Shown here: piece by piece, positions 1 through 64,000 of the stretch | Position numbering within the stretch: the stretch's first letter is position 1 | Layout of the letters: each line of letters starts with the position of its first letter | Assembly: GCA_964512695.1 (NCBI GenBank) | Contig: CAZEJU010000003.1 | Location: 9,897 to 73,896 of the forward strand | Direction of reading: 5' to 3' | Length of the DNA stretch: 64,000 nt | Origin: an uncultured Gammaproteobacteria bacterium | GTDB lineage: Bacteria; Patescibacteriota; Microgenomatia; Levybacterales; UBA12049 | Position numbers and translations under genes: made by a program | Notes under the pieces: model-generated | What the model was told of the DNA's origin: nothing | Databases searched by the model: none | Seen by the model: only the letters and a program-made list of their open reading frames with translations

Positions 1-719
1 TCAGTGGTGCTGTATCCGGTATGATCTATTTTAAGATACGGTATCGTCATGCCGGATTAACACTTTTAACAACACAGGCTCTTCGCACGATAACAGGTAT
101 ATTCATCTGTGTCTTTCTCTACTTTTTTCTGTACGCTGATATTTTCACTATGCTTTACCCATTGGTTGAAAAAAACGCGATACAACCCATAGCCAAACTT
201 GTAGGTTATGCTTTTAAAACACCCAAATTTAGTGATGATATGTTCCGCCTCGTACCATCATATCCGCCAGCACAACGAAATCCATATGTTCCACAACCTC
301 AACCAAATCCTCCACCCTATACGAATCCACAACCGCAACCGCCTGTTACAACTATGCCAAGTCCATCTGAAATAGTCGGAGCTTTAAATAACTATCGTGC
401 TAAAAATGGTCTATCTGCTTTCACACAGGATGATTTTCTCATGGGATATGCCCAACAACGAGCCCAGTATTTCGTTTCTCGCGGAGGACTAGATAATCAC
501 GATCAATTTTTTAAAGATATTCGGGATAGTAGATTTAACGCATATTATTCGTTAGGAGAAAACTCCGCGTCTAGCGGAACAATGACAGCCGAAAAATTAA
601 TTGAGGAATTTTTCGGAAGAAGTTCAGGGCATAATGATAACCAATTAAGTACGCAGTGGACACATGTTGGTGTGGGTGTAAGTGGATCATATACCGATGT
701 AGTATTTGGAAGGAAATAA
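1..719 (+). CDS. Pro-rich secreted protein with C-terminal CAP/SCP (PR-1-like) domain; probably N-terminally truncated by the window edge
   Basis: Reading frame is open from base 3. A PQPQPNPPPYTNPQPQPP linker is followed by a ~120 aa region (GALNNYRAKNGL...HNDNQLSTQWTHVGVGV) resembling the CAP domain. Confidence 0.45.
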   Translation, partial: SGAVSGMIYFKIRYRHAGLTLLTTQALRTITGIFICVFLYFFLYADIFTMLYPLVEKNAIQPIAKLVGYAFKTPKFSDDMFRLVPSYPPAQRNPYVPQPQPNPPPYTNPQPQPPVTTMPSPSEIVGALNNYRAKNGLSAFTQDDFLMGYAQQRAQYFVSRGGLDNHDQFFKDIRDSRFNAYYSLGENSASSGTMTAEKLIEEFFGRSSGHNDNQLSTQWTHVGVGVSGSYTDVVFGRK

Positions 720-833
720 ACGCAAGGCAGGGAAACTCAAGAATACTTTCCACTCATGAAAAAATGAATCACTCTGACACAGCTTCATAAAAGAACTATA
801 ATCTCTGAGCTTCTCTGTTAGAGTAGAAAAGGT

Positions 834-859
834 AGGTGGCGGCAACATGGCCGCCACCT
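834..859. terminator. GC-rich perfect 10-bp stem/6-nt loop hairpin between convergent genes
   Basis: aggtggcggc-aacatg-gccgccacct. An A-run precedes it on the + strand, giving a T-run after the hairpin on the minus strand. It sits 16 nt downstream of the 875..1099 minus-strand ORF. Confidence 0.6.
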
Positions 860-874
860 GTGTGATTGTCAAAC

Positions 875-1099
875 TTAGCTATCACCATCTGCATCTTCTT
901 CGATACCATGTTCGGTGTCATCAGACCGGGGAACATCCCTCGTATAGAAAGCTTCAGTAGGGATTACTGCACTACTCGCATCGCTGCTCTCCGCTTGTCC
1001 TTCATCCAGAATGTCTTCTCGACGTCCCAGGGTTTCTGGTTCAATGACAACTTCATCCGCCTCTAACGAGTCTTCTGCTCTGCGCACTTCTTCAGACAT
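875..1099 (-). CDS. small highly acidic hypothetical protein (74 aa, rich in Asp/Glu)
   Basis: ORF followed by a strong intrinsic terminator. No recognisable domain. Confidence 0.35.
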   Translation of the reverse strand: MSEEVRRAEDSLEADEVVIEPETLGRREDILDEGQAESSDASSAVIPTEAFYTRDVPRSDDTEHGIEEDADGDS

Positions 1100-1339
1100 G
1101 ATGCATTCCTTTCATCTTACAAAAAATCTCTGCCTTGCGTTGTCAAAGTTCATAATGAACTATTCACCAGTTATCATATAAAACTAACAGAACATGTGGT
1201 AAATAAGTAAGTAATACGTAAGAATTTACGCGAGCTACTAGAAGATGCAGGATAGGTCTTATAGCAAATCTTTCTTTCTGAAACCTGCAGGAGATCATAC
1301 CACGAACATCTTATATACAATAATTCTAAACTTTAAACA

Positions 1340-1651
1340 TTATTCCAGCGGTATCTGATCAATGAGAGGTAAATATACACGAACTTCCTCCCAAAATTTA
1401 TCCGAAAGATTTGAAGAAAACTTTGCATATCCACTATTTTCAGATTTTGCACAGAGTTCATTATCATAACGTCTAATAATCCGTAAAATTTTTTGACCTT
1501 TTTCGTTAAATTCTTCGAGGACAGATTCATCTCCAGCTGCTAAACGGTCATGTAAACTTTTGAAGTCTGTAAAAAACTCATGATATTCGTTTACCATGGT
1601 CGTGAAGTGTTTTTTATACTTGCTCATAAACGAAGATATGTAGTATAACAC
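1340..1651 (-). CDS. hypothetical protein
   Basis: 103-aa ORF, no recognisable motif. Confidence 0.35.
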   Translation of the reverse strand: MLYYISSFMSKYKKHFTTMVNEYHEFFTDFKSLHDRLAAGDESVLEEFNEKGQKILRIIRRYDNELCAKSENSGYAKFSSNLSDKFWEEVRVYLPLIDQIPLE

Positions 1652-1728
1652 GAATATGTATACAAATGGAGAAGCAATTGTACAAAGTATAAATTATTCT
1701 TCATTACCTGAAGAGTGGTAGAGTAACT

Positions 1729-1980
1729 ATGTTTAAACCGTGGTTTAAATTAAATAAATGGAAAACAGGATGGATACCTATCTCATGGCAAGGCTGGTTA
1801 TTAACAATAGGCTTTATAGGTATGACTATGTATAATTTCTTTAGAATACACCAATCGTCTCAATCTATATTCGATACCTTACTAATTTTTATACCTCAAA
1901 CACTGATTTTTGCAGGTTTATTCAGTACTCTTTGTTACTTCCGCTCAGAGCGATCTTCAGGTGAAGAAATGTTACAATAA
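1729..1980 (+). CDS. small integral membrane protein (2 TM predicted)
   Basis: Hydrophobic segments WIPISWQGWLLTIGFIGM and LLIFIPQTLIFAGLF. Confidence 0.35.
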   Translation: MFKPWFKLNKWKTGWIPISWQGWLLTIGFIGMTMYNFFRIHQSSQSIFDTLLIFIPQTLIFAGLFSTLCYFRSERSSGEEMLQ

Positions 1981-2033
1981 AAACAAATCAACGAAGTTCT
2001 AACAACTTCTCACTGATGTAACACTAGGAATCT

Positions 2034-2720
2034 TTGTACTTTTTCATTTCTAAAACTACTATGTATTTTTTTCTTTTCTTTCTAGGACTATTCATACTTT
2101 TTTTCCTCTCTAAAGCAGTATCCATGCAAACCTCAATAATATTACATCGCATAACACATAATAAAACAGCTGCTATATTTCTTTTTTCCTTTCTTTTTCT
2201 TCCAGGAACTTTTGTCCATGAACTGGCTCATTTTCTTATGGCGAAGCTACTTTTTGTTCCTACTGGATCGTTCTCGTTAAAACCAGAACTTACAGGTAAC
2301 GACTTAAGACTAGGAAGAGTTATGATAGCAAAAACAGATATTATAAGGAGATTTCTCATAGGATCAGCCCCTTTCTTAGCAGGCACAGCTATTATCTTAT
2401 TAGCTACCTTTTTATTACAACAAGAAAACACTTGGAACAATCCATATTTCCTAGTATTTGTTATATTGATTATTTTCCAAATCGGTAACACAATGTTTTC
2501 TAGTAAAAAAGATATGGAGAGTATTGTACCTCTTCTGATTTTAGTAACTATACTAACAATAGTAGTGTATATAACAGGATTTCGTATAAAACTTGATCAA
2601 AACTCAATAGTATTTCTTAATGGCGTATTTAAGAAAGCAAGTTCCTTACTTCTGATACCTATTGGTATCGATATCGTATTGATATCCTGTTTATATTTGT
2701 ATAAAAGAGTACTTCAGTAA
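2034..2720 (+). CDS. polytopic membrane protein with HExxH motif; putative membrane zincin metallopeptidase (DUF3267-like)
   Basis: FVHELAHFLMA motif adjacent to a TM helix, several further TM segments. Confidence 0.5.
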   Translation: MYFFISKTTMYFFLFFLGLFILFFLSKAVSMQTSIILHRITHNKTAAIFLFSFLFLPGTFVHELAHFLMAKLLFVPTGSFSLKPELTGNDLRLGRVMIAKTDIIRRFLIGSAPFLAGTAIILLATFLLQQENTWNNPYFLVFVILIIFQIGNTMFSSKKDMESIVPLLILVTILTIVVYITGFRIKLDQNSIVFLNGVFKKASSLLLIPIGIDIVLISCLYLYKRVLQ

Positions 2721-2759
2721 GCTATAGCAATCACTATCTAAATTTTCTATAATACGCCT

Positions 2760-3203
2760 ATGGCAAAAGTTAAAAGTGAGATTAAGCGACTTTATCGTTC
2801 AGAAACTGATGTTATTATTGCAGGAGTAGCAGGAGGGCTAGGTGAATATTTTGAAATTGATCCAGTCATTATTCGGCTTCTTTTTCTCGCTGCTGTATTC
2901 TTTGGAGGATTTGGCGTACCAATATATCTTGTTTTGTGGATTATACTTCCTACTAAAAAATCTGGGGAACCCGCGACCCAGAAGACCATTAATCATAATA
3001 TCGCTGAAATGAGGGGGAAAGCAGCCTCCTTAGCTGAAGGATTACGTGGAGTGAAGACAGGAGAAAAATCCAAAAATACACTTGCTATTCTTCTTATCGT
3101 TATAGGTGGAATACTGTTTCTCCATAAACTGGGTATTATCCGTTTTGATTTTATATGGCCTCTCTTTTTAATCGGCTTGGGAGTTTTTCTTTTTTCCAGA
3201 TAG
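2760..3203 (+). CDS. PspC-domain membrane protein (phage-shock protein C family)
   Basis: N-terminal LYRSETDVIIAGVAGGLGEYFEIDPVIIRLLF..PIYLVLWIILP is the PspC signature. A second TM lies at the C-terminus. Confidence 0.8.
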   Translation: MAKVKSEIKRLYRSETDVIIAGVAGGLGEYFEIDPVIIRLLFLAAVFFGGFGVPIYLVLWIILPTKKSGEPATQKTINHNIAEMRGKAASLAEGLRGVKTGEKSKNTLAILLIVIGGILFLHKLGIIRFDFIWPLFLIGLGVFLFSR

Positions 3204-3238
3204 ATTTTCCCTACACAAAAAATACATGATCCACTATA

Positions 3239-3847
3239 ATGCGACATATGTCAAAAGAAATCGCATATTGTTCACTCGATCCAGATTTCCCAGAAACAGG
3301 ATATATAGGATTTCTGTTTATACTTCACGATGACAATTTGCTTGGTACATTACCCCTTGATACTATCTACACAAGTATCGATCATGCTTCAGAAGGAATA
3401 AAAGCTATATTCGAACAAATAAAGGGAACGCAAAAAAAAATAACGATACCACAAGAGTGTGTACTGATAAGTATTAAAAAACAATCTTTACTACCTTTAA
3501 AAAAGAACTATTGGAAAAATCCCCAAATAAACTATAGTGAACACTCACGTGTTACTACTTTTTCACCTGTCTTGGAAAATCCTTCTCTTTTCTCTTTGCT
3601 TGTTACACCATTTTCTTATGACGATGTTGTTAACAAATGGTACTTCACTGCCGCCATGCCTTTATATCACAAATTCAATCCTAAAACGATAGAAGCATTC
3701 ATGAAATTTAGTGATTATGTAGTCGAGCCAAGAGCAAAAACTGCCGCAATATATACATTAGAACAAAAAGTTCGATTTAATTGGATGACAAAAGAAATAA
3801 AAGAGTTTGAACATCATAAAACTATAAAACCTAAAGAAAAAAGTTAG
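3239..3847 (+). CDS. hypothetical protein
   Basis: 202-aa ORF, no recognisable motif. Confidence 0.4.
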   Translation: MRHMSKEIAYCSLDPDFPETGYIGFLFILHDDNLLGTLPLDTIYTSIDHASEGIKAIFEQIKGTQKKITIPQECVLISIKKQSLLPLKKNYWKNPQINYSEHSRVTTFSPVLENPSLFSLLVTPFSYDDVVNKWYFTAAMPLYHKFNPKTIEAFMKFSDYVVEPRAKTAAIYTLEQKVRFNWMTKEIKEFEHHKTIKPKEKS

Positions 3848-3924
3848 AGTTTAACACTCTCTATCTGGTTGTTACGATCTCTTCACTAATTACTAAAAGA
3901 TATGCTATTATGTAAAACGTCATT

Positions 3925-4401
3925 ATGAAAAAGACAATCTTTATATGGGCTCTATTACTCTTCCTTTTCGTCGAGTTCCTTCTAGTTATTTCCCCAGGTG
4001 ATATGAAAGTAACAAATTCTAACGTTTTACCTACTCAAACTATTAATCTAGCAAGTGATCAAAAAAATAAAGAAACACAATCTCTTAAAAAAGAAATCCT
4101 TAAAGAAGGAACAGGGACAGCAGTAAAAATCGGTGATACCGCCCTCGTACATTACAAGGGAACGTTAACAGATGGAACAGAATTTGATAGTTCATTTAAG
4201 AGAAATGAACCTTTTTCTGTCACATTGGGAACAAATCAGGTTATTAAAGGCTGGGAAGAAGGTATCCCAGGAATGAAGATAGGCGAGAAACGAAAACTTA
4301 CTATTCCCCCTAGCTTAGGCTATGGTGAATCTGGTTCACCACCTGTCATCCCACCTAATGCTACACTTATTTTTGAAGTTGAGCTGATTGATATTAAATA
4401 A
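3925..4401 (+). CDS. FKBP-type peptidyl-prolyl cis-trans isomerase, secreted or membrane-anchored
   Basis: N-terminal hydrophobic signal. The FKBP core is [16 protein letters not shown]...[24 protein letters not shown]...[14 protein letters not shown]. Confidence 0.85.
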
Positions 4402-5428
4402 TTCTCTGCGTAGTTTTTTGCATAATTTGTTCTTTAATAGTTTTTTCCCTCTCACGTTTAATAGCATAATCAATGATAGCTAGAATAAAAAGATTGGGAA
4501 GTAATGTACTCAAAGCGTAAAACTGAAAACTATAAAAAAGGAAAAACTGCGTTAAAAAGATGAAAATCATCACTGCAATTTTAAATTGACTATATGCACG
4601 GAGTCGTGAAGATCTCAGTAAAAAAAATCCTTCTAAAATAAAAACTGCTGCCACCAATGCAGTTATGAGAACTCCCCATTTATCAAATGATAAATAAATA
4701 CGAGCAGCAATGCTATAAGAGATAAGACCTATCGCTAAAGCTGCTTGTAATAAAAGAAAAAATATAACAAAACGGGCAAGTAAAAAAGACTTTGTCATAA
4801 ATTGGTAAATGCTTCTTAATTTCCGACGAAATATAAGAAAATAGCCAGGTTTTTTTGGTTGTATTGCTTCAATTTTTGATAATAACTCATATAACCATTG
4901 AGCAATAGGATCACTTAAATCAGATTTCTGTAAATATTCAAAGGCAAGTCTTTCCTCCTCGACATCCAAATCATTAATCACAGCTTCCTGAGTCATATCT
5001 AAGGCGTTGATCAAATATTCTTTTTTTGAATATGCACGGTACTGAGGAATCATACGAAAAAGAAGAAAGAGTAGAATAAAAATTACGTAAATAATTGCAA
5101 CAGCTGGTTGAAAAAAATAATTATTATCGCTTGTTAAAAACTTACCTAATTCATCGATAAATGCACCGAAACCGATTCCACCAATAACTGCTGCTAGCTG
5201 CATCGCAAATCTATTAAGGAATGTTAATAAGAGAATTAATGCTGCAGTCATAAACAATCCCCCCCATAACATATGTGCAACATGTATACCTCGACCACCA
5301 AGTTGGGGATAACCTGTAATGAATAAAAAGAAACGAATTGAAAAAAGTGAGGAAATGGCAGAAACTAAAAAAATTTCTAAGAGATCATCAGCCTCGATGT
5401 TTCTTATAAATATTCCTTTTAATGACAT
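4394..5428 (-). CDS. integral membrane protein of unknown function (TM clusters at both ends, central soluble segment)
   Basis: Hydrophobicity pattern; no catalytic motif recognised. Confidence 0.45.
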
Positions 5429-6051
5429 ACCTACAGTATATCAAACTTACTCTCTTCAACTGGTTAGATTACAAAAAATGTGTTATCATTCCGATGCAAA
5501 CTATGAATAAAGCAAAAAATGAAACTCTAAAAAAACAAGCTGTTACTATCGCTTCTGAGATATCACATCTTATAACTCAATATACCCATGACAGTTTCAC
5601 CTCAAAATTCTTTCTGACCGATGAAATTGGTACAAACTTTTATATAGCAGCTGGTGGTTTTGCAGCTGTAATTTATGAACCTCAATTAGAAGCTGATGAG
5701 GTGCAAAACATTCATGCATTATCATTTTTTCTTATTCTTATTACATATGGATTCCAAATATATATTCGAGAACGTTCGCTAAGAACCAATAGCTCACCTT
5801 ACACACTACCCACAAATAAGAAAAAAATTGAAGTAGCAAATTCTGTTATCTTAGAACGAGCTGAAACAGGAAACCTGGTATCTTCTCCTCTTGCTGATGA
5901 AATAATTGAACTAACACTTATGCAAGTACAAAAAACATTACATGAAAAAGACTTTACCTTAGCTGAACACAGGTTAAATGAAAAAAAATTATACACATAT
6001 ATGACTGTATCACTGTATTTCGGTTATAATATGGCTGCAGAACTCCTCTAA
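5422..6051 (+). CDS. hypothetical protein, paralog family A (copy 1); true start probably at the internal Met near 5506
   Basis: Shares YT(H/N)DSFTSKF and I(R/K)ERS.L.N..PYTL(P/E)T blocks with the next ORF. Confidence 0.5.
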   Translation: MTYLQYIKLTLFNWLDYKKCVIIPMQTMNKAKNETLKKQAVTIASEISHLITQYTHDSFTSKFFLTDEIGTNFYIAAGGFAAVIYEPQLEADEVQNIHALSFFLILITYGFQIYIRERSLRTNSSPYTLPTNKKKIEVANSVILERAETGNLVSSPLADEIIELTLMQVQKTLHEKDFTLAEHRLNEKKLYTYMTVSLYFGYNMAAELL

Positions 6052-6173
6052 GCTCTCCCAGGTCCTCGAAAATTGGCTCTGAAACTTTGCAACTATGTAA
6101 CTCATTATAACTTCATACTTGCCAAGTGTAATTTTTCTTTTTATACTAAACATACAGGCAGAAATTACTTTCG

Positions 6174-6623
6174 ATGAAAATTTTGCCTGAACCAGCTGAC
6201 CAACAAATAATTTTAGCAACACAGATTTGGGAGGACGTCGTGCATTCGATGGGTCAGTATACAAACGATAGTTTTACTTCAAAGTTTTTACCCCCCGAAG
6301 AAATACTTACATATGTGCGCCCCATAGCATCGTCGTTTGCGCAACTTCATTACACTCCTCTACCAACAAAAAAAGAAATCTATAAATCCCATCTCTATGG
6401 AGTGTTTTATTTTCTCATTATATGTGGTATGCAAATGCATATTAAAGAACGATCAATACTAAAAAACCATGCTCCTTATACACTAGAAACTCATGAAAAA
6501 TTAATCAGAGAAGCAAAAAATCGAGTTATGAATGAACTCACCGAGGGGATAAAAGTATACCCTCCTTTAAATCACGCAATGGATATTTTCCTATCAAATG
6601 TAGCAACACCGCGAAGATTATAA
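6174..6623 (+). CDS. hypothetical protein, paralog family A (copy 2)
   Basis: Collinear similarity to 5422..6051 (QYTNDSFTSKF, HIKERSILKNHAPYTLET). Confidence 0.5.
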   Translation: MKILPEPADQQIILATQIWEDVVHSMGQYTNDSFTSKFLPPEEILTYVRPIASSFAQLHYTPLPTKKEIYKSHLYGVFYFLIICGMQMHIKERSILKNHAPYTLETHEKLIREAKNRVMNELTEGIKVYPPLNHAMDIFLSNVATPRRL

Positions 6624-6771
6624 AGATTACCTTTAAAAAATTATGAATTCGACGCAGAAAAATTTGATAAATTTCTCCCCGTCACATTGTTATGGGGGTA
6701 TCTTTTTGCAAAAGAAATAATAAAAGATAAATGATTTACTATAGCATTCATCTTCAACATAGTTTGATCGT

Positions 6772-7497
6772 ATGTCTGGAATTCATGCTATAGAATCGGG
6801 AAGAAACCTTCAGTCTTTAACAGAACCCACATCTGCTTTTTCTGTCATCTCTCTACGTCAAATTGACACCCTAAAACAGGGTCTTGAATATATTAGGGAA
6901 GAAGGCCCGAAATATCGAATACTTCCCGATTCCCATACTGCTCTAAAAGTCAGACAATATGGAACACTTTGCGATGAACATACTTTTCAAACTATAGAAA
7001 AAGGTAACTGGCGAGTAACTGTTTATGATCCTGAAGGGAAATTCAATCAAGCATACTTCACCACACCGCCAGAAGTTACATTCTTAGCACAACAGCTGAC
7101 TCCACTACAAAGATTTCGCCAACCTCCTCCTGAAGATACAAGAGCTCAAAAACATACTGCAGCACAATTATTCTTAGCTGAAAATACAAGCATTTTGGCA
7201 GAACATATTTTCTGTCAGATGGGAATAGAAAAAAAAGTAACTACTATACCGCTCCTTTTAGAACTCTGGAGTAGACCAGATTTAACTCTTTTTATACCCG
7301 ATCCACTTCTCCTTGAGATTGGATTAGGAGGTAAATTTGGAAAAGTAGAAAGGTATGTAGATGACTTTGAAAGAGTATACCCTTCTATGAAAGGACGCGT
7401 TCAGGGAGCAGTCGTTCATTACACTGTAAATGAAGAAGGGGGAAACTTACGTATATTTACATCATCACCATATACAAAGATGAAACAAGCAGCATAA
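6772..7497 (+). CDS. hypothetical protein, paralog family B (copy 1)
   Basis: Full-length collinear similarity to 7508..8197 (L.Y.R...PKY.I.P..HT...V...G........G.W.VTV.DP.G.FN.A..T..PE...LA..L...Q.F..PPE.D..AQ.HT..QLFLA.NT....E.IFC.MG). Confidence 0.55.
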   Translation: MSGIHAIESGRNLQSLTEPTSAFSVISLRQIDTLKQGLEYIREEGPKYRILPDSHTALKVRQYGTLCDEHTFQTIEKGNWRVTVYDPEGKFNQAYFTTPPEVTFLAQQLTPLQRFRQPPPEDTRAQKHTAAQLFLAENTSILAEHIFCQMGIEKKVTTIPLLLELWSRPDLTLFIPDPLLLEIGLGGKFGKVERYVDDFERVYPSMKGRVQGAVVHYTVNEEGGNLRIFTSSPYTKMKQAA

Positions 7498-7507
7498 ACA
7501 TTTAAAT

Positions 7508-8197
7508 ATGAGAACAAATGTAGAGCTAGGTTATAATTCAATAGAAACAGCAATCGTTCACGCAGACAAAAATAGGCGACAAAGATTAACAGAAGGACTA
7601 GACTATCTTCGTATGCAGATGCCTAAATACCTTATTCGTCCAGAAGGCCATACTGTTCGTGAAGTAAAAAGGTTTCATGGGACATGGCCGCAACATATTT
7701 TTGATACTGTAGGCATGGGTGGCTGGCAAGTAACGGTTATAGATCCCATTGGCCTTTTCAACCGGGCTACACTTACTCCAGCGCCAGAAATAAGCCACCT
7801 TGCAGGCGAACTAGCTATTGCTCAGGATTTTATAAAACCTCCTGAATACGATAAACATGCTCAGGAACATACGAGCGTCCAACTGTTTTTAGCTGCTAAT
7901 ACGAGAAAAATGGTTGAGAGTATCTTCTGTAATATGGGAGCTGCACCGCCAAAACATATTGCACCGTTTATTCTTGAACCAGGGCATGGACCTGATATAG
8001 TAATGCTTACTCCAGATCCATTTATTGTTGAAATAGGAAAAGAAGGTAAATTTCCTGTATTAGAAGAGTATATTAAAGAATTTCAATATCAGTATCCATA
8101 TGTAGCGGATCGTGTAACAGGAGCAGTTGTATATTATAAAAAAACAAAATCAGGTGCATCTTTAAACGTTTTTAGTAGCAGAATAGGTGTAAGCTAA
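7508..8197 (+). CDS. hypothetical protein, paralog family B (copy 2)
   Basis: Tandem duplicate of 6772..7497 after a 10-nt spacer. Confidence 0.55.
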   Translation: MRTNVELGYNSIETAIVHADKNRRQRLTEGLDYLRMQMPKYLIRPEGHTVREVKRFHGTWPQHIFDTVGMGGWQVTVIDPIGLFNRATLTPAPEISHLAGELAIAQDFIKPPEYDKHAQEHTSVQLFLAANTRKMVESIFCNMGAAPPKHIAPFILEPGHGPDIVMLTPDPFIVEIGKEGKFPVLEEYIKEFQYQYPYVADRVTGAVVYYKKTKSGASLNVFSSRIGVS

Positions 8198-8221
8198 GTA
8201 TAATTATGAGATAATGACTAT

Positions 8222-8641
8222 ATGAAAATACTTATTGAAAACGATTTACAATATTTTATCCGCTTCGATAAAAATGAAGAGGTTCTAGAAGAACTTTCAA
8301 AACTTATCAATCTTAAGAATATACAAAGTGCATATTTTACTTGTATTGGTTCTGTAAAAGGACTCGTCCTATCTTACTACAATCTAACAACTAAACAGTA
8401 TGAAGATCATACGCTAGATGAAGATCTAGAGGTAGTAAGTATAACTGGAAATGTAGCGATTATGAATGATAAACCTGTTATTCATGCGCATGGCGTATTC
8501 TCAAAAAAAGATTTACATACTGTAGGTGGACATATAAAAAAACTACTCGTATCAGCAACATGCGAAGTATTTTTAACAAATTTATCTAATAATCTCTCCC
8601 GATCATTTGATAATGAAACAGGTCTTAATCTCCTGCAGTAA
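8222..8641 (+). CDS. PPC/DUF296-like domain protein
   Basis: C-terminal pattern SITGNVA...KPVIHAHGVFS......GGHI......EVFL matches the PCC (DUF296) fold signature. Confidence 0.45.
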   Translation: MKILIENDLQYFIRFDKNEEVLEELSKLINLKNIQSAYFTCIGSVKGLVLSYYNLTTKQYEDHTLDEDLEVVSITGNVAIMNDKPVIHAHGVFSKKDLHTVGGHIKKLLVSATCEVFLTNLSNNLSRSFDNETGLNLLQ

Positions 8642-8697
8642 AATACTATTACTTTATAGAAAAAAAATCTTTATTATGCTAGAGTATCAGAAGTCTT

Positions 8698-9858
8698 ATG
8701 AATATATATAAAAAAGTTTCGTTATTTCTTCTCATAATCATCCTCAGCTTCATTAATGTTCGAATTTCGTATGCTGCAACAGTTAAAACAGGGGACAGTA
8801 TTTACCTTTCTGAAGAGAAACAATACGAAGATCTTTATCTTTTTGGTAGTACGATTACAGCTGAAGCACCTATAAAGAATGATCTTATTGCTGCCGGAGG
8901 AGAAGTAACTCTTAATGGAGATGTAACAGGCAGCTTAATGGCTGCCGGGGGTACTCTTACTATACGTTCAAATGTTGATAACACAATGCGTGTAGCAGCT
9001 GGAGATGTTATTATAAGCGGAACTATCACACGTGATGTATTGATAGCCGCGGGTGTAGCTCGTATTACTAAAACTGCATCTATTAGCGGTGACTTAATCT
9101 TTATAGGCAGTGAGTTAGTAGTCGAGGGCACTGTAAAAGGGAAAGTAAATGCAACGGGTGAACAAGTAACAATTAATAGTCGTGTCGGTTCTGTAGAAGG
9201 CAATATGGGTTTACTAACCCTTGGGAAAAAAACAATAATAGAGAAAGAGCTTCGGTATTCTTCGCCCACGAAAGCAGCAATTCATGAATCCGCAACTATT
9301 CAAGGAAAAACCTACTATTCAGCGGTTAAACAAGAACCTAAAAACACACAAGGTATTTTAAGAGCTTTCACTCCAGGTGCGCTTTATACTTTATTCCTTG
9401 ATATGTTGCTTTCGCTAGGAGTTGTAGTCTTCTTACCAAATTTCGTTAAAAAAATAATAGCAACTTTGTCTAAATCCCCTCTTAATTCTGCAGGAACAGG
9501 TTTCTTCTTTGTTATTTTCTGGCCGCTTCTTAGCCTGGTTATGCTCTTTCTTCTCTGGTTATCTCTCATTTCATTTCTTTTTTATGCACTTATTCTTATT
9601 ACTAGTATTTTCTTAATGAAAATTGTCGTTGGGTGGCGACTTCTTAAATGGTGGCATATGCATCAAAAAACCACAGAAAAGTATCAAATAAATAGCTGGA
9701 AAACAGCAGTAGTTGGATCAATCGCTGTGTATATACTTATGCTTATACCTATTATAGGTTGGATTATCCTTATATTTATTTATCTTTTGACTGTAGGAGC
9801 TACTGTAAAAGCATTCCTTTCCTTTGTCCAATCATCTAGGATCAGTAACAAAAAATAA
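8698..9858 (+). CDS. secreted beta-helical repeat protein (bactofilin/DUF583-like G-rich repeats) with C-terminal multi-TM anchor
   Basis: Signal peptide MNIYKKVSLFLLIIILSFINVRISYA. Repeated (V/I).G.V.G.(L/I) units (AAGGEVTLNGDVTGSLMAAGGTLTI...AAGDVIISGTITRDVLIAAGVARI). Four hydrophobic helices at the C-terminus. Confidence 0.45.
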   Translation: MNIYKKVSLFLLIIILSFINVRISYAATVKTGDSIYLSEEKQYEDLYLFGSTITAEAPIKNDLIAAGGEVTLNGDVTGSLMAAGGTLTIRSNVDNTMRVAAGDVIISGTITRDVLIAAGVARITKTASISGDLIFIGSELVVEGTVKGKVNATGEQVTINSRVGSVEGNMGLLTLGKKTIIEKELRYSSPTKAAIHESATIQGKTYYSAVKQEPKNTQGILRAFTPGALYTLFLDMLLSLGVVVFLPNFVKKIIATLSKSPLNSAGTGFFFVIFWPLLSLVMLFLLWLSLISFLFYALILITSIFLMKIVVGWRLLKWWHMHQKTTEKYQINSWKTAVVGSIAVYILMLIPIIGWIILIFIYLLTVGATVKAFLSFVQSSRISNKK

Positions 9859-9859
9859 A

Positions 9860-10492
9860 ATGAAAATTACAAAATATCTACATTCTTGTTTACTTGTTGA
9901 AGAGCAAGGAAAAATTGTACTAATAGATCCTGGTCAGTATACTTATGATGCAAAAGTGTTTCCGCTAGCTACAATCCCGCAAATAGATACTCTGGTGATA
10001 ACTCACGAGCATATAGACCATTTTTCTATACCATTTATAAAAGATATTATTGCCAGATTTCCAAATATCGAAATTTTTAGTAATGAATCTGTTGTCGCTC
10101 TTCTTGATAAAGAAGGCATTGCCGCAACTTCAGATGGCAATGAATATATAACATTACAACCAGTGCCTCATGAAGATGTAGTGATAGCTGTACCACCCCA
10201 GAATGTACTACTTACCGTATTTGGAAAATTCGCAGATCCAGGTGATTCGCATCATTTTTCCACAAACGCACCCATCCTTGCTCTTCCTATACAAGCTCCA
10301 TGGGGTAGTTTTGCTGATGCACTAAAGCTTGCGGAAGAAATTAGCCCGCAGTATGTTATTCCCATTCATGACTGGCATTGGAAAGATGACGTGAGAAAGG
10401 GAATGTACCAACGTGCAGCAGAATATTTACAACAGTCAGATATTCAATTCAAAGGATTAGAAACTGGGGAAACAATAGAATTAGCAATTTAA
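9860..10492 (+). CDS. MBL-fold metallo-hydrolase
   Basis: HxHxDH motif (VITHEHIDHF) and later His/Asp ligands. Start placed at MKITKY, just after the upstream stop. Confidence 0.75.
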   Translation: MKITKYLHSCLLVEEQGKIVLIDPGQYTYDAKVFPLATIPQIDTLVITHEHIDHFSIPFIKDIIARFPNIEIFSNESVVALLDKEGIAATSDGNEYITLQPVPHEDVVIAVPPQNVLLTVFGKFADPGDSHHFSTNAPILALPIQAPWGSFADALKLAEEISPQYVIPIHDWHWKDDVRKGMYQRAAEYLQQSDIQFKGLETGETIELAI

Positions 10493-10493
10493 A

Positions 10494-11009
10494 TCACCTC
10501 AAGAAATTTTCTTCTTTCGGTTCTTGAATTATCTTACTAAAAATAAACTCGTCATTTCCAAACCATGATTTTTTATGGAAACCCACCATCTCAAAACCCA
10601 TTTTTTCATAAAAATTTTTATTCCTCTTATCAGCATATAAATAGAGATTATGTCCGCCTAGCTCTACTATCCTTTCTTCCCAATTTTTTAATAAATTTTT
10701 ACCTATCCCTTTTCTTCGAAATTTCGGATCTACCATAAGCCAAATAGCCAAGCTTACACCAGCAAAAGGATATTCCGCTTCTAAAAAGCCTACGAGCTCT
10801 TCATTCTTAAAAGCACCCAGCAGTATTCTTGTATGGTTTTTAAGAATGGATTCAAAATTTTCTTTGTTCCACATTCGTGGACTTGTTAGCATATACTTTT
10901 TTGATCTTGCTGAGTATTCAGCAAACTCTGCTAGTAAAACAGAAGAAAAAAAATCGAAAAAAATATCTAGCTCTGATAATGCTAGTTGTCTAATCTGCAG
11001 ATTTCTCAT
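10494..11009 (-). CDS. GNAT family N-acetyltransferase
   Basis: Acetyl-CoA binding motif VDPKFRRKGIGKNLL. Confidence 0.75.
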   Translation of the reverse strand: MRNLQIRQLALSELDIFFDFFSSVLLAEFAEYSARSKKYMLTSPRMWNKENFESILKNHTRILLGAFKNEELVGFLEAEYPFAGVSLAIWLMVDPKFRRKGIGKNLLKNWEERIVELGGHNLYLYADKRNKNFYEKMGFEMVGFHKKSWFGNDEFIFSKIIQEPKEENFLR

Positions 11010-11827
11010 TTTACCCGTTTGTTCTCTAAGAGTAAGTTTATAACAACTGCCACTCCTTCTTCTTTATACGAAGGAGCTATATAATCTGCAATTGCTTTTA
11101 ATGCTTCATTTGCATTTTCCATAGCTATTTTATAGCCACAGGCAGTCAATAGCGGGTAGTCGTTATAACCGTCCCCAATGCCAATTACTTCTTCTTCCTT
11201 CAGCCCAAGCATTTTCATTAGCAACAGTACTCCCATATGTTTTGTCGCTTTTATTGAAGTTATATCCCATCCTTTACCTGCTGGGCTACTTGAATCTATA
11301 AAAGAAAGTCTTTTCGATTTCGTGCTAAGCATCTCTTCAACTATCTTTTGCTTAGCAATATCTTTAATAGCGCTTACATGTATTTTTGGTATATCAGCAA
11401 CCACCAGATCTTTAATGTCTTTAAATATATATGGACCATATCCCTTAAATAGGAAAGCATCCGGTGTATAGGCGACATCTTTTTTTTCGACTGCGAACAT
11501 TATACCTTCTTCTAGAAACAGTTTTATTAGTTCTCTAACATCACTATCTGGCATATATTCTATATGCAATGTCTTTCCAGACTGCGGGTCGACTATTTCA
11601 GCACCACCGCGCGTTATAATAGGATTTGTTAGAGCAAGAAGCCTACATGTTTGTTGCAGTATTCCTGGAAATGCTCTTCCAGAAGCAATTGAAAAAATAG
11701 ATTGAGAGTCTACCCATCGTTTAATCGCAGCTTTTACCTTTAATGGAATCTGAAAGTCTGAACCTGCTAGTGTTCCATCGAAGTCGCTTATGATGGCTTT
11801 ATACTTTTTTGAATTTTGAAGATTCAT
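11006..11827 (-). CDS. Cof-type HAD-IIB family hydrolase (sugar phosphatase-like)
   Basis: Motif I AIISDFDGTL, motif IV GIGDGYNDYPLL, YbiV/Cof-like length. Confidence 0.8.
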   Translation of the reverse strand: MNLQNSKKYKAIISDFDGTLAGSDFQIPLKVKAAIKRWVDSQSIFSIASGRAFPGILQQTCRLLALTNPIITRGGAEIVDPQSGKTLHIEYMPDSDVRELIKLFLEEGIMFAVEKKDVAYTPDAFLFKGYGPYIFKDIKDLVVADIPKIHVSAIKDIAKQKIVEEMLSTKSKRLSFIDSSSPAGKGWDITSIKATKHMGVLLLMKMLGLKEEEVIGIGDGYNDYPLLTACGYKIAMENANEALKAIADYIAPSYKEEGVAVVINLLLENKRVK

Positions 11828-12294
11828 TAACGCTTTGGAGATTGCTTTCTTCTTCGGGCTTTACCACCTGTGCCGACCTTTCGTCGTTCACGTACACGAT
11901 CATCTCGTGTAAGAAAGCCTTTCTTCTTTAGCAAGGGTCTATATTCATCTGGCTCTAATGCTGCTAAAGCACGGGAAATACCTGAAGCTACAGCTTCTAA
12001 CTGACCTTCAATACCTCCTCCAACTACTCTAATAGTAAACGCATATTTATTTTGAGCATTTACCACACGGAGAGGCTCACTGTACGTCCTTCGCATTACC
12101 TCACTAGAAAAATATTCAGTAATAGGTTTCTCATTTACTAGCATTTCTCCTTTTACAATAGGTTGTTGATTCCAAACAGCATCAGGCTTAACACTTGTAT
12201 AAAGACGTACTCGTGCTACCGCTTGTTTCCGGCGACCAACTGCAAATATATAATCCTTTTTTTGTTGTTTTGTTTGTTTAACTTGTTCTACCAT
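11827..12294 (-). CDS. rpsI: 30S ribosomal protein S9
   Basis: C-terminal GGG.EGQ..A...GISRAL......R..LKK.G.LTRD.R..ERRK.G..KARR..Q.SKR. Confidence 0.9.
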   Translation of the reverse strand: MVEQVKQTKQQKKDYIFAVGRRKQAVARVRLYTSVKPDAVWNQQPIVKGEMLVNEKPITEYFSSEVMRRTYSEPLRVVNAQNKYAFTIRVVGGGIEGQLEAVASGISRALAALEPDEYRPLLKKKGFLTRDDRVRERRKVGTGGKARRRKQSPKR

Positions 12295-12308
12295 ATAATT
12301 TTTGAATT

Positions 12309-12731
12309 TTAACTTTTAAATTTATCATTGTATGTATGTTGTTCACCCGAGAAAATAAATAAACGCTTCATCATACTGGCAGCAAGTTTATTATCAGGTA
12401 ACATACCTTTTACTGCATGTCGAATAATCTCCTCAGGTTTTCGCTCCCGTAACTCACGTAACGTTTCTGATCGATATCCTCCTGGATACCCAGAGTGTCT
12501 TACATATGTCTTCTGTTCTTCCTTCTTACCTGTTACATTAACATCTTTAGCATTCGTAATAACCACATAATCACCACAGTCAAGATTACGAACAAAGTAC
12601 GGTTTGCTTTTACCCATTAGTAATTGTGCAATCTCTGTCGCGAATCTACCTAAAGTTTTTCCTCGAGCATCTCGTAAATGCCATGCTCTCTCAACTGTAC
12701 CTATTTTTGTAGGAACTGTAATCCCATTCAT
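12309..12731 (-). CDS. rplM: 50S ribosomal protein L13
   Basis: RAWHLRDARGKTLGRFATEIAQLLMGK...DCGDYVVITNA. Confidence 0.9.
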   Translation of the reverse strand: MNGITVPTKIGTVERAWHLRDARGKTLGRFATEIAQLLMGKSKPYFVRNLDCGDYVVITNAKDVNVTGKKEEQKTYVRHSGYPGGYRSETLRELRERKPEEIIRHAVKGMLPDNKLAASMMKRLFIFSGEQHTYNDKFKS

Positions 12732-13267
12732 TATTTTTTCTCCTTTTTTACGGCTTCTTTTTTACCTTTTGTTCCATGCTGTGATTTACTACTTACTTTT
12801 TTATCTGTTTTTTTCTCGGCTTTTACATTTTTTGCTCCACTATTCAGAGCTATTACCTTATCAGTATTCGCAGCTTTAGTAACTTTCTTCTTATTTTTTT
12901 CACTTAACTGAATACCTTTATCAACCCATTCTATAATCACTACGGATGCATCATCTCCAAAACGTTTTCCCAATCTCATAATCCGTGTATATCCTCCTGG
13001 TCTATTTATGAAACGAGGAGCAATATCTGTAATCATCCTTTTTGCTGCATCTTCATGTAAATAAGGTAATAAAAAAGGAGTCGCTGCAACACCTTTTATC
13101 TTTGCCCTCGTTACAAGCTTCTCAACTGAACCTTTTATTGCTTTCGCTTTTTCTTCAGTTGTCTGGATACGCTCTTTTAAGACTAACGATGACATTAAAC
13201 CCTTAAAAAGGGCTTTTCTTTCATTTGCATCTCTTTTAAATTGTCTTCCAAAAACATTTTTTTTCAT
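12731..13267 (-). CDS. rplQ: 50S ribosomal protein L17 with Lys-rich C-terminal extension
   Basis: FGRQFKRDANERKALFKGLMSSLVLKERIQTTEEKAKAIKGSVEKLVTRAK. Tail is rich in Lys/Ala. Confidence 0.85.
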   Translation of the reverse strand: MKKNVFGRQFKRDANERKALFKGLMSSLVLKERIQTTEEKAKAIKGSVEKLVTRAKIKGVAATPFLLPYLHEDAAKRMITDIAPRFINRPGGYTRIMRLGKRFGDDASVVIIEWVDKGIQLSEKNKKKVTKAANTDKVIALNSGAKNVKAEKKTDKKVSSKSQHGTKGKKEAVKKEKK

Positions 13268-13271
13268 AAAA

Positions 13272-13381
13272 AAATCTCAAAACTCAAATCTCAAATCGTA
13301 AAACTACAACGCAAATCGTAAATCTCTATGTATTGATTTACTGCTGTAGATTTGACATTTGAGATCTAAGATTTGAGATTC
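13272..13381. repeat. long imperfect palindrome (about 50-bp arms) built from CTCAAAT/CAAAAC-like units, in the rpoA-rplQ spacer
   Basis: Left arm aaatctcaaaactcaaatctcaaatcgtaaaactacaacgcaaatcgtaaatc. The reverse complement of the right arm gatttactgctgtagatttgacatttgagatctaagatttgagattc aligns to it with few mismatches. Confidence 0.7.
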
Positions 13382-13383
13382 AA

Positions 13384-14313
13384 TTAGGCAGGTAATGTTA
13401 TTCCTTTAGCTTGAAGCTTCTCTTCGATGACTGTTAATGACTTCCCACCCATATTCCTCATACCAACAAGTTCTTTACGAGGAGTGTTAATTAATTCTTC
13501 TACTGTCTCTATTCCACCATTTCTCAAAGAATTATAAATTCTCGTAGGTAAATCCAATTCATCGATAGTGAGTTTTAATGTCTCAGGTGCAATTGTAGAA
13601 ACTGTAGTTGTAGCTTCTCCATCGGTAGTTACAGGAGCTTTTGGATTGTAAACCATAAAGAATGACTCTGCAAGAATTTTTGCTGCATCATCAAGAGCTT
13701 TTCTAGGATTAATCGTACCATTTGTCCAAATTTTAATTACAAGCTTATCAAGATTTGTTTGTCTTCCTACACGCGTTGCTTCAACAGTATATGTAACTCT
13801 TTTTATTGGTACAAATACAGCATCTGTTGGGATTATTTCTAGACTTGAAGATTTTCGATCTTCTGCTAGCGAATAACCTAATCCTCTTTCTACTGTTAAT
13901 TCCATTTCTAATTTTGCCTTTGGACCCGTTAGTGTTCCTAAATAAAGATCTTTATTCATAACTTCAACGCCATCAGTTTCCTCTAAATCTGCAGCTGTGA
14001 CTACTTTATCTCCTTTGACAGATAGCTTGATAGTTGCTGATTCTTTAGAATCTGCAAGCTTGATACAAACTTGTTTAATATTAAGAAGAAGATCAATAAT
14101 ATTTTCTTTTAATCCTGGAAGAGTTGAGAATCGATGTTTTACTCCACTAATACGTACAGAGGTTACTGCAGCACCAGGAGTAGACGTATAAAGAACACGT
14201 CTAAGAGCATTTCCCATAGTATAACCATAACCTGGCTCAAGTGGTTCGATAACGAACTCACCATATTCTTCTGTCAGTGTAGCTTCTTTAACTTTAAAAT
14301 CTAATTCGACCAT
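13384..14313 (-). CDS. rpoA: DNA-directed RNA polymerase subunit alpha
   Basis: EFVIEPLEPGYGYTMGNALRRVLY, with a C-terminal domain. The ORF-track N-terminal 27 aa (Tyr-rich) are rejected and the start is set at MVELDFKVKE. Confidence 0.9.
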   Translation of the reverse strand: MVELDFKVKEATLTEEYGEFVIEPLEPGYGYTMGNALRRVLYTSTPGAAVTSVRISGVKHRFSTLPGLKENIIDLLLNIKQVCIKLADSKESATIKLSVKGDKVVTAADLEETDGVEVMNKDLYLGTLTGPKAKLEMELTVERGLGYSLAEDRKSSSLEIIPTDAVFVPIKRVTYTVEATRVGRQTNLDKLVIKIWTNGTINPRKALDDAAKILAESFFMVYNPKAPVTTDGEATTTVSTIAPETLKLTIDELDLPTRIYNSLRNGGIETVEELINTPRKELVGMRNMGGKSLTVIEEKLQAKGITLPA

Positions 14314-14420
14314 ATAGTAATAATAATTATAGCTAAAAGTTGGATTGTAATAAGTGTAGAATTGCTTATATTTCCACAATCTAACTTCTAGCATCTAGAC
14401 TCAACTTGTCTAGTATACCA

Positions 14421-15023
14421 TTAACGAGAATAATATTCAATAATCTGTCTTGTGTTAAATGGTAGCTCAATATCTTCTCTTTTTGGCATACGAACAAGCT
14501 TTCCTTGATTACCCTCTTTCGAAAGAAAGGAAACAACTGGCACATTTTCTTCCATAAGTTTCATAATATCGGGATTCTTCTGCATTGCATTAGAAATGCT
14601 GATTATATCATTTTCTTTTACCTGATATGATGGAATGGTCATTTTCTCTCCATTAACTGTAACATGCCCATGGGTAACCATTTGTCTAGCCATAAATCTG
14701 GATTTAGCGAATCCCAAACGATATATAACGTTATCTAAACGTGTCTCTAAAAGAGATAAAAGTAATTCTTCTGTGTCACCCTTTTGTTTAGATACACGAT
14801 CAACTAATTGTTTAAACTGTTTTTCAAGCACTCCGTAAATAGCTTTTGCTTTCTGTTTCTCTCGAAGTTGTAAACCGTACTCAGATAACCTTCTTTTTCT
14901 TTTTCTTCCATGAACACCAGGTGGGATACTAATACGACGAAGCAAACTTGCAGATGTTTTATCAAGAATATTGACTCCTTCTCTTCGTGCAATTCGATGT
15001 TTAGGACCTGTATAGTGTGCCAT
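14421..15023 (-). CDS. rpsD: 30S ribosomal protein S4
   Basis: [19 protein letters not shown]... with an S4 RNA-binding domain. Confidence 0.9.
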   Translation of the reverse strand: MAHYTGPKHRIARREGVNILDKTSASLLRRISIPPGVHGRKRKRRLSEYGLQLREKQKAKAIYGVLEKQFKQLVDRVSKQKGDTEELLLSLLETRLDNVIYRLGFAKSRFMARQMVTHGHVTVNGEKMTIPSYQVKENDIISISNAMQKNPDIMKLMEENVPVVSFLSKEGNQGKLVRMPKREDIELPFNTRQIIEYYSR

Positions 15024-15424
15024 TATACTCTCCTCCTTTTTTGTGCTCTAGGACCATTATGAGGAATCGGTGTTATATCTGTGATGGACACAATACTTAA
15101 TCCTCCTGCTTTTACTCCGCGTAATGCAGATTCTCTTCCTGAACCTGGTCCTTTAATAAAGACATCAACTGTCTTTAAACCACTTACTACTGCCTTTTTT
15201 GCAGCGTCTTCTACAGCAAGTGATGCTGCGTATGGTGTGGACTTCCTCGTACCTTTGAATCCTTTTGCTCCAGAAGAACTCCATGAGATAGCATCACCAG
15301 TATCATTCGTGATAGTAACAAGTGTATTATTAAATGTCGCGCTTATATAGACTTTTCCATGTACACCTACAGTAAGTGTACTTTTCTTTTTCGTTTGTTT
15401 TACTACTGCCGTTTTTTTAGCCAT
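15023..15424 (-). CDS. rpsK: 30S ribosomal protein S11
   Basis: [33 protein letters not shown]...RKSTPYAA. Confidence 0.9.
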
Positions 15425-15445
15425 ATATTATTAAATCACTACTTA

Positions 15446-15859
15446 CTACTTTGCTGCTTCTTTAGTTTTCTGTGCAGCTTCAATCTTTGCCATGACTTCT
15501 TTCTTAATAGCACCAATTGTAACACGTTTACCACGTTTTGTACGTGCATTCGAGCGTGTTCTTTGGCCTCGCGCTGGAAGATTCCGAGCATGACGCATTC
15601 CTTTATATGAACCAATCTCTTTTAATCTGCGTATATTTCCTTGTACTTCTGCTCGTAAATCTCCTTCAATCTTTATATGTTCTAAAGCATCCGTTATTTT
15701 TTTAACTTCAGATTCTGTTAACGTTTTTGCTCGCTTAGCACCATCAATCTCTGCTTTTGCTAAGATATTCTTTACGTTACTTCTTCCGATACCATAAAGG
15801 TACGTTAACGCAATATCAATTCTCTTTTCGTCTGGTATAGTTGCACCAAGTATTCTCAT
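15446..15859 (-). CDS. rpsM: 30S ribosomal protein S13
   Basis: MRILGATIPDEKRIDIALTYLYGIGRS. Confidence 0.9.
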   Translation of the reverse strand: MRILGATIPDEKRIDIALTYLYGIGRSNVKNILAKAEIDGAKRAKTLTESEVKKITDALEHIKIEGDLRAEVQGNIRRLKEIGSYKGMRHARNLPARGQRTRSNARTKRGKRVTIGAIKKEVMAKIEAAQKTKEAAK

Positions 15860-15866
15860 AATCTAG

Positions 15867-15980
15867 TTATCCTTGCCTCTGCTTGTGTTTTGCTGTTGTA
15901 CAGACAATATATACAACACCTTTTCGTCTAATAATCTTACAATTTTTGCATCGAGGCTTTACACTTGCTTGTACTTTCAT
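15867..15980 (-). CDS. rpmJ: 50S ribosomal protein L36 (not in ORF track; found by manual translation)
   Basis: The reverse complement translates to [37 protein letters not shown], a canonical Zn-ribbon L36. Confidence 0.85.
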
Positions 15981-15981
15981 A

Positions 15982-16200
15982 TTATTTTGTTCTCCTTACT
16001 ATTCTTCCTTTCGTCGGGTCATACTTCGTCATCTCAACCCTTACCTTGTCACCAGGTAAAATACGTATAAAATTCATTCGCATCTTTCCTGATAAATGAC
16101 AAAGAACGATAGAACCATCCTCTAGCTCAACACGAAAAAGTGTATTGGGCAAAGCTTCTTTTACAATTCCATCAACTTCAATCGATCCCTGATGAGCCAT
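15982..16200 (-). CDS. infA: translation initiation factor IF-1
   Basis: [68 protein letters not shown]. Start set at the internal Met; the upstream 27 aa of the ORF are rejected. Confidence 0.88.
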
Positions 16201-16376
16201 ATGACACGAAACACACGAATACAGCTTCTCATTCAAAAAACGTTTCGTGTTTTTCGAGAGCGAGGTGATCTTGAAGTTCAATTCTCAACTCGCGAACTAT
16301 CGCGAACAGGCAGAATAAGAAAGCGCATTCGTGTCTTTTCGCATATTATAGCAAACAAGCCTAGAAAGAGCAAACA

Positions 16377-17156
16377 TTATTTTGTCAATATTTCAGGACC
16401 ATTCTCAATTATAGCTATTGAACGCTCAAAAACCGCAGATAAACTCCCGTCAGCTGACTTTATAGTCCAATCATCCGTACCAGCATACACGACATCCGGC
16501 CTACCCATATTATAAATTACCTCAACAGCGATGGTCATTCCCTTTTCAAGTAAAGGAGTTCGTGATATAGGCTGGTCGAGAAAACCGGGCACCTCTGGCT
16601 CTTCGTGAAGCTCTTTTCCTACCCCATGACCTATTAATGTACGAACGATAGAGTAGCCACCTTCTTTTTCCACAATATCTTGTATCGCTTTAGAAATATG
16701 TCCAATACGATTCCCTAATACAGCCTGAGCAATACCTGCCTCCAAAGCCTTTTTACCAATAGCTAAAAAGAGCTGTTTTTCTTTGTAATTTTGAGTTTTG
16801 AGTTTGGAGTTTTGAGTTGAGACCAGTATGGTCTCGGCCATATCGGTATGATATCCCTGAAAATATACGCCAGCGTCTATACATACGACGTCTCTTTCTT
16901 TAAATTTATAGGGAGAAGGAACTCCATGTACAACAACATCATTCGTACAAATACACAACGTGTGATGGTATCCTGGAACTTTTTTAAACCCTGGTTCTCC
17001 ACCTTTTTCCCGGATTAACCTTTCTGCCAAAGTATCTATCTCTATTTCAGAAACTCCTGGTTTTACATTCCCAAGCACTTCCCACAATACATCTGAGAGA
17101 ATTTTTCCCCCTTGTTTCATATATTCAATTTGTTTTAAATTTTTTATATCTATCAT
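16377..17156 (-). CDS. map: type I methionine aminopeptidase
   Basis: GYHHTLCICTNDVVVHGVP, DVVCIDAGVYFQGYHTD, metal-ligand pattern. Confidence 0.9.
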   Translation of the reverse strand: MIDIKNLKQIEYMKQGGKILSDVLWEVLGNVKPGVSEIEIDTLAERLIREKGGEPGFKKVPGYHHTLCICTNDVVVHGVPSPYKFKERDVVCIDAGVYFQGYHTDMAETILVSTQNSKLKTQNYKEKQLFLAIGKKALEAGIAQAVLGNRIGHISKAIQDIVEKEGGYSIVRTLIGHGVGKELHEEPEVPGFLDQPISRTPLLEKGMTIAVEVIYNMGRPDVVYAGTDDWTIKSADGSLSAVFERSIAIIENGPEILTK

Positions 17157-17863
17157 AGTAAACCTCTCTTACGTATTTCATCTAAGATTACCTTTACTGT
17201 TTTCTCTTTAGAATAATCAGAGTTATCGATCATTATATACCCCTGACGTTCTGGATTTACTGGTAAGGGATATATTTTCCTTTCTTCATCACGACTATCT
17301 CTCTGTTTAATTTCTTCTGCTACCTCAGCTAATGAGATATTTGTCATTCCCATTGCTAACCATTGTTGTAATCGTCTTTCTGCACGAACAGACAACCGTG
17401 CAGTTAAATATAACTTAACATCTGCAGAAGGAAAAATCGCTGTTGCAGTATTTCTACCTTCTATAACAATTATAGCTCCCCTCGCTAACCGTTCATTAGA
17501 AACTGAACGGTAGATACTAATCATTTCATACTGGACTTCATTAATAGTAGCTATTTTCGAAGAAGCTGCTGATACTTCTACTGTTCTTATTTTATCGGAT
17601 ACGTCATCTTTATTTAATAAAACCCGCTTTTCTCCCAAAAAATGTATAGATATTTTTGGTAATGCTGTTATTACTGCATTTTTATCCTCAACATTTATCC
17701 CATGCTCCAAACAGTATAATGCTAAACATCTAAAAAACACTCCAGTATCAATATAAAAACCTCCCAGCTTTTCTGCAAGTAAAGGTGCAAGCGTTCCTTT
17801 ACCGGAGGCCATGGGACCATCTATAGCTATAATGAAACCTTTTCTCTCTGTCATGCCTAACAT
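17153..17863 (-). CDS. cmk: cytidylate kinase
   Basis: IIAIDGPMASGKGT P-loop and CMP-kinase architecture. Confidence 0.8.
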   Translation of the reverse strand: MLGMTERKGFIIAIDGPMASGKGTLAPLLAEKLGGFYIDTGVFFRCLALYCLEHGINVEDKNAVITALPKISIHFLGEKRVLLNKDDVSDKIRTVEVSAASSKIATINEVQYEMISIYRSVSNERLARGAIIVIEGRNTATAIFPSADVKLYLTARLSVRAERRLQQWLAMGMTNISLAEVAEEIKQRDSRDEERKIYPLPVNPERQGYIMIDNSDYSKEKTVKVILDEIRKRGLL

Positions 17864-17919
17864 GTTTCGGCATCCTCAAATAGCGGATCCTGAAACAGGT
17901 TTAGAATAACAGAGGAAAT

Positions 17920-18489
17920 CTATACACGAAGTTTACTCATAATTTCTTTATGGATTTTTTCGACAGGTTGTTCGCCATTCACTTCTATAAGTAAACGTTT
18001 TCTATGGTAATAATGAAGAACAGGTTCGGTAAATTTATGGAATAATTCAATTCTATGTCTGACTGCAGCAAGTGTTTCATCATCTCTTTGTTCAGTTTCA
18101 TGTTCTTCTCTGTAGGATAATCTCCATAACGCCTCCCGATCAGATACTTTTAAATAAATAACTTCATCTATCTTCTCGTCAAATGCTTCTGCTTGCTTCA
18201 ATGTTCTTGGAAAACCATCAAGAATATATCCTGAAATATATTCTGACCTTTTAAGATATTCCGAAACAATCTTTATAGTCCGGTTATCAGGTATTAATGT
18301 CCCCGCATGAAGAAGCTCTTTAATATAACGGCCTAATTTAGAGCGTTCTTTAGCTAGCTCACGAAAAATATGACCTGTAGAGAGATATGGAACATGAAGC
18401 TGTTTAGAAAGTAAATTACCCTGTGTGGATTTCCCTGAACCCTGGATACCGATAATTATTATTTTTAGTGTTTTACTTTCTGAAGTCAT
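17920..18489 (-). CDS. adk: adenylate kinase
   Basis: IIGIQGSGKSTQG...GHIFRE...GTLIPD; canonical position after secY. Confidence 0.85.
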   Translation of the reverse strand: MTSESKTLKIIIIGIQGSGKSTQGNLLSKQLHVPYLSTGHIFRELAKERSKLGRYIKELLHAGTLIPDNRTIKIVSEYLKRSEYISGYILDGFPRTLKQAEAFDEKIDEVIYLKVSDREALWRLSYREEHETEQRDDETLAAVRHRIELFHKFTEPVLHYYHRKRLLIEVNGEQPVEKIHKEIMSKLRV

Positions 18490-18494
18490 TGTTT

Positions 18495-19784
18495 CTATTT
18501 CCTCAAGAACTCTTCATAGTTACGAGTAACAAGATTGGCTTCTATAGATTTAAACATTTCTAATACTACACTAACAACGATAAGAATACCTGTACCTCCT
18601 AATAATAAAGTCTGTGTGTTTGTTATTCCTTGAACTGCTGTTGGAAGGATGGCTATCAGACCTAAAAATAATGCACCAACCAATGTTATTCTGTTTAAAA
18701 TATAATTTAAATATTTTGCAGTTTGGCTTCCTGGACGAATACCTGGGATAAATCCACCATATTTTTGAATTTCCTCTGCTATTTTTTGAGGATTGAAAAC
18801 AACAGCAGTATAGAAATAAGTAAATCCAACAACCAGAATGAAATACATAATATTATAAGGAATTCCTACTGGATTAAACCAGGTTGTCAACGTCTGACCT
18901 ATATTACTAAGATTCTTATCAGGTGAAGATATAAGATAATTACCTAACAGTGAAGGCAAGAGGACAAGAGATACTGCAAAAATTATTGGGATAACTCCAG
19001 CTTGATTTAACCGAAGAGGTAAATGGGTAGACTGACCACCAGCCATTTTACTTCCTCTTACTCTTTTCGCATAATACACAGTAATTTGTCTTGTAGCTTC
19101 ATTAACCACAATAATTGCCGCAATCATTACTACGCTTAAAAGTAATAATAAACCAGTCGTAAGAATATTCTCCGAGGTTATAGTTTCTGCAGTCTGTCCC
19201 AAAAGAATAGGTAGTCTTCCTACGATTCCCGCGAAAATCAGTACGGATGTACCGTTACCCACACCTCGTTCTGAAATCAACTCCCCAAGCCATACCAAAA
19301 ACATTGTGCCCGCAACCATTGTTAAAATAAATGATATAAGACCTAACGGCGGAAGTGTCGAAATAATACCTTGACTACGAAGTAAAGCATACATTCCGAG
19401 AGCTTGAAGTGCGCCTAGAGGAACAGTAATAAAACGAGTATATTGATTTATCTTTCTTCTTCCTTGTTCTCCTTCCTTCGATAACTCTTCTAATTTCGGG
19501 AAGATCATGGTTAAAAGTTGCAGAATGATAGATGCATTAATATAAGGATTCAAGCCTAAGGCCATAATAGAAAAATTAGCAAGAGTTCCTCCTGAAAAGA
19601 TATCGAGTAACCCGAGGAATTGATTTTGGCTAAACAAATTCCGGAGTTGTGTTACATTTACACCCGCAACAGGAATATATGCAAATAACCTGAAGATGAA
19701 AAGTATAACAATAGTAAACAGAATTTTCTTTCGAATTTCTGGAGTACTTAAACTTTTACGGAGAGTACGGATCGCTTCATTCAT
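18495..19784 (-). CDS. secY: preprotein translocase subunit SecY
   Basis: 10-TM protein of the right length, in the conserved position between rplO and adk. Confidence 0.9.
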
Positions 19785-19822
19785 GGATTGTTAGCTAATT
19801 TACGCTGATACAGCATTTTTAA

Positions 19823-20266
19823 CTATACTTTGTTTTCTATACTGCCACCAGCTTTTATTATTTTATCAGCAGCGGATTGTGAAACAGGAACTTTTACAGT
19901 TAAAGGGTTATTTACAGTACCATGGCCCAAAAGCTTTACACCCACTTTTCGTGCATTTTCTTCTACTATTTTCATCTTTATAAGTGTATCTACGTCTACT
20001 GTACCTTTTGCTGGAATTCTTGCTAAATCATGTAGGTTCAACACATATGGCTTTAACCCCCTGGCTTTATTACGAAGCTTACCTCGTAAAAAAGGCATTC
20101 TTTTTACTAATGGAAGAGCTCCACCTTCAAATCGTAACGGGACAGAATTTCTTGCTTTCTGACCTTTTGTACCCCGGCCTCCTGTCTTTCCACGGCCTGA
20201 ACCATGACCTAAACCAAGTCTTTTCTTATTTCTCTGTACTACTGATGGCAATGTATGAAGTTCCAT
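19823..20266 (-). CDS. rplO: 50S ribosomal protein L15
   Basis: RLGLGHGSGRGKTGGRGTKGQKAR. Confidence 0.9.
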   Translation of the reverse strand: MELHTLPSVVQRNKKRLGLGHGSGRGKTGGRGTKGQKARNSVPLRFEGGALPLVKRMPFLRGKLRNKARGLKPYVLNLHDLARIPAKGTVDVDTLIKMKIVEENARKVGVKLLGHGTVNNPLTVKVPVSQSAADKIIKAGGSIENKV

Positions 20267-20784
20267 TATTTCTTTTTCTCCTTTTTATCTAATCTCATTC
20301 GTTCATACTGATGAGCAACTTGTCGAAGCGCTTCCATCGTAGCATAAACATTATTCGCCTGATTCTTTGTGCCTAATACTTTGCTTGAGATATTTTGGAT
20401 TCCCGCTGCCGCAACGACACTTCTTACTGCTCCGCCAGCGATAATACCTGATCCTGGAGGTGCTGGCTTTAACATGATCTTCGCTGCACCATGCTTTACA
20501 TCGATTCTTAATGGAATAGTACCATTAATAATTGGTACTGTTATCATATGTTTTTTCGCTAAAATAATTCCTTTTCGAATAGCTGAAGATACATCCATTG
20601 CTTTACCTAAACCAATTCCTACTTTACCATTTTTATCTCCCACTACAGCTAAAGCAGCAAATCCCATCTTATTACCGCCCTTTGTTTTTTTCGATACACG
20701 GTTAATGTTTACTACTTGTTCTGAGAAGCCATTAAGCATTTCAGCTTCTTTTTGTATATTTTTATTCGTGTTTTTATTATTCAT
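20266..20784 (-). CDS. rpsE: 30S ribosomal protein S5
   Basis: VNINRVSKKTKGGNKMGFAALAVVGDKNGKVGIGLGKA. Directly abuts rplO, so there is no rpmD. Confidence 0.9.
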   Translation of the reverse strand: MNNKNTNKNIQKEAEMLNGFSEQVVNINRVSKKTKGGNKMGFAALAVVGDKNGKVGIGLGKAMDVSSAIRKGIILAKKHMITVPIINGTIPLRIDVKHGAAKIMLKPAPPGSGIIAGGAVRSVVAAAGIQNISSKVLGTKNQANNVYATMEALRQVAHQYERMRLDKKEKKK

Positions 20785-20796
20785 ATATTTAACAAA

Positions 20797-21135
20797 TTAG
20801 AACTGCAATCCTCCCTCTCTGGCACCTTCTGCAATTGCTTTTATTTTACCATGATAGGAATATCGGCCTTTATCAAAAACTACTTCTGATATCTTCTTTT
20901 CCTTGGCAAGCTTAGCAATAGCCATACCTAAAGCTTTCGCACGTTCTACACCAGTTCCTGCTTCTTCTTTACCATCCATAGCGCTAACTATAGTTTTACC
21001 AGTTTTATCATCAATTATCTGCGCATACATATGCTTGTTTGAACGAAATACTGATAACCGCACTCTGTCAGTAATCAATCGGAATTTTTTTCGTATTCTT
21101 GTTTGTCTTTGTAATGCTCTTTTATTTTTATTCAT
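20797..21135 (-). CDS. rplR: 50S ribosomal protein L18
   Basis: RLSVFRSNKHMYAQIID...AKALGMAIAKLAKEKKI..VVFDKGRYSYHGKIKAIAEGAREGGL. Confidence 0.9.
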   Translation of the reverse strand: MNKNKRALQRQTRIRKKFRLITDRVRLSVFRSNKHMYAQIIDDKTGKTIVSAMDGKEEAGTGVERAKALGMAIAKLAKEKKISEVVFDKGRYSYHGKIKAIAEGAREGGLQF

Positions 21136-21161
21136 AGGTATTTTTAACTTTCAATTCTTAT

Positions 21162-21713
21162 TTACTTCGTTCCCACAGCTTTAGCTGCTTTTCCTACTTT
21201 TCGTTTAACCTGTTCGCCTTTATAACGGATACCTTTACCTTTATATGGTTCTGGTGGTTTAATTGCTCTGATTTTAGCAGCAGTTTCCCCAACTAATGTC
21301 TTATCAGTACCAGAAACACTAATAATGTTTTCTGCTACAGCAATTTTAATAGATTTATCTGGCTGGAATTTGACAGGATGAGAAAATCCTAACGATAAAA
21401 CTAGATCATTTCCTTGTACTTGTGCTCTATATCCTACGCCTTGCAATTCTAATTTCTTTTCAAACCCGGTATCTACACCTTTTATAACATTAGCAATTTG
21501 TGCTCGCGTCAAACCATATAAAGCTCGTACCTTACGATCCTGTTGATTAGCCGCACTAAACTGTAATCTCCCATCTGTAAGTGAAACAGTAATACCGTTG
21601 GGAACAGGATATACTACTTCTCCTTTAGGTCCTGATATTTTTACAGTATTACCTTCTACAACAACTTGTATGCCTGACTTAATTTCGATTGGTGTTTTTC
21701 CTATTTTTGACAT
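21162..21713 (-). CDS. rplF: 50S ribosomal protein L6
   Basis: MSKIGKTPIEI start, two L6 repeats. Confidence 0.88.
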   Translation of the reverse strand: MSKIGKTPIEIKSGIQVVVEGNTVKISGPKGEVVYPVPNGITVSLTDGRLQFSAANQQDRKVRALYGLTRAQIANVIKGVDTGFEKKLELQGVGYRAQVQGNDLVLSLGFSHPVKFQPDKSIKIAVAENIISVSGTDKTLVGETAAKIRAIKPPEPYKGKGIRYKGEQVKRKVGKAAKAVGTK

Positions 21714-21808
21714 AGTAAAAAAAATATTCACTCTTAAAAATAAAACAGTAGATATAAATCGCTGCCTTCCCAGTCATTATATATACTATTCAATCTTTAA
21801 TCCCTCTA

Positions 21809-22195
21809 TTACCAAATCTTGAAAAGAATCTCTCCACCAATACCTTTTTTTAAAGCTTCTTTACCAGTCATGATACCGCTACTTGTCGAAATAATTGCTG
21901 TCATAGCTCTATCTTTATCCTGCTTAAGATGTGTATTATCGATATAAACACGAATAGATGGTTTTGAGATCAGTTTTACATCGTGCATTGCTGGACGACG
22001 ATTTTCGTATCGGAGATGCGCAATCAATAGTTTCTTTCCATCTACTTCCTGTTCTTCAATCTTGGCGAGATATCCTTCTTTTACCAATACACGAGCAATA
22101 GATTGATTAATCTTTGAGAAAGGCATAGTGACTTGCTTTTGTCTAGCAAGATATGCGTTTTTAACTCGTAATATAAAATCTCCTACATGATACAT
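21809..22195 (-). CDS. rpsH: 30S ribosomal protein S8
   Basis: DFILRVKNAYLARQKQVTMPFSKINQSIARVLVKEGYL. Confidence 0.9.
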   Translation of the reverse strand: MYHVGDFILRVKNAYLARQKQVTMPFSKINQSIARVLVKEGYLAKIEEQEVDGKKLLIAHLRYENRRPAMHDVKLISKPSIRVYIDNTHLKQDKDRAMTAIISTSSGIMTGKEALKKGIGGEILFKIW

Positions 22196-22205
22196 ATGTC
22201 GGTAT

Positions 22206-22391
22206 TTACCAGCTTGATTTAATAACGCCTGGTAATTCTCCTTTCATCGCTAATTCACGAAAACACAAACGGCAAAGACCAAATCTTCGAAAGTAAGCTC
22301 TCGACCTCCCACAAATACCACAACGGTTTACATGTCTCACCGTATATTTCTGTTTTCTCTTAAATTTAACTATATCTGATGTTTTTGCCAT
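22206..22391 (-). CDS. rpsZ: 30S ribosomal protein S14 type Z (zinc-binding, 61 aa)
   Basis: [38 protein letters not shown]. Confidence 0.9.
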
Positions 22392-22486
22392 AAATATTTT
22401 TTTTAATAAATAGGTTACTCGAATCTAGCCTCACGAATTATACCATAGTTGTGGCTATTCGCATATTCACCTTATTTATTTATACC

Positions 22487-23029
22487 TTACCGCTTCTCAA
22501 AAGGCATACCTAGAGCCTTTAACAGCGCTAAGCCTTGTATATTATCTTTTGCGGTATTCACAAAAATAATTTCTAGACCTTGTAAACGATCAACTGTTCC
22601 TAGATCTATTTCAGGAAAAACAGAATATTCATGAAATCCTAATGCATAGTTACCTCTTCCATCAAAGCTTTTTGTACTAATACCATGAAAGTCTTTTACA
22701 CGAGGCAATACTATAGTGACAAGTCTTTCCATAAATTCATACATCTTTTTACCCCGTAAAGTTACTGTTACACCAATCGGATCACCTTGTCGAAGCTTAA
22801 ATGATGCGATCGACTTTTTTGCACGAGAAACTTTTGGTTTTTGGCCTGCGATAGCAGCCACAACATCAACCATACGGTCGATAAGCTTTTTATCAGAAGT
22901 TGCATCTTTAACACCCATATTAATTACAATCTTTTCAAGCTTAGGTGTTGCCATAGGATTCTTAATGCCTAGCTCACTTTGCAGGTTTGTAACTATTTCT
23001 TCTTTATATTTTTTTTGTAAATCTAACAT
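22487..23029 (-). CDS. rplE: 50S ribosomal protein L5
   Basis: MLDLQKKYKEEIVTNLQSELGIKNPMATPKLEKIVINMGV. Confidence 0.9.
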   Translation of the reverse strand: MLDLQKKYKEEIVTNLQSELGIKNPMATPKLEKIVINMGVKDATSDKKLIDRMVDVVAAIAGQKPKVSRAKKSIASFKLRQGDPIGVTVTLRGKKMYEFMERLVTIVLPRVKDFHGISTKSFDGRGNYALGFHEYSVFPEIDLGTVDRLQGLEIIFVNTAKDNIQGLALLKALGMPFEKR

Positions 23030-23070
23030 ATGTAAATTCTAATCCTCACTACTTGTTTGAATGTATCAAC

Positions 23071-23376
23071 TTATATTTCCTTATTACACTTTCTACAAAC
23101 TCTCATTTTTTTGTTTTTTTCGAATGTATACCCTATTCGTGTAGGCTGTTTGCACTTAGGGCAGACAAGTGCAACTTGTGAAACTGGCAAAGGCTTTGTA
23201 ATTGTAACAATTTCTGATTGTTGTCCTTGTGCACGAGCTTTAACATGACGTTTGAATTGATTAACGCCAGGAATCAAGACTTTCATCTCTTTAGCAAAAA
23301 CCTTCTCTACTTTTCCAGTTTTTCCTGCGTCTTTACCGTGTAAAATTTTTATTTCATCACCTTTATGTAATTTCAT
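23071..23376 (-). CDS. rplX: 50S ribosomal protein L24 with C-terminal CxxC...CxxC (putative zinc ribbon)
   Basis: KOW region MKLHKGDEIKILHGKDAGKTGKVEKV. C-terminus is VCPKCKQPTRIGYTFEKNKKMRVCRKCNKEI. Confidence 0.85.
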   Translation of the reverse strand: MKLHKGDEIKILHGKDAGKTGKVEKVFAKEMKVLIPGVNQFKRHVKARAQGQQSEIVTITKPLPVSQVALVCPKCKQPTRIGYTFEKNKKMRVCRKCNKEI

Positions 23377-23377
23377 A

Positions 23378-23752
23378 CTAAACAACCTCCACTGCCATAC
23401 TTGCTATTTTTGTAAAGCCCCTATCACGAACTTCTCTTGGAATCGGACCGAATATACGTGTTCCTCTAGGATTTTTATCTTCTGCGTTGTCGATAATAAC
23501 TGCTGCATTATCAGAAAACCGTACATACGAACCATCTTTTCTTCTATATTCTTTTCTCGTACGCACTACCACTGCCTTAACGAGCTCACTATCTTTTACT
23601 TGACCATGAGGTGAAGCACTTTTAACAACACAATTAACAATATCTCCAATTCTACCGAACTTATGTTTCGATCCACCAAAAATATGGACTACAGAAAGTG
23701 CTTTTGCACCTGAATTATCTGCGACTGATAAGATTGATCGTAATTGTATCAT
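23378..23752 (-). CDS. rplN: 50S ribosomal protein L14
   Basis: [28 protein letters not shown]. Confidence 0.9.
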
Positions 23753-24036
23753 GCTTTCTCCTCCTTTTTAGTTCCCTTCACTTTTTTGACTGTTTTTTCT
23801 TCTTTTGGTTGAATGCTTGAAATTTTAAAGTTGATTGTTTTTGAAATTGGCCTTGTTTCTATAATACTTACGCGATCTCCCACAGAAACAGTATGACCAT
23901 CTAAAGCAACACTAAATTTTTTACTTCGCTTTAACAACTTTTTATATTTTGGATGCGGTACTTTTCTCGTAATCTCTACCACAACCGCATTCATCATTTT
24001 CTTAGAAACTACAGTCCCATTAAGAATTTTTGCCAT
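23749..24036 (-). CDS. rpsQ: 30S ribosomal protein S17
   Basis: [41 protein letters not shown]. Confidence 0.88.
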
Positions 24037-24235
24037 GCGTTAACTCCTTTCCTCGTAAAACAGTACTTACTTGTGCTATTGTTTTACGTAATGAACGTAA
24101 TACACGAACATTTTTTACCTTTCCGCGTGTATGATCTAATCTTGTTGAAAGTAACTCTTTTCGTGAATCACTAAGTAATTTTTTTAATTCTTCTAGTGTT
24201 TGACTATGTAATTCTTTCTTTTTATTCGTTTTCAT
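24020..24235 (-). CDS. rpmC: 50S ribosomal protein L29
   Basis: ELKKLLSDSRKELLSTRLDHTRGKVKNVRVLRSLRKTIAQVSTVL. Confidence 0.85.
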   Translation of the reverse strand: MKTNKKKELHSQTLEELKKLLSDSRKELLSTRLDHTRGKVKNVRVLRSLRKTIAQVSTVLRGKELTHGKNS

Positions 24236-24236
24236 A

Positions 24237-24650
24237 TTACTGAACCCTTCTTTGAATCAATTTCGATCGAACTGGTAACTTATGTGCAGCTCGTTTTAAT
24301 GCTTCTACAGCAACTTCTTCAGTTACACCACCAATTTCAAACATAATACGTCCGGGTTTTACTGTCGCGACATATTCATGAACATCCCCTTTTCCTCCAC
24401 CCATACGTACTTCCGGTGGTTTCTTGGTGATAGGTTTATCTGGAAAGATTCTAATCCAAACACGTCCACCACGCTGTGTATAGTGAGTTATTGCACGTCG
24501 TGCTGACTCAATTTGTCTACTTGAAACCCATCCGGAATCTTCAGCACTTAAGCCGAATTCTCCATATGCTAGTTCAACGCCTCTACTAGCGATACCTTTC
24601 ATACTTCCTCTCATTTGTTTTCGATATTTAACTCTTCTTGGTAATAACAT
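24237..24650 (-). CDS. rplP: 50S ribosomal protein L16
   Basis: [24 protein letters not shown]. Confidence 0.9.
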
Positions 24651-24662
24651 ATGTAATTAAAT

Positions 24663-24730
24663 TCAAAAGGCAAAATGCAAAAGTTAAAAGATACTATTTT
24701 CAACTTACACTTTTGACCTTTGACTTTTGA
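24663..24730. repeat. imperfect palindrome of TCAAAAG-type units in the rpsC-rplP spacer
   Basis: Left arm tcaaaaggcaaaatgcaaaagttaaaag. The right arm cttttgacctttgacttttgag is its approximate reverse complement. Confidence 0.65.
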
Positions 24731-24734
24731 GTTT

Positions 24735-25379
24735 TTACTTTGCTTCCGATTTGTGAATCCATACCTTTACTCCTATATATCCTTTTTTCGTTAATGACGG
24801 TGTACTAGCGAAATCAATTCTTTCACGAATTGTTGACAAAGGCACTGTACCAATCTGGATTTTTTCTCGTCGACCAATTTCTGCTCCCGCAATTCTTCCA
24901 GAGAGAAGAATACGAACACCTTTCGCTCCAGCACTCATAACACGCTCTGCAGCTTGATTCATAACTCTCTTAAAAGGTAATCTCTTTTCTAACTGATCCG
25001 CGACATTTTTCGCGACTAAATATGCATCTAAATTAGGTTCTTTAATGGGCTCAACACGAATATCAAGTTTCGGCATATGCTTAGTGTTTCTTTTCGTAAA
25101 AAAACCTGTTATTGTTTTCTTTAACTCTTCTAATCCAGTTCCTGCTCTTCCGATAACTATACCCGGACGAGCAACATACACGATAATTTTAAGATTATTA
25201 ATGGATCGCTCTAACTCTATTCTCGATACGCCTGCGCTTTTTAATTTTTCTTGAAGAAGCTTTCTTAATAAGAAATCTTCAAGAACAGTATCTTTATATT
25301 GTTTTTCATTAAACCATCTACTATTCCATTGAAAAACAGCTTTTAAACGTAATGCATGTGGATTTACTTTTTGTCCCAT
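24735..25379 (-). CDS. rpsC: 30S ribosomal protein S3
   Basis: MGQKVNPHALRLKAVFQWNSRWF, KH domain. Confidence 0.9.
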   Translation of the reverse strand: MGQKVNPHALRLKAVFQWNSRWFNEKQYKDTVLEDFLLRKLLQEKLKSAGVSRIELERSINNLKIIVYVARPGIVIGRAGTGLEELKKTITGFFTKRNTKHMPKLDIRVEPIKEPNLDAYLVAKNVADQLEKRLPFKRVMNQAAERVMSAGAKGVRILLSGRIAGAEIGRREKIQIGTVPLSTIRERIDFASTPSLTKKGYIGVKVWIHKSEAK

Positions 25380-25394
25380 AATTTTAATAGTTAC

Positions 25395-25459
25395 AAGTGA
25401 TAAGTTATGAATCCTAAGTCAATAGTGACTGCTAACTTAGGACTTGCGACTTATGACTT
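25395..25459. repeat. imperfect palindrome (about 27-bp arms) in the rplV-rpsC spacer, overlapping the rplV stop
   Basis: Left arm aagtgataagttatgaatcctaagtca. The reverse complement of the right arm is aagtcataagtcgcaagtcctaagtta. Confidence 0.65.
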
Positions 25460-25834
25460 TTTAGTATCCTCCTTTTCTTTTTTCATCTCTTTTTTTACTT
25501 CTTTTATTTCATCTAATATTACTCGTATATGACTACTTCTTTTTTTATAAGGATGAATTCTTCCACGAGTTGAAGGATGAAAACGTTTAAAAGCTTGTCC
25601 TTCAACCACTTCAATATTTGCAATATATAAGCGTGTTCTATCAAGCTTCGCATTGTGTAATGCATTTGCGACAGCACTTTCCATTGTTTTCGCTATTGCC
25701 TGTGCAGCCCGTTTTCGCATAAACTGTAATGAAACTAACGCATTCTCTAATGGTAAGTTTCGTACAGAATCTGCAACCAGTCTTACTTTTCTAGGACTAA
25801 CTCTAACGTTTCTACTTATTGCTTGTACTTGCAT
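25451..25834 (-). CDS. rplV: 50S ribosomal protein L22 with Lys/Glu-rich C-terminal extension
   Basis: VRVSPRKVRLVADSVRNLPLENALVSLQFMRKRAAQAI. Confidence 0.88.
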   Translation of the reverse strand: MQVQAISRNVRVSPRKVRLVADSVRNLPLENALVSLQFMRKRAAQAIAKTMESAVANALHNAKLDRTRLYIANIEVVEGQAFKRFHPSTRGRIHPYKKRSSHIRVILDEIKEVKKEMKKEKEDTKKS

Positions 25835-25852
25835 ATATTTCCTTTCTATTTG

Positions 25853-26137
25853 TTATGTTTTACTTATTTCTCGTGCGACGACACGTCCATGACTTCTGAA
25901 TGTTCGTGTTGGCGAAAATTCACCAAGTCGTCTTCCAACCATACCTTCTTGTACAGAGACATTAATAAAAACACGTCCATTATGAACAGCGAATGTATGA
26001 CCGACAAACTCTGGCGGAATTTGGCAAGCTCTACTCCAAGTTTTTATAGCTGCTTTATCACCAGTTTGCTTTTGTTGTATAACCTTTTTTAATAGATTTT
26101 GATCTATGAATGGTCCTTTTTTACTTGAACGTGCCAT
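25853..26137 (-). CDS. rpsS: 30S ribosomal protein S19
   Basis: [19 protein letters not shown]...HNGRVFINV. Confidence 0.9.
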
Positions 26138-26139
26138 AA

Positions 26140-26880
26140 TTAACTTTTCCTCCTTTGAACAATAAATTTATCAGAGTACTTTCTTCGTAATCTTGTTTTC
26201 CCAACTGCAATTCTGCCTGCATAGTTTTTTGGGGAAGGCATACCAATACCTGACCGTCCTTCTCCTCCTCCATGCGGATGAGATCGTGGATTTTGTGCAA
26301 CTCCTCGAACTGTTGGTCTTATACCCATTCTTCGAGATCGTCCTGCTTTTCCAATAACCTCATCTTTCCACTCTATATTTCCTAACTGTCCAATTGTAGC
26401 ATATCCTGTGGCTAAAATGCGTCTGATTTCACCTGATGGGAGTTTTACATGAACATAATCACCTTCACGAGCTGAGACGATCGCACTCGTTCCTGCACTT
26501 CTGGCTATTTGTCCTCCTCTTCCAGGATGTAATTCTATATTATGAATAATAGTTCCTACAGGAATACTTCCTAAAGGAAGCGCATTACCTACTTTAATCT
26601 CAACTGTTGGACTAGAAATAACAATATCCGAAACAGACAGGGTATTTGGTGCCAAAATATATCGTCGCTCACCATCACGGTATTGCACTAAAGCAATATC
26701 AACCGATCTATTTGGATCATATTCTATAGCTACAACTTTTCCTGGAATATCACGTTTATCGCGTTTAAAGTCGATGAAACGATAATATCTCTTATGTTCT
26801 CCACCCTTATGGCGAACAACAACTTGACCATGCGCTCCTCTTCCTGTTGTTTTTCTTTTAATTACCTTTAGTTGTTTCAT
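26140..26880 (-). CDS. rplB: 50S ribosomal protein L2
   Basis: [28 protein letters not shown]...HPHGGGEGR. Start chosen at MKQLK to avoid overlapping rplW; the alternative start is 26901. Confidence 0.88.
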
Positions 26881-26884
26881 ACTA

Positions 26885-27172
26885 TTATTCAGATAATTCA
26901 AATAAACTAATTTTTTGCCCTGGCTTAACAGTAACTACAGCTTTTTTCATAGGACTCTCAGTTATTTCAGTCCTTCGCAAGCCTATTCTCTTCGTTCTCC
27001 CCTTTATGCGTGATGTTAAAATCATAATGACATTAACATTAAATGTGTTTTCGATAGCTTGCTTAATTGCTTGTTTATTTGCATCTCTCTGTACAAAAAA
27101 AGAATATTTTCCAGCTGCTGCTAATGCCATTGATCGCTCTGTAATAATTGGTTTTACTAATACTTGTTTCAT
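26885..27172 (-). CDS. rplW: 50S ribosomal protein L23
   Basis: [27 protein letters not shown]. The ORF-track N-terminal extension would overlap rplD and is rejected. Confidence 0.85.
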
Positions 27173-27173
27173 A

Positions 27174-28016
27174 TTATTCTTTTTCTTGTTTCTTTTCGTT
27201 ATTAAGGCTTTTTTCCATCTCATTAAGTGCGCTTTTCATAAAGAAGATAGCATCATGATTTAATACTTCATACGCATGTAATTGACGAGCATAATCATAG
27301 GTTACACCTTCGATATTTCTTACAGCACGGACTACATTAGCATGTTTTACATCAAGGACTAATAAAACTTTATTTTTTTTCTTCATATCTTGAACTTTCT
27401 CTAATAATGCAGCCATTTCTTTGGTTTTAGGCGCAATTTTTTCTAAACCATCAAAAACTTTTACTTTCCCTCTTCTTGCTTTATCACTTAATACAGTAAA
27501 GAGAGCAATCTTTTTCATTTTTTTAGGCATGTCTAGACTGAAATCTCTTGGTTTTGGCCCATGAGCGATACCTCCATGCACAAATATAGGAGCACGTACT
27601 CCACCATGGCGGGCTCTTCCTGTACCTTTTTGGCGATAGATTTTTCTTGTTGATCCATCGACTTCACCTCGAGTTTTTGTAGAGGCAGACCCAGCACGTT
27701 GATTAGCTAAATAAACTCTAGCCGCTTGAGCCACCAACTGAGGGTTACTCTTTACACCAAAAATCTTCCCCGGAAGCGCCAAAGATTCTACAATCTTTCC
27801 AGTTAGATCATACACATCTGCATGTAACGCATCTTTCTTCTGTCCAATTGTACCTTTCTTCATAGACTGATCTACCGATTTTTGCTTTGCACTAGCTGAC
27901 ACTTCAGTTACTGCATCAGTTTTTTTCGTAGTTGTTTTCTTAACAGCTACTTTTACTGCTGTTTTCTCTACACTTTCGACTTTTGATTTTTGACTTTTAA
28001 TTTTTTTCTCTGCCAT
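27174..28016 (-). CDS. rplD: 50S ribosomal protein L4 with about 55-aa Lys-rich N-terminal extension
   Basis: Core LHADVYDLTGKIV...GTGRARHG. Start MAEKKIK overlaps the rplC stop by 3 nt. The N-terminal extension contains a TTTTGA-type DNA repeat. Confidence 0.85.
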   Translation of the reverse strand: MAEKKIKSQKSKVESVEKTAVKVAVKKTTTKKTDAVTEVSASAKQKSVDQSMKKGTIGQKKDALHADVYDLTGKIVESLALPGKIFGVKSNPQLVAQAARVYLANQRAGSASTKTRGEVDGSTRKIYRQKGTGRARHGGVRAPIFVHGGIAHGPKPRDFSLDMPKKMKKIALFTVLSDKARRGKVKVFDGLEKIAPKTKEMAALLEKVQDMKKKNKVLLVLDVKHANVVRAVRNIEGVTYDYARQLHAYEVLNHDAIFFMKSALNEMEKSLNNEKKQEKE

Positions 28017-28017
28017 A

Positions 28018-28815
28018 TTATTGAGAATCTTTCTGTTCTTCCGGAACGTTTGCTTCTTCTGTAACTGTTTCTGTCTCAACCGCTGCATCTGTGACTTTCT
28101 CTGTTACAGATTCAGTTACTGCTGTTTCTACTGATTGTTTTTCCTCTTCTACAAGCAAGGGAACAAACTTTTTGTCTGAAAGCTCTCCTGTTTTTTCAAT
28201 TCTGACAATACTATTAACCGATCCTGGAATAAGTCCTTTTACAAGTACAGTTTTTGAAGTTCCCTTATCCACTACAGCAATCACTTGTAAATTCGCGACG
28301 CTTACTTTGTCTTGACCCATTCTACCCGCCATTCTTTTACCCTTATAAACTCTTCCTGGAGTCGTTGTTTGCCCAATAGAACCAGGAGCGCGCTCTCTAT
28401 CTGATTGTCCATGAGTTCGAGGACCACCTTTAAAGTTATGTCTCTTTACCACTCCAGCAAATCCTTTTCCTTTTGATGTGCCTGTTACTTTAATAATATC
28501 TCCTGCTTTTAAGATAGCGTCAACAGATAAAACCTCGCCTACTGCTGGAAGAGCTTCATCAGCATTTACACGAATTTCACGGATAAGATATGGTGTCGTT
28601 TTAAGATTAGCCTTTTTCGTTAAGCCTAGAAGATTTTTACCTGGTTTTTTTCGGCTACCTATACCCACTTGTACAGCTGCATAACCGTGTTTCTCTAGAG
28701 TTTTTGTGCCTACTACAGCATTATCGCTAATTGCCACAACAGAAACCGGAACTCGAGTTCCATCTGTAAGAAAAGCTTGTGTTTGCTTTGTTTTTGTACC
28801 AAAAATTACATTCAT
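28018..28815 (-). CDS. rplC: 50S ribosomal protein L3 with acidic Glu/Thr/Val-rich C-terminal extension
   Basis: MNVIFGTKTKQTQAF..GTRVPVSVV...FKGGPRTHGQSDRERAPGSIG. C-terminal extension of about 45 aa. Confidence 0.88.
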   Translation of the reverse strand: MNVIFGTKTKQTQAFLTDGTRVPVSVVAISDNAVVGTKTLEKHGYAAVQVGIGSRKKPGKNLLGLTKKANLKTTPYLIREIRVNADEALPAVGEVLSVDAILKAGDIIKVTGTSKGKGFAGVVKRHNFKGGPRTHGQSDRERAPGSIGQTTTPGRVYKGKRMAGRMGQDKVSVANLQVIAVVDKGTSKTVLVKGLIPGSVNSIVRIEKTGELSDKKFVPLLVEEEKQSVETAVTESVTEKVTDAAVETETVTEEANVPEEQKDSQ

Positions 28816-28875
28816 ATTTCCTATTGTTTTCTAAAACTTTTTTTGTATTTTGCATACCTTCTGCCTACAAAAAAA

Positions 28876-28894
28876 GATAGCCCATTCGGCTATC
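28876..28894 (-). terminator. hairpin followed by T7 run on the minus strand, inside the rpsJ-rplC spacer (attenuator-like)
   Basis: gatagcc-cattc-ggctatc preceded by aaaaa on the + strand, so on the minus strand the hairpin is followed by TTTTTTT. Confidence 0.5.
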
Positions 28895-29133
28895 TTCCTA
28901 GTACTGTTACTACTTATGAACCCGAATTTAGGCTGATCGCAACCTCCTCATTATAATATTGTTGGGCATTAAAGTTTTAAACATGTAAGCTTTACAATAA
29001 ATACAAATTTTCTTACTGTTATCTCTAAATTTAAGTTTTCGTAATAATTCGCATTAGAGAATAATGAAATACTCAACATCCGAATTAATACGAAATAGTT
29101 ATATGTGTGAGATTATTTGAGCAGATGTATAAC

Positions 29134-29442
29134 CTACATTTTTATTTCAACATCAACACCGGCTGGAAGCTCGAGATGTGTTAAACTATCAATTGTCTTG
29201 TCTGTTGGAGAAACTATATCTATAAGCCGCTTATGCACTCTTATCTCAAAATGATCCCGTGCATCTTTATCTATAAATGGCGATCTATTTACAGCATAAA
29301 GGCTTCTATCTGTTGGTAATGGAATTGGACCCACTATCTTTGCACCAGTTCGGATTGCTGTATCAAGAATTTGTTGACAACACGCATCGAGAACACGTGA
29401 ATCATAACTTTTTAGTCGTACTCGTATTTTTCCTTTCGGCAT
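29134..29442 (-). CDS. rpsJ: 30S ribosomal protein S10
   Basis: [44 protein letters not shown]. Confidence 0.9.
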
Positions 29443-29490
29443 ATGTCTATATTATTAACTCCAACAAACTGTTAAAGAGCACTGTCCAAT

Positions 29491-29518
29491 AAAAAATAGG
29501 CCTGAGGCCTATTTTTTT
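29491..29518. terminator. intrinsic terminator hairpin (A6-stem-loop-T7) at the 3' end of tuf, bidirectional in form
   Basis: aaaaaataggcc-tga-ggcctattttttt overlapping the tuf stop codon. Confidence 0.65.
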
Positions 29519-30698
29519 AAGCGATAATTTTAGTGATAACACCTGCTCCGACAGTTTTACCACCTTCGCGGATAGCGAAGCGTTGTCCCTCTTCGAGAGC
29601 AACTGGCACAATAAGCTTAACTTTCATTTTACTATTATCACCAGGCATAACCATTTCAACACCTTCTGGTAATTCAACTGCACCAGTTACATCTGTGGTT
29701 CGAATATAAAATTGTGGGCGGTATCCTTTAAAGAATGGCGTATGTCTTCCACCCTCTTCTTTCGTAAGAATATATGCTTCAGCGTCAAATTCTGTATGTG
29801 GTGTAATTGAACCTGGTTTAGCTAATACCTGTCCTCTTTCGACATCATCTTTTTCAACTCCTCGAAGAAGAAGACCGACATTATCTCCAGCTTGACCTTC
29901 ATCAAGTTGCTTTCTAAACATCTCGACACCAGTGACAACTGTAGATTTTGTGGGACGAAGACCAATAATTTCAACTGTATCATTAATCTTTACAACACCT
30001 CGATCAATTCTTCCTGTAACGACTGTACCTCGACCTTTAATAGAGAAAACATCCTCAACGGCCATTAAGAAAGGCTTATCTACAGGGCGTTCTGGCGTAG
30101 GAATATAATTATCTACTGCATCCATTAATTCCATGATTTTCTTCTCATATTCTGCATCACCCTCTAATGCCTTAAGAGAAGATCCTCGGATTATTGGCAC
30201 GTCATCACCTGGATATTTATACTTGGTAAGCAATTCACGGACTTCCATTTCAACGAGATCGAGAAGTTCAGCATCTTGTACCATATCACACTTATTGAGA
30301 TAAACAACGATTGCTGGAACACCGACTTGATAAGCTAAGAGAATATGTTCTCGGGTTTGAGGCATTGGACCATCTGGTGCGGAAACGACGAGGATAGCAC
30401 CATCCATCTGCGCAGCCCCAGTAATCATATTTTTAATATAATCAGCATGACCTGGAGCATCAATGTGAGCATAATGTCTTTTTGCAGTTTCGTATTCAAT
30501 GTGAGAAATGTTAATGGTGACCCCACGAGCTTTTTCTTCTGGAGCATTATCAATATCTTCGTACTTTTTTGCTTGAGCGAGACCTTGCTTTGCAAGTACT
30601 GTCGCAATTGCTGCTGTTGTTGTGGTTTTACCATGGTCAACATGACCAATAGTTCCAATATTTACGTGTGTTTTAGTTCTTTGAAATTTATCTGCCAT
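29517..30698 (-). CDS. tuf: elongation factor Tu
   Basis: [21 protein letters not shown], full-length EF-Tu. Confidence 0.97.
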
Positions 30699-30723
30699 AG
30701 TTTTATTGTTAAGACAAAATAAA

Positions 30724-30824
30724 TCTCATTTGGGAATGAGATATAGTGTATATTACACTACTTTGTTTTATTCGTCAATACCCTTTTAATAATTTAATAA
30801 AAATTAATTAAGAGTAGTGTAATA
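30724..30824. promoter_or_regulatory. tuf upstream/leader region with a 7-bp-stem hairpin and an exact 12-mer AGTAGTGTAATA present twice in inverted orientation
   Basis: Hairpin tctcatt-tggg-aatgaga (30724-30741). Palindrome tagtgta-tat-tacacta (30744-30760). AGTAGTGTAATA lies at 30813-30824, with its reverse complement at 30751-30762. Confidence 0.4.
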
Positions 30825-30867
30825 AACAATTACTTATTTTACAATAACCTTTATATCTATGCAATAT

Positions 30868-31530
30868 CTATTTTTGTAGATAAGCAGGTAACTCACCGAA
30901 ATTATGAAGAATATTTTTTGCATTAAGCCCTAAATTTATAAATTGCTCTTTTGTAGTAAAACCTGTCGTTACTGCTATAAAGGAAATACCCTTTGCTGCG
31001 GCTGCTTGATAATCTACGACATTATCTCCTACATATATCACTTCTTGTGACGAAATCCCTAACTGTAGTAATAATTCTAAACCTGCATCAAAAACTCTCG
31101 GGTCAGGTTTATGAAAGGGAAAATCTTCACCACTGAAGAAAAAAGTATAAGTATCATCCGGTAAGTGTAAATATCTTCTAATGGTATTCTCCATGCCTTT
31201 CCGAGGACCTGAACTAATCACTCCAAGTTTATAACCTGCTTTTTTTAGAGATGAAATTGTTATTTTCGTAAAGGGAAAGGGTTGTAAACAGAAATCAATT
31301 TCTTGAGCATGTTGTAGAAAACTCTTGGTTAACTTTTCTTCAGGTATTCCTGGCCATAAACCTGGTAAAAACGTTTTTAATGGTTTTCCCCATTGTGAAG
31401 CAACTGTCTTAAGAGAAGGATTGTCTAACTTGTATGCTGTCGAAAAAGATTTATAAAGATTAAGACATGATTGTAAAGAAGCAACTTTTGTATCATCCCA
31501 ATCACAGATAATTGCTTTAATGTGTTTCAT
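30868..31530 (-). CDS. HAD-IA family hydrolase (phosphatase)
   Basis: Motif I IICDWDDT, motif IV YVGDNVVDYQAA. Confidence 0.7.
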   Translation of the reverse strand: MKHIKAIICDWDDTKVASLQSCLNLYKSFSTAYKLDNPSLKTVASQWGKPLKTFLPGLWPGIPEEKLTKSFLQHAQEIDFCLQPFPFTKITISSLKKAGYKLGVISSGPRKGMENTIRRYLHLPDDTYTFFFSGEDFPFHKPDPRVFDAGLELLLQLGISSQEVIYVGDNVVDYQAAAAKGISFIAVTTGFTTKEQFINLGLNAKNILHNFGELPAYLQK

Positions 31531-31963
31531 GAGGACTTCTGGAATGTATAAACTCTTTTGCTTTCGATAATGCAAACTTTCTAACATTAGTCGTTGCTAA
31601 CTTAAGGGCATCATCAATACATATCCAAACGAGCCGTGAGTCAGGCTCTCCTTTTTCTTTAATATGAGAAGGAATTTCCCCTTTCCACTTTGTTACTAAA
31701 AACGCGAAATATCGAGAGCCTGTTTCTTCACGAATAGTATTACCAGCATACTGATATGCAAGTACTTTGATTTGTTCTCCAAGCTCTTCAGCGATTTCCC
31801 GTTTCATCGCTATTTGAGCATACTTTTCATCAATGTTTTTATCACCATGTTCAATCCCGCCTCCGGGAATATGCATCTCTTCATATACACCGCGTGGCCG
31901 GAACTCAAGAAGAACATCTCTATCTTTTATGAATAAAAATACTACAGCTTCTCCCATAAGCAA
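31517..31963 (-). CDS. NUDIX hydrolase
   Basis: Nudix box GGGIEHGDKNIDEKYAQIAMKREIAEELG. Confidence 0.8.
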   Translation of the reverse strand: MLMGEAVVFLFIKDRDVLLEFRPRGVYEEMHIPGGGIEHGDKNIDEKYAQIAMKREIAEELGEQIKVLAYQYAGNTIREETGSRYFAFLVTKWKGEIPSHIKEKGEPDSRLVWICIDDALKLATTNVRKFALSKAKEFIHSRSPHETH

Positions 31964-32119
31964 AACCTATCTATTATACGCTATTTTTCTCTTAATAGAT
32001 AGTCAAAGGTATCTTGCAAGGAGGAATTCCACATTCATCTGAGCTTTATATAACATCTTGCTCTACAACTTTCTTACATATTCTTTATTTAAATAAAATT
32101 ACAAAAAACTGTCGTTTTC

Positions 32120-32779
32120 CTATAGAGAGAAAACCTTTCTAACTTCTTGGAGAACTATTTGCCAATCTTTGCATATAACTACATGTATATCATCTCTGGG
32201 AGATTCTTCGCGATCATATAAAAAAACCGTTCCTTGATACGTAGCTGGTAGCTCTTTCACAAGATTTTCATTATCATCAATAATACCTATTACTTCAGGA
32301 TAAAGAGATTCAAGTACTTTTGCTTTCCATTTATTCGCATCCTCAAGCGGAATTGCCTTGGGTCGTGCTATGACCTCTGCTTCTGGAAATGCATGTTTTT
32401 TTAACCATTTTTTTGTTCCTAAAATCACAGAGTCAGGTCGAGTTGTTAAATAAGCGACTATGGGTAGCATACGATGTACTTCTTGTATAATAATGTCAAC
32501 TCCTTCTATTAATGGAAGACTTTCCTGCAATGAATCGTCATTTCTTCTATCTTCCATCCACTGTAAAGCCTCTGGTGTTTGCCAATAGGGAACAAGCTGT
32601 GTATATCGATATTTAGCGATAACTTGCTGAGGAGATAGATTTTCAGGATTACCGAACCTTTTAGACAGTTCTTTTACCCAGTAACCAACGGTCCATGATA
32701 ATGTCTCGTCAATATCTACAGCTATACCTCTTTTTTTCTCTTTAATTAGTTTTTCTTGTAATGTATTAATCGAACTCAT
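32120..32779 (-). CDS. HAD-like hydrolase (possible 5'(3')-deoxyribonucleotidase-type)
   Basis: DIDETL motif I and IIDDN motif IV. Confidence 0.4.
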   Translation of the reverse strand: MSSINTLQEKLIKEKKRGIAVDIDETLSWTVGYWVKELSKRFGNPENLSPQQVIAKYRYTQLVPYWQTPEALQWMEDRRNDDSLQESLPLIEGVDIIIQEVHRMLPIVAYLTTRPDSVILGTKKWLKKHAFPEAEVIARPKAIPLEDANKWKAKVLESLYPEVIGIIDDNENLVKELPATYQGTVFLYDREESPRDDIHVVICKDWQIVLQEVRKVFSL

Positions 32780-32788
32780 AACTGAAAA

Positions 32789-33094
32789 TTATATAACCAC
32801 TGAAACTAAATCTATCGCTGTATGTCCTCCAGTTGAAAAAACTATCGCTTTAATAGATGTATCTTGTAACATTTTATGAAAATCAGTAATTCGGTCTTCT
32901 GTGGTACCTGATGAGTAATACTGTCTTCCTAATGTGTGTGAACCTAGTACAATCTCTACTTCTAAACGTTCAGAAAAAGCTTTAACAGCAGCAAAGAATT
33001 CTTCTTTTCTATGCTGAATAGTATTTGAAGGAGAAATAATACCTACTTTGTCACCTTTTCTTAGTCTTGGTGGGATAAAAACATTCATGAGCAA
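32789..33094 (-). pseudogene. N-terminal fragment of a peptidase S66 (LD-carboxypeptidase)-like protein, about 100 of an expected 300 aa
   Basis: PPRLRKGDKVGIISPS...TEDRITDFHKMLQDTSIKAIVFSTGGH matches the S66 N-terminal domain. The catalytic C-terminal domain is absent. Confidence 0.4.
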
Positions 33095-33107
33095 ATTATA
33101 TCAGAGT

Positions 33108-33617
33108 CTATGGAGCATACTGAAAAGAATCGGCTAGAGAATTTAGTGTATCAAAGAGGAGTTCTTCAGAAGTGGTTAATACATATACATACCTTTCTCC
33201 TGAAAAAATAAAATAATAAAGGTCATTGTTAATAAAGCCCTTAACTGCAGGTAAATCGTCAATGGTAAACGTTTCACGTTTGGATAAAGAAAAAAGATTA
33301 TTATTAGTAAAATGTTGAAGGAATTCTTCGATATTTTCCTTATCTGTTGGTACACGCTTAATTGTTATATCTCCATCCTGTTTATGAAAAATTACTTCAT
33401 TTGTATCTTCTATCACTTGGAAAAAATTACTAACCTCTACAGAAAAAAGCATATCTTCTGAAGAAAAAGTTCGCATTTTTTCTTCAACTCTTGGTTTTTG
33501 AATGGTGTTTAAAGAATTTTTCGTATCTTGAAAAAGAAATACGAGAAGACAGAAGCCAAGGATAAATATACCGAAGTTAATGAAAAAATCTTTTTTCGTT
33601 TTTCCATGCAGTACCAT
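33108..33617 (-). CDS. membrane-anchored hypothetical protein
   Basis: A single N-terminal TM helix and no other motif. Confidence 0.4.
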   Translation of the reverse strand: MVLHGKTKKDFFINFGIFILGFCLLVFLFQDTKNSLNTIQKPRVEEKMRTFSSEDMLFSVEVSNFFQVIEDTNEVIFHKQDGDITIKRVPTDKENIEEFLQHFTNNNLFSLSKRETFTIDDLPAVKGFINNDLYYFIFSGERYVYVLTTSEELLFDTLNSLADSFQYAP

Positions 33618-33658
33618 ACTTCTACATTAACGTGGAACTGAATGAATTGCAATAAATA

Positions 33659-34750
33659 TTAAAAATAGGAGTACGCCCAGTAGCTAAATTGATAAAGACC
33701 TTTTGACTTTAAGTATTTTATTTTTTGATTAACAGATTCTAAAGTTTCAAACCAGATAATGTGCTTCTTCCCATTCGCATCTTTATATGAAACTGTTGTT
33801 TCTTTCGACTCTTCATCCTTTTCTAAGAAACAATTTAATTTTTTACAGTCTTTATAGATCATACTCTCGATTTCAGAAGTACTACGTGATACACCAATCT
33901 TCTGAGAAATATTTTTCTCATCAATTTCCCAGTCATATCCATAGAGTCCGAAAATAAATACAATTTTTTCTAAAGGAGCATCTTGAGTTAAACGGTTTAT
34001 TAATAACTCCATATCATAACCATACGTTTCTTGCCCTGATAACGGAAAGTTTGGACCAGGATTCCCGCCAGCTTTATGGAGATCATAAGCCATAAGATAG
34101 AGCTGATCAACGTATTTCGACAATGTACTAATCTCAAAAGGCCGAACTCTATAATAGGTGTCTCCGTATATGGTCATAGAAAAAGTCAGGTCTTCTTTTT
34201 TAACGGAAAAAGAAAAACTTTCAATAAACTTATTAATATTTTGAATAACTGACTCGAAAGGAAGTGCAGACAATTCGAGGTTTAACACAATTCCATCAAA
34301 TCCATACTCTTTTGCTATTTTAATTGTTTCAGTTATAAAGATGTTTTGATTCTTTTTATTCTCCAAAATCGTAAAATTTGTCTTTGAGTCTAACATTCGC
34401 ACTGCAAGTAGTTTAGACTTTCCTTCTGCTATTTTAGTGAATTGCTTTAACCGAAGATATCCTGCGTCTTGTGTGTTTATTGTTTCTCCTTTAGGAGCAA
34501 TCCCGAAATATATTACTGTATCGTACTTTTGTAAATTCTCCGGGGTTTTAGGTATTGCCCAGTAAGGAACAAAAATTGAAGACTTTTCTTCTCTTATTAT
34601 TATCGTAGGAGAGACAACAGTATTTTTTTGTGTTTTTTCTTCTCGCTTTACAGGTGCAGTGTCTTTACTAAAAAAAATTATGAGGAAAAAAACTGAGATT
34701 ATTAGAAAAAAAAGTTTTCTCATGCAGGTATTATATCGGTAACGAGGCAC
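33659..34750 (-). CDS. secreted glycoside-hydrolase-like TIM-barrel protein (GH18-like DG..LNLE motif)
   Basis: N-terminal signal/TM. YGFDGIVLNLE resembles the GH18 DGxDxDWE catalytic strand. Confidence 0.35.
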   Translation of the reverse strand: MPRYRYNTCMRKLFFLIISVFFLIIFFSKDTAPVKREEKTQKNTVVSPTIIIREEKSSIFVPYWAIPKTPENLQKYDTVIYFGIAPKGETINTQDAGYLRLKQFTKIAEGKSKLLAVRMLDSKTNFTILENKKNQNIFITETIKIAKEYGFDGIVLNLELSALPFESVIQNINKFIESFSFSVKKEDLTFSMTIYGDTYYRVRPFEISTLSKYVDQLYLMAYDLHKAGGNPGPNFPLSGQETYGYDMELLINRLTQDAPLEKIVFIFGLYGYDWEIDEKNISQKIGVSRSTSEIESMIYKDCKKLNCFLEKDEESKETTVSYKDANGKKHIIWFETLESVNQKIKYLKSKGLYQFSYWAYSYF

Positions 34751-34768
34751 AAAAGGAAATTAATAATT

Positions 34769-35074
34769 TCAAGTAACCTCATCGAGAATAATTCGTTTAC
34801 TAAATAACCCTGCTTCTTTAGCTTTCTTTTGTTTAATTTGCTTTATTTTTTTTCTACTAAGTCCTCTTGCTTCCACTATAGCATCAAGCACCTCTAAAAT
34901 ATCCGCCATCTCCTCTTCGTTTTTTGCAAACAAAAATTCATTTATTTCTTCCTGGAGTTTTTCATCCAATTTTTTAAGGTATTCTCTATCATCCGCAATA
35001 TGAGTTACAGGTTTTTTACCTCTTGCCTGTATATTGAAGGGCACGTTGTCGCGAACAAGTTTATCGTATCTCAT
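34769..35074 (-). CDS. MazG-like NTP pyrophosphohydrolase (PRA-PH fold house-cleaning enzyme)
   Basis: YDKLVRDNVP...EE.ADILEVL signature. Confidence 0.55.
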   Translation of the reverse strand: MRYDKLVRDNVPFNIQARGKKPVTHIADDREYLKKLDEKLQEEINEFLFAKNEEEMADILEVLDAIVEARGLSRKKIKQIKQKKAKEAGLFSKRIILDEVT

Positions 35075-35742
35075 GAATATACTGTATCGATTTTTTTCTT
35101 AATAAGAAAATGTTCTTGTTTAGGAAGTTTTTCACTTCTTTCTAAAATACCTTGGGCATCATGCCATTGACTCTTATGCTCCATCATTCCCTTTACCTTT
35201 ATATCCCATACTTTACTCGTATCAATTGTTTCGTTTATCTCTTCGTTTTTATATCCCGGTGGGAAATAGATAAAATACTCATCTTCTCGTTTTCTTTGCA
35301 CTTCATCAAGACAAAAGTACATTATTTTTTTTATGTAATCCTTTTTTTCAAAAATATATGATGTGACCATAGAAACAGCAACGTGATCGATATGTCCCGA
35401 AACTCCACGGGGTTCGTATGTTAGGAGAGTAGTAGGTCTGAACTTATCAAGTTCATGCTGTATTTTCTCGGCAAGTTCATGATAGATACTGTTACTAAGA
35501 GTGCCATCTTTATATCCTAAAAAAATGACGTTCTTTACACCTAACACTTTAGCAGAACGTTCAAGTTCTTCTCTACGAAGCTCTCCCAGCTCACATTCTT
35601 CTTGAAGACTAGTATCCCCTGCATCGCCATCAGTAACGCAAATAATATATACATCATGCTGCTGGGCGAGTAGTGTAATAGTACCTCCTGGTCCAAAAGC
35701 TTCATCATCAGGATGAGCAAAAATACAAACTATCGTTTCCAT
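35071..35742 (-). CDS. PIG-L/LmbE family N-acetylglucosaminyl deacetylase
   Basis: IFAHPDDEAFGPGGTI motif. Confidence 0.8.
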   Translation of the reverse strand: METIVCIFAHPDDEAFGPGGTITLLAQQHDVYIICVTDGDAGDTSLQEECELGELRREELERSAKVLGVKNVIFLGYKDGTLSNSIYHELAEKIQHELDKFRPTTLLTYEPRGVSGHIDHVAVSMVTSYIFEKKDYIKKIMYFCLDEVQRKREDEYFIYFPPGYKNEEINETIDTSKVWDIKVKGMMEHKSQWHDAQGILERSEKLPKQEHFLIKKKIDTVYS

Positions 35743-35791
35743 GATGGATTTATTTTACTATACTTGAAGCTAACTTAACAAATTTTAGCTA

Positions 35792-36061
35792 TTAACTTTT
35801 TGTTTCTTTACCTGTTTGTCCTTCTCCTTCAGTTAAAGCTAGAAGACTTCCCATTTCTTTAAGAAAACGTTTTGCATGATTACGACTCATACCTATTCGT
35901 GACACAATTCTTAACTGGTTGGAAGGACCTAGTTTCTGGCAAATATCGAGTACCACTCCATCCTCATTTGTTGTCATAAGAATATTATCTGTATAAAGTA
36001 TCGGTGTAGTATCAACATTTATATTTATTTGTAATTCATTTTTTTTATCTATAAAAATCAC
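35792..36061 (-). CDS. hypothetical protein (DUF3467-like?)
   Basis: Small ORF; weak resemblance only. Confidence 0.3.
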   Translation of the reverse strand: MIFIDKKNELQININVDTTPILYTDNILMTTNEDGVVLDICQKLGPSNQLRIVSRIGMSRNHAKRFLKEMGSLLALTEGEGQTGKETKS

Positions 36062-36112
36062 CTCCGTCAGTTATGCATTATTAACAAAGACCGTCTAAAT
36101 TGTAGTATAACT

Positions 36113-37129
36113 CTATATTCTTAACCCTGCGTTTTTTAAAATCTCATCAGAGGTTAATGGAACTATATTTGTACCGAATGATTTATTTAAACCCTCAAGC
36201 AAATAGTTTGCAAAAAGTCCATTTAGTACTGTACCTGGATGGATTGTATCACTAAGAAAAGCCCTTTCTGGATTATCACCTGGAATATATAATGAAATAT
36301 TTTCTGATCCTACTTTTGTACTTCCAAGAATGGCATTTGAAACTAATTTTCTATAATAATCATTTATATCTAGTAGTGTAATTTTACGTTTATCAGCTAT
36401 TTCAACAAGTTTTCTATTGACACTTGCGATAGCATTTGAAACACGTTCTCTTCCTTCATCATTTCTATTTGCAACTTCAATAACAGGACTAAGATTCCAA
36501 TCAGGTACGGTAACCAACACGATTTTAGAATCTGCAAGTTTCCCATTATTCAATCTAATTTTTTGAATCGTATCTAACATGAGTGTAATATTCTCAACAA
36601 TGTCTTCAATTTTTTCACGGAGTTCTCTTTCAGAAAGCACACCATTATAAATTGGTAAATAACCGTCTTTTGTATTAAAAGGCGAGAAATCATTTCCTCC
36701 GATATAAATAATTACGGCATTAATTTCTCCATTTGCTACATACTGCGCTAGACCCGTATGCTGTCCATTAGCAATAGCGTCACTGATTGTAGCTCCACTT
36801 CGAGACCAGTTATATTGAAATCCGGTTCTTCTTGCATCCCCCCATTGATTCCATACACCGAAGTTTATTCTCCTGTTTTTTACTAACTGTTCAACCCAAT
36901 TTAAGGTTGTGGGGGCGTATTCATATCCTCTTGCATCATCTGCCTGATATTCGTCTGATAAACTATCTCCTATTATTCCTATACCTTTAATAACGAAAGT
37001 TTGCTTAGTTTCGCGAAGAAACAATTTCATAAAGTATTTATCGAATATTTCTGGCCGAAAATACGTCATTAATAATGTAATAAGAAACGTGATACTAAAG
37101 AGAAAAAGTATATACTGATTTTTTGACAT
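36113..37129 (-). CDS. secreted SGNH/GDSL-family hydrolase (lipase/esterase or carbohydrate esterase)
   Basis: N-terminal TM/signal. GDSLSDEY block I. GGNDF and a DxxH-like (DTIHP) block at the C-terminus. Confidence 0.7.
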   Translation of the reverse strand: MSKNQYILFLFSITFLITLLMTYFRPEIFDKYFMKLFLRETKQTFVIKGIGIIGDSLSDEYQADDARGYEYAPTTLNWVEQLVKNRRINFGVWNQWGDARRTGFQYNWSRSGATISDAIANGQHTGLAQYVANGEINAVIIYIGGNDFSPFNTKDGYLPIYNGVLSERELREKIEDIVENITLMLDTIQKIRLNNGKLADSKIVLVTVPDWNLSPVIEVANRNDEGRERVSNAIASVNRKLVEIADKRKITLLDINDYYRKLVSNAILGSTKVGSENISLYIPGDNPERAFLSDTIHPGTVLNGLFANYLLEGLNKSFGTNIVPLTSDEILKNAGLRI

Positions 37130-37182
37130 AACGTGGCTTAGTATAGAAGGTTACAAAGAAAGGTTCAACTGTAAAATACATT

Positions 37183-37710
37183 CTATTCAACAATACTTAC
37201 TGTTCGCAGCATCTCATTAAAGATAGCCTCTTCATGCTTATCTATAAGCTGTAAAGAATAGTAGCCTTTTTTGAAAGGAAAATAATATGCAGATTTATAG
37301 TTATATTTGTTATCAAAAATAAATGCTTTTTTTCCATCTATAATACTTTCTTGTAAGAATCCTAGATAACGTTGCTGGGGATTATAGAAATCTTCAATAA
37401 AACTATTTGCTGATACTAAAAATATAACGGATATCTGCTTTCTATCATTATTGAAAACAACCATAAGATCAGACGTACCAGGTCCATAATTTTCCTTAAA
37501 CGTCCAAGTAGAAGGATAATATATCGAAACATGAAAATAAGAAGCATCTTCTTTTTCATATTTTTTCCAAAATATTTCTGCTGGCTTCCGAGTCATTTCC
37601 TTTATGAGAGTTTTCGAAGAATCCCAATTTACTTTCACAACAATAGTGATACTAATTAATACGATAGTTAAAAAAATTCCTGCTAGAAAAATACCTTGTT
37701 CTCGCTTCAT
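37183..37710 (-). CDS. membrane-anchored hypothetical protein
   Basis: N-terminal TM, no motif. Confidence 0.4.
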   Translation of the reverse strand: MKREQGIFLAGIFLTIVLISITIVVKVNWDSSKTLIKEMTRKPAEIFWKKYEKEDASYFHVSIYYPSTWTFKENYGPGTSDLMVVFNNDRKQISVIFLVSANSFIEDFYNPQQRYLGFLQESIIDGKKAFIFDNKYNYKSAYYFPFKKGYYSLQLIDKHEEAIFNEMLRTVSIVE

Positions 37711-37753
37711 TATTTATAATCTTTACAAGTACAGATCATGAAGTCAAGAGAAG

Positions 37754-38341
37754 TTACTTTGCCTTACGCAACTTCTCGTTTGTTTCTTTTTGCACCAATT
37801 CTCGCAATTCTTTTATCACATCATTAAAATTACAATGTTCGTGAGCGTAGATTAGATTAAATTCTTTTTCAATTTCGTTCCATGTAGAAATATCTGCTTC
37901 ATTATGTTGAACAAGTGTTTCTACTTTTTCAACAGCCTGTGCAAACTTTGATTCAGTACTTTGTCTTTTTTCGAACTCTTCCCATATAGCTGTTAATTCT
38001 TGCTGTTTATGTTTTGGCAACATCTTTAGTAATTTTTCTAAAGCTTTTTGCTCTAACTCATGCTTATTTGCTAATACTCCTTTCCAGGCATGATGATCGC
38101 CTGCATAGATTTCAGCAAGATCGTGGATAGTTAGCATTTGTAATACTTTTCCGATATCGACTTTCTTTCCAATTTCTGAATAAAGAACCAATGCAATTAA
38201 TCCAGACCGCCAACTATGCTCAGCAACACTTTCCTGTCTTCCATCAGATAACCAAGAATGACGAAGCAACTTTTTCAGCGGCTCAACTTCGTGGAAAAAA
38301 GACAGGTAGTCTCTTAACTTTTTGGTAGATGCCTTATTCAT
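37754..38341 (-). CDS. HD-domain phosphohydrolase (YfbR-like 5'-deoxynucleotidase family)
   Basis: H..RSGLIALVL....HDLAEIYAGD metal-binding pattern. Confidence 0.6.
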   Translation of the reverse strand: MNKASTKKLRDYLSFFHEVEPLKKLLRHSWLSDGRQESVAEHSWRSGLIALVLYSEIGKKVDIGKVLQMLTIHDLAEIYAGDHHAWKGVLANKHELEQKALEKLLKMLPKHKQQELTAIWEEFEKRQSTESKFAQAVEKVETLVQHNEADISTWNEIEKEFNLIYAHEHCNFNDVIKELRELVQKETNEKLRKAK

Positions 38342-38549
38342 ATGGCTAAGTATAAACCATTTTCCTAGAAGAGAGAAGTATTTATTAACGAATTAAGGTA
38401 ATTAAAAATTAAATTCAATAAAAAGCTTAAAACCATAATTGATCCGACAATCAATCCCATGTTGCTCCCAAACTCAAAGTAATTAATGTTACTAAATAAG
38501 GCAAACAAATACATTTATAGTAAAGATAAAAAAGTAGCTACCAACAAAT

Positions 38550-40664
38550 TTATGCAGCGATGCGGCCGGTAAAGGTGGATTTAGCAAGCATTGCTTGGAC
38601 AATATTGTTTGGAACTTCTTCATAATGAGAAGGTTCCATATAATATGATGCACGACCTTGAGACATAGAACGTAACTGTGTAGCATAGCCGGATAACTCA
38701 GCAAGTGGAACTGATGCGAGAATAATAGTAGCATTTCCACGTTCTTCAGTACCCATAATCTGTGCACGTTTTGCTGAAAGGTCTCCGATAACATCTCCCA
38801 TAAACTCTGATGGAGTCGTAACTTCTACCTTCATAATAGGCTCAAGTAACGACATTTGCGCTTTCTTCGCTGCTGCTTGCATAGCTTGAGATGCAGCTAT
38901 TTTAAATGCTTGTTCAGAAGAATCGACATCATGATATGAACCGTCATAACACGTAACTTTAATATCGACTAATGGGTAGCCGAGCATAACACCATTATCC
39001 AGCATTTCTGTAACTCCTTTTTGCACAGCTTTTACGAATTCAGCAGGAATTGCGCCTCCCTTAATGGCATCGACAAATTCAAATCCTTCCCCACGTGGCT
39101 TTGGTTCAACCCGAAGCATACAGTGTCCATACTGTCCACGTCCTCCTGATTGGCGAATATATTTACCTTCTGCTTCCGCTTGAGAGGCAAAGGTTTCTTT
39201 ATAGGCAACTTGAGGGGCACCGACGTTTGCTAAAACATTAAATTCTCTTTTCATACGATCTACCATAATTTCAAGCTGAAGCTCGCCAATACCCGAGATA
39301 ATTGTCTGCCCAGTCTCATGATTGGTTTTCACTCGAAATGTCGGATCTTCTTCCATAAGACGTTTCAATGCAAGACCTAGTTTTTCCTGATCTGATTTCG
39401 TTTGAGGTTCTATAGCGAGGGATATAACAGGCTCTGGAAAGGAAATCTGCTCAAGGATAATTGGCTTCGCCTCATCACATAAGGTGTCACCTGTGATAGT
39501 ATCTTTTAAACCCACAATGGCAACAATTTCTCCTGCGTATGCTTCTTTTATCTCTTCTCGCTCATTTGCATGCATTAAGAGTAATCGGCCAACACGTTCC
39601 CGTATATTTTTTGAACTATTATAAATATATGATCCTGACTGAATAACACCAGAATAAACACGGAAATATGTTAATTTACCAACATGGGGATCATTTTGAA
39701 TTTTAAATGCAAGACCAGAATATGCTTCTTCTGGAATGAGCTTACGGACTTCTTCTTGCTCTGTATTCGGATTTTTACCTTTTACTTCACCCAAATCAAC
39801 AGGTGAGGGAAGGTAGTCGATTACAGCATCGAGGAGAGGCTGAACGCCTTTATTCCGGAGGGAAGTACCCGCATAAATCGGAACAAGCTTATAAGCAATT
39901 ACTGCAGCTCGCAGTGCTTTTTTTAATTCCTCAACTGTAGGTTCTTCACCACCAAGATATTTCTCTAGCATCTGATCATCAGTTTCTGATATCTTTTCGA
40001 TGAGTTTATTACGATATTCCTCAACCTGAGCTTTCATGTGTTCAGGGATTTCATCAGTGATATCAAATTTTGCACCTAATTCTTCAGAATTCCAAATGAT
40101 TACTTTTCGAGTTAATAAATCTACATTACCTACGTAGGTGTTTTCTGATCCGATTGGTAATACCATAATCGCTGGATTAGCACCTAATCGTTTTTCAATA
40201 CTTCCTACTGTTTTGAGGAAATCTGCACCGAGTTTATCCATCTTATTTACAAAACAAATACGCGGCACTCTATATTTATCTGCCTGTCGCCATACAGTTT
40301 CAGACTGTGACTGGACACCTTCTTCAGCATCAAGAACGGTAATCCCCCCATCAAGAACACGTAATGAACGTTCGACTTCTGCAGTAAAATCTACATGACC
40401 TGGAGTATCAATAATATTAATACGATGGTCTTTCCAAAATGTAGTTGTTGCAGCGGAGACAATTGTAATACCCCGTTCTCTTTCCTGCTCCATCCAGTCC
40501 ATTTGGGTATTACCCTCATCAATATCTCCAATTTTATAAGTCCGACCAGTATAGAAAAGAATACGCTCTGTGGTAGTCGTTTTCCCTGCGTCGATATGGG
40601 CGATAATTCCGATATTTCGGATCTTATCAAGAGGATACATTCGTGATTTTGCTACATCTGCCAT
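38550..40664 (-). CDS. fusA: elongation factor G
   Basis: [31 protein letters not shown], full five-domain length. Confidence 0.97.
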
Positions 40665-40670
40665 AAAAAA

Positions 40671-40749
40671 AGTTAAAAATTCAAACTACAAAGTTCAAAA
40701 CTACAAGAAAATTAAGAACTTTTCATTTTTACCTTTGAACTTTTAACTC
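40671..40749. repeat. imperfect palindrome (AGTTAAAA..TTCAAA units) immediately upstream of fusA
   Basis: Left arm agttaaaaattcaaactacaaagttcaaaactac. The reverse complement of the right arm is agttaaaagttcaaaggtaaaaatgaaaa. Confidence 0.6.
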
Positions 40750-40797
40750 TAAAAGTATAGCACACATTTCTTGTTTATTCTAGTAGGTTAGATGACA

Positions 40798-41661
40798 CTA
40801 CACACTTAAGATTGCAAGGAAAACAATTCCTGAAAGCGTAGTTAGAAGACCTACAATCTGCTGTCTTGTTATAGACTCTTTTAAAAATAAAAAGGCAAGG
40901 AGGACGAACATAGTTGGGGAAGAGCTTGCAATAGGAGTAACAATGGCTGTAAGTCCTGTGCCCAATGCAGCGTTAAGACTGAAATCGCTAATTCCTGTAA
41001 GAAAACCAAAAAGAAAAACGTTCCGAAACACCTCAGGGTCTTTAGGTATCGGTAACGGAAGACCTCGAAGTTTCGTATAGAGATAAATAACCGGAAAAAC
41101 AATCATTGAGATGAACCCAGGCCAAAACCAGCCAATTTCTTTTATAGGTATTTTTAAGAATGTAAAGTATATTCCCCAACAAAGCATTGTCGTAAATGCA
41201 AGCATTACACTTTTATCGAATTTTACCTTCTTTTCGCGTAGATCACGAAGATTAAATGTACAGAGAAATACTCCTATGAGGATAAATAAGATTGCAAAGA
41301 CTTGTAACTCTGTAATTTTCTCATGAAAGAAAATGACCGATAACGGTATTACTATAACTGAATAAGAAGCAGAAATCGTTGCGGTAATAGATGCAGCACT
41401 TGCTTTTAATGCTTCAGTATAAGTAACGATCCCTGTGATTAAAATAACACCAAGAAAAAGTGTAAAAAGAAACATTGAAGTTGACAGAGTATGCAATTCT
41501 GATAAAGCAAAAGGAATATAGATAAGAGAAAGTAGTACCCTAATACATAACATCCAAAAAGTGGTCGAATAACCTCCCATTTTACGAGTCGCCAAGGTGC
41601 CAAACATATCGCCTGTACTCCATCCAAAGTAGGGAATAAGAGCTAATAAAATAGGTATCAT
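40798..41661 (-). CDS. EamA/DMT-superfamily transporter (10 TM)
   Basis: Two-fold repeat of five hydrophobic helices, about 290 aa. Confidence 0.55.
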   Translation of the reverse strand: MIPILLALIPYFGWSTGDMFGTLATRKMGGYSTTFWMLCIRVLLSLIYIPFALSELHTLSTSMFLFTLFLGVILITGIVTYTEALKASAASITATISASYSVIVIPLSVIFFHEKITELQVFAILFILIGVFLCTFNLRDLREKKVKFDKSVMLAFTTMLCWGIYFTFLKIPIKEIGWFWPGFISMIVFPVIYLYTKLRGLPLPIPKDPEVFRNVFLFGFLTGISDFSLNAALGTGLTAIVTPIASSSPTMFVLLAFLFLKESITRQQIVGLLTTLSGIVFLAILSV

Positions 41662-41900
41662 GGGTGCATTGTAACAAAATCATTCTCAGTTTAAAATAAA
41701 ATAAAAAGAGCTTTACAAACTCCTCAAAAACACCTATTCTTTTCCGCTTATAAATGGGATATACCTAACGTAGCTTTGCATGGAAAAATCAACTTTCTTT
41801 TTCTGGAAGCTCTAGGTTCGAGAAGATATACCAATTATTGCAAAAACAAATCGCAGTGGTATAGACTGGAAGTAGGTCCGTTCATTCGGACTTATCTGTT

Positions 41901-42440
41901 ATGGCAAAAGATATCCTGTCCATCAATTTGCTAGATGATAAACAAAAAAGCTTTACTGACACTATTCTCGACTGGGCAATTTATATCGGCCGTTTACTTG
42001 TAATTATTACTGAAGCAGTAGCCTTATTCGTTTTTATTAATCGCTTTACGCTGGATAGAAAGCTTATCGATCTTCATGATGAAATTAAGAAGAATCAATC
42101 CTTTATAGGATATATGCAAAGTCGTGAAGAAATATACAGAGGAATACATGAAAAACTACAAACGAACTTTATCAGCAGTACAGACAACGATGAAAGAATA
42201 ATCCTCTTTGAAGAACTTACTAGTAATGTGAATCCTCAGTTAAGTATTCTTAGCTTCTCAGTAAATCCTTCTTCTTTAACCATTGCGGTACAAGCACGTT
42301 CTATACAAGCGCTTTCTGATTTCCATGAAAAAGTAAAACAACACCCATCCATCGCTTCAATTACCGTCGATAAAATAGAAAATAAGACAGCAAACGCCAT
42401 AATTCTTGTTTCCTATACGGCAAAGCTAAAAGCTAAATAA
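41901..42440 (+). CDS. PilN-like type IV pilus assembly protein
   Basis: N-terminal INLL(D) motif followed by a single TM and an about 120-aa periplasmic domain, of typical PilN length. Confidence 0.5.
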   Translation: MAKDILSINLLDDKQKSFTDTILDWAIYIGRLLVIITEAVALFVFINRFTLDRKLIDLHDEIKKNQSFIGYMQSREEIYRGIHEKLQTNFISSTDNDERIILFEELTSNVNPQLSILSFSVNPSSLTIAVQARSIQALSDFHEKVKQHPSIASITVDKIENKTANAIILVSYTAKLKAK

Positions 42441-42442
42441 TT

Positions 42443-43057
42443 ATGATATTTTTTAAACAAACTTTTTTAAAGGATTTCGCAAAAGAGAGGTATATGGCAA
42501 TTGTACGTGCGTATCCTCGACTCCAGGAGGATAAAACACAACGATATATTCTACTAACGTTGACGTTCCTAGCTTTATCATTTTTAGGAATATTAGCTAT
42601 AAATCCAACACTAAAAACTATTACAGAGTTAAATAAGAAACTCGAGGATAGTGAATTTGTTAATCAGGCCCTTAAAACAAAACTTGCTAATCTCTCTTCA
42701 TTAAATAGTCAATATGAACGTATGTCTACTGATATACCTCTTATTGAAGCAGCTGTACCTAGTTCTGCTCAAGCGCCTTTCCTACTGGGACAATTACGAA
42801 CACTGGCAAAGACTACTGATGTAACAATTACCAGTCTTCAAACATACCAAATCAACATGACACAACAGAAAATTACTCCACCTAGAACTGTTAATTTTAT
42901 CTTTACCTTAAGTATAGAGGGTGAAAAAAGTAACTTAGTAGATTTTCTTCATGCTTTAAATTCATTTGATAGAACTGTCGTTATTGAGTCATTACATTTT
43001 ATAAGTGAGGAAGAACAACGCTTAACAATTCGCGCAAAAGCATTTTTCATACCATGA
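42443..43057 (+). CDS. PilO-like type IV pilus assembly protein
   Basis: Short cytoplasmic N-terminus, one TM, a coiled-coil, then a C-terminal domain ending LVDFLHALNSFDRTVVIESLHF...RLTIRAKAFF, typical of PilO. Start overlaps the PilN-like stop. Confidence 0.45.
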   Translation: MIFFKQTFLKDFAKERYMAIVRAYPRLQEDKTQRYILLTLTFLALSFLGILAINPTLKTITELNKKLEDSEFVNQALKTKLANLSSLNSQYERMSTDIPLIEAAVPSSAQAPFLLGQLRTLAKTTDVTITSLQTYQINMTQQKITPPRTVNFIFTLSIEGEKSNLVDFLHALNSFDRTVVIESLHFISEEEQRLTIRAKAFFIP

Positions 43058-43410
43058 AAAAAAGGAAATATACAATTCAAAAAGATCTGACGATCTTGTC
43101 ATTTTCTCTGTTTGTAGTAGTTACACTATGGATCGCATTTACCATACACGGAATCTATGTCACAAGCACTATTAGTGATACATTGCAAATACAGATAGTT
43201 CCTATTAAAGGTGTTTTTGATGAATCCAGTATAGAAATTATCAAAAACAGAACTCCAATAATTCCTGATTATTCCGCAAGTGTATCAGCAAATACACTCC
43301 GTATTAATGCTTTACCTATTGATCAACCGCAACCAACGTCCGAAGTAACTCTTACACCAACTGATGTATTTTTACCGAATAGTACATCTAGCGCAGAGCC
43401 ATCCTTATGA
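43054..43410 (+). CDS. small single-TM protein (PilP-like position)
   Basis: Translationally coupled (4-nt overlaps on both sides); no motif. Confidence 0.35.
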   Translation: MKKRKYTIQKDLTILSFSLFVVVTLWIAFTIHGIYVTSTISDTLQIQIVPIKGVFDESSIEIIKNRTPIIPDYSASVSANTLRINALPIDQPQPTSEVTLTPTDVFLPNSTSSAEPSL

Positions 43411-44870
43411 AACCAACAATCTTGAATAAAAAAATACCATCATATCTTGGATTTCTATCACTAATTTTAATGATACCCATAATTGCGTGGATAGTCGAAA
43501 ATAATACTGTCGTACCCGTCAGAGCAAACCCGGATCATACACCACAAGATGTACAGATTAGTAACATTACTGACAACTCTTTTACTATCTCTTATACAAC
43601 AATTGAAGCTACTATCGGTTCTGTCTCATATGGACCGACAGACAAACTGGGTCAAATAGCATTTGATATTCGAGATACCGCTCGTGGAAAACCATTACCT
43701 CACCGAGTCCATTATTTCGACATAAAAGGTCTTCAACCTAATACAACGTATTACTTCATATTACTGTCTGGTAATACGACGTATAAAAAAGACAATAAGC
43801 CATACGCTATAACCACAGGGCCAACTCTCTCCCAGACACAAACTAGTAGAAAAATCGCAGGAAACGTTTTGCTACCAAACGGCAGCTATCCTGGAGAGAC
43901 AGTTGTATATGCAATAAGTAGTACTTCACAACTTCTTTCAAAACTGGTAGAAGTAGACGGATCTTTCTCCATAGATAATTCATCCCTACGAACTAGTACG
44001 CTTGATTCGTATGCGGAAGAACAAGAAACTGCAGAGTTTCAAATACGTTTAGTAAACAGTGATATGCAAACGTACATGAATGTTTTATCGAAAGATCTAG
44101 ATTCACTCCCTACGGTTACTCTGTCGAAAAACTATGATTTTACTTATGAATTACTTCCTACTAAATCACTGGACAACAACGTAAATCTCTTAGATACCGC
44201 AGAGCTTTTCCCAGAATATTCGACAAATACTACGTTTAGCCAAACTCCTCAGATTATAGTGCCAAAGAAAGATCAAGCATTTGATGATCTCCAACCGGAA
44301 TTCCGTGGATCTGCTCCCCCTTCTAAAAATATCGAAATTAGTTTTGATACAGCGACTACAAAAGTAACTGTAAGAACTACTGCAACAGGAACATGGTTAT
44401 ATAGACCAAAACAGCCAATGACAGCAGGTAATCATACGATTATCGTCAGCATGAAAGATATATCAGGCATGACGCTAACAACGTCTCAAACCTTTGCTAT
44501 TCATGCTATAGGTAGCCAGTTTTTTGCTCCATCACCAACTGTCTCTCCTACAGCAATACCATCTCCAAGTCCATCACTAAACCCATCACCTATAGCATCG
44601 CCTTCTGTATCACCTGCTCAACCATCAATATCGCCCTCACCTTCGATATCCGTAAGTCCCACAGTATCACCTATACTGTCACCCACGGAAATTCTTATAC
44701 CTTCACCAACGTTAATTCCTAGCCCTACACAAATAACAGTATCGCTTCCACCAGCATCTCCCGTACCTAGTCTGACGCCTACTGGTAGTGGTACTGCAGT
44801 CCTCACGTTTGGCTTTGCGCTATTTGCTACGATTACAGGTGTTGTGTTATTCTTTTTAACTCATACATAA
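43407..44870 (+). CDS. large cell-surface protein: N-terminal TM/signal, FN3-like domain, C-terminal Ser/Pro/Thr-rich repeat and C-terminal TM anchor
   Basis: VQISNITDNSFTISYTT...PNTTYYFILLSG (FN3-like). SPTVSPTAIPSPSPSLNPSPIASPSVSPAQPSISPSPSISVSPTVSPILSPTEILIPSPTLIPSPTQ repeat. Terminal hydrophobic helix. Confidence 0.55.
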   Translation: MKPTILNKKIPSYLGFLSLILMIPIIAWIVENNTVVPVRANPDHTPQDVQISNITDNSFTISYTTIEATIGSVSYGPTDKLGQIAFDIRDTARGKPLPHRVHYFDIKGLQPNTTYYFILLSGNTTYKKDNKPYAITTGPTLSQTQTSRKIAGNVLLPNGSYPGETVVYAISSTSQLLSKLVEVDGSFSIDNSSLRTSTLDSYAEEQETAEFQIRLVNSDMQTYMNVLSKDLDSLPTVTLSKNYDFTYELLPTKSLDNNVNLLDTAELFPEYSTNTTFSQTPQIIVPKKDQAFDDLQPEFRGSAPPSKNIEISFDTATTKVTVRTTATGTWLYRPKQPMTAGNHTIIVSMKDISGMTLTTSQTFAIHAIGSQFFAPSPTVSPTAIPSPSPSLNPSPIASPSVSPAQPSISPSPSISVSPTVSPILSPTEILIPSPTLIPSPTQITVSLPPASPVPSLTPTGSGTAVLTFGFALFATITGVVLFFLTHT

Positions 44871-44874
44871 ATCT

Positions 44875-46146
44875 ATGAATATAGGTATTATTGGAGCTGG
44901 ATTTACCGGACTATCAGCAGGATATCAACTTACAAAAAGAGGCCATTCAGTTACCATCTTTGAGAAAGATCTTCAACCCGGAGGACTAGCAATTGGTTAT
45001 AAGGAGAAAGAATGGGAATGGTCACTTGAGAAACATTACCACCATTGGTTCACAAACGATAAATTTATTTTAAACCTTGCGAGAGAAATTGGTCATAAAG
45101 TATTCATCCGTCGTCCAGAAACATCAGCATATATTGATGATAATATTTACCAACTTGATTCTCCATTAAAAGTATTACAGTTTCCACAACTTTCAATTGT
45201 TGATCGTGTTCGAATGGGAGTTGCATTAGCAGCTCTCCGGTATAATCCTTTTTGGCAGCCATTAGAAAAAATATATGCAGTTCCTGTATTAAGGGAAACA
45301 ATGGGAGAAAAGTCCTATAAAATGCTTTGGGAACCCCAACTTAAAAATAAGTTTGGTACGTATTTTAAAAATGTATCACTTGCATGGTTTTGGGCACGTA
45401 TAAAAAAACGAACATCATCACTTGCGTATCCGGAAGGTGGATTTTTACATTTTGCCGAACACCTTATCGATGTAATAAAAGAAAATGGAGGAAACGTAGT
45501 ATTTAATGCAGAGATTTCGGAATTAAGGGATGATGGACAAAAAACAACACTTATGAAAGAAAAAAAATTGCATACCTTCGATAAAGTACTCGTAACACTT
45601 CCGTCTGTTTTTTTTATAAATATTACTCCTCAACTTCCTAAAACTTATACTGATAAACTGACAAGACTAAAAGGTTTAGGTGCAACGAATCTTGTTTTAC
45701 GTCTTAACAAACCTTTTTTCAAAACGAAAACATACTGGCTAAGCGTTTGTGATACAACATCACCTATTATGGCAATCGTAGAACATACAAATTTTATGGA
45801 TAGAAAATATTACAATAATGAACATATCGTGTATTTAGGAAACTATGTTGGAACGACTCATCCATACTTTTCCATGACTGAAGAAGAAATGCTCGCACAC
45901 TTTCATCCATTTTTAAAGAAAATAAATCCAAAATACAAAGATTCGTTAATCAGTATGAAGCTTTTTAAAGCACCGTTTGCACAACCTATTATTCCTACTA
46001 ACTATTCTCGATTGATTCCCCCTATGGCGACTCCTTTAAAAAATGTCTTTCTTGCAAATATTGAACAAGTGTATCCTTGGGATAGAGGAACAAACTATGC
46101 AGTAGAGTTAGGTGAGAAAGTAGCAAAGCTTATTGTAAACGAATGA
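44875..46146 (+). CDS. FAD/NAD(P)-binding oxidoreductase (amine-oxidase / phytoene-desaturase / UDP-galactopyranose-mutase-like fold)
   Basis: N-terminal Rossmann motif IGIIGAGFTGLSAGYQL...VTIFEKDLQPGGLA. Confidence 0.6.
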   Translation: MNIGIIGAGFTGLSAGYQLTKRGHSVTIFEKDLQPGGLAIGYKEKEWEWSLEKHYHHWFTNDKFILNLAREIGHKVFIRRPETSAYIDDNIYQLDSPLKVLQFPQLSIVDRVRMGVALAALRYNPFWQPLEKIYAVPVLRETMGEKSYKMLWEPQLKNKFGTYFKNVSLAWFWARIKKRTSSLAYPEGGFLHFAEHLIDVIKENGGNVVFNAEISELRDDGQKTTLMKEKKLHTFDKVLVTLPSVFFINITPQLPKTYTDKLTRLKGLGATNLVLRLNKPFFKTKTYWLSVCDTTSPIMAIVEHTNFMDRKYYNNEHIVYLGNYVGTTHPYFSMTEEEMLAHFHPFLKKINPKYKDSLISMKLFKAPFAQPIIPTNYSRLIPPMATPLKNVFLANIEQVYPWDRGTNYAVELGEKVAKLIVNE

Positions 46147-46240
46147 ATTTTCCATTTTCCAAGTTTCATTTTCCAACAAATCAAGATTTGAAATTACTAA
46201 ATAATCAATGGCAAAATGAAAAATGACAAATGGAAAATTT
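46146..46240. repeat. imperfect palindrome (TTTTCCA/ATGGAAAA-type arms) spanning the annotated start of the first GT-C gene
   Basis: Left arm aattttccattttccaagtttcattttccaa. The reverse complement of the right arm is aaattttccatttgtcatttttcattttgcca. Confidence 0.6.
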
Positions 46241-47957
46241 CGGACAACAAATACAGCAGAAAACTACAATACTTCTTTTTATATTAATGTTAATTGGTGT
46301 TTTTCTCCGTTTCTATAATCTAAATTGGGGCGCTCCTTACTATTTTCATCCTGATGAACGAAATATTATCAGTTCAGTTACTCAGTTACGGTTTCCTGAT
46401 CAGACGAATCCACATTTTTTTGCGTACGGATCTATTCCTATTTATACCATTTATGGCATTGGAGTAATACAGAATATCGTGACTTCCTGTTTTTATAGTA
46501 CTCTATGTCCTATAACGAAACTTCTTGTAGAGAAACAAACCCCGCTCTGGAATGAAATAAATATTGTTACATTTAATGATGCAATACTTATAGCCAGGAG
46601 TATATCAGCATTTTTTTCTCTACTTCTTATTCCCCTTGTCTTTATTATAGGAAAAAAAGTGCATACACAGAAAACAGGATTACTAAGCGCTTTTTTTACA
46701 GTAACTAGTGTTGGGCTACTTCAATATGCACATTTTGCGACATTTGAATTATGGCTTACTTTCTTTAGCGTCTTAGCTTTGTATTATAGTCTAAAAATAG
46801 CTGGAGATCATCATACCGGTGATATATTAATTCTTGGCGTTCTTATGGGAATCTTAGTCGGTATAAAAATATCCAGCCTTGTACTTTTACCACTACCTTT
46901 TCTTGCTATTTTTTATGGATGTTTTAGGGACATAAAACTAGTAAAGAAAAATTTACCAATACTGGGTAAGACTGCGTTACTTTTTATGGCAGAAGCTCTC
47001 TGTTTATTGCTTTTAGGAGCGATCATATTTATGATAACTAACCCTTTTGTTCTCTTAGATGTAACCTCTTTTCAAGATTCAATAGACTATGAAGTTAGTG
47101 TCGCTAATGGATCTCTTATTGTTTTCTATAACCAATTATTTCGTGACACAATACCAGGCATTTATCAGCTCTTCCATGTTTATCCCTTTCTCATTAATCC
47201 GCTTCTTACATTTCTACTTATTCCCACACTGCTGGTTACATTCTTTCTTAGTAAAAAAGAAAAAAATACTTCATTATTTTTTGTATTCCTCACTTTTATG
47301 ATCCTTTTCATATCCCAGGCTTTTCTGTTCGTAAAATGGGTACGGTATATGATTCCAACCCTACCATTTTTTTATGTGATGTTTTCAGTTGTAGTAATGA
47401 CAATATCAACCAATAAAAAATTTGCAGCTTATAGGAAGTATCTTATATTTTCTCTGGTTAGCATAAGTAGCATCTATACATTCTCCTATTTTGTCACAGT
47501 TATCGCCAAAGAGGATACAAGGTTACAAGCAAAAACATGGATTGAAAGATTTACAAGTACTAACAAAAAAGTTCTCAGTGAGTCGTATGATCCCGGCAGT
47601 ATGGCATTTACTGGAATCTTTTCTGAAATAACATATTGCAATATCTATGACCTTGAAATACACCTCAAGGTTTGTGAAGATGTTTCTTTAGAACATAAAC
47701 TGAAAGATGTAACATATATCTTATTACCTAGTGAAAGAGTTGTGCAATCTCGCTTAGTGAATAAAAAACGATTTCCCAGAGGATACAATTTCTATACATC
47801 CTTATTTACTGACAAAGAAAGTTATAAGCTTGTATACAAAACTCCATGTGACATATTCTGTAAAATTCTTTATATGGGTAATAAATTACTTCTTGAGCAG
47901 ACCGCTTATGTTTTCGATAGACCGACAGTTTATGTTTTCGAAAAAATTAAACAATGA
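46230..47957 (+). CDS. GT-C fold glycosyltransferase (PMT/ArnT, GT39/GT83-like), copy 1
   Basis: HPDERN in the first extracytoplasmic loop after TM1 and about 12 TM helices. Start may be downstream at the Met near 46290. Confidence 0.6.
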   Translation: MENFGQQIQQKTTILLFILMLIGVFLRFYNLNWGAPYYFHPDERNIISSVTQLRFPDQTNPHFFAYGSIPIYTIYGIGVIQNIVTSCFYSTLCPITKLLVEKQTPLWNEINIVTFNDAILIARSISAFFSLLLIPLVFIIGKKVHTQKTGLLSAFFTVTSVGLLQYAHFATFELWLTFFSVLALYYSLKIAGDHHTGDILILGVLMGILVGIKISSLVLLPLPFLAIFYGCFRDIKLVKKNLPILGKTALLFMAEALCLLLLGAIIFMITNPFVLLDVTSFQDSIDYEVSVANGSLIVFYNQLFRDTIPGIYQLFHVYPFLINPLLTFLLIPTLLVTFFLSKKEKNTSLFFVFLTFMILFISQAFLFVKWVRYMIPTLPFFYVMFSVVVMTISTNKKFAAYRKYLIFSLVSISSIYTFSYFVTVIAKEDTRLQAKTWIERFTSTNKKVLSESYDPGSMAFTGIFSEITYCNIYDLEIHLKVCEDVSLEHKLKDVTYILLPSERVVQSRLVNKKRFPRGYNFYTSLFTDKESYKLVYKTPCDIFCKILYMGNKLLLEQTAYVFDRPTVYVFEKIKQ

Positions 47958-49642
47958 CAAAATATATATCAAAAGAAAGAATTGTTTTTTTATTTATCTT
48001 ATTACTTGCAGCTTTTCTCCGATTTATAAATCTTGATTGGGATCAAGGACAACATTTACATCCTGATGAAAGATTTCTTACGATGGTGGTCAATAAAATA
48101 ACAATTCCCAAATGGTTTAATGAATATTTAAACCCATCTTTATCGAGTCTTAACCCTGTAAATAACGGGTTTGATTTTTTTGTTTACGGTTTATTTCCTC
48201 TTACGATAGCTAAATTCTTTGCAGTATGGACAAATAATGATACGTATGCAACATTTACAGTTTTAGGGCGATGTATCTCTGCTTTCTTTGATTTAATAGC
48301 GGTTATCCTTGTCTATAAAATAGTTGACCTTTTGGGGAAACATTCCAAGCTTCATCACCATACCAAATATTATGCAATGTTTTTCTATGCGATAGCAGTC
48401 CTTCCTATCCAGCTCTCTCATTTCTATGCATCTGATACTTTTTTAAATACTCTTTTTCTTTTTTCAGTATTCTTTATTCTGAAATTTTATTATTTCTCTT
48501 CTTATGCTTCTCTTATAGGTAGCGGGATATTCTACGGACTGGCGTTCTCTTCAAAGGTTAGTGCTATATATGGGGCACCTTTAATTGGTTTTTTTTTATT
48601 TTTCGGATTAGTAAAAAAGAGTTTTAAAGACAAAAAAAATATCCTGTATCTTCTCACTTCTACTTTTTTAACAACTATACTTTTCAGTATTTCGTGCTAT
48701 TTCACAGTAAGAATAGCTAACCCGTATATGTTTTCTTCAGCAAATCTTTTCGATCCCCGGATTAATCCTCAATTTTTTGAAAGTCTTAAGATGTTAAAAT
48801 CCTGGGAAGGCTACGACACTTGGTTTCCTCCAGCAATTCAATGGATTAATAAAATGCCTGTATTATTTAGTCTAATAAACATGGCTATTTTCGGAATTGG
48901 TATTCCATACTTTCTTCTAGTTCTTGCGGGCATAGCATATGTATTGACCAAGAAACGAAAAAGTATTCTTTTTATTCTCGTCTTTTGGTTTCTAGGTATT
49001 TTTATTTATCAGTCAATACAATTCGTGAAAGTAATGCGATATTTTATTTTTCTCTATCCATTTCTAGCGCTTTTATCTGCCATAGGGTTTCAACACCATT
49101 TGCAAAAACAAAAAAATATGATTAAAGGTACTATTCTTTTTATATGTTTTCTATGGCCTCTATCATTTATTTCAATTTACCTACATCCACACTCACGAGT
49201 AACAGCATCTACGTGGATTTATGCCAATATACCTAATAATAGTATCCTCTTAAGTGAATATTGGGATGATGCCTTACCACTACCTATCATGAGTCAGTCT
49301 AAACATTTTTTTGTAGAACAATTACATGTATTTGATCCAGACACTTCAGAAAAATGGCATGAGATGGAACGTCTTCTTTATCAAGCTGACTATTATATTT
49401 TATCGTCAAATCGCGCTTGGGGGAGTATTTCGACAGTTCCTGAGAAATATCCTCGAATGAGTAAATTTTATAAAGATTTATTCGCAGGAAAAACACAATA
49501 TATGAAAGTTCATGAGATAACTTCTTATCCCTCGCTTTCGTATCTAGGAATACCTATTACATTCATTGATGATTGGAGCGACGAATCATTTACTGTATAT
49601 GATCACCCGAAAGTTATTATTTTTAAAAATGTTGCTAAATAA
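47954..49642 (+). CDS. GT-C fold glycosyltransferase (PMT/ArnT-like), copy 2 (tandem paralog)
   Basis: LHPDERFL loop-1 motif and a polytopic membrane protein. 4-nt overlap with copy 1. Confidence 0.6.
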   Translation: MTKYISKERIVFLFILLLAAFLRFINLDWDQGQHLHPDERFLTMVVNKITIPKWFNEYLNPSLSSLNPVNNGFDFFVYGLFPLTIAKFFAVWTNNDTYATFTVLGRCISAFFDLIAVILVYKIVDLLGKHSKLHHHTKYYAMFFYAIAVLPIQLSHFYASDTFLNTLFLFSVFFILKFYYFSSYASLIGSGIFYGLAFSSKVSAIYGAPLIGFFLFFGLVKKSFKDKKNILYLLTSTFLTTILFSISCYFTVRIANPYMFSSANLFDPRINPQFFESLKMLKSWEGYDTWFPPAIQWINKMPVLFSLINMAIFGIGIPYFLLVLAGIAYVLTKKRKSILFILVFWFLGIFIYQSIQFVKVMRYFIFLYPFLALLSAIGFQHHLQKQKNMIKGTILFICFLWPLSFISIYLHPHSRVTASTWIYANIPNNSILLSEYWDDALPLPIMSQSKHFFVEQLHVFDPDTSEKWHEMERLLYQADYYILSSNRAWGSISTVPEKYPRMSKFYKDLFAGKTQYMKVHEITSYPSLSYLGIPITFIDDWSDESFTVYDHPKVIIFKNVAK

Positions 49643-50419
49643 TTATTTTTTCTTCGCTGCTATAAAAAGATAAGGACCTTTTTTCGTATTCTGTTGTGTT
49701 TCTCGTAAAATAACAGACTCCAAATTCCCTAAATATTTTTCTTTTTTTGGAAAAAGAACCCATCTATTAAATATTTTTTTTGTGAGTAGAGAACTAACAC
49801 TTAAATAATGACTGATATCAAAAAGCCACATGATTTTTTTATTATCTAAATAATGTTGAAATTCTATAATTTCTAAGTTATTCGTTTCAAGTTTTTTACT
49901 CCAGGTTTTAACGCTATACATGTTGTAATGTTTCGATTTCTTAACAAAAAACCTTTTGTAAAAGTTGCCTAAGAAGAGGCTACCAAATAAATATTTAGGC
50001 CAGATATCTGTTACAGTTGTAAAATATAGCATCCCTCCTTTTTTTAGTACTCTTGCTGTCTCTAAGAGTACTTCATCGATATTCGAGATATGCTCATATG
50101 TAGAATTACAAACGATTGTATTAAATGTAGCCTTAGGATACGGTATTACCTTACCATCATAGGGTTTAATTTCTTTATACACCTTTCTTTTTTTAGCTTC
50201 TTTTATTGCTGAGCCATTGGGATCAATTCCTGCATCTACTTGGTCAAAAGCAACCTCTGCAAAAAAACCATCTCCACAACCCAAATCGAGTACTGGTTTT
50301 TTAAAAGGTTTATACTTTTGATATAAACTTACTTCTTTAGGTCTAACAATGGAGAAGAAAAATGGTTTTTCTTTAAGAAATGCTTTTAAGTAACTCTTCA
50401 TAAAAAACAATTGTATCAC
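49643..50419 (-). CDS. class I SAM-dependent methyltransferase
   Basis: VLDLGCGDGFF motif I. Confidence 0.7.
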   Translation of the reverse strand: MIQLFFMKSYLKAFLKEKPFFFSIVRPKEVSLYQKYKPFKKPVLDLGCGDGFFAEVAFDQVDAGIDPNGSAIKEAKKRKVYKEIKPYDGKVIPYPKATFNTIVCNSTYEHISNIDEVLLETARVLKKGGMLYFTTVTDIWPKYLFGSLFLGNFYKRFFVKKSKHYNMYSVKTWSKKLETNNLEIIEFQHYLDNKKIMWLFDISHYLSVSSLLTKKIFNRWVLFPKKEKYLGNLESVILRETQQNTKKGPYLFIAAKKK

Positions 50420-51515
50420 GGAAAGAAAATGTTTTCATTAAAGTTTTTCTACTTCTCATATATTTTTTTTTGTTTTTAAATATAATAGCTATTTTATATG
50501 CAATATCTTCACTATTTTTTGGTTCTACTAACTCACCCATACCAGTAACGCTAATAGGTACTCTGACGCCTGGCAAATCGGAAGCAACGACAGGCACACC
50601 TGAAAACATAGCCTCAACTTGAACCATTCCAAATGCTTCTGTAGAGTTAATGCTCGGTAGAACCAAAACATCTATCTGTTTATAGAAAGTTTTCATCTCT
50701 TCAGGTGAAATAGCGCCCACAAAAACTATGTTTCTTTTATATTTCTTAATTAATGGTTGCATGCGAATCCAGTACTTATCTTCACCTGCCGGATGTTCAG
50801 GACCAGCAAATACGATAATAAAATTATCTCCTAGTTGTTTTTTAAGGAAAGGTATTGACTCTATTAAAAACTCAAAACCTTTTTCAGCTGCGAACCTTGC
50901 TGCTACTCCAATTACATATTTATTATCTGCTATCTTCTCTGATAATTCCTTCTTTAATTTTTTATTTTCTGTTCCTGTGAAAGGAATTGGGGGATATACG
51001 TAGACAGTTTTATGTAGAAAAAATTTTAAGGTTCTTGAATGTTGTGCATAATCTTTAGTATATGTGATTATTTTCTCTGCAAACAGTAATGTAATATAGT
51101 GAGAAACATCTAAAAAAAATTTAACTATCAGGTTAATAAAGCCTTTCGGAAGAATAACATCACAATGATAAATACAGTAGAATTTCTTTCTTTGTAAAAA
51201 ACAAAAGAGAGAAGTAATACAGCCTTCAAATTGAGGTAGATGAGAAATGACAACTGAAGATTTGTTAATGTTTTTCCAACTTTCTATAAAAAATTTAGGC
51301 ATAAAAAAACCTTTATGTAATTTTATAAAATAAGGTACTCTTTTAATCTGAACATTGTTAACCTCCTCAATAAGGGGGATTTTTTTGTCATGTTGGGTAG
51401 TAAGAACCGTTATTGAATACTTTCTTTTTGCTAAACTTTCTGCTAAACGACTCGCATAAATGGTAAGTCCAGAAATATAAGGGGTATAATACGTGATCGT
51501 AAAAAGAACGTTCAT
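50373..51515 (-). CDS. GT-B glycosyltransferase, family 4
   Basis: C-terminal EAFGMVQVEAMFSGVPVVASDLPG (E-x7-E region). Confidence 0.75.
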   Translation of the reverse strand: MNVLFTITYYTPYISGLTIYASRLAESLAKRKYSITVLTTQHDKKIPLIEEVNNVQIKRVPYFIKLHKGFFMPKFFIESWKNINKSSVVISHLPQFEGCITSLFCFLQRKKFYCIYHCDVILPKGFINLIVKFFLDVSHYITLLFAEKIITYTKDYAQHSRTLKFFLHKTVYVYPPIPFTGTENKKLKKELSEKIADNKYVIGVAARFAAEKGFEFLIESIPFLKKQLGDNFIIVFAGPEHPAGEDKYWIRMQPLIKKYKRNIVFVGAISPEEMKTFYKQIDVLVLPSINSTEAFGMVQVEAMFSGVPVVASDLPGVRVPISVTGMGELVEPKNSEDIAYKIAIIFKNKKKYMRSRKTLMKTFSFRDTIVFYEELLKSIS

Positions 51516-51550
51516 GAAATTTTCTGAATGGAATCAATGTTATTTCTTAT

Positions 51551-52537
51551 CTATGTGACTAATTTCATTATTCCTTCACCTTTATTCGTTTTGGGTTGCC
51601 AGTGTAAAATTTCTTTTAATTTCGAGTTGTCTGATATATAAACATCCTGATCTCCTGGTCTTTTATCTTTAAAAACTGTTGTGATGTTCGTATGTAGTAT
51701 GTCTTTTAATTCTTCTATACTTTCTAAAAGAGAAATTGTATTTTCCTTTCCACCACCTATATTAAATATTTCACCTGCTACTTTACTCCTACACTTTATG
51801 GCAGCTTCATAAGCTTCGATAAGATCAGATATGTATAAGATATCGCGTACTTGGTATCCTGTTCCATAAATAGTAATTTTGTTCTTTTGTAAAGCCTTTA
51901 TCACAAAATGTGCTAACCAACCTTGATCTTCTATTCCAAATTGGTGTTCACCATAAATGCAAGACTGTCGAAAAACTAATGTAGGTATATCATAAATTCT
52001 TGCATAATCGCGAACATACTGATCTGCTGCGCCTTTAGAACAACCATATGGTGAATAGAAATCTAATGGTTGTTGCTCGGAGATACCATTTGGGTATGTA
52101 ATATCTATATATCTTTTATCTGTATGTTTAATAGTTCCTTTAGAGTTACCATATACTTTATTTGTAGAGCTATAGATTATTAGTGGTTTATGTTTTGCTA
52201 AACGGGCTTGTTCTAAAATATTAAAAGTACCCAAAACATTCACTTCAAAATCATATCTTGGATCTTTAATCGAAGTAGTTACCGCTACTTGACCAGCTAA
52301 ATGAATAATTACTTCATTTTCTTTTATATACTGTTTTATGGAAGAAGCATCTCGGATATCTGCCGTAATTATTTTAACTTTAGGAAATAAAGCAGCAATA
52401 TGTTGGGCATTTAAAGGTGTCCCTTTCCGGGAAAAATTGTCAAGGATTGTAACATCATGACCGTTTTCTAAAAAAAAAAGCGCTGTATTAGTACCTATAA
52501 AACCTGCTCCTCCAGTGATTAAAATTTTCATATACAA
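51551..52537 (-). CDS. NAD-dependent nucleotide-sugar epimerase/dehydratase (extended SDR)
   Basis: KILITGGAGFIGTN, SSTNKVYG, YGCSKGAADQY (YxxxK). Confidence 0.8.
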   Translation of the reverse strand: MYMKILITGGAGFIGTNTALFFLENGHDVTILDNFSRKGTPLNAQHIAALFPKVKIITADIRDASSIKQYIKENEVIIHLAGQVAVTTSIKDPRYDFEVNVLGTFNILEQARLAKHKPLIIYSSTNKVYGNSKGTIKHTDKRYIDITYPNGISEQQPLDFYSPYGCSKGAADQYVRDYARIYDIPTLVFRQSCIYGEHQFGIEDQGWLAHFVIKALQKNKITIYGTGYQVRDILYISDLIEAYEAAIKCRSKVAGEIFNIGGGKENTISLLESIEELKDILHTNITTVFKDKRPGDQDVYISDNSKLKEILHWQPKTNKGEGIMKLVT

Positions 52538-52649
52538 TAAGTTATTCTAGCAAAAACATATCATGAATTATATACACCTTCTATTCAAATTTATAGATAT
52601 GTATCATAGATTCAGAAGTCTAGCTTAGACACTGCAAATCTGTAGTCGA

Positions 52650-53210
52650 GTGGTATATAATAACCTAATCATGAGAATAGGATTTGACCTAGATAATATT
52701 TTTATTAATCACCCGCCCTTTATTCCAGGCAGTATAATTGAACGGTTATATCGGAAAAAAACAAATGGGTCTTTAGAGTATAGAATACCATCTCACTATG
52801 AACAGTTTGTCCGTCGAATTTCGCACGCAGCTTTTTTACGTCCACCTATCAAAAGTAATCTAGAGATTCTCAGCTCTATTCAAAAGAATAAACATTTATT
52901 ATATCTTGTCTCAAGTCGATTCGGTTTTTTGAAAAAACCGACAGAACAGTTAGTTAAAAAATATAAATTGAACTCATTGTTTTCCGAACTGTATTTTAAC
53001 TTTCATAATAAACAACCTCATGAATTTAAGGATGAAATTATTAGAAAGCTTAAAATCGATATATATATTGATGATGATTTATACCTGTTGAAATATATTG
53101 CAGGTAAAAATAATAAAGTAAAATTATTCTGGCTGAACAACAAAAATAATAAAAGAATAAGTCAAAATATAACCGCTATTACATCCCTAAAAGATATCTT
53201 TAAAGAGTAG
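52650..53210 (+). CDS. hypothetical protein, possibly HAD-like
   Basis: GFDLDNIF and IYIDDD resemble HAD motifs I and IV. Confidence 0.3.
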   Translation: MVYNNLIMRIGFDLDNIFINHPPFIPGSIIERLYRKKTNGSLEYRIPSHYEQFVRRISHAAFLRPPIKSNLEILSSIQKNKHLLYLVSSRFGFLKKPTEQLVKKYKLNSLFSELYFNFHNKQPHEFKDEIIRKLKIDIYIDDDLYLLKYIAGKNNKVKLFWLNNKNNKRISQNITAITSLKDIFKE

Positions 53211-53215
53211 ACAAT

Positions 53216-55837
53216 ATGATTTCCAGTGACTTTTTATTTATTATTCAATGGTGGATTCTTCTTTTTCTCCTAGGCATTTTGTTCATACCTTTGACTGTGA
53301 AGCTTTTTTCTAACTTTTGGGATAAAGGATATGCTTTTTCTAAAGTTCTAGGTATCATTCTCTCAAGTTATACGATATTTCTTCTAGGCGTTCTAAAAAT
53401 AGTTCCTTTTACAACTTTCACTATTTACCTAGTATTTTTAGTCCTAGGTATTACTTTATTTGTCAAGTTCAGAAACTTTAGGCAAGAAATATTTGACAAA
53501 AAGATAATTAGGATCTGGTTTTTTGAAGAAATACTCTTCTTTTTGGGCCTTTGGTGGTGGTCTATAGTACGTGCATATAACCCTGAAATCTTTGGATTAG
53601 AAAAATATATGGATTTTGGATTTGTTAACACTATCCTTCGCTCAACATATTTTCCACCTATAGATATGTGGTATCCACCTGAACCCATAAATTATTACTA
53701 TTTCGGGCATCTCATGACAGCAGTCCTAACAAAAGCCTCAGCAATTCCTTCACACATAACTTACAATCTTATGATTGCTACACTTTTTGCTTTGACATTT
53801 ACTCAATCGTTTTCTCTAGGTAGTACCCTTATTAGAAAATTACATGATAAAACTTTTTCTATAAGAAAAGTAGTTCTAGGAGGAATACTCATTGCTTGTC
53901 TTATCACACTCGCTGGCAATTTACACGTTTTCTATGCATTTTTCAAACCATACGAAGCAGATAAACCAAAACCCTTTTGGGAACTAGAATTGTCTCTAAA
54001 AAATCCATGTTACCAAAAAGATTTTTATGAAAAAGATCTTGGTGACGGTACTTTTGAAACAGTTAACTGTTCTCTAGAAGATAAAAAAAAGGTTTCTTTA
54101 TTTCCAAATTCTTACTGGTATCCCAATGCTACCCGTTTTATTTACCACACTATTCATGAATTCCCTATATATTCTTGGGTAGTTGCAGACCTTCATGGAC
54201 ATGTTGCTGATATACCCACTGTTATTTTAAGTATTGCATTTCTTTTCGCTATTTTTCTTACTCATCAAGAAAAAATTAATAAAAAAGCATACACGAGATC
54301 CAAGAAGAATATCATTATTCATGTTTTAACTGTCAGTAAGGAATTTATATTTTTTGGATTTCTTCTCGCTATTATGTTTATGACAAATGCGTGGGATGCA
54401 TTGACATATCTTTTATTAGCGGGTTTATTGCTGCTGTATCTGCAATGGTATCGAACTGTTATTATAAAACAAGATAATATACACCCAGTACAGGTATTAG
54501 TTCCCTCTCTCAGTAACAAAAATCTGCAGAAATACTTCCATCACCATACTATTCTTAATATAGTAACTGGAGCAGCAGTTTATGGAATTGTAATATTATT
54601 TTCATTCTTTGTTTTTTCAAGACCATTTGCGATATTTTTTAATGCTTCTCAAATTGTGGGTGGTATAGGTGTACTTAATGTCCCTTCTTTTATGTTAGAA
54701 AAAAAATCTTTAGATCCTCAAAAAAAAGTCTACGGTCATGATCACCGTCCATTACTATCGAAAATAATTCTACCTGACCACTGCAGGAGTTTATTAACTC
54801 CTGAAGAAACAGATCTAATAACAACACAATATGAAACCAGAAAGATTGGGCCGTTTCTTTTTGAACCAGATCACTGTCTTCGTTCACCGTGGTGGCAATT
54901 ATTAATACTCTATGGATTTTTTTATTTTTTTGTAATTTCTCTAGGATTATTTCTTTGGAAAAAACAAAAAAATATTACTGATATTTTTATCTTTCTTCTT
55001 ATTATTGCTTCTTCTTTGTTAATTATTATTCCTGAGTTTTTTTACATGAAAGATATTTATCCTGATCATTATAGAGCTAACACTATGTTCAAGCTCGTCT
55101 TTCAAGCCTTTATCATGCTTTCTATCGTTTCAGGTTATACAATCTTCCGCATACTTTCTAAGAAAGATCTTTTACGAGCTTCTTTATATCGTAGAACTGC
55201 CTATGTACTTTTTCTTCTATGCTCGACGATTCTATTAACACTTGTATTTACCTATCCGTATTTTGCCATAACTTCTTACTATGCTGGTTATAAAGAGGAT
55301 ATCGATAAAACTATATGTACTACTTTCTCTCCTTATCTTATCTTTATGAAAATAATGACGAAGGAAGAACAGGAAAAATGTTCTTTGAAAACGTCGAAAT
55401 ACATTGGACTGAATGGTTTAATCTATTTAAAAAATCGAAACCTAGTTGATAAAGATGAAGATTTTAAAGCTATTATGTGGTTTAATCAACAAATCAAAGG
55501 TCAGCCTTTCATTCTTGAAGCACAAGGAGATTCTTATTCTGAATATCAACGTATATCATCAAATACTGGACTACCTACTGTTCTTGGATGGTATGTTCAC
55601 GAATGGTTATGGAGGGGAGAAAGCACACCTAAGCCTCGTGCAGATGATATTAAAACATTATATGAATCAGTTAATATACCTGAAACAAAACAATTACTTG
55701 AAAAGTATAGTATTCAATATGTTGTTATAGGTCGGCTGGAGAAAGAAAAGTACGCTAACATCTCTGTTCAAAAGTTTAAAGAACTGGGAAGGGAAGTGTT
55801 CAAAGTGGGGGATACGGTTATTTATGAAATTTTATAG
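53216..55837 (+). CDS. large polytopic membrane protein of the YYY-motif (Chlor_Arch_YYY/DUF2298-like) family; putative glycosyltransferase or polymerase
   Basis: 873 aa with more than 15 TM helices. WYPPEPINYYYFGH motif and a C-terminal soluble domain. Confidence 0.45.
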   Translation: MISSDFLFIIQWWILLFLLGILFIPLTVKLFSNFWDKGYAFSKVLGIILSSYTIFLLGVLKIVPFTTFTIYLVFLVLGITLFVKFRNFRQEIFDKKIIRIWFFEEILFFLGLWWWSIVRAYNPEIFGLEKYMDFGFVNTILRSTYFPPIDMWYPPEPINYYYFGHLMTAVLTKASAIPSHITYNLMIATLFALTFTQSFSLGSTLIRKLHDKTFSIRKVVLGGILIACLITLAGNLHVFYAFFKPYEADKPKPFWELELSLKNPCYQKDFYEKDLGDGTFETVNCSLEDKKKVSLFPNSYWYPNATRFIYHTIHEFPIYSWVVADLHGHVADIPTVILSIAFLFAIFLTHQEKINKKAYTRSKKNIIIHVLTVSKEFIFFGFLLAIMFMTNAWDALTYLLLAGLLLLYLQWYRTVIIKQDNIHPVQVLVPSLSNKNLQKYFHHHTILNIVTGAAVYGIVILFSFFVFSRPFAIFFNASQIVGGIGVLNVPSFMLEKKSLDPQKKVYGHDHRPLLSKIILPDHCRSLLTPEETDLITTQYETRKIGPFLFEPDHCLRSPWWQLLILYGFFYFFVISLGLFLWKKQKNITDIFIFLLIIASSLLIIIPEFFYMKDIYPDHYRANTMFKLVFQAFIMLSIVSGYTIFRILSKKDLLRASLYRRTAYVLFLLCSTILLTLVFTYPYFAITSYYAGYKEDIDKTICTTFSPYLIFMKIMTKEEQEKCSLKTSKYIGLNGLIYLKNRNLVDKDEDFKAIMWFNQQIKGQPFILEAQGDSYSEYQRISSNTGLPTVLGWYVHEWLWRGESTPKPRADDIKTLYESVNIPETKQLLEKYSIQYVVIGRLEKEKYANISVQKFKELGREVFKVGDTVIYEIL

Positions 55838-56965
55838 AGCTTCTTCTGTAGGAATTGGAGTAACAGAACAATTATCGCTTCCATTTTTAATTAAACAGTT
55901 AACATAGGAGTGTATTTGAGAGTAATTATCACTTCCGAGACGAGGAACTATAACCCACTGATAGCCAAACTCTTCATTTGTTTGTGGATTAATGAATAAA
56001 CCTAGTGCTTCAGATTGTTCTCCTCCTACGTTTAATACAGCACTTTCGATCTTAGCTTCTCTCATCTTTTCTGCCAGTTTTACAAAATCATCATACTCTT
56101 CCTTCTTAATATCTGTATCAATACTATCTTGTATTATATCCACTAAACTAAGTACTTTTACAGGATTCAACACTGTACCTGCAGAAAAAATCTTATCTTT
56201 AAATGCCCTAATAACTCTTTCCTGTCTTTGACTTCTTGAGAAGTCGGAACCTTCTACACCTAAAGCGTGACGTGAACGCACATATTTCAATGCTGTTTCA
56301 CCATTCATTTGAGTTATACCTTTATCAAAATGAAGATGTTCATATCTGCATGGAAATGCTTCTAACTGTGCCTCTTCAGTAGCTCGTCTTTGGAACTCTT
56401 CATCTTTAAAGCCGCAATCATCTTCTTCCTTACCTGCAATAGGGTATTCATAATCATCAAATGTTCGTTCCACATCCACATCTATTCCTCCGATGGTATC
56501 AACAGCTTTTATAAAGCCATTAAAGTCTATACGAAAACCATAATCTATATGTTGGCCAAGAATTTCTGAGACTACTTTTTTTGCTTCTTGCAGACCAGAG
56601 CCTTTTTCTTTAGCCTCTGCGTAGGCATAAATAGTATTTATTTTTGCTCGTAGTCGAGAAACCCATAAATCGCGAGGTAGAGATATCAGCACTGCTTTTT
56701 TTGCTTCGGGGTCAATGCTAGCAAGAATGATCGTGTCCGTTAACAGAGGACCTTCATGTCTACCTCCTCCAATTCCGAGCAGAAGAATATTTATCCTTTG
56801 TTCCTTTGTTTTTTTTAATTCTATATTTTTATTAAATGTATATTCGTATACTGGGGTAATAAACTGAAAGATCTTCGTGATTAATAAAAATGCTCCTATT
56901 AAAAAAAGGAGTCCTAAAAGGAAAAAAATTCGTTCTCGTATTGGTTTTTTACGTTTTATGGGCAT
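55832..56965 (-). CDS. LytR-CpsA-Psr (LCP) family cell-envelope glycopolymer ligase
   Basis: N-terminal TM, INILLLGIGGGRHEGPLLTDTIILASIDP...ISLPRDLWV. Confidence 0.8.
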   Translation of the reverse strand: MPIKRKKPIRERIFFLLGLLFLIGAFLLITKIFQFITPVYEYTFNKNIELKKTKEQRINILLLGIGGGRHEGPLLTDTIILASIDPEAKKAVLISLPRDLWVSRLRAKINTIYAYAEAKEKGSGLQEAKKVVSEILGQHIDYGFRIDFNGFIKAVDTIGGIDVDVERTFDDYEYPIAGKEEDDCGFKDEEFQRRATEEAQLEAFPCRYEHLHFDKGITQMNGETALKYVRSRHALGVEGSDFSRSQRQERVIRAFKDKIFSAGTVLNPVKVLSLVDIIQDSIDTDIKKEEYDDFVKLAEKMREAKIESAVLNVGGEQSEALGLFINPQTNEEFGYQWVIVPRLGSDNYSQIHSYVNCLIKNGSDNCSVTPIPTEEAL

Positions 56966-57053
56966 ATTCCAATAAAAATAGGTCTATAAGCAAATGAAAG
57001 TCTTATAAACCCAATTATACAATGTATTTATTCTTTCTTTGAAAAGGTAACTC

Positions 57054-57719
57054 TTACGAATTCAAAATAATATTAACGAATGAATCTGCATCTAGACTGG
57101 ATTTCCCGGGTAAAACTCCTGCTATATGATCTTTCTCTGTAAATGATCTCACATTTTCTCCAGTAACACTCCCACCATATATAATGTTTTCTATACCTTT
57201 ATTTGCGATTTCTAAAGCAACACGTTCTGCGTTATCTGGTGTATCGGCCTGACCTGTTCCTATAGCAAACAATGGTTCGTAAGCTACAATCTTTACTCCT
57301 GCTGGGATAGATGTCTCACTATCTTTGACACAGAAGATTGGAGTTAACCCATTTGCTAAAGCCATCGTAACTTTTTTAGCCAAGACTTCATCTGTTTCAG
57401 CAAAATTTTGTCTTCGTTCAGAATGTCCAATAATTACAAATGAACAGTATTCGCTAAGTTGTTTACCATTTATTGCACCTGTATAGGCACCTTCCCCAAA
57501 CGGAGAAATATCCTGCGCAGCAAGGTGTATATCTAAAGCATATTTTCCTATGAGAGATTTTGCTAATGGTAAAAAGAGATATGGAACGCAAATAACGGTT
57601 TTCTTAAATGCATCTTTTGCTATGAGATCTTTTTTATGAGCTATTTTTTCAAACCATTCCACGGTTTGCGAAGATGATTTATTTGACTTCCAATTCCCAA
57701 TAATATAAATATTTTTCAT
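57054..57719 (-). CDS. tpiA: triosephosphate isomerase (short form)
   Basis: GNWKSN, IIGHSERR, YEPLFAIGTG, GGSV. Confidence 0.8.
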   Translation of the reverse strand: MKNIYIIGNWKSNKSSSQTVEWFEKIAHKKDLIAKDAFKKTVICVPYLFLPLAKSLIGKYALDIHLAAQDISPFGEGAYTGAINGKQLSEYCSFVIIGHSERRQNFAETDEVLAKKVTMALANGLTPIFCVKDSETSIPAGVKIVAYEPLFAIGTGQADTPDNAERVALEIANKGIENIIYGGSVTGENVRSFTEKDHIAGVLPGKSSLDADSFVNIILNS

Positions 57720-57850
57720 ATGGTTTGCCTCTTCAACTTCTCAAAAAAATGCATATACCTAACGAAGCCTTGTTTGAATATTTAACTATATCATAGTTAT
57801 ACTTTTGACAGCTACGAAGGTACTTACTTGCTTTTGTAAATCAAAGCAAA

Positions 57851-59728
57851 GTGGTATACAATGCATTATACCTTATGGAAAACCCCATCCTCAAGCAGGT
57901 GAATCATGAACAAAAACAAGCAATTCTTCACACTGATGGCCCGACAATAGTACTTGCAGGAGCAGGGTCTGGCAAGACTCGCGTATTAACATATAAAGTT
58001 TTATATTTAATTCTTGAGAAGCATGTCGATCCAGACACTATTCTTATGGTCACGTTTACCAATAAAGCAGCTAATGAAATGAAAGAACGTATTCAGTCTT
58101 TCTTTAAAAATTTACCTTTAGAGAAAACGTTTTCTACTCAACCTTTCATTTCTACATTCCACTCATTATGTGCTAAATTGTTGCGAAAAGAAGCAAAATA
58201 TCTTGGTTTTTCACCACATTTTGTTATTTACGATGATCAAGATCAATTAGATGCTATCAAAGAATGTATGAGTCGATTATCAATATCTCCCAAAGACACG
58301 AAACCAAATAGTGTCTTAGCTACTATTTCTCAAGCAAAAAATGAACTTGTTTCACCCGAAGATTATGGTTTGTTTGCCCGGGGAACATTTCAGCAGACTG
58401 TCGCGAAACTGTATACACAGTACCAGCAACTTCTGAGAGAACATGACGCAGTCGACTTTGATGATCTCATTTTTCATGTAGTAACTCTGTTTAAAACCTC
58501 ACCCCAAATCTTAGAAAAATATCAAAACCAGTTCCGGTATATTCTCATTGATGAATATCAAGATACTAATAGAGCACAATATGTTTTAACAAAAATGCTT
58601 GCACAAATTCATAATAATGTCTGTGTGGTCGGTGATTTCTCACAAAGTATTTATTCTTGGCGGGGAGCCGATTACAGAAATCTGTTACGGTTTAAAGAAG
58701 ATTTCCCGAATACGAAAACTTTTTCTTTATCACAAAACTATCGATCAACGCAGAAAATCCTCGATGGCGCTTCAACAGTTATTGCGAAAAACACATCGCA
58801 CCCAGTACTTTCACTCTGGACAGAAAATCCAAGCGGTGAGGAAATTGAAATTTATGAAGCCGTTAACGAACAAGATGAAGCAGATTTCATTATAAAGACA
58901 ATCTATTCTATAGGTATGAGCAAGTTAGACAGTATGGCTGTTCTCTATCGTACAAACGCACAATCTCGTGTAATTGAAGAAGCGTTTCTGCACCATGGTA
59001 TTCCTTATACACTGATAGGAGGAACCCGCTTTTATGAGCGTAAAGAGATTAAAGACGTACTATCATATTTACGTTTTTTTCGTAACCCAAAAGATATGAT
59101 TTCTTATAAGCGTTTAGAAAAAATAGGAAAAACAAGATTAAAAAAATTTCAAACCTTTAAAGAAGTAGCTGATCCAGAAGAAGAAAACCAAACAATTGAT
59201 ATTATGGACGAAATTATCAAAGTAACAAACTATTTAGATCTCTACGATGAGAATGATGAACAGGATAGAACGCGGCTTGAGAATATTAAAGAGCTTCGTT
59301 CAGTAGCTCTAGCCTTTCCTAGTCTTACAGATTTTCTCGAAAACGTTGCACTTGTTGAAAATGAATATATTACAGAAAAGACCGCAAATGAAGAGAAAAA
59401 AAATGCTATTACATTAATGACTCTTCATGCAGCAAAAGGCCTAGAATTCCCAATTATTTTTATGATTGGAATGGAAGAGGGGATATTCCCTCATAGTCGA
59501 TCACTTATGAATAGGGAAGAACTAGAAGAAGAACGGCGATTATGTTATGTAGGGATGACGCGTGCTAAAGAGAAGCTATATTTAACATATGCTAGAAGAA
59601 GAATATTTTTCGGTCAACGAACGAATAATTCCGTCTCTCGATTTATTTTCGATCTTCCTGAACACGTAATTAGTAAAAATTTTGAATATACTAAAGTTAA
59701 ACGTGAAGGTATGATGGACTACTTCTAA
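57851..59728 (+). CDS. UvrD/PcrA-family ATP-dependent DNA helicase
   Basis: LAGAGSGKTRVLTYKV (Walker A), DEYQDTN, VGD..QSIY.WRGA, YRS, TLHAAKGLEFP, VGMTRAK. Confidence 0.85.
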   Translation: MVYNALYLMENPILKQVNHEQKQAILHTDGPTIVLAGAGSGKTRVLTYKVLYLILEKHVDPDTILMVTFTNKAANEMKERIQSFFKNLPLEKTFSTQPFISTFHSLCAKLLRKEAKYLGFSPHFVIYDDQDQLDAIKECMSRLSISPKDTKPNSVLATISQAKNELVSPEDYGLFARGTFQQTVAKLYTQYQQLLREHDAVDFDDLIFHVVTLFKTSPQILEKYQNQFRYILIDEYQDTNRAQYVLTKMLAQIHNNVCVVGDFSQSIYSWRGADYRNLLRFKEDFPNTKTFSLSQNYRSTQKILDGASTVIAKNTSHPVLSLWTENPSGEEIEIYEAVNEQDEADFIIKTIYSIGMSKLDSMAVLYRTNAQSRVIEEAFLHHGIPYTLIGGTRFYERKEIKDVLSYLRFFRNPKDMISYKRLEKIGKTRLKKFQTFKEVADPEEENQTIDIMDEIIKVTNYLDLYDENDEQDRTRLENIKELRSVALAFPSLTDFLENVALVENEYITEKTANEEKKNAITLMTLHAAKGLEFPIIFMIGMEEGIFPHSRSLMNREELEEERRLCYVGMTRAKEKLYLTYARRRIFFGQRTNNSVSRFIFDLPEHVISKNFEYTKVKREGMMDYF

Positions 59729-59782
59729 GATAGTAAATACAATAAAAAATAGTTATAAAAAAAATTATTTTATATATTCAAT

Positions 59783-60847
59783 ATGGTAATAAAAGAAATT
59801 ACTGAACATGATAAAAAAGCATTCAATAAAGTAGTATCCCATCCTCTCCAATCCTATGAGTGGGGTGAATTTCGGAAAAAAACAAACGTAAAAGTTATAA
59901 GACGTGGTATTTTTAAAACTAACAAACTCATTGATGGGTTTCAATTAACGATACACCCTATCCCTAAGACACCGTGGACAATTGGATATCTGCCGAAAGG
60001 CAATATTCCCACTGAAGAGGTTCTTCATGAACTGAAAGTAATTGGAAAAGCAGAAAAATGTATCTTTATTCAGTTAGAACCGAATGTAAAGGCAAGAGAA
60101 GGCAGATTACAAATAAACAATATAATTCATAATTCTCAGTTCTTAATGCATAATTCCGAACATCCTCTTTTTACGAAATATACATTTATTCTCAATCTTA
60201 CAAAATCAGAAGAAGAGCTATTAAAAAGTATGCATTCTAAGGCAAGATATAACATTAAGATTGCGAAAAAACATGGCGTTGAAATCATATTTAACTCCTC
60301 AGAAGAAACATTACAAACTTTTCTCCGTTTAAATAGTGAAACAAATACTAGACAAAAATTTTATACTCGTCCGGATTGGCACTTTAAAGAAATGAAAAAG
60401 TTATTTAATGAATTTCCAGTAGACGATAAAAATCAACCTAGGGAAGGGGATAGCGATGATCATTTAAGGATGCAAATCTTAACAGCCACATATAAAAGTA
60501 AACCTTTAGTTTCGTGGATTCTATTTTCTTTTCATGATACGTTATATTATCCCTATGGAGCGTCAAGCAGTGAACATCGAGAGGTTATGGCATCTAGCCT
60601 TATAATGTGGGAAGCAATACGCTTAGGTAAAAACTTACGTCTTAAAAATTTTGATATGTGGGGTGCGCTAGAACCGAATCCAGATCCACAGAATCCTTGG
60701 TTTGGTTTTCATACTTTTAAACAAAAGTATGGACCTGAACATGTAGAGTTCATAGGAAGTTATGATTTTATTATTAATAAATCACTTTACCAAGTTTACA
60801 AAATAGCTAATAAACTACGCTGGCTTTATTTACGTTTTAAAAAGTAA
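59783..60847 (+). CDS. FemAB/FemX-family peptidoglycan bridge aminoacyltransferase
   Basis: Collinear resemblance to FemX (QSYEWGEF, KSMHSKARYNIKIAKK, YYPYGASS..H...A...I.WEAI, FKQKYG). Confidence 0.6.
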   Translation: MVIKEITEHDKKAFNKVVSHPLQSYEWGEFRKKTNVKVIRRGIFKTNKLIDGFQLTIHPIPKTPWTIGYLPKGNIPTEEVLHELKVIGKAEKCIFIQLEPNVKAREGRLQINNIIHNSQFLMHNSEHPLFTKYTFILNLTKSEEELLKSMHSKARYNIKIAKKHGVEIIFNSSEETLQTFLRLNSETNTRQKFYTRPDWHFKEMKKLFNEFPVDDKNQPREGDSDDHLRMQILTATYKSKPLVSWILFSFHDTLYYPYGASSSEHREVMASSLIMWEAIRLGKNLRLKNFDMWGALEPNPDPQNPWFGFHTFKQKYGPEHVEFIGSYDFIINKSLYQVYKIANKLRWLYLRFKK

Positions 60848-60867
60848 CTCTATCTAACGCTTCTTCT

Positions 60868-61404
60868 CTATGATTTAATTTTATACACATATATTTTCTG
60901 AATTTTATCATGTCTTACTAATGGTAAATAGCTTATTGGATAAATATAGCTAATCACTCTTGTACCCGGCTTTAGTTCTTTTACTAACTTCTTTTTCAAC
61001 TTTGTAATAACTCTTGGAACTAAGTAAAGGTAAACAACTGAAGCAGGGGAGAGGTCTACACTAAAAAAGTCCTTTCTAAGAAATGTAACTTTATCTCGAG
61101 GAATATTGTTTTTTTTAGCTTTCATTTTTGACCACCATATCCGAGATTTACTTGATTCAACTCCAACTGCAGTTGCTCCAAATTCTTTAACTATAGTAAC
61201 TATGGTTGTTCCTGTACCTGAGCCTAACTCATAAAAAATATCTCTTTTAGTTATACGTGCTAATCTACCTATTTCTCGTGAAACTTCTGTTGAAGTGGAC
61301 CACCAGGGTGACCAAGGACTATCCGTGGGAAGAAACCATGTTAATAGGTAAAGAACAATAAGAATTGCTATTAATACAAATATTTGAGTAACAATAAAAA
61401 CCAT
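60868..61404 (-). CDS. small membrane-anchored SAM-dependent methyltransferase
   Basis: N-terminal TM, YELGSGTGTTIV motif I. Confidence 0.5.
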   Translation of the reverse strand: MVFIVTQIFVLIAILIVLYLLTWFLPTDSPWSPWWSTSTEVSREIGRLARITKRDIFYELGSGTGTTIVTIVKEFGATAVGVESSKSRIWWSKMKAKKNNIPRDKVTFLRKDFFSVDLSPASVVYLYLVPRVITKLKKKLVKELKPGTRVISYIYPISYLPLVRHDKIQKIYVYKIKS

Positions 61405-61454
61405 ACATGTTATTGTATAGTAAAATTTGAAAATGGAGTATAGGCAAAGTAGAA

Positions 61455-61784
61455 TTATTTATCTATTTTTTGTCGACTACTTTTATTTTTTTTAAAAATG
61501 TTAATTACTTTTGCTTTTATATTGTTCCTCTCCACTAAACCAAACACTTTACTATCCGTACTTCTAGATACATTATCACCTATAAGGAAAAATTTCTTAT
61601 TTTTTATGTCAGCTAATCTTTTTATTATAGGACGTTTATCTCTCGGGTCTTCACATAGTATCAAATCTCCTATTTCAGGATTTTTAAAAAAGTAGGGAAG
61701 AGGGGAGACTAGTACGATATCTCCAGGGTTCAGTGTTGGTATCATACTATTACCAGTAACTGTACATTTTTTTAAAATAAACAT
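61455..61784 (-). CDS. sodX: S26 signal-peptidase-like protease, probable NiSOD maturation peptidase SodX
   Basis: GNSMIPTL (catalytic Ser), IKRL (catalytic Lys box), GDNVSRSTDSKVFG. No TM helix. Immediately downstream of sodN. Confidence 0.65.
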   Translation of the reverse strand: MFILKKCTVTGNSMIPTLNPGDIVLVSPLPYFFKNPEIGDLILCEDPRDKRPIIKRLADIKNKKFFLIGDNVSRSTDSKVFGLVERNNIKAKVINIFKKNKSSRQKIDK

Positions 61785-61889
61785 TTTCTATAAAATTGTG
61801 TAAATACGTGATACTTTAACTCATTTTACTATGATATTACGTAATTTCGTGAAAAATTGATAAAAAATATAGTAAATATTTCACAGGGG

Positions 61890-62330
61890 CTATTTAGCAG
61901 TCGCTTTCGTCTGGTGAAAAATATCTGCTATTTCATCCACTGCCCTGACTAATTCCTGAGCAGCTTCTTTATTCACTTCTTGCTTATTTTTCGAGACTAG
62001 TTTCATTGCTTTCCAAAATTTATCGTGTAAATGGGGAAATTTTTCGAGGTGTTCAGGCTTAAAATAATCAGCCCATAATATCATAAGTTCTTCTTTACAT
62101 TTCCGTCCATGCTCTTCTTTCGTCCAAATAGCTCTTATTAATTTATTTCTATCGTTTAGCGATTTAGTTGATTGGTCAACACTTTCAATAATCTCAACCA
62201 TTTTTAATATAGTGGCAGCAGCATTCTGTGCTATTCCCGGATCATATATACCACAAGGAACATCACAATGTGCATATACAGTTTCTGAAGGAAGAAAATT
62301 TATGACTTTACGTAATATAGTATGAAACAT
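61890..62330 (-). CDS. sodN: nickel-containing superoxide dismutase precursor
   Basis: Ni-hook HCDVPCGIYDP directly after a 20-aa propeptide. LWADYFKPEHLEKFPHLH block conserved with Streptomyces NiSOD. Confidence 0.85.
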   Translation of the reverse strand: MFHTILRKVINFLPSETVYAHCDVPCGIYDPGIAQNAAATILKMVEIIESVDQSTKSLNDRNKLIRAIWTKEEHGRKCKEELMILWADYFKPEHLEKFPHLHDKFWKAMKLVSKNKQEVNKEAAQELVRAVDEIADIFHQTKATAK

Positions 62331-62740
62331 AGACCTACCTTACAATATACAATTCTATATGTCAATACATTTAATAACATCATATGCTTAAACCGTACTA
62401 TCCTCACCTGTTTAGCAAACCACTATGGTGTTTGATCAGCTATTATCTACTACTAACTATATCAAAATAATCGTTTCTATATTTTCGTATTTTTTTCATT
62501 TTACAAGCAGTTGACTATATATTAAGAAAGATAATAGTTATCCACATTTCTTTTCTTATCTTTCAGGTCGTACAATATTTTTAGCTTACTCGCAGAGTAG
62601 AGAAGTTTATTGTAGTAAACAACATTTTATACAATCACTATATATAGATCTCATTTCTTTACACATCAATACCCCACCCTTTTCCCTATCCTTTATTCCC
62701 TACTCTCATATTGACGCTCTTCTAGATAATTTGGTACGCT

Positions 62741-63790
62741 ATGTATATGTCTAAAAAAGTTAAAAAGCGGTTAAAGGCTACTTCATCTAAAAGGCTTTTT
62801 CGATCACGGGGTTTTATCGCTGATTTCGCAATTATCATTCTAGCTGTGGTCTTAGGTATTTTCTTAATAGGCAACCTATTTCCAAAAATCCCAAGCTCTT
62901 CTAATCCACTTGATCAGTATGAAATCGATGCCACTATAGATCCTACAGTCCATAATAATCTACAGTTAAAAACATTTAAATTCCAAAAATGTTTAGCTTC
63001 CATCGCAATTAGCTTCTTAATTGATCAATCAGGGTCTATGGACGACTTTATTAACCGTGCAGATCGCTCAAAAGGAACGAAATTAGCCAATTTACAGACA
63101 GGCCTCCGATATTTTGCAAGTAGATTTCCTGATAAAGGAGCTATAGCTTTACAAATTCATAAAACTAATAGTGACTGGCCGATCCCAATAAAGTATAACC
63201 AACTACTCGTAGATTATGGCTATTTCCAAGATAAAAAAACACAATTTTTACAGCAAATTGCTGGCTTTTCGCCGCTAGGAGCTACTTATTCGAAAGATGC
63301 GTTTACCGAACTGAAAACAAATCTTTTTAGAGCTATCGATAGTAATATATTCCCTAATTCATATAAATTTGCAGTTGTTTATATTTCAGACGGTATCCCG
63401 GAAACTGCAGAAATGAATAACAAATATTTCAATCCGACTGCAGGGCTTGGAGGATCTTTATGTAATCCAATAGATGCCACCGACACTGCGTTAGGTGTAC
63501 GTTGTACTCCATATACAAATGTACGAACGAATAGATCTTCCTGTCGTTGTTTAGACCCTAACCAGGACCCTAGAAGCGTAGCAGATGAAATAAAGGCCAG
63601 AGGAATACGCATATTTACTATACGCTACATAGGTGACGCTGATGGTTATTTCGACGACGATTTACAGCGCATTATGGAAGGAATCGCAACAACACCCCAA
63701 GATGCCTATGTCGCTCCTCTTAATGAACAATTAGATAAAGTAATCGACCAAATCGCTACGCGAGCCTGCTCAACACTTAGTCCTCTTTAA
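62741..63790 (+). CDS. membrane-anchored von Willebrand factor A (VWA) domain protein
   Basis: N-terminal TM, MIDAS motif LIDQSGSMDD, Cys-rich C-terminal region. Confidence 0.65.
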   Translation: MYMSKKVKKRLKATSSKRLFRSRGFIADFAIIILAVVLGIFLIGNLFPKIPSSSNPLDQYEIDATIDPTVHNNLQLKTFKFQKCLASIAISFLIDQSGSMDDFINRADRSKGTKLANLQTGLRYFASRFPDKGAIALQIHKTNSDWPIPIKYNQLLVDYGYFQDKKTQFLQQIAGFSPLGATYSKDAFTELKTNLFRAIDSNIFPNSYKFAVVYISDGIPETAEMNNKYFNPTAGLGGSLCNPIDATDTALGVRCTPYTNVRTNRSSCRCLDPNQDPRSVADEIKARGIRIFTIRYIGDADGYFDDDLQRIMEGIATTPQDAYVAPLNEQLDKVIDQIATRACSTLSPL

Positions 63791-64000
63791 ATTGCAAAAA
63801 TACCCGAATGTATTATTTCTTACATAGTGTAACCGAAAAGTTTTTGAGTGTATCCTGAAGACAATTCAAAATCTGAGAATGAGTAGTTATTTACGTTTCA
63901 AAAAGTCACATTTGAAGATACGCGAGCTGTTTACCAACGGAAGTGTGCAAATGCACGATTAGCTTCAGCTTGTTTATGCATGACGTCTTTCTTTTTCATG

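Follow-up and report, generated by a model that had tools for sequence, protein, structure and literature searches.

CPR bacteria are thought to rely on type IV pili for host attachment and DNA uptake. The locus described here raises the question of why a PilN/PilO pair should be encoded in one operon with an orphan membrane protein and a surface protein bearing a sortase-type signal, and not with the rest of a pilus machine. It lies in a 64,000-nucleotide stretch of DNA (GCA_964512695.1, CAZEJU010000003.1:9897-73896; the window), the source of which is, in the best reading, a Microgenomates (Levyibacteriota-like) bacterium. Four ORFs are present on the + strand, and the features of the locus are as follows.

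41662..41900, + strand: upstream intergenic region, presumed promoter region; a 239-nt gap after a divergent EamA transporter gene
41901..42440, + strand: ORF1, PilN, 179 aa (Pfam, family profile, AF2 model)
41919-41933, + strand: SINLL motif of PilN, cytoplasmic, aa 7-11 (sequence)
42443..43057, + strand: ORF2, PilO, 204 aa (Pfam PilO, family profile against the PDB)
43054..43410, + strand: ORF3, orphan bitopic protein, 118 aa (alignments; ATGA overlap at each end)
43407..44870, + strand: ORF4, surface protein with LPXTG-like sorting signal, 487 aa (homologues, AF2 model)
43434..43502, + strand: ORF4 N-terminal hydrophobic helix, aa 10-32, preceded by an NKKIPS motif (AF2 model)
43539..43817, + strand: ORF4 domain 1, FN3-like beta-sandwich, aa 45-137 (Pfam near-matches, model)
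43851..44147, + strand: ORF4 domain 2, second beta-sandwich, aa 149-247 (pLDDT ~86-95)
44250..44501, + strand: ORF4 domain 3, Big_13 Ig-like, aa 282-365 (Pfam; pLDDT ~84-93)
44523..44771, + strand: ORF4 Ser/Pro/Thr-rich disordered linker, aa 373-455 (pLDDT < 50)
44772..44864, + strand: ORF4 C-terminal sorting signal, LTPTG at aa 456-460 and helix at aa 462-486, ending ...LTHT (alignment, hydropathy)
44875..46146, + strand: FAD-dependent oxidoreductase of the PRK07233 family, amine-oxidase fold (NCBIfam PRK07233, 414 bits)
46230..49642, + strand: two PMT_2-type membrane glycosyltransferases (Pfam PMT_2, 28.1 and 28.4 bits, cut-off 26.1)

An earlier note on this DNA had described four + strand genes with overlapping stops and starts. 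The genes and their coordinates hold, as do the ATGA overlaps at the PilO/ORF3 and ORF3/ORF4 junctions, but the PilN stop (42440) and the PilO ATG (42443), read from the sequence, leave a 2-nt spacer and no overlap. Hydropathy places TM helices at aa 25-47 of ORF1, 34-55 of ORF2, 11-37 of ORF3, and 10-32 and 462-486 of ORF4, in agreement with the single helix that the note had given to ORF1 and to the 118-aa ORF3; the surface protein that it called giant has 487 aa and is not. A promoter presumably lies upstream of pilN, where two weak sigma-70-like sites (41669-41697 and 41712-41740) are found, at a frequency no higher than in shuffled sequence.

By sequence, profile and predicted fold, ORF1 is a genuine PilN. 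It scores 26.7 bits against Pfam PilN (PF05137; cut-off 22.8), the profile of its family (23 homologues) matches M. xanthus PilN (3jc8) in the PDB with E = 9e-6, and PF05137 is carried by all of the best 120 of 590 PilN-profile matches. The SINLL peptide is followed by the TM helix, a long coiled-coil helix and a ferredoxin-like domain (aa 97-176). Structure prediction, which the earlier note had proposed as a check of the PilN/PilO ferredoxin-like fold, returned a domain of the GspL/PilN type: the AF2 model (pLDDT 82) has the order H18-92, H97-107, E114-121, E125-132, H135-146, E151-162, E167-176, and Foldseek ranks PulL 5hl8 best (TM 0.77), with EpsL and XcpY, then PilO 5uvr and T. thermophilus PilN 4bhq. 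Against the GspL/PilN/PilO ferredoxin-like folds the TM values span 0.55-0.77, and the rmsd is mostly 2-3 Å with a maximum of 3.8 Å. N9 and L10 are invariant in a six-sequence alignment, and the motif [ILVF]N[LF][LIVM] is found in 76 of 80 distinct PilN homologues, with Pro next in 41. Judged from its sequence, ORF1 retains the INLL(P) peptide, which is the PilM-binding element of characterised systems.

ORF2 is, by its sequence matches, a genuine PilO, with a conserved cytoplasmic N-terminus of ~33 aa, a TM helix (aa 34-55) and a PilO domain (aa 75-199). Its score against Pfam PilO (PF04350) is 31.6 bits (cut-off 22), and its family profile matches the PilO structures of M. xanthus (3jc8, E = 7.8e-5) and P. 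aeruginosa (2rjz, E = 0.004). It also matches T2SSM_b (E = 7e-4) and NCBIfam GspM (34 bits, below the model's cut-off), and its homologues are named 'Tfp pilus assembly protein PilO' by JGI. The proposal that ORF1 is a PilN-like protein with an INLL motif and ORF2 a PilO-like one is thus borne out for both, by Pfam scores above the cut-offs and PDB profile matches.

ORF3 begins with a basic N-terminus and a TM helix (aa 11-37) in which a Trp is conserved. Directly outside the membrane comes a conserved stretch of ~30 aa (TSTI...QI.PI.G.FD...I..K.R), whereas the Pro/Ser/Thr tail is variable. The protein sits between pilO and orf4 in 82/90 sources. Its family profile (33 members) has no match in Pfam, NCBIfam or the PDB, and its N-terminus contains no lipobox Cys. 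The comparison with PilP that the earlier note had suggested yielded no relationship to PilP or GspC by family profile, and we rejected ORF3 as either of these, given a profile with no Pfam or PDB match and a conserved ecto-segment of only ~30 residues.

ORF4, as its sequence and model present it, is only a generic rod: three beta-sandwich domains, then a Ser/Pro linker, then a tripartite sorting signal of LPXTG-like type. Full-length homologues have 420-540 aa, and 97 of the best 150 matches in an exhaustive representative search are single-stretch and full-length (439-515 aa, E <= 1e-138). The N-terminal helix may be either a signal peptide or a signal anchor. It is preceded by the motif x[KR][KRQ][IL]P[TS] in 45/82 homologues and followed by a nearly invariant A40 and an invariant P46, a pattern compatible with signal-peptidase cleavage, which may therefore occur. 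In the AF2 model (pLDDT 75 overall) domain 1 exceeds pLDDT 90; it scores 24.3 bits against fn3 (cut-off 25) and 24.2 bits against Pur_ac_phosph_N, both just below the cut-offs. At domain 2, PF13620 is annotated in several homologues of the protein. Domain 3 scores 35.8 bits against Big_13 (cut-off 27) and carries a conserved PGNHTITI, in which G341 and H343 are invariant in both alignments and N342, T344 and I345 in the 10-sequence one. The structural matches of ORF4 include SiiE, MpIBP, SlaB and SbsB, and ORF4 itself has no pilus-specific fold. Residues 373-461 contain 28% Pro, 26% Ser and 10% Thr, with 15 SP dipeptides, and the linker is of low complexity and not a regular repeat, because Tandem Repeats Finder sees just a weak 24-nt x2 repeat. 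The architecture drawn in the earlier note therefore stands as to the N-terminal helix, the FN3-like domain and the C-terminal helix, but not as to a true SP(T/S)xSP repeat. LTPTGSG, which directly adjoins the last helix on its N-terminal side, was rightly described there as LPxTG-like and non-canonical: LTPTG is one variant of a family-wide sorting signal that reads, by eye in 82 non-redundant homologues, [LVIT]-P-x-[TSA]-G-[NSD] with a hydrophobic helix after it. G460 is invariant in the alignment, Arg or Lys is found in the C-terminal tail of 61/82 homologues, the ORF4 of the window having no basic tail, and TIGR01167 is weakly matched by 3/30 family members (best E = 0.029). No sortase gene was found in the window or its flanks, where the matches to a TLxTC-type regular expression are spurious.

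A comparison of synteny across related CPR genomes had also been proposed in the earlier note. Of 88 loci, selected among 108 species-representative matches in Levy-, Woese-, Pace-, Blackburn- and Cerribacteria, 76 have the order pilN-pilO-orf3-orf4, with median intergenic gaps of 0, -1 and -4 nt and with ORF3 and ORF4 overlapping in 65%; the same order appears in 3/3 loci picked via PilN alone. ORF4 identity falls to 25-27% across the group and the flanking genes change, yet the gene order persists, as do the 1- or 4-nt overlaps. One locus, L057, has ORF4 with no PilN, PilO or ORF3. By gene order and spacing, the four genes are a conserved, tightly coupled operon restricted to one CPR lineage, the Microgenomates. 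To our knowledge, co-transcription of sortase-anchored surface proteins with PilN/PilO is not known elsewhere.

The FAD oxidoreductase starts 4 nt past the ORF4 stop, with no terminator-like site seen between the two, and is probably co-transcribed with the four genes; it follows ORF4 in 38/88 loci. The PMT_2 glycosyltransferases are conserved neighbours across loci and may be candidate enzymes for glycosylation of the ORF4 Ser/Pro/Thr linker. Around the operon lies a conserved cell-envelope block, with MurJ in 66 loci and LCP in 40, and with PMT_2, FemAB and DUF2298; MurJ is directly upstream on the same strand in Pacebacteria-type loci, and more proteins with sorting signals follow the operon in Woesebacteria-type loci. 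The block also holds S20, LepA and HrcA-GrpE-DnaK-DnaJ. The whole is passed on vertically in one piece, so that having MurJ or LCP as a neighbour tells little about function.

We searched the same loci for the rest of a pilus machine. No pilM is found upstream of pilN in any of 88 loci, the upstream gene being S20, MurJ, fusA or unrelated. In the 64-kb window, motif scans, which divergent proteins could escape, revealed no GspE/PilB-type Walker A in six frames and neither a PilM/FtsA phosphate-1 motif nor a canonical GFTLxE-type pilin N-terminus in the called ORFs. No GspE-type Walker A occurs in six frames of 1.63 Mb of loci, and no pilM, pilB/T, pilC or canonical pilin signatures lie within ~10 kb in 89 motif-scanned loci; pilin, PilC-like and PilD motifs are likewise absent from the scanned loci. 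The Pfam tables of three further PilN-selected loci contain no pilus-core families, and 12 annotated neighbourhoods contain no PilB, PilC, prepilin peptidase or pilin families. The earlier note was correct that PilM, secretin and pilin are missing at the locus and, with no core pilus gene signature within ~10 kb in the 89 loci and the three Pfam-annotated ones, that this is not a classical type IV pilus operon. It had also held that its view would fail if homologues of the cassette were never linked to pilus genes; no such linkage within ~10 kb emerged in the loci examined, and by that criterion the pilus link is weakened.

What, then, could the operon do? The reading to which we give an even chance is that it encodes the PilN/PilO pair of the pilus machine, apart from pilM/B/C/T, together with two partners specific to this lineage, through which the machine is connected to the cell wall. 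The genes pilM, pilB, pilT, pilC, pilD and those of the pilins would lie in a separate locus, and ORF3 and ORF4 would be made in fixed proportion with PilN and PilO. PilN and PilO would form their usual membrane heterodimer, with cytoplasmic PilM docking on the PilN N-terminal peptide, and ORF3 may bind and stabilise the pair, a PilP-like role without PilP ancestry. ORF4 would be exported by Sec; PMT-type and LCP enzymes encoded nearby might O-glycosylate its linker, and the near-universal sortase of the group would then join the protein to peptidoglycan. ORF3 and ORF4 together might fasten the pilus platform to the wall, or else mark, or guide, the crossing point of the filament. In diderms, that wall-level job is done by PilP/PilQ/TsaP, and in Firmicutes it has been proposed for the unexplained C-terminal extension of PilO. 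A more specific version, which we offer tentatively and with more doubt than belief, is that ORF3 and ORF4 are the missing wall-level pilus parts of a monoderm-type envelope, a small bitopic adaptor and a sortase-anchored, probably glycosylated beta-sandwich rod that hold the PilM/N/O platform on the peptidoglycan or make up the passage for the filament; though unrelated to PilP/PilQ/TsaP, they would then stand in for these in function, and would be a split-gene counterpart of the Firmicutes PilO extension. A point against the pilus-linked reading is that, if the N-terminal helix of ORF4 is a cleaved signal peptide, the linker would display the globular domains outside the wall, a long way from the PilN/PilO domains at the membrane.

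PilM, PilN and PilO are essential assembly parts in monoderms (PMC6916266). The T4P genes described for the closed Microgenomates genome Ch65 form one locus, which comprises PilA, minor pilins, PilD, PilB, PilT, PilC and PilM (PMC7143001); neither PilN nor PilO is listed there. The genome also encodes a sortase, an enzyme 'near ubiquitous in Microgenomates' (PMC6744442). That the operon supplies the PilN/PilO of the pilus machine is the simpler reading, because the PilM-binding peptide is kept (76/80) and the Ch65 locus lists PilM without PilN/PilO; the Ch65 description may, however, just omit unannotated pilN/pilO. In numerous CPR genomes T4P components including PilN and PilO co-localise (PMC6744442), an observation that counts against a split-off pair.

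Alternatively, a PilN/PilO-derived membrane scaffold may have been co-opted for a non-pilus job, which could be to organise the synthesis of the wall or to assemble surface glycoproteins anchored in it; ORF4 would be its client or a structural partner. We regard this as improbable, though to be reckoned with. The operon was found beside pilus genes in 0/92 loci and lies instead in the envelope block of MurJ, LCP, PMT_2, FemAB and DUF2298, in Pacebacteria-type loci right behind MurJ, and PilMNO homologues in flagellar cages and in H. pylori provide a precedent for co-option (PMC10823254; bioRxiv 10.1101/2023.04.27.537399). However, vertical inheritance makes that adjacency little informative, PilN retains the PilM-binding peptide, and with co-option the machine of the sole described Microgenomates pilus locus, listing PilM without PilN/PilO (PMC7143001), would lack essential parts. 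ORF3 and ORF4 could also be ordinary proteins of the envelope that happen to be on one transcript with pilN/pilO and have no common function with them, given that CPR genomes are compact with many overlapping genes and that the transcript seems to run on into an FAD oxidoreductase and glycosyltransferases without obvious pilus link; we consider this very unlikely, since order and overlaps are kept across phylum-level divergence while the flanks change.

The earlier note had raised the possibility of a self-contained, CPR-specific adhesion or host-attachment apparatus, independent of pili, in which PilN/PilO and ORF3 form an envelope-spanning base for an ORF4 stalk. ORF4 is indeed built like Gram-positive adhesins or S-layer stalks, in that FN3/Ig domains in tandem precede a long linker and an anchor lies at the C-terminus, and its SiiE, MpIBP, SlaB and SbsB fold matches, the conservation and lineage restriction of the operon, and the further sorting-signal proteins in Woesebacteria-type loci fit such a device. 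Yet ORF4 has no recognisable binding domain, its length and domain order are constant across the group, unlike those of fast-evolving host-specific adhesins, display of sortase substrates requires no PilN/PilO, and the conserved cytoplasmic PilM-binding motif, kept in 76/80 PilN homologues, would be left without a role. The proposal received no direct support, and we judge a stand-alone apparatus quite unlikely and less likely than the pilus-linked reading. Three properties of ORF4 count against the pilus-linked reading in turn, namely the lack of a pilus-specific fold, its solitary occurrence in L057 and the missing basic tail in the window.

How type IV pili are held and cross the wall without an outer membrane or a secretin is an acknowledged open question (PMC6916266), for which ORF3 and ORF4 are two concrete candidates. 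Across Microgenomates, a CPR lineage with near-universal sortase, PilN/PilO are encoded in one operon with a protein that bears a wall-anchoring signal, and the encoding of pilN/pilO away from other pilus genes affects the reading of CPR pilus gene inventories. Should the link to pili prove false, the operon would be another case of PilN/PilO proteins recruited to a different envelope task.

Compared with the type IVa PilM-PilN-PilO(-PilP) sub-complex of P. aeruginosa, M. xanthus and T. thermophilus, ORF1 and ORF2 are members of the same PilN/PilO families and share the bitopic layout, the coiled coil with ferredoxin-like domain and, on PilN, the INLL(P) peptide; here, in contrast, pilM is not adjacent, pilB, pilC and pilins are not nearby, and in place of PilP and secretin the operon has the orphan bitopic ORF3 and, in ORF4, a sortase-type signal. 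The monoderm T4aP of Streptococcus sanguinis, with a long bifunctional PilO (PMC6916266), resembles the present case in its monoderm-type envelope without secretin and in an extra extracytoplasmic module tied to PilO function. In that review the wall-anchoring or wall-crossing role of the long PilO is an open question, the speculation being that the module serves as a wall anchor of the machine or aids passage of the filament through peptidoglycan (PMC6916266). Here, however, the 204-aa PilO does not exceed the canonical size, and the extra module is split over two genes of its own, coupled in translation, one of which encodes an LPXTG-like signal. Type II secretion GspL/GspM/GspC is alike in that GspL periplasmic domains are the best structural matches of the ORF1 model, ORF2 weakly matches the T2SSM_b and GspM models and a third small bitopic protein follows the pair, but ORF1 lacks the cytoplasmic domain of GspL, neither an HR nor a PDZ domain is found in ORF3, and there is no secretin and no GspE. 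The flagellar PilMNO homologues of Campylobacterota (PMC10823254; bioRxiv 10.1101/2023.04.27.537399), are also PilN/PilO-type proteins away from a pilus operon; the partner here is, by its predicted signal, a wall-anchored rod, and co-option, the case there, is only proposed here. CPR bacteria have no flagella, Ch65 (PMC7143001) being one example.

The ORF4 motif is degenerate relative to those of Gram-positive sortase-anchored (glyco)proteins, with LTPTG and no basic tail in the window and no sortase gene in the window or flanks. The export helix, Ig/FN3 domains, Ser/Pro/Thr linker, [LVIT]PX[TSA]G, helix and usually basic tail of the family are nevertheless shared with them, and LPXTG proteins with Pro-rich wall-spanning regions are known in Gram-positive bacteria. 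The LCP, PMT and FemAB genes of the conserved neighbourhood are a further likeness; GspA of Actinomyces oris is reportedly glycosylated by an LCP enzyme before anchoring.

All four + strand ORFs that the earlier note had placed in the cassette were confirmed by reading the sequence, and they are listed here with the genes that follow them.

Genes of the pilN-pilO-orf3-orf4 cassette and of the stretch downstream
41901-42440, + strand: ORF1, PilN, 179 aa
42443-43057, + strand: ORF2, PilO, 204 aa
43054-43410, + strand: ORF3, 118 aa
43407-44870, + strand: ORF4, 487 aa
44875-49642: FAD-dependent oxidoreductase (NCBIfam PRK07233, 414 bits), then two PMT_2-type glycosyltransferases

The overlapping stops and starts described for these genes hold for PilO/ORF3 and ORF3/ORF4, both of which are ATGA overlaps, but not for pilN/pilO, where a 2-nt spacer was found. 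By hydropathy, ORF1, ORF2 and ORF3 carry one TM helix apiece and ORF4 carries two (residues 10-32 and 462-486). The junctions read from the sequence place the next gene only 4 nt past the ORF4 stop, and a check of this gap found no terminator-like site, so the transcript from ORF4 probably extends into the oxidoreductase and the two glycosyltransferases. The FAD oxidoreductase is next after ORF4 in 38 of 88 loci.

ORF1 matches Pfam PilN at 26.7 bits (threshold 22.8) and ORF2 matches Pfam PilO at 31.6 bits (threshold 22), with weaker ORF2 matches to T2SSM_b and GspM. Against the PDB, the PilN family profile matches PilN (E = 9e-6) and the PilO family profile matches PilO (E = 7.8e-5), both from the pilus machine of M. 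xanthus; the PilO profile also matches PilO of P. aeruginosa. In an AlphaFold model of ORF1 made with 52 homologues (pLDDT 82), the TM helix and a second, long helix are joined by an alpha-beta-beta/alpha-beta-beta domain; the ferredoxin-like fold, whose absence the earlier note had set against its proposal, is thus present. The model most resembles the periplasmic domains of the GspL proteins PulL, EpsL and XcpY (TM 0.6-0.77, rmsd about 2 A); PilO and T. thermophilus PilN come next. The ORF1 N-terminus contains SINLL, and the corresponding [ILVF]N[LF][LIVM] motif occurs in 76 of 80 distinct PilN homologues, 41 of these 76 reading xNLxP; in characterised systems, PilM is bound by an INLL(P)-type PilN peptide (PMC6916266). 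A word-indexed search with a diverse PilN profile, aimed at a second pilN in these genomes, gave cassette-type PilN throughout its best 120 of 590 matches. We considered a recent duplication as the origin of the PilN/PilO pair and discarded it, because the two profiles have no detectable mutual similarity. The cytoplasmic N-terminus of PilO (residues 1-33, 42443-42541) is unusually long and highly conserved, with several invariant residues and the consensus KDFAKERY..VR..PRL.E.KTQ.Y, and its conservation suggests that it may have a cytoplasmic partner of its own.

Species-representative genomes were scanned with a 10-sequence ORF4 alignment, which gave 108 matches, from which 80 loci were fetched. 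Levy-, Woese-, Pace-, Blackburn- and Cerribacteria are represented among them, as are unclassified Microgenomates. Complete or near-complete sequences with the operon include CP055308.1 (Woesebacteria Ch104a) and the contigs CAZFGX010000001.1 (1.0 Mb) and CAZFRF010000001.1 (936 kb). Among 90 sources, HMMs detected PilN in 84, PilO in 85, ORF3 in 82 and ORF4 in 88, and the order pilN-pilO-orf3-orf4 was found in 76 of 88 loci, the exceptions being mostly contig ends or ORF-calling failures. The genes are tightly coupled, with median junction gaps of 0, -1 and -4 nt and a 1- or 4-nt ORF3/ORF4 overlap in 65% of loci. The order is identical in three loci picked via PilN alone, and the operon is kept at an ORF4 identity of 25-27%, with differing flanks. 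Full-length ORF4 homologues of 420-540 aa are named from Candidatus Levyibacteriota, assigned in the NCBI taxonomy to the Microgenomates group (Patescibacteria). Giant adhesins with Big_13 repeats swell the ORF4-profile totals of 15,941, 6,811 and 2,577, leaving only the full-length single-stretch count usable: among the best 150 matches of the exhaustive search, 97 are single-stretch full-length proteins (439-515 aa), and the other 53 are of the giant Big_13-repeat kind. The titles of about 35 of the 80 species-representative contigs read 'uncultured Gammaproteobacteria', 'Pseudomonadales', 'Lysobacterales' or 'Methylomirabilota'; since they contain a Microgenomates-type operon and neighbourhood, these titles look like taxonomic mislabels. 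In one Paceibacterota-labelled locus (L057:4176-5573), an ORF4 homologue lies straight after a divergent MurJ, and the space between the two contains neither PilN nor PilO nor ORF3, implying that ORF4 can occur without the PilN/PilO pair.

In the ORF4 model (pLDDT 75), an N-terminal helix (10-32) is followed by three confidently predicted beta-sandwich domains (FN3-like at 45-137, a second at 149-247 and Big_13 at 282-365), a disordered linker (376-461) and a C-terminal helix (462-486). The protein, with its 487 aa, is not the 'giant' it had been called. Its linker (28% Pro, 26% Ser, 10% Thr) had been described as a repeat; it is not a regular one, and a true tandem repeat was rejected. Foldseek matches are generic tandem FN3/Ig arrays only (contactins, fibronectin, the S-layer proteins SlaB/SbsB and the adhesins SiiE/MpIBP), and ORF4 was therefore rejected as a pilus-specific fold, a pilin or a secretin-like protein; the pilin signature G-F-T-L-x-E is absent from its N-terminus. 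In 82 non-redundant homologues, [LVIT]-P-x-[TSA]-G-[NSD], its Gly invariant, stands ahead of the C-terminal helix, a motif read by eye from the C-termini, whose variants include LPPTG, LPKTG, VPKTG and LPVAG, and the helix is followed by Arg or Lys in 61 of the 82. As read from these sequences, the ORF4 C-terminus is built in three parts, as sortase sorting signals are. In the window, LTPTG, noted earlier as LPxTG-like, is a variant of this common motif, and its signal (LTPTG...LTHT) is a weak one without a basic tail. Of 30 family members, only 3 match the curated TIGR01167 model, and these weakly. At the other end, x[KR][KRQ][IL]P[TS] stands just ahead of the first helix in 45 of the 82 homologues, those of the Levybacteria type (window 43407-43433), and is absent from the Woese- and Pace-type homologues; its position recalls that of the YSIRK-type motifs in the signal peptides of Gram-positive surface proteins.

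ORF3 is bitopic, and its alignments show a conserved Trp within the helix, a conserved segment of about 30 residues next to the membrane on the outer side, and a Pro/Ser/Thr tail that varies. We considered ORF3 as PilP or GspC. A 33-member profile had no Pfam or PDB match, the lipobox is absent and the ectodomain is too small for an HR domain of PilP or GspC. ORF3 is therefore not a PilP homologue, and GspC was rejected on the same grounds of missing sequence signal and short ectodomain.

Pilus core genes were sought in 1.63 Mb of sequence, comprising the window and 89 loci. Six-frame translations of the 1.63 Mb contain no GspE/PilB/PilT Walker A motif, and motif scans of the fetched sequence gave no PilM/FtsA phosphate-1 motif, canonical pilin N-terminus, or PilC- or PilD-type motif. 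Neither the Pfam lists of 12 neighbourhoods nor the unassigned conserved clusters contain pilus core genes. Physical linkage of cassette homologues to pilus genes was not found in these loci, the very outcome, as far as linkage goes, that the earlier note had set against its own proposal. What recurs around the operon is MurJ (in 66 loci), S20 (51), LepA (50), an enzyme of the LCP type (40) and the FAD oxidoreductase (38), with PMT_2 glycosyltransferases, DUF2298, FemAB, UvrD and HrcA-GrpE-DnaK-DnaJ. Because these genes are passed on together as one block, lying next to MurJ or LCP says little about function.

On the most economical reading, to which we give roughly even chances, the operon is the source of the pilus machine's PilN and PilO, PilM comes from the pilus locus, and ORF3 and ORF4 are lineage-specific partners. 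PilM would dock on the retained INLL(P) peptide of PilN, and ORF3 and ORF4 would join the pilus platform to the wall or mark the filament's crossing point, with ORF4 presumably anchored by sortase and its linker possibly glycosylated by the neighbouring PMT/LCP enzymes. The topology of ORF4 is a real difficulty for this wall-coupling explanation. A near-invariant Ala40 follows the N-terminal helix; if the helix is cleaved, the domains would be displayed outside the wall, and if it is retained, ORF4 would be a membrane-to-wall tether. Should ORF3 and ORF4 indeed serve a monoderm pilus machine at the level of the wall, the operon gains interest.

Three other explanations were weighed against the same evidence. 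PilN and PilO could have been co-opted for a non-pilus job, which we consider rather unlikely; the lack of pilus genes in the neighbourhoods and the recruitment of PilMNO homologues to flagellar motors (PMC10823254) speak for it, and the PilM-binding type of peptide, kept in most PilN homologues, speaks against it. A stand-alone adhesion apparatus, for which the adhesin-like architecture of ORF4 speaks, seems improbable. That ORF3 and ORF4 are merely co-transcribed with pilN and pilO is highly improbable; the junctions are tight, and the order persists among flanks that differ.

PilN and PilO are already known in CPR genomes and are routinely counted in pilus inventories. In Saccharibacteria, pilM, pilN and pilO are kept together with pilB and pilC (PMC11623550). 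The closed Microgenomates genome Ch65 is reported to have PilA, minor pilins, PilD, PilB, PilT, PilC and PilM at a single locus and to encode a sortase; PilN and PilO are not among its listed pilus proteins, and the supplements have no pilus gene table (PMC7143001). Monoderms cannot assemble pili without PilM, PilN and PilO; in Firmicutes, PilO is long, and for its unexplained C-terminal part a role in anchoring the machine to the wall or in helping the filament cross the peptidoglycan has been speculated (PMC6916266). Two features appear undescribed in the literature searched: that PilN/PilO are strictly coupled, throughout the group, with an orphan bitopic protein plus a beta-sandwich protein bearing a sortase-type signal, and that the PilN/PilO operon lies apart from the remaining pilus genes.

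Several further features were observed around the operon. The S20/LepA/HrcA-GrpE-DnaK-DnaJ order, with MurJ, LCP, TIM, UvrD and FemAB, is kept group-wide, in the window (about 30000-62000) and in most loci, and recalls the rpsT-lepA-hrcA-grpE-dnaK-dnaJ region of Firmicutes. The window's own clade has fusA and an EamA transporter in place of S20 and MurJ upstream of pilN. Woesebacteria-type loci (L052:11339-13316, L053:11308-17394, L049:11509-13907, L057:5585-9336 and similar) encode more same-strand surface proteins downstream of ORF4, which match no Pfam family apart from a weak dockerin match. In one such family, a TM helix goes with a Thr/Pro linker and, at the C-terminus, with LP(V/D/K/Q)AG followed by a helix; another is Cys-rich with a conserved juxtamembrane 'QQQDIREKA'. 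At the window edge (62741-63790), a vWA-domain protein (weak Pfam match) has an N-terminal 'RSRGFIADFAIIILAVV' that is loosely pilin-leader-like, without the canonical Glu5. The window also encodes a protein that combines a bactofilin domain with a membrane C-terminus of several helices (8698-9858), an 873-aa DUF2298/chlor_Arch_YYY membrane protein (53216-55837, 465 bits) and a small protein (61890-62330) whose N-terminal HCDVPCGIY resembles, by eye only, nickel superoxide dismutase.

Follow-up and report, generated by a model that had tools for sequence, protein, structure and literature searches.

Introduction

The described systems closest to the locus reported here are the GT39 PMTs (yeast Pmt1/Pmt2/Pmt4 and actinobacterial Pmt, e.g. 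Rv1002c), the lipid A aminoarabinose transferase ArnT (GT83), the OST enzymes AglB, STT3 and PglB, the mycobacterial arabinogalactan/LAM suites (Emb, Aft, PimE/GT87 and Lcp1), and the archaeal proteins Agl23 (TIGR03663) and Chlor_Arch_YYY (TIGR03662). In the TIGRFAMs annotation, TIGR03662 is said to co-occur with TIGR03663. The activity reported for Agl23 is that of a flippase and not of a transferase; the purified Haloarcula protein moved lipid-linked oligosaccharide in proteoliposomes (PMC11182771). In Pseudomonas aeruginosa, TfpW, a GT-C protein encoded immediately downstream of pilA and modelled on ArnT, modifies Ser/Thr of a surface protein, the pilin, with D-arabinofuranose oligomers (bioRxiv 10.1101/2020.04.19.049825).

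Here we describe a locus of a CPR bacterium (Levyibacteriota-like) in which two pilus-assembly-like proteins and a surface protein with a Ser/Pro/Thr-rich stalk share a tightly packed, widely conserved operon with three membrane glycosyltransferases that are likely to decorate the cell surface with sugars. It lies within a 64-kb window, by which we mean the whole stretch of DNA analyzed.

Results

Gene content and conservation of the operon

The locus is a single cell-envelope operon encoding, in order, a PilN-like protein, a PilO-like protein, p118, the stalk protein, a FAD enzyme, GT-C1 and GT-C2; downstream lie a variable slot for sugar tailoring and the paired HAD-like and DUF2298 genes. 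All ORFs named in a preliminary description of the window (stalk protein, FAD enzyme, GT-C pair, methyltransferase, GT4, SDR, YYY protein and LCP) were found where it had placed them, with concordant domain calls. Of these genes, LCP falls outside the core, and a HAD-like gene (52650-53210) ahead of DUF2298 had been passed over. Three further features had gone unnoticed: the membership of pilN- and pilO-like genes in the operon, the frequent sortase signal of the stalk protein, and DUF2298 as a third GT-C.

From pilN to GT-C2, median gaps or overlaps were between -4 and +7 nt in more than 60 species, implying co-transcription. The operon was found in at least 553 species-level genomes of the collection scanned, and at E ≤ 1e-30 the GT-C family comprises 1,378 clusters formed at 50% identity. 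Among 75 informative species loci, defined by at least 3.5 kb of sequence upstream of GT-C1, the stalk protein preceded the GT-C pair in 65, and the complete gene order was likewise retained in 65, with gaps of about 0 nt between genes. This neighborhood is still seen in Chisholmbacteria, where GT-C identity has fallen to about 31%. The conserved Ser/Pro-rich neighbor on which the preliminary description had made its proposal depend is therefore present in relatives. In Levyibacteriota, however, collinearity extends to EF-G, TIM and UvrD, indicating that the conservation is partly plain genome collinearity.

The GT-C pair also occurs with no stalk protein nearby, in CPR3 (L070), in L072/L073, in Dojkabacteria-like relatives (L076-78 and L082), in L083 and in two Levyibacteriota loci (L024 and L051); "Saccharibacteria"-labelled relatives are among those carrying the module without it. 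The pair is thus not "dedicated" to the adjacent protein, as had been suggested. CPR3 and L072/L073 retain the FAD-GTC-GTC-DUF2298 portion, with the FAD gene again upstream of the pair.

The pilN-like, pilO-like and p118 genes

The first gene of the operon (41901..42440, + strand) encodes a PilN-like bitopic membrane protein (Pfam PilN, 26.7 bits; cut-off, 22.8) with the N-terminal sequence SINLL; among 69 orthologues, 37 fit a strict pattern of the INLL type. In PilN, it is a peptide of the INLL(P) type that binds PilM. After a gap of 2 nt follows a PilO-like bitopic membrane protein (42443..43057, +; Pfam PilO, 31.6 bits; cut-off, 22) with its TM helix at residues 35-53. Both proteins score marginally above the gathering thresholds and have a single TM helix each, in keeping with their assignment. 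The third gene (43054..43410, +), overlapping each neighbor by 4 nt, encodes p118, a 118-aa bitopic protein (TM residues 13-31) with a Ser/Thr/Pro-rich C-terminal tail. A Pfam search with p118 gave no match; its orthologues share the motif ATSTIS..LQ.QI.PI..FD, a conserved ectodomain and the S/T/P-rich tail.

Since PilN- and PilO-like genes open the operon and the INLL motif is kept, the GT-Cs might glycosylate type IV pilins as TfpW does, connected to the locus through pilN/pilO and not through the stalk protein. Type IV pilus genes are also enriched in CPR genomes (PMC6744442). Against this, pilM is not adjacent, pilM, pilB and pilC are not found nearby, and our queries for pilin, pilB, pilC, pilM and pilD found none in the operon or in the 84 loci examined, while distant lineages carry the GT-C module without pilN/pilO. 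Both systems have a GT-C surrounded by genes related to type IV pili, but tfpW adjoins pilA and its product has a TPR C-terminal domain, whereas here the context is pilN/pilO-like genes and a sortase-type protein, and homologues of DprE1, DprE2 and UbiA are absent. We regard pilin glycosylation by these GT-Cs as very unlikely.

A surface protein with a conserved Ser/Pro/Thr-rich stalk

The fourth gene (43407-44870, +) encodes a 487-aa surface protein consisting of fn3, a central beta-rich region, a Big_13 Ig-like domain, a P/S/T stalk and a C-terminal anchor, an architecture conserved in 69 orthologues. Big_13 scored 35.8 bits in Pfam, and fn3 and Pur_ac_phosph_N matched weakly; TM segments lie at residues 12-30 (N-terminal signal or anchor) and 465-483. 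The stalk (residues 373-458; 44523-44780, +), a candidate O-glycosylation or wall-spanning region, contains 25 Pro, 22 Ser and 8 Thr in 86 residues (64% Ser/Pro/Thr), including 15 SP dipeptides. Its best 40-residue segment (70% S/P/T) ranks first among all ORFs of the window, the runner-up reaching 55%. All 69 orthologues have a P/T/S-rich linker (37-70% S/P/T) that leads into a hydrophobic anchor at the C-terminus, which excludes chance. The Ser/Pro/Thr-rich stretch seen in the preliminary description is thus genuine; it had been called a repeat, but Tandem Repeats Finder reported a single weak array (24 bp x 2), and the stalk is better described as a low-complexity stretch.

The C-terminus (44772..44870, +) resembles a degenerate sorting signal, with LTPTGSG followed by a hydrophobic helix and the ending ...FFLTHT without a basic tail. 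Many orthologues carry a classical LPXTG sortase signal, in which LPKTG, LPVTG, LPPTG or LPATG precedes a TM helix and a tail of R/K residues. No sortase gene was found in the 64-kb window.

GT-C1 and GT-C2 are paralogues with a first-loop acidic motif

GT-C1 (46230-47957, +) is a membrane glycosyltransferase of the GT-C fold that ends in an alpha/beta domain predicted to be extracytoplasmic. GT-C2 (47954-49642, +) overlaps it by 4 nt, is translationally coupled to it, and is its full-length paralogue (24% identity, E 1e-24; hhalign profile-profile E 1.7e-86). The two paralogues are always adjacent, and in one fusion protein (P0360) a GT-C of the pair's family is joined to a second PMT_2 GT-C, as expected if GT-Cs work in complexes. 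The AF2 model contains about 11-13 membrane helices; the preliminary description had given 12. The HPDER motif that had been read in both proteins proved to be real: it occupies residues 40-44 of GT-C1 (46347..46361, +), in the predicted first extracytoplasmic loop, and residues 36-40 of GT-C2 (48059..48073, +), in each case directly after the first transmembrane helix (helix 2-28 in the GT-C1 model). It is retained in 73/82 GT-C1 and 70/73 GT-C2 orthologues; P41, D42 and E43 of GT-C1 are invariant among 50 homologues, and H36, D38 and E39 of GT-C2 are invariant as well. The pair combines the GT-C fold with the predicted first-loop Asp-Glu pair by which PMT-type enzymes are recognized.

We then considered the family assignment of the pair. 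PMT_2 matched GT-C1 (28.1 bits) and GT-C2 (28.4 bits) barely above its cut-off of 26.1, and was found in all 69 GT-C2 orthologues. PF02366 matched 47/69 GT-C2 and 2/50 GT-C1 orthologues; this model covers GT83 ArnT as well and is therefore non-discriminating. At E ≤ 0.01, the two window proteins matched neither PF02366, PMT_4TMC nor MIR, nor any NCBIfam model, TIGR03663 included. Membership in the GT39 PMTs was rejected, as PMT_2 was the sole match; unlike those enzymes, the window proteins carry the C-terminal alpha/beta domain in place of MIR and PMT_4TMC, they belong to a set with a FAD enzyme and DUF2298, and the cluster has no polyprenyl-phosphate mannose synthase. ArnT membership was likewise rejected, because the ArnT model PRK13279 matched one of 69 GT-C2 orthologues (E 1.7e-4), none of 50 GT-C1 orthologues and neither window protein. 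CPR bacteria are moreover thought to have no Gram-negative envelope (PMC6744442), and hence no lipid A. As to OST, the archaeosortase-associated STT3 model TIGR04154 weakly matched 14/50 GT-C1 orthologues (E about 1e-5), but WWDYG and DxD are absent and no sequon-type acceptor is implied. TIGR03663 (Agl23) gave weak matches to 38/69 GT-C2 (best E 8.2e-9) and 9/50 GT-C1 orthologues (best E 3.4e-6), far below membership strength; full membership was rejected, although the DE motif lies near the N-terminus in both groups.

In structural comparison, AftA, AftB and Emb were only distant matches. The pair classifies neither with the lipid A nor with the arabinan transferases, the outcome named in advance as evidence against the proposal. 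ArnT and ALG12 scored as high as PMT and OST; fold and HMM data therefore do not separate protein, lipid and glycan acceptors. The pair has a GT-C fold, but no assignment to PMT, ArnT or OST is possible; the weak Agl23 match is the sole specific family signal. Of the earlier label "PMT/ArnT-like", the GT-C fold and the acidic loop motif stand, but not an assignment to either family.

The FAD oxidoreductase

Between the stalk protein and GT-C1 lies a gene (44875-46146, +) for a cytoplasmic FAD-dependent oxidoreductase of the amine-oxidase/CrtI/PPO/UGM superfamily, which matches NCBIfam PRK07233 (NF005560) with 414 bits (cut-off, 252). PDB profile matches fall mostly within the FAD-binding N-terminus; the closest chains beyond that region, the uncharacterized archaeal proteins 3nrn and 3ka7, are matched over the first 220-255 residues or so.

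DUF2298 adds a third GT-C fold to the locus

The HAD-like gene (52650..53210, +) encodes a small cytoplasmic protein of 186 aa that weakly matches the BT0820 family of HAD phosphatases (E 0.004) and has DLDN and DDD motifs read from its sequence. It is a constant partner of DUF2298 (59 loci; median gap, 0.5 nt). The DUF2298/Chlor_Arch_YYY protein (53216-55837, +) ends in a globular domain and belongs fully to its family (TIGR03662, 465.1 bits against 300.25; PF10060, 319.4 against 27.8). NYYYFG at residues 159-164 is kept in 61/62 orthologues. The model shows the membrane fold of GT-C enzymes, and the first outer loop carries a conserved acidic residue; around the DUF2298 motif the pLDDT is below 50.

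Full TIGR03662 membership of DUF2298, TIGR03663 as the commonest NCBIfam match of GT-C2 orthologues (under the title "flippase activity-associated protein Agl23"), the transport activity of Haloarcula Agl23 and the retention of FAD-GTC-GTC-DUF2298 in CPR3 and L072/L073 would all fit a division of labor in which GT-C1/GT-C2 mainly translocate polyprenyl-phosphate sugars in the manner of Agl23, or associate with a flippase for them, and DUF2298 is the actual transferase. We consider this improbable, given that the TIGR03663 matches are all weak and missing from the window proteins, that the near-invariant HPDE(R) of the first outer loop is a hallmark of catalytic GT-C enzymes, and that DUF2298 is missing from Dojkabacteria-like loci that carry the pair. 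The proteins here also differ from Agl23 in being bacterial and in comprising two paralogues accompanied by a FAD enzyme.

The variable slot and LCP

The genes that fill the interval from GT-C2 to the HAD-like gene differ among species. Here, this variable slot contains a SAM-dependent methyltransferase (49643..50419, - strand; Methyltransf_23, _11 and _31), a GT4 cytoplasmic glycosyltransferase (50373..51515, -; Glycos_transf_1, 111.6 bits) and an extended SDR nucleotide-sugar epimerase/dehydratase (51551..52537, -; GDP_Man_Dehyd 173 bits, Epimerase 168 bits) that scored below the cut-offs of the RmlB and GalE equivalogs. Across loci, the 84 slot ORFs include SDR (47, the commonest), GT4 (10), extra PMT_2 GT-Cs, GT87 (two relatives), methyltransferase, carbamoyltransferase and a single GT2; in Dojkabacteria-like L076 and L082, methyltransferase and GT4 lie between or beside the GT-C pair. 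No GT2 polyprenyl-phosphate sugar synthase was found in the cluster.

Convergent with DUF2298 is the gene for an LCP (LytR-CpsA-Psr) glycopolymer ligase (55832..56965, -; PF03816, 111 bits against 24.6; TIGR00350, 98.2 against 62.3) with an N-terminal anchor (TM residues 13-31). It neighbors DUF2298 in 50/75 informative loci, always alongside TIM/UvrD synteny, and is missing from CPR3, L072/L073 and Dojkabacteria-like loci. LCP is thus peripheral and outside the module core.

These genes bear on a second reading, that the module makes a surface glycoconjugate without a protein part, namely a secondary cell-wall polymer or lipoglycan, like mycobacterial arabinogalactan/LAM or teichoic-acid-like polymers. 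GT4, SDR and methyltransferase would make a lipid-linked primer inside, the GT-Cs would extend it outside with polyprenyl-phosphate sugars, and LCP would ligate it to peptidoglycan; adjacency of the stalk protein would then reflect lineage collinearity or shared envelope regulation. The mycobacterial suites similarly have several GT-Cs per locus, an adjacent LCP and GT87, and the flavoenzyme, SDR and phosphatase-like protein here loosely recall DprE1, DprE2 and Rv3807c. The three GT-Cs here, the four GT-Cs of PMT_2 type that accompany DUF2298 in CPR3 locus L070, the diverse slot, the frequent LCP and the separability of the stalk protein from the module in distant lineages all point this way. 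On the other hand, distant-lineage loci have no LCP, which always travels with TIM/UvrD; an initiating phosphoglycosyl transferase, Wzx/Wzy and an ABC exporter were not found in the cluster; and across Microgenomates the module stays tightly coupled in translation to two exported proteins rich in S/T/P. We judge this reading a serious possibility that is nonetheless on the unlikely side.

Discussion

The gene content, folds, motif conservation, operon structure and its conservation, all directly established, define a real, conserved surface-glycosylation module. As to its product, O-glycosylation of Pro/Thr/Ser-rich stalks is our leading reading, held tentatively and with somewhat less than even confidence, a wall-glycopolymer or lipoglycan pathway being nearly as likely. 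SDR, GT4, methyltransferase, FAD enzyme and HAD-like protein would produce and tailor sugars in the cytoplasm, and these would come to sit on a polyprenyl-phosphate carrier, whose passage to the outer membrane face the Agl23-like GT-C proteins may assist. There, GT-C1/GT-C2, probably as a heterodimer, and DUF2298 would transfer the sugars, with catalysis through the acidic first-loop motif (HPDER in the pair, D36 in DUF2298). We infer the donor, this topology, the heterodimer and the parts given to the FAD and HAD-like proteins, as well as the acceptors. The acceptors would most likely be Ser/Thr in the stalks of surface proteins, foremost the co-transcribed p118 tail and the 487-aa sortase-type protein.

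Stalk O-glycosylation is favored by the conserved acidic residues in three GT-C-fold enzymes, the recurrent weak Agl23 and TIGR04154 matches, the invariable adjacency of the paralogues together with the P0360 fusion, and the tight pilN to GT-C2 spacing of an operon that encodes two extracytoplasmic S/T/P-rich segments and keeps the stalk protein upstream of the pair across distant relatives. It is weakened by the inseparability of acceptor classes, the lack of NCBIfam matches for the window pair, the loci without a stalk protein (L024 and L051 included), the wider Levyibacteriota synteny, the missing GT2 synthase, and the resemblance of multiple GT-Cs with a variable slot to a polysaccharide locus.

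A broader proposal, which we think has a small chance of being correct, is that the FAD enzyme, Agl23-like GT-C pair and DUF2298 constitute a previously unrecognized extracytoplasmic protein O-glycosylation machine, common to CPR and, via TIGR03663/TIGR03662, to Chloroflexi and Archaea. It would target Thr/Ser/Pro-rich stalks of sortase- or archaeosortase-anchored proteins, organized in Microgenomates by a PilN/PilO-like scaffold. We know of no transferase identified for O-glycosylation of such stalks in Archaea.

CPR/Patescibacteria surfaces mediate attachment to host cells, and their envelope glycobiology is, to our knowledge, essentially uncharacterized. The locus links three GT-C enzymes, from families without a characterized member, to a defined candidate substrate. 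Should the Agl23/YYY connection prove true, work on the locus would bear on how O-glycosylation proceeds in Archaea and on whether proteins of the Agl23 type act as flippases or as transferases. Should it turn out to make a wall polymer, the locus would give Microgenomates their first candidate pathway for a secondary cell-wall polymer.

Gene organization of the locus

The window has a G+C content of about 35%, no tRNA genes were found in it, and its nearest relatives are genomes assembled from metagenomes and assigned to Candidatus Levyibacteriota (Microgenomates, CPR). The preliminary description had placed a surface protein and a glycosylation cluster in this region, and the genes it named were confirmed as real ORFs. 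Seven plus-strand genes occupy 41901-49642, with spacings of 2, −4, −4, 4, 83 and −4 nt in order. They encode a PilN-like protein (Pfam, 26.7 bits; N-terminal SINLL), a PilO-like protein (Pfam, 31.6 bits), a bitopic protein of 118 aa (p118; 43054..43410), a 487-aa fn3/Big_13 stalk protein (43407..44870), a FAD oxidoreductase (NCBIfam PRK07233, 414 bits), and the paralogous GT-C pair, GT-C1 (46230..47957) and GT-C2 (47954..49642). Downstream of GT-C2 lie a methyltransferase, a GT4 and an extended SDR on the minus strand, followed on the plus strand by genes for a 186-aa HAD-like protein (52650..53210) and an 873-aa DUF2298/Chlor_Arch_YYY protein (53216..55837). An LCP ligase gene comes directly after the DUF2298 gene and is convergent with it. 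The locus is flanked by housekeeping genes, with EF-G and an EamA transporter upstream and TIM and UvrD downstream. Promoter and terminator scans gave counts at or below shuffled expectation, and no information was gained from them.

Upstream of EF-G, the minus strand (33659-38341) encodes a GH18 glycosidase that also matches GH85 weakly, a PIG-L de-N-acetylase, a GDSL lipase and an HD-domain protein. Four relatives (L001-L004) carry GH18 and PIG-L at the equivalent position, and this region may supply additional envelope-glycan genes. Also near the cluster are genes for a 386-aa bactofilin-domain protein (8698-9858, plus strand) and a FemAB-family peptidyl transferase of peptidoglycan cross-bridge synthesis (59783-60847, plus strand). 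This small CPR genome further encodes a nickel superoxide dismutase (61890-62330, minus strand; Sod_Ni, E 1e-43).

Conservation of the operon and of its core

A scan with one genome per species yielded at least 553 loci with relatives. Of these, 80 were kept, and their ORFs were labelled by search with the window proteins as queries. PilN-PilO-(p118)-stalk protein stood upstream of the GT-C pair in 65 of the 75 loci with enough upstream sequence (at least 3.5 kb), including one from Chisholmbacteria in which GT-C1 identity is 31%. The FAD gene was found between the stalk gene and the GT-C pair in nearly all of the 65, being absent from L026 and L029. Because each gene from pilN to GT-C2 is separated from the next by a median of −4 to +7 nt, these genes form a conserved operon. 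The loci with full order also keep EF-G, TIM and UvrD, so the conservation signal is partly genome collinearity. Among L006-L080, many contigs that share gene order with the Levyibacteriota-labelled loci bear the title 'uncultured Gammaproteobacteria', and others are named 'Methylomirabilota' or 'Limnocylindrales'; these look like wrong taxonomic labels, and the first of them was disregarded because of the shared gene order. In L002, synteny breaks directly after DUF2298, where conjugation-type genes (17369-21713; T4SS_pilin, PrgI-like, TraC-like, VirB4/TraG-type ATPase) replace LCP, TIM and UvrD.

The proposed association with a Ser/Pro-rich protein thus held in most informative loci, but the CPR3, L072/L073 and Dojkabacteria-like loci carry the GT-C module without a stalk protein. 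The order FAD-GTC1-GTC2-DUF2298 is kept, in the absence of PilN, PilO and the stalk protein, in L070 (CPR3) and in two loci labelled 'Saccharibacteria' (L072 and L073). The Dojkabacteria-like loci (L076-78 and L082) retain GTC1-GT4-(MT)-GTC2 only, and the GT-C pair occurs in another context in L024, L051 and L083. Since they stay together in loci devoid of PilN, PilO and the stalk protein, the FAD enzyme, the GT-C pair and DUF2298 are the robust core, with GT4 and the methyltransferase as recurrent partners. Two side observations concern the Dojkabacteria-like loci: a radical-SAM/SPASM gene lies between the two GT-Cs in L082 (13800-14804), and L077 encodes, two genes upstream (6108-8843), an SdrD_B/SpaA/DUF11 surface protein of 911 aa that contains an S/P/T-rich stretch.

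Between GT-C2 and the HAD-like gene, the contents differ between species: the ORFs of this slot included 47 SDR, 10 GT4, 8 extra PMT_2 GT-C, 2 methyltransferase, 2 GT87, 2 DUF362, 1 carbamoyltransferase and 1 GT2 ORFs. Around the module, L070 carries two further PMT_2 GT-Cs (1943-3505 and 8938-10515) and a DUF362 protein. A pathway for a wall polymer or lipoglycan would account for several GT-Cs in one locus, for a variable tailoring slot, for the adjoining LCP gene and for a module that does not depend on the stalk protein in distant lineages; we regard it as somewhat unlikely.

The GT-C pair

GT-C1 and GT-C2 share 24% identity over their full length (profile-profile E 1.7e-86), and the family comprises 1,378 clusters at 50% identity (E ≤ 1e-30). 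Sequence searches of all PDB chains with GT-C1, GT-C2 and the A1 and A2 profiles returned nothing meaningful, and fold comparison alone was informative. The AlphaFold2 model of GT-C1 (pLDDT 89.9) has a clear GT-C fold, for which Foldseek ranked AglB and STT3 first. This structural comparison places the family among the ArnT/PMT/OST/ALG-type GT-Cs, as judged from the model, and does not choose between these types. Pfam PMT_2 was matched by 48/50 GT-C1 relatives and 69/69 GT-C2 orthologues, and PF02366 by 2/50 and 47/69, respectively. The commonest NCBIfam matches of the orthologues were TIGR03663 ('flippase activity-associated protein Agl23'; 38/69 GT-C2 and 9/50 GT-C1) and the archaeosortase-associated STT3 model TIGR04154 (14/50 GT-C1). 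Membership of the lipid A transferase class, which the preliminary description had named as speaking against its reading, was not borne out: the ArnT model matched just 1 of 69 orthologues, and neither window protein matched any NCBIfam model.

A near-invariant HPDE(R) motif sits right after the first transmembrane helix of both proteins, where solved GT-C enzymes have their catalytic acidic residues. In GT-C1, the C-terminal domain is probably extracytoplasmic, which its invariant Cys pair fits. Two fusions of 1,125 and 1,184 aa (P0360 and P0361) were also found: P0360 joins a family member to a second PMT_2 GT-C, and P0361 to a second large membrane domain whose half of the protein has no Pfam match.

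The FAD enzyme, the HAD-like protein and DUF2298

The FAD enzyme belongs to the amine-oxidase/CrtI/PPO/UGM superfamily. It gave weak full-length alignments with monoamine oxidases (E ~1e-7); these aside, the nearest solved relatives that match it past the FAD-binding N-terminus are uncharacterised proteins from archaea. A role as UDP-galactopyranose mutase was rejected, as UGM aligns with the first ~90 residues only (E ~2e-7) and the protein has no GLF domain. That the FAD enzyme and the SDR act as a DprE1/DprE2-like epimerase was considered and set aside, because the former is of the amine-oxidase type and the latter is of the extended nucleotide-sugar type and missing from many loci.

DxD and DDD motifs occur in the HAD-like protein, whose gene is almost always joined in register ("fused") with the DUF2298 gene; in the window, the two are separate ORFs. 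In DUF2298, an invariant GW.VHEWLWRG (residues 791-801) lies in the C-terminal extracytoplasmic domain and bears a loose resemblance to the oligosaccharyltransferase motif WWDYG, with AF2 pLDDT below 50 at residues 763-792. A division of labour in which the GT-C pair are Agl23-like flippases and DUF2298 is the transferase would accord with the TIGR03663 matches, and we consider it improbable. A full-text literature search found no relevant paper on the DUF2298/YYY domain, PRK07233, TIGR03662/TIGR03663 or Patescibacteria GT-C.

The stalk protein and the PilN/PilO link

The preliminary description had reported a Ser/Pro/Thr repeat in the stalk protein. The stretch is real and the richest of all window ORFs: of the 86 residues at 373-458, 25 are Pro, 22 are Ser and 8 are Thr. 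By Tandem Repeats Finder, however, it is of low complexity and not a repeat at the DNA level. The second-richest stretch (55% over 40 residues) is in a secreted CAP/SCP-domain protein (21-719, plus strand). As hydrophobic segments sit at both termini of the stalk protein, the part between them should be extracytoplasmic. This plan is kept in 69 of 69 distinct orthologues, and p118 orthologues have an S/T/P-rich C-terminal tail. Many stalk orthologues carry LPKTG, LPVTG, LPPTG or LPATG right before the C-terminal helix, followed by an R/K tail, the classical sortase signal. Sortase is reported to be near-ubiquitous in Microgenomates (PMC6744442). In the window copy the motif is degenerate (LTPTGSG, with no basic tail) and the window encodes no sortase, so classical anchoring by sortase could not be established for it.

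The PilN-like gene (41901-42440) keeps the N-terminal INLL motif. No pilM, pilB, pilC or pilin gene was found anywhere in the 64-kb window, and these two genes may stand apart from a canonical pilus cluster. In Gram-negative pilMNOPQ operons, pilP and pilQ come after pilN and pilO, and p118 and the stalk gene occupy the matching places here. By this analogy, the two proteins may span the envelope as partners of a PilN/PilO scaffold, not mere substrates. TfpW glycosylates pilins (bioRxiv 10.1101/2020.04.19.049825); that the present system likewise acts on pilins would be an analogy, and we hold it to be very unlikely.

A putative extracytoplasmic glycosylation module

GT-C enzymes share a common logic, in which a sugar linked to polyprenyl phosphate is transferred at the membrane's outer face, and by this general logic the enzymes of the locus would do the same. 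The operon structure, the likeness to protein-modifying GT-Cs together with the OST-like C-terminal domains, and the Agl23 link lead us to suggest, tentatively and at somewhat less than an even chance, that surface proteins accept the sugar on Ser/Thr of their P/T/S-rich stalks, first of all the co-transcribed p118 and stalk protein. The preliminary interpretation, a dedicated protein O-glycosylation or surface-glycopolymer pathway, is therefore supported in part, its protein-stalk version at that tentative level and its wall-polymer or lipoglycan version at a lower one. The locus is a putative GT-C-based extracytoplasmic glycosylation module of new composition, built from families without a characterised member.

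Follow-up and report, generated by a model that had tools for sequence, protein, structure and literature searches.

A predicted sodN-sodX module for nickel superoxide dismutase on a Levybacteria contig of the candidate phyla radiation

Active nickel superoxide dismutase (NiSOD) arises when its precursor, SodN, is cut by the cognate peptidase SodX (PMC3919588). In Streptomyces, the conserved region between sodN and sodX contains the 5' end of the sodN mRNA (PMC3919588); sodX therefore lies upstream of sodN in that genus. Marine cyanobacteria (Prochlorococcus, Synechococcus) carry the cluster sodT-sodN-sodX, in which sodN is again grouped with its cognate sodX, the peptidase is needed for active enzyme, and a permease gene, sodT, stands beside the pair (PMC4284471). 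In Patescibacteria, NiSOD clades nest among Chloroflexota sequences, and at least three transfers of NiSOD into the group, followed by onward passage to Woesearchaea, have been proposed (Sutherland, Ward and co-workers; bioRxiv 10.1101/2021.01.12.426412). Among groundwater Patescibacteria, 66-83% of genomes are reported to have Fe/Mn superoxide dismutase genes (PMC8672522). The pair analysed here lies in a 64-kb stretch of DNA, referred to below as the window. As in the cyanobacteria, sodN and a cognate sodX are clustered; both ORFs are on the minus strand, with sodN read from 62330 to 61890, followed after a gap of 105 bp by sodX from 61784 to 61455. Unlike in Streptomyces, sodX is downstream of sodN, on the same strand. 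The original prediction had placed both genes at the correct coordinates and gave no strand for them. The features discussed below are as follows.

61890..62330, minus strand: sodN, predicted NiSOD precursor of 146 aa (PF09055, TIGR02753, PDB chain matches, AF2 model)
62271..62330, minus strand: codons of the predicted 20-residue propeptide MFHTILRKVINFLPSETVYA, with a final V-Y-A before His21 (alignment with mature crystal chains)
62244..62270, minus strand: codons of the Ni-hook H21-C-D-V-P-C-G-I-Y29, corresponding to mature His1, Cys2, Cys6 and Tyr9 (invariance in alignments)
61455..61784, minus strand: sodX, predicted soluble S26-type NiSOD maturation peptidase of 109 aa (TIGR02754, PF10502, no transmembrane segment, gene order)
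61746..61748, minus strand: codon of the predicted nucleophile Ser13, in GNSM (alignment with the signal peptidase I S-M box)
61620..61622, minus strand: codon of the predicted general base Lys55, in IIKRL (alignment with the signal peptidase I K-R box)
62337..62365, minus strand: promoter-like TTGACA-17 nt-TAAGGT (read from the sequence; block conserved in the Levyibacteriota locus L001)
60868..61404, minus strand: membrane-anchored class I SAM methyltransferase of 178 aa, a candidate co-transcribed neighbour (position, weak domain matches)

Profile searches had been proposed for both ORFs and were run. SodN scored 149.1 bits against PF09055 (cutoff 25; model positions 2-127 of 127; E=1e-43) and 157.4 bits against the sodN equivalog TIGR02753 (cutoff 90; model positions 1-144 of 145; E=3e-46). 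Together with the E=5e-22 obtained for SodX against TIGR02754, these values exclude chance as the source of the matches. In phmmer alignments, residues 21-142 of SodN were paired with residues 1-115 of the mature Streptomyces NiSOD chains 1q0d and 1t6q/1t6u (E=3e-18). His21 fell opposite residue 1 of these crystal chains and is therefore taken as His1, with predicted cleavage between Ala20 and His21. The hook HCDVPCGIY occupies residues 21-29, directly after the 20-residue leader, exactly as had been claimed from the sequence. The block said to be common to actinobacterial NiSOD was also recovered, LWADYFKPEHLEKFPHLH of the window aligning with LWSDYFKPPHFESYPELH of Streptomyces. Within the hook, H, C, D, P, C, G and Y were invariant in all 82 aligned sequences and likewise in 37 close relatives; Arg39, Trp59 and Asp61 were invariant across the 82-sequence alignment, and Tyr62 and Lys64 nearly so. 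Each of these conserved residues, including Asp3 and Tyr9 of the hook, is present in the window protein. Read from the sequence, the leader has no hydrophobic core of sufficient length for a Sec signal, and leaders in the relatives span 7-20 residues and nearly always have a terminal V-Y-A or similar. An AF2 model built with the 37 relatives as input (mean pLDDT 87.8) was helical from residue 32; in Foldseek, all 16 PDB matches with E<=0.001 were NiSOD (1t6u, 1q0d, 3g50 and others), with target-normalised TM scores of 0.86-0.90. Judged by its profile matches, active-site residues and modelled fold, the ORF at 61890-62330 encodes a real NiSOD precursor.

Comparison with the Streptomyces coelicolor and S. 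seoulensis enzymes (SodN structures 1t6u and 1q0d, with SodX; SCO5254/SCO5255) showed the same H-C-D-x-P-C-G-x-Y hook, together with Asp3, Tyr9, Tyr62, Lys64 and a shared W-x-D-Y-F-K-P block. The right-handed four-helix bundle of the Streptomyces enzyme was matched by the window model at 32-37% sequence identity. In both systems a propeptide with a terminal small residue is removed by a dedicated S26 peptidase, in the window by prediction (PMC3919588 for Streptomyces). Several features of the window protein depart from the Streptomyces form. The connection between helix 1 and helix 2 is longer, opening a gap of 7 residues when the two sequences are aligned; in the second sphere around His1, Ala/His stands in place of Glu17/Arg47, as in 50-59 of the 82 relatives; and there is an additional Cys at mature position 58, which all 37 close relatives have and the Streptomyces chains lack. 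The leader differs as well, having 20 residues in the window against the 14 of Streptomyces SodN. Identity to cyanobacterial SodN was 43-44%.

The downstream gene had been described as a same-strand S26 homologue free of transmembrane segments and carrying GNSM.PTL and KRL boxes, and these elements were found: GNSMIPTL with Ser13, IIKRL with Lys55, and GDNVSRSTDS with GDN at residue 69. The highest 19-residue Kyte-Doolittle mean of the protein was 0.94, relative to a threshold of 1.6 used here, and it therefore has no transmembrane segment or membrane anchor. Its identification as SodX was borne out by the profile of the NiSOD maturation protease, TIGR02754 (78.3 bits, cutoff 63.25), which ranked first among the S26 models, ahead of the generic signal peptidase I model TIGR02227 (69.2 bits, cutoff 47), PF10502 (65.8 bits) and the archaeal TIGR02228 (30.6 bits). 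Since the generic model was also passed, the assignment rests on the better SodX score, the lack of an anchor and the gene context. The best structural matches of the AF2 model, which is of lower confidence (pLDDT 66), were the signal peptidases SpsB and SipA. A word-index search gave three SodX relatives, and Lys55 was invariant in a 3-sequence SodX alignment. Further relatives were drawn from sodN loci by tblastn; in these, the G-x-S-M box lies 8-12 residues past the start, and of 26 SodX ORFs inspected from Patescibacteria and DPANN, 25 had a K-R-[ILV] box. The S-M, K-R and GDN boxes are all conserved in the Patescibacteria relatives.

These data also bear on whether the gene is a housekeeping signal peptidase I (LepB) that lies next to sodN by coincidence. 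The passing scores for TIGR02227 and PF10502 would agree with that explanation, as would the fact that no second S26 gene was seen in the 64-kb window. It is, however, poorly compatible with an anchorless protein of only 109 aa whose best-scoring model is the NiSOD maturation protease, and with an adjacency to sodN that recurs in 23 of 26 Patescibacteria loci, all three DPANN loci and most other archaeal loci. S26 peptidases favour small residues at positions -3 and -1, and the V-Y-A end of the SodN propeptide fits this rule. A coincidental LepB is consequently considered highly improbable, and the ORF at 61455-61784 is, on its profile scores, a SodX-type S26 maturation peptidase that lacks a membrane anchor, with a predicted role in cleaving the propeptide.

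The region around the two genes was inspected for further elements. A putative promoter-like element, TTGACA and TAAGGT separated by 17 nt, has its 3' end 6 nt ahead of the sodN ATG, a spacing under which the sodN mRNA may be leaderless. The block is kept in the Levyibacteriota locus L001, in which the Shine-Dalgarno-like bases are not kept; because its -10 hexamer is weak, the element was absent from the consensus-scan list. A search of the sodN-sodX gap for a terminator or hairpin found none. A replication origin 5' of sodN was considered as well, on account of one perfect DnaA-box 9-mer, but the counts allowing one mismatch were at chance level (20 versus 19.8) and GC skew showed no switch, and this reading was rejected. 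Rfam and tRNA scans detected no rRNA or tRNA genes in the 64-kb window.

The affiliation of the host was examined through the remaining genes. In the ribosomal operon of the window, S5 (20266-20784) abuts L15 (19823-20266), the L30 gene being absent between them; absence of L30 at this position is a hallmark of the candidate phyla radiation, as Brown and colleagues reportedly noted in 2015. The best species-representative relative was Levyibacteriota JAYRIM010000023, whose SodN, UvrD, VWA protein and methyltransferase are 80%, 82%, 64% and 65% identical, respectively, to those of the window. The shared gene order, sodN-sodX-methyltransferase, then FemAB-UvrD-TIM-LytR-DUF2298-epimerase, recurs in JAYRIM010000023, in PJMG01000022 and in Levybacteria RIFCSPLOWO2_01_FULL_39_24 (MFOW01000002). 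In L001, SET-domain and TPR genes separate the methyltransferase from FemAB; these are missing from the window. The lineage was confirmed as placing Levyibacteriota in the Microgenomates group of Patescibacteria. The earlier description of the genome as CPR-like is thus upheld by the ribosomal operon and the synteny, which assign the contig to the candidate phyla radiation, namely to Levybacteria (Microgenomates).

The same observations address the explanation that the genes are inactive relics, or that the contig was mis-binned from an organism outside the candidate phyla radiation. Such an explanation draws on the metagenomic origin of the assembly and on the public sodX gene call (P0122), a protein of 96 aa that starts at Met14 (MIPTL) and lacks the catalytic Ser13. 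That call starts 13 codons too late and so drops the catalytic serine; the longer, 109-aa start restores Ser13 and agrees with TIGR02754, position 1 of which falls at protein residue 7. Both ORFs are intact and hold all catalytic residues, the contig that bears them also carries the ribosomal operon without L30 and the Levyibacteriota synteny, and the sodX-methyltransferase-FemAB stretch was independently assembled in a 2-kb Logan contig from SRR11524805. We therefore regard decay or mis-binning as having very little probability.

The original prediction considered a complete sodN-sodX pair unexpected in an organism of this type, a view that the database comparison did not sustain. The SodN homologue search gave 2468 matches, the best 120 of which were all 61-100% identical; among those 120, every named one was a "superoxide dismutase, Ni" from Levybacteria, Saccharimonadales or the Patescibacteria group. 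An identical SodN (100%; P0001) is already in NCBI. The best 80 species-representative loci included 26 from Patescibacteria and three from DPANN archaea. In 23 of these 26 Patescibacteria loci, sodX was located directly 3' of sodN, within 400 bp and on the same strand; the same layout was found in 3/3 DPANN and 7/8 other archaeal loci. The public Patescibacteria and Levybacteria NiSOD proteins fall in the same clade as that of the window (61-80% identity), with the same sodN-sodX order and, in the three Levybacteria genomes named above, the same neighbourhood, and nothing of substance distinguishes them from it. The pair is already known in Patescibacteria, where it is routinely annotated and has been published (10.1101/2021.01.12.426412).

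A phylogeny had also been proposed, with Actinobacteria or Cyanobacteria suggested as donors. A distance-based neighbour-joining tree with 200 bootstraps was built from approximately 137 columns; finer detail would need likelihood analysis. Mature window SodN was 37% identical to the Streptomyces sequence, 43-44% to cyanobacterial sequences, up to 56% to Chloroflexota, 52-54% to some DPANN and Thaumarchaeota sequences and 63-85% to Levybacteria. The window protein and that of L001 were paired in 100% of the bootstrap replicates, and a four-member Levybacteria-type clade had bootstrap support of only 43.5%. A split with 98.5% support separated a large Saccharimonadales clade plus Streptomyces from the rest, the window lying on the side of the rest. 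The residue pattern tracks this split: Glu17/Arg47 occurs in Streptomyces and the large Saccharimonadales clade, which has no insertion after helix 1, and Ala17/His47 in the window and most others. Two types of NiSOD are therefore present in Patescibacteria. With its Ala17/His47 pair and its insertion, the window protein is, on alignment evidence, a NiSOD outside the actinobacterial subclade and not close to the cyanobacterial sequences; within the family it falls in the half that is of Chloroflexota type and not actinobacterial.

Recent transfer of the module from Actinobacteria or Cyanobacteria would be in keeping with a NiSOD phylogeny known to be full of inter-phylum transfers (10.1101/2021.01.12.426412), and the separate large Saccharimonadales clade does group with Streptomyces-type NiSOD and keeps its residue pair. 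The window protein does not share this placement: it is on the other side of the 98.5%-supported split, and its identities to Streptomyces and cyanobacteria are well below those to Chloroflexota and Levybacteria. Moreover, the GC content of the sodN region matches the remainder of the window, and the chromosomal position of sodN, like the set of genes that flank it, is shared by at least four Levybacteria genomes; the copy is therefore an old acquisition, inherited vertically. Recent transfer from these donors is accordingly judged very unlikely, though slightly less so than a coincidental LepB, and neither suggested donor is supported. The window sodN is not a recent import and not a contaminant.

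The uptake of nickel, which had been read from the presence of NiSOD, received a divided answer. That the cell needs nickel is a reasonable deduction from the enzyme. As to the route of entry, when about 65 ORFs of the window were compared with Pfam, no NiCoT, NikA-E, CbiMNQO, HupE/UreJ, UreH/SodT or CorA transporter was found, and the sole recognised transporter in the 64-kb window was an EamA protein. Unlike the cyanobacterial cluster with its sodT, the window has no SodT/UreH-type or other nickel permease adjoining sodN. None was seen beside sodN in the relatives either, among the 25 families listed of the 65 matched for 83 neighbour ORFs at the 26 Patescibacteria loci; TrmD, KhpA, MFS and ABC-2 were among those listed. 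Two polytopic membrane proteins of the window were not assigned to any family: the protein at 2034-2720 contains an HExxH motif and matched M50 very weakly, and the one at 4394-5428 had no match in the scans.

The methyltransferase gene starts 50 bp past sodX on the same strand and may be co-transcribed with it, as a candidate third member of the module. The protein gave weak matches to DOT1 and Methyltransf_25 and scored 87 bits against an archaeal protein-lysine methyltransferase model, below the cutoff of 200. A homologue comes next after sodX at several related loci (L001/L083, L003, L081/L082 and L002). Two more speculative readings were drawn from the gene order kept in related genomes and from the residue patterns. 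In one, Levybacteria would have a three-gene module of sodN, sodX and the membrane-anchored DOT1-like methyltransferase, whose gene always comes after sodX there. In the other, NiSOD with Ala17/His47 and the extra cysteine would be a distinct biochemical subclass using a not-yet-recognised nickel importer, an idea suggested because known nickel transporters are not linked to such NiSOD. We consider these options unlikely, if somewhat less so than the alternatives discussed above.

The best explanation, to which we assign a probability of roughly 90%, is that a Levybacteria genome (Microgenomates, candidate phyla radiation) carries a standard two-gene NiSOD module. What the analysis observed directly is family membership, every residue of the hook and of the catalytic sites, the fold, the lack of an anchor and the conserved gene order. 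From the sequence we infer propeptide cleavage, nickel loading, hexamer formation and superoxide dismutase activity, which would proceed as follows. The sodN gene would be translated as a 146-residue cytoplasmic precursor, which SodX, a minimal S26 serine peptidase that is soluble and uses a Ser13/Lys55 dyad, would cut past Ala20 (V-Y-A|H), leaving His21 as the new N-terminus. His1 would then contribute its free amine to nickel binding, Cys2 both its backbone amide and its thiolate, and Cys6 its thiolate; in the Ni(III) state the imidazole of His1 would be the axial ligand. The four-helix-bundle SodN, a hexamer in Streptomyces, would dismutate superoxide through Ni(II)/Ni(III) cycling. The observation underlying the original prediction was thus confirmed and its functional assignment is well supported; the claim of novelty and the suggested donor lineages are not.

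The significance of the pair goes little past correct annotation. For the organism, it means that the Levybacteria population sampled here is equipped with a superoxide defence dependent on nickel instead of iron or manganese, which agrees with published evidence that many bacteria of the candidate phyla radiation meet oxygen.

The length of sodX, the gene for the predicted S26-type maturation peptidase downstream of the nickel superoxide dismutase (NiSOD) gene sodN, depended on the choice of start codon.

61743-61784, minus strand: 5' segment of sodX with alternative starts (public call versus 109-aa call)

The public record (P0122) is a 96-aa protein starting at Met14, and the predicted catalytic Ser13 is therefore missing from it. 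Starting at 61784 gave a 109-aa protein in which the GNSM box was regained and which matched the NiSOD maturation-protease model TIGR02754 from position 1. The lengths of the gene calls also differed among relatives (81, 94 and 99 aa).

Two positions of SodN were compared for cysteines.

62097-62099, minus strand: codon for Cys78 (mature Cys58)
61995-61997, minus strand: codon for residue 112

The former was invariant among 37 close relatives, whereas the Streptomyces NiSOD lacks a matching cysteine. Position 112 was occupied by a second, nearly invariant cysteine among the relatives, and by valine in the window and in the Levyibacteriota locus L001.

Conserved DNA was also found on the upstream side of sodN.

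62337-62365, minus strand: TTGACA-17 nt-TAAGGT element, its 3' edge 6 nt ahead of the sodN ATG
62440-62600: region between sodN and the VWA protein gene, with blocks shared with L001

The TTGACA/TAAGGT element was also kept in L001 (about 5960-6000), unlike the Shine-Dalgarno-like bases preceding sodN; judged from sequence, this pattern would fit a leaderless sodN transcript. The intergenic region was nearly identical to L001 in blocks of 14-33 nt, whereas the flanking proteins were only 64-80% identical. These blocks contained the only perfect DnaA-box 9-mer of the window (62538-62546, plus strand) and a possible 18-codon ORF (62499→62443, minus strand; MKKIRKYRNDYFDIVSSR). A replication origin at 62440-62600 was rejected, because neither a DnaA-box cluster nor a GC-skew switch was found there.

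Several further features of the window were annotated.

19823-20784, minus strand: ribosomal S5 and L15 genes, overlapping by 1 base
32789-33094, minus strand: 101-aa ORF, putative LD-carboxypeptidase (Peptidase_S66) fragment
5422-6623 and 6772-8197, plus strand: two tandem pairs of paralogous ORFs
2034-2720, plus strand: multi-pass membrane protein, 6 predicted helices, HELAH motif
4394-5428, minus strand: multi-pass membrane protein, 7 predicted helices

No L30 gene separates S5 from L15, the arrangement of ribosomal genes that is characteristic of the candidate phyla radiation. The Peptidase_S66 ORF looks like a truncated remnant, as it matched the N-terminal domain alone and the next gene encodes an unrelated HAD/NT5C-like protein. 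The paralogous ORFs shared motifs such as T-x-DSFTSKF and PKY-x-I/L-x-P-x-x-HT, with no Pfam match. Neither membrane protein had a significant family match (the first matched M50 protease very weakly), and these two are the sole candidates for an unrecognised transporter in the window.

A methyltransferase gene followed sodX in all Levybacteria loci and in one contig labelled Saccharimonadales.

60868-61404, minus strand: DOT1-like methyltransferase with one N-terminal TM helix, resembling archaeal lysine methyltransferase
L001 6842-7369, L003 6756-7304, L081 about 10850-11266, L002 6809-7186: homologues at relatives' sodN loci

At locus L083, the methyltransferase was followed by a SET-domain protein. 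The sodX-methyltransferase adjacency may stem from common descent instead of a functional link. At the loci of the large Saccharimonadales clade (L050-L080), sodN-sodX was directly preceded by the housekeeping genes khpA and trmD, and the NiSOD was of the Streptomyces type (Glu17/Arg47). The NiSOD of this clade is a second, separate type among Patescibacteria.
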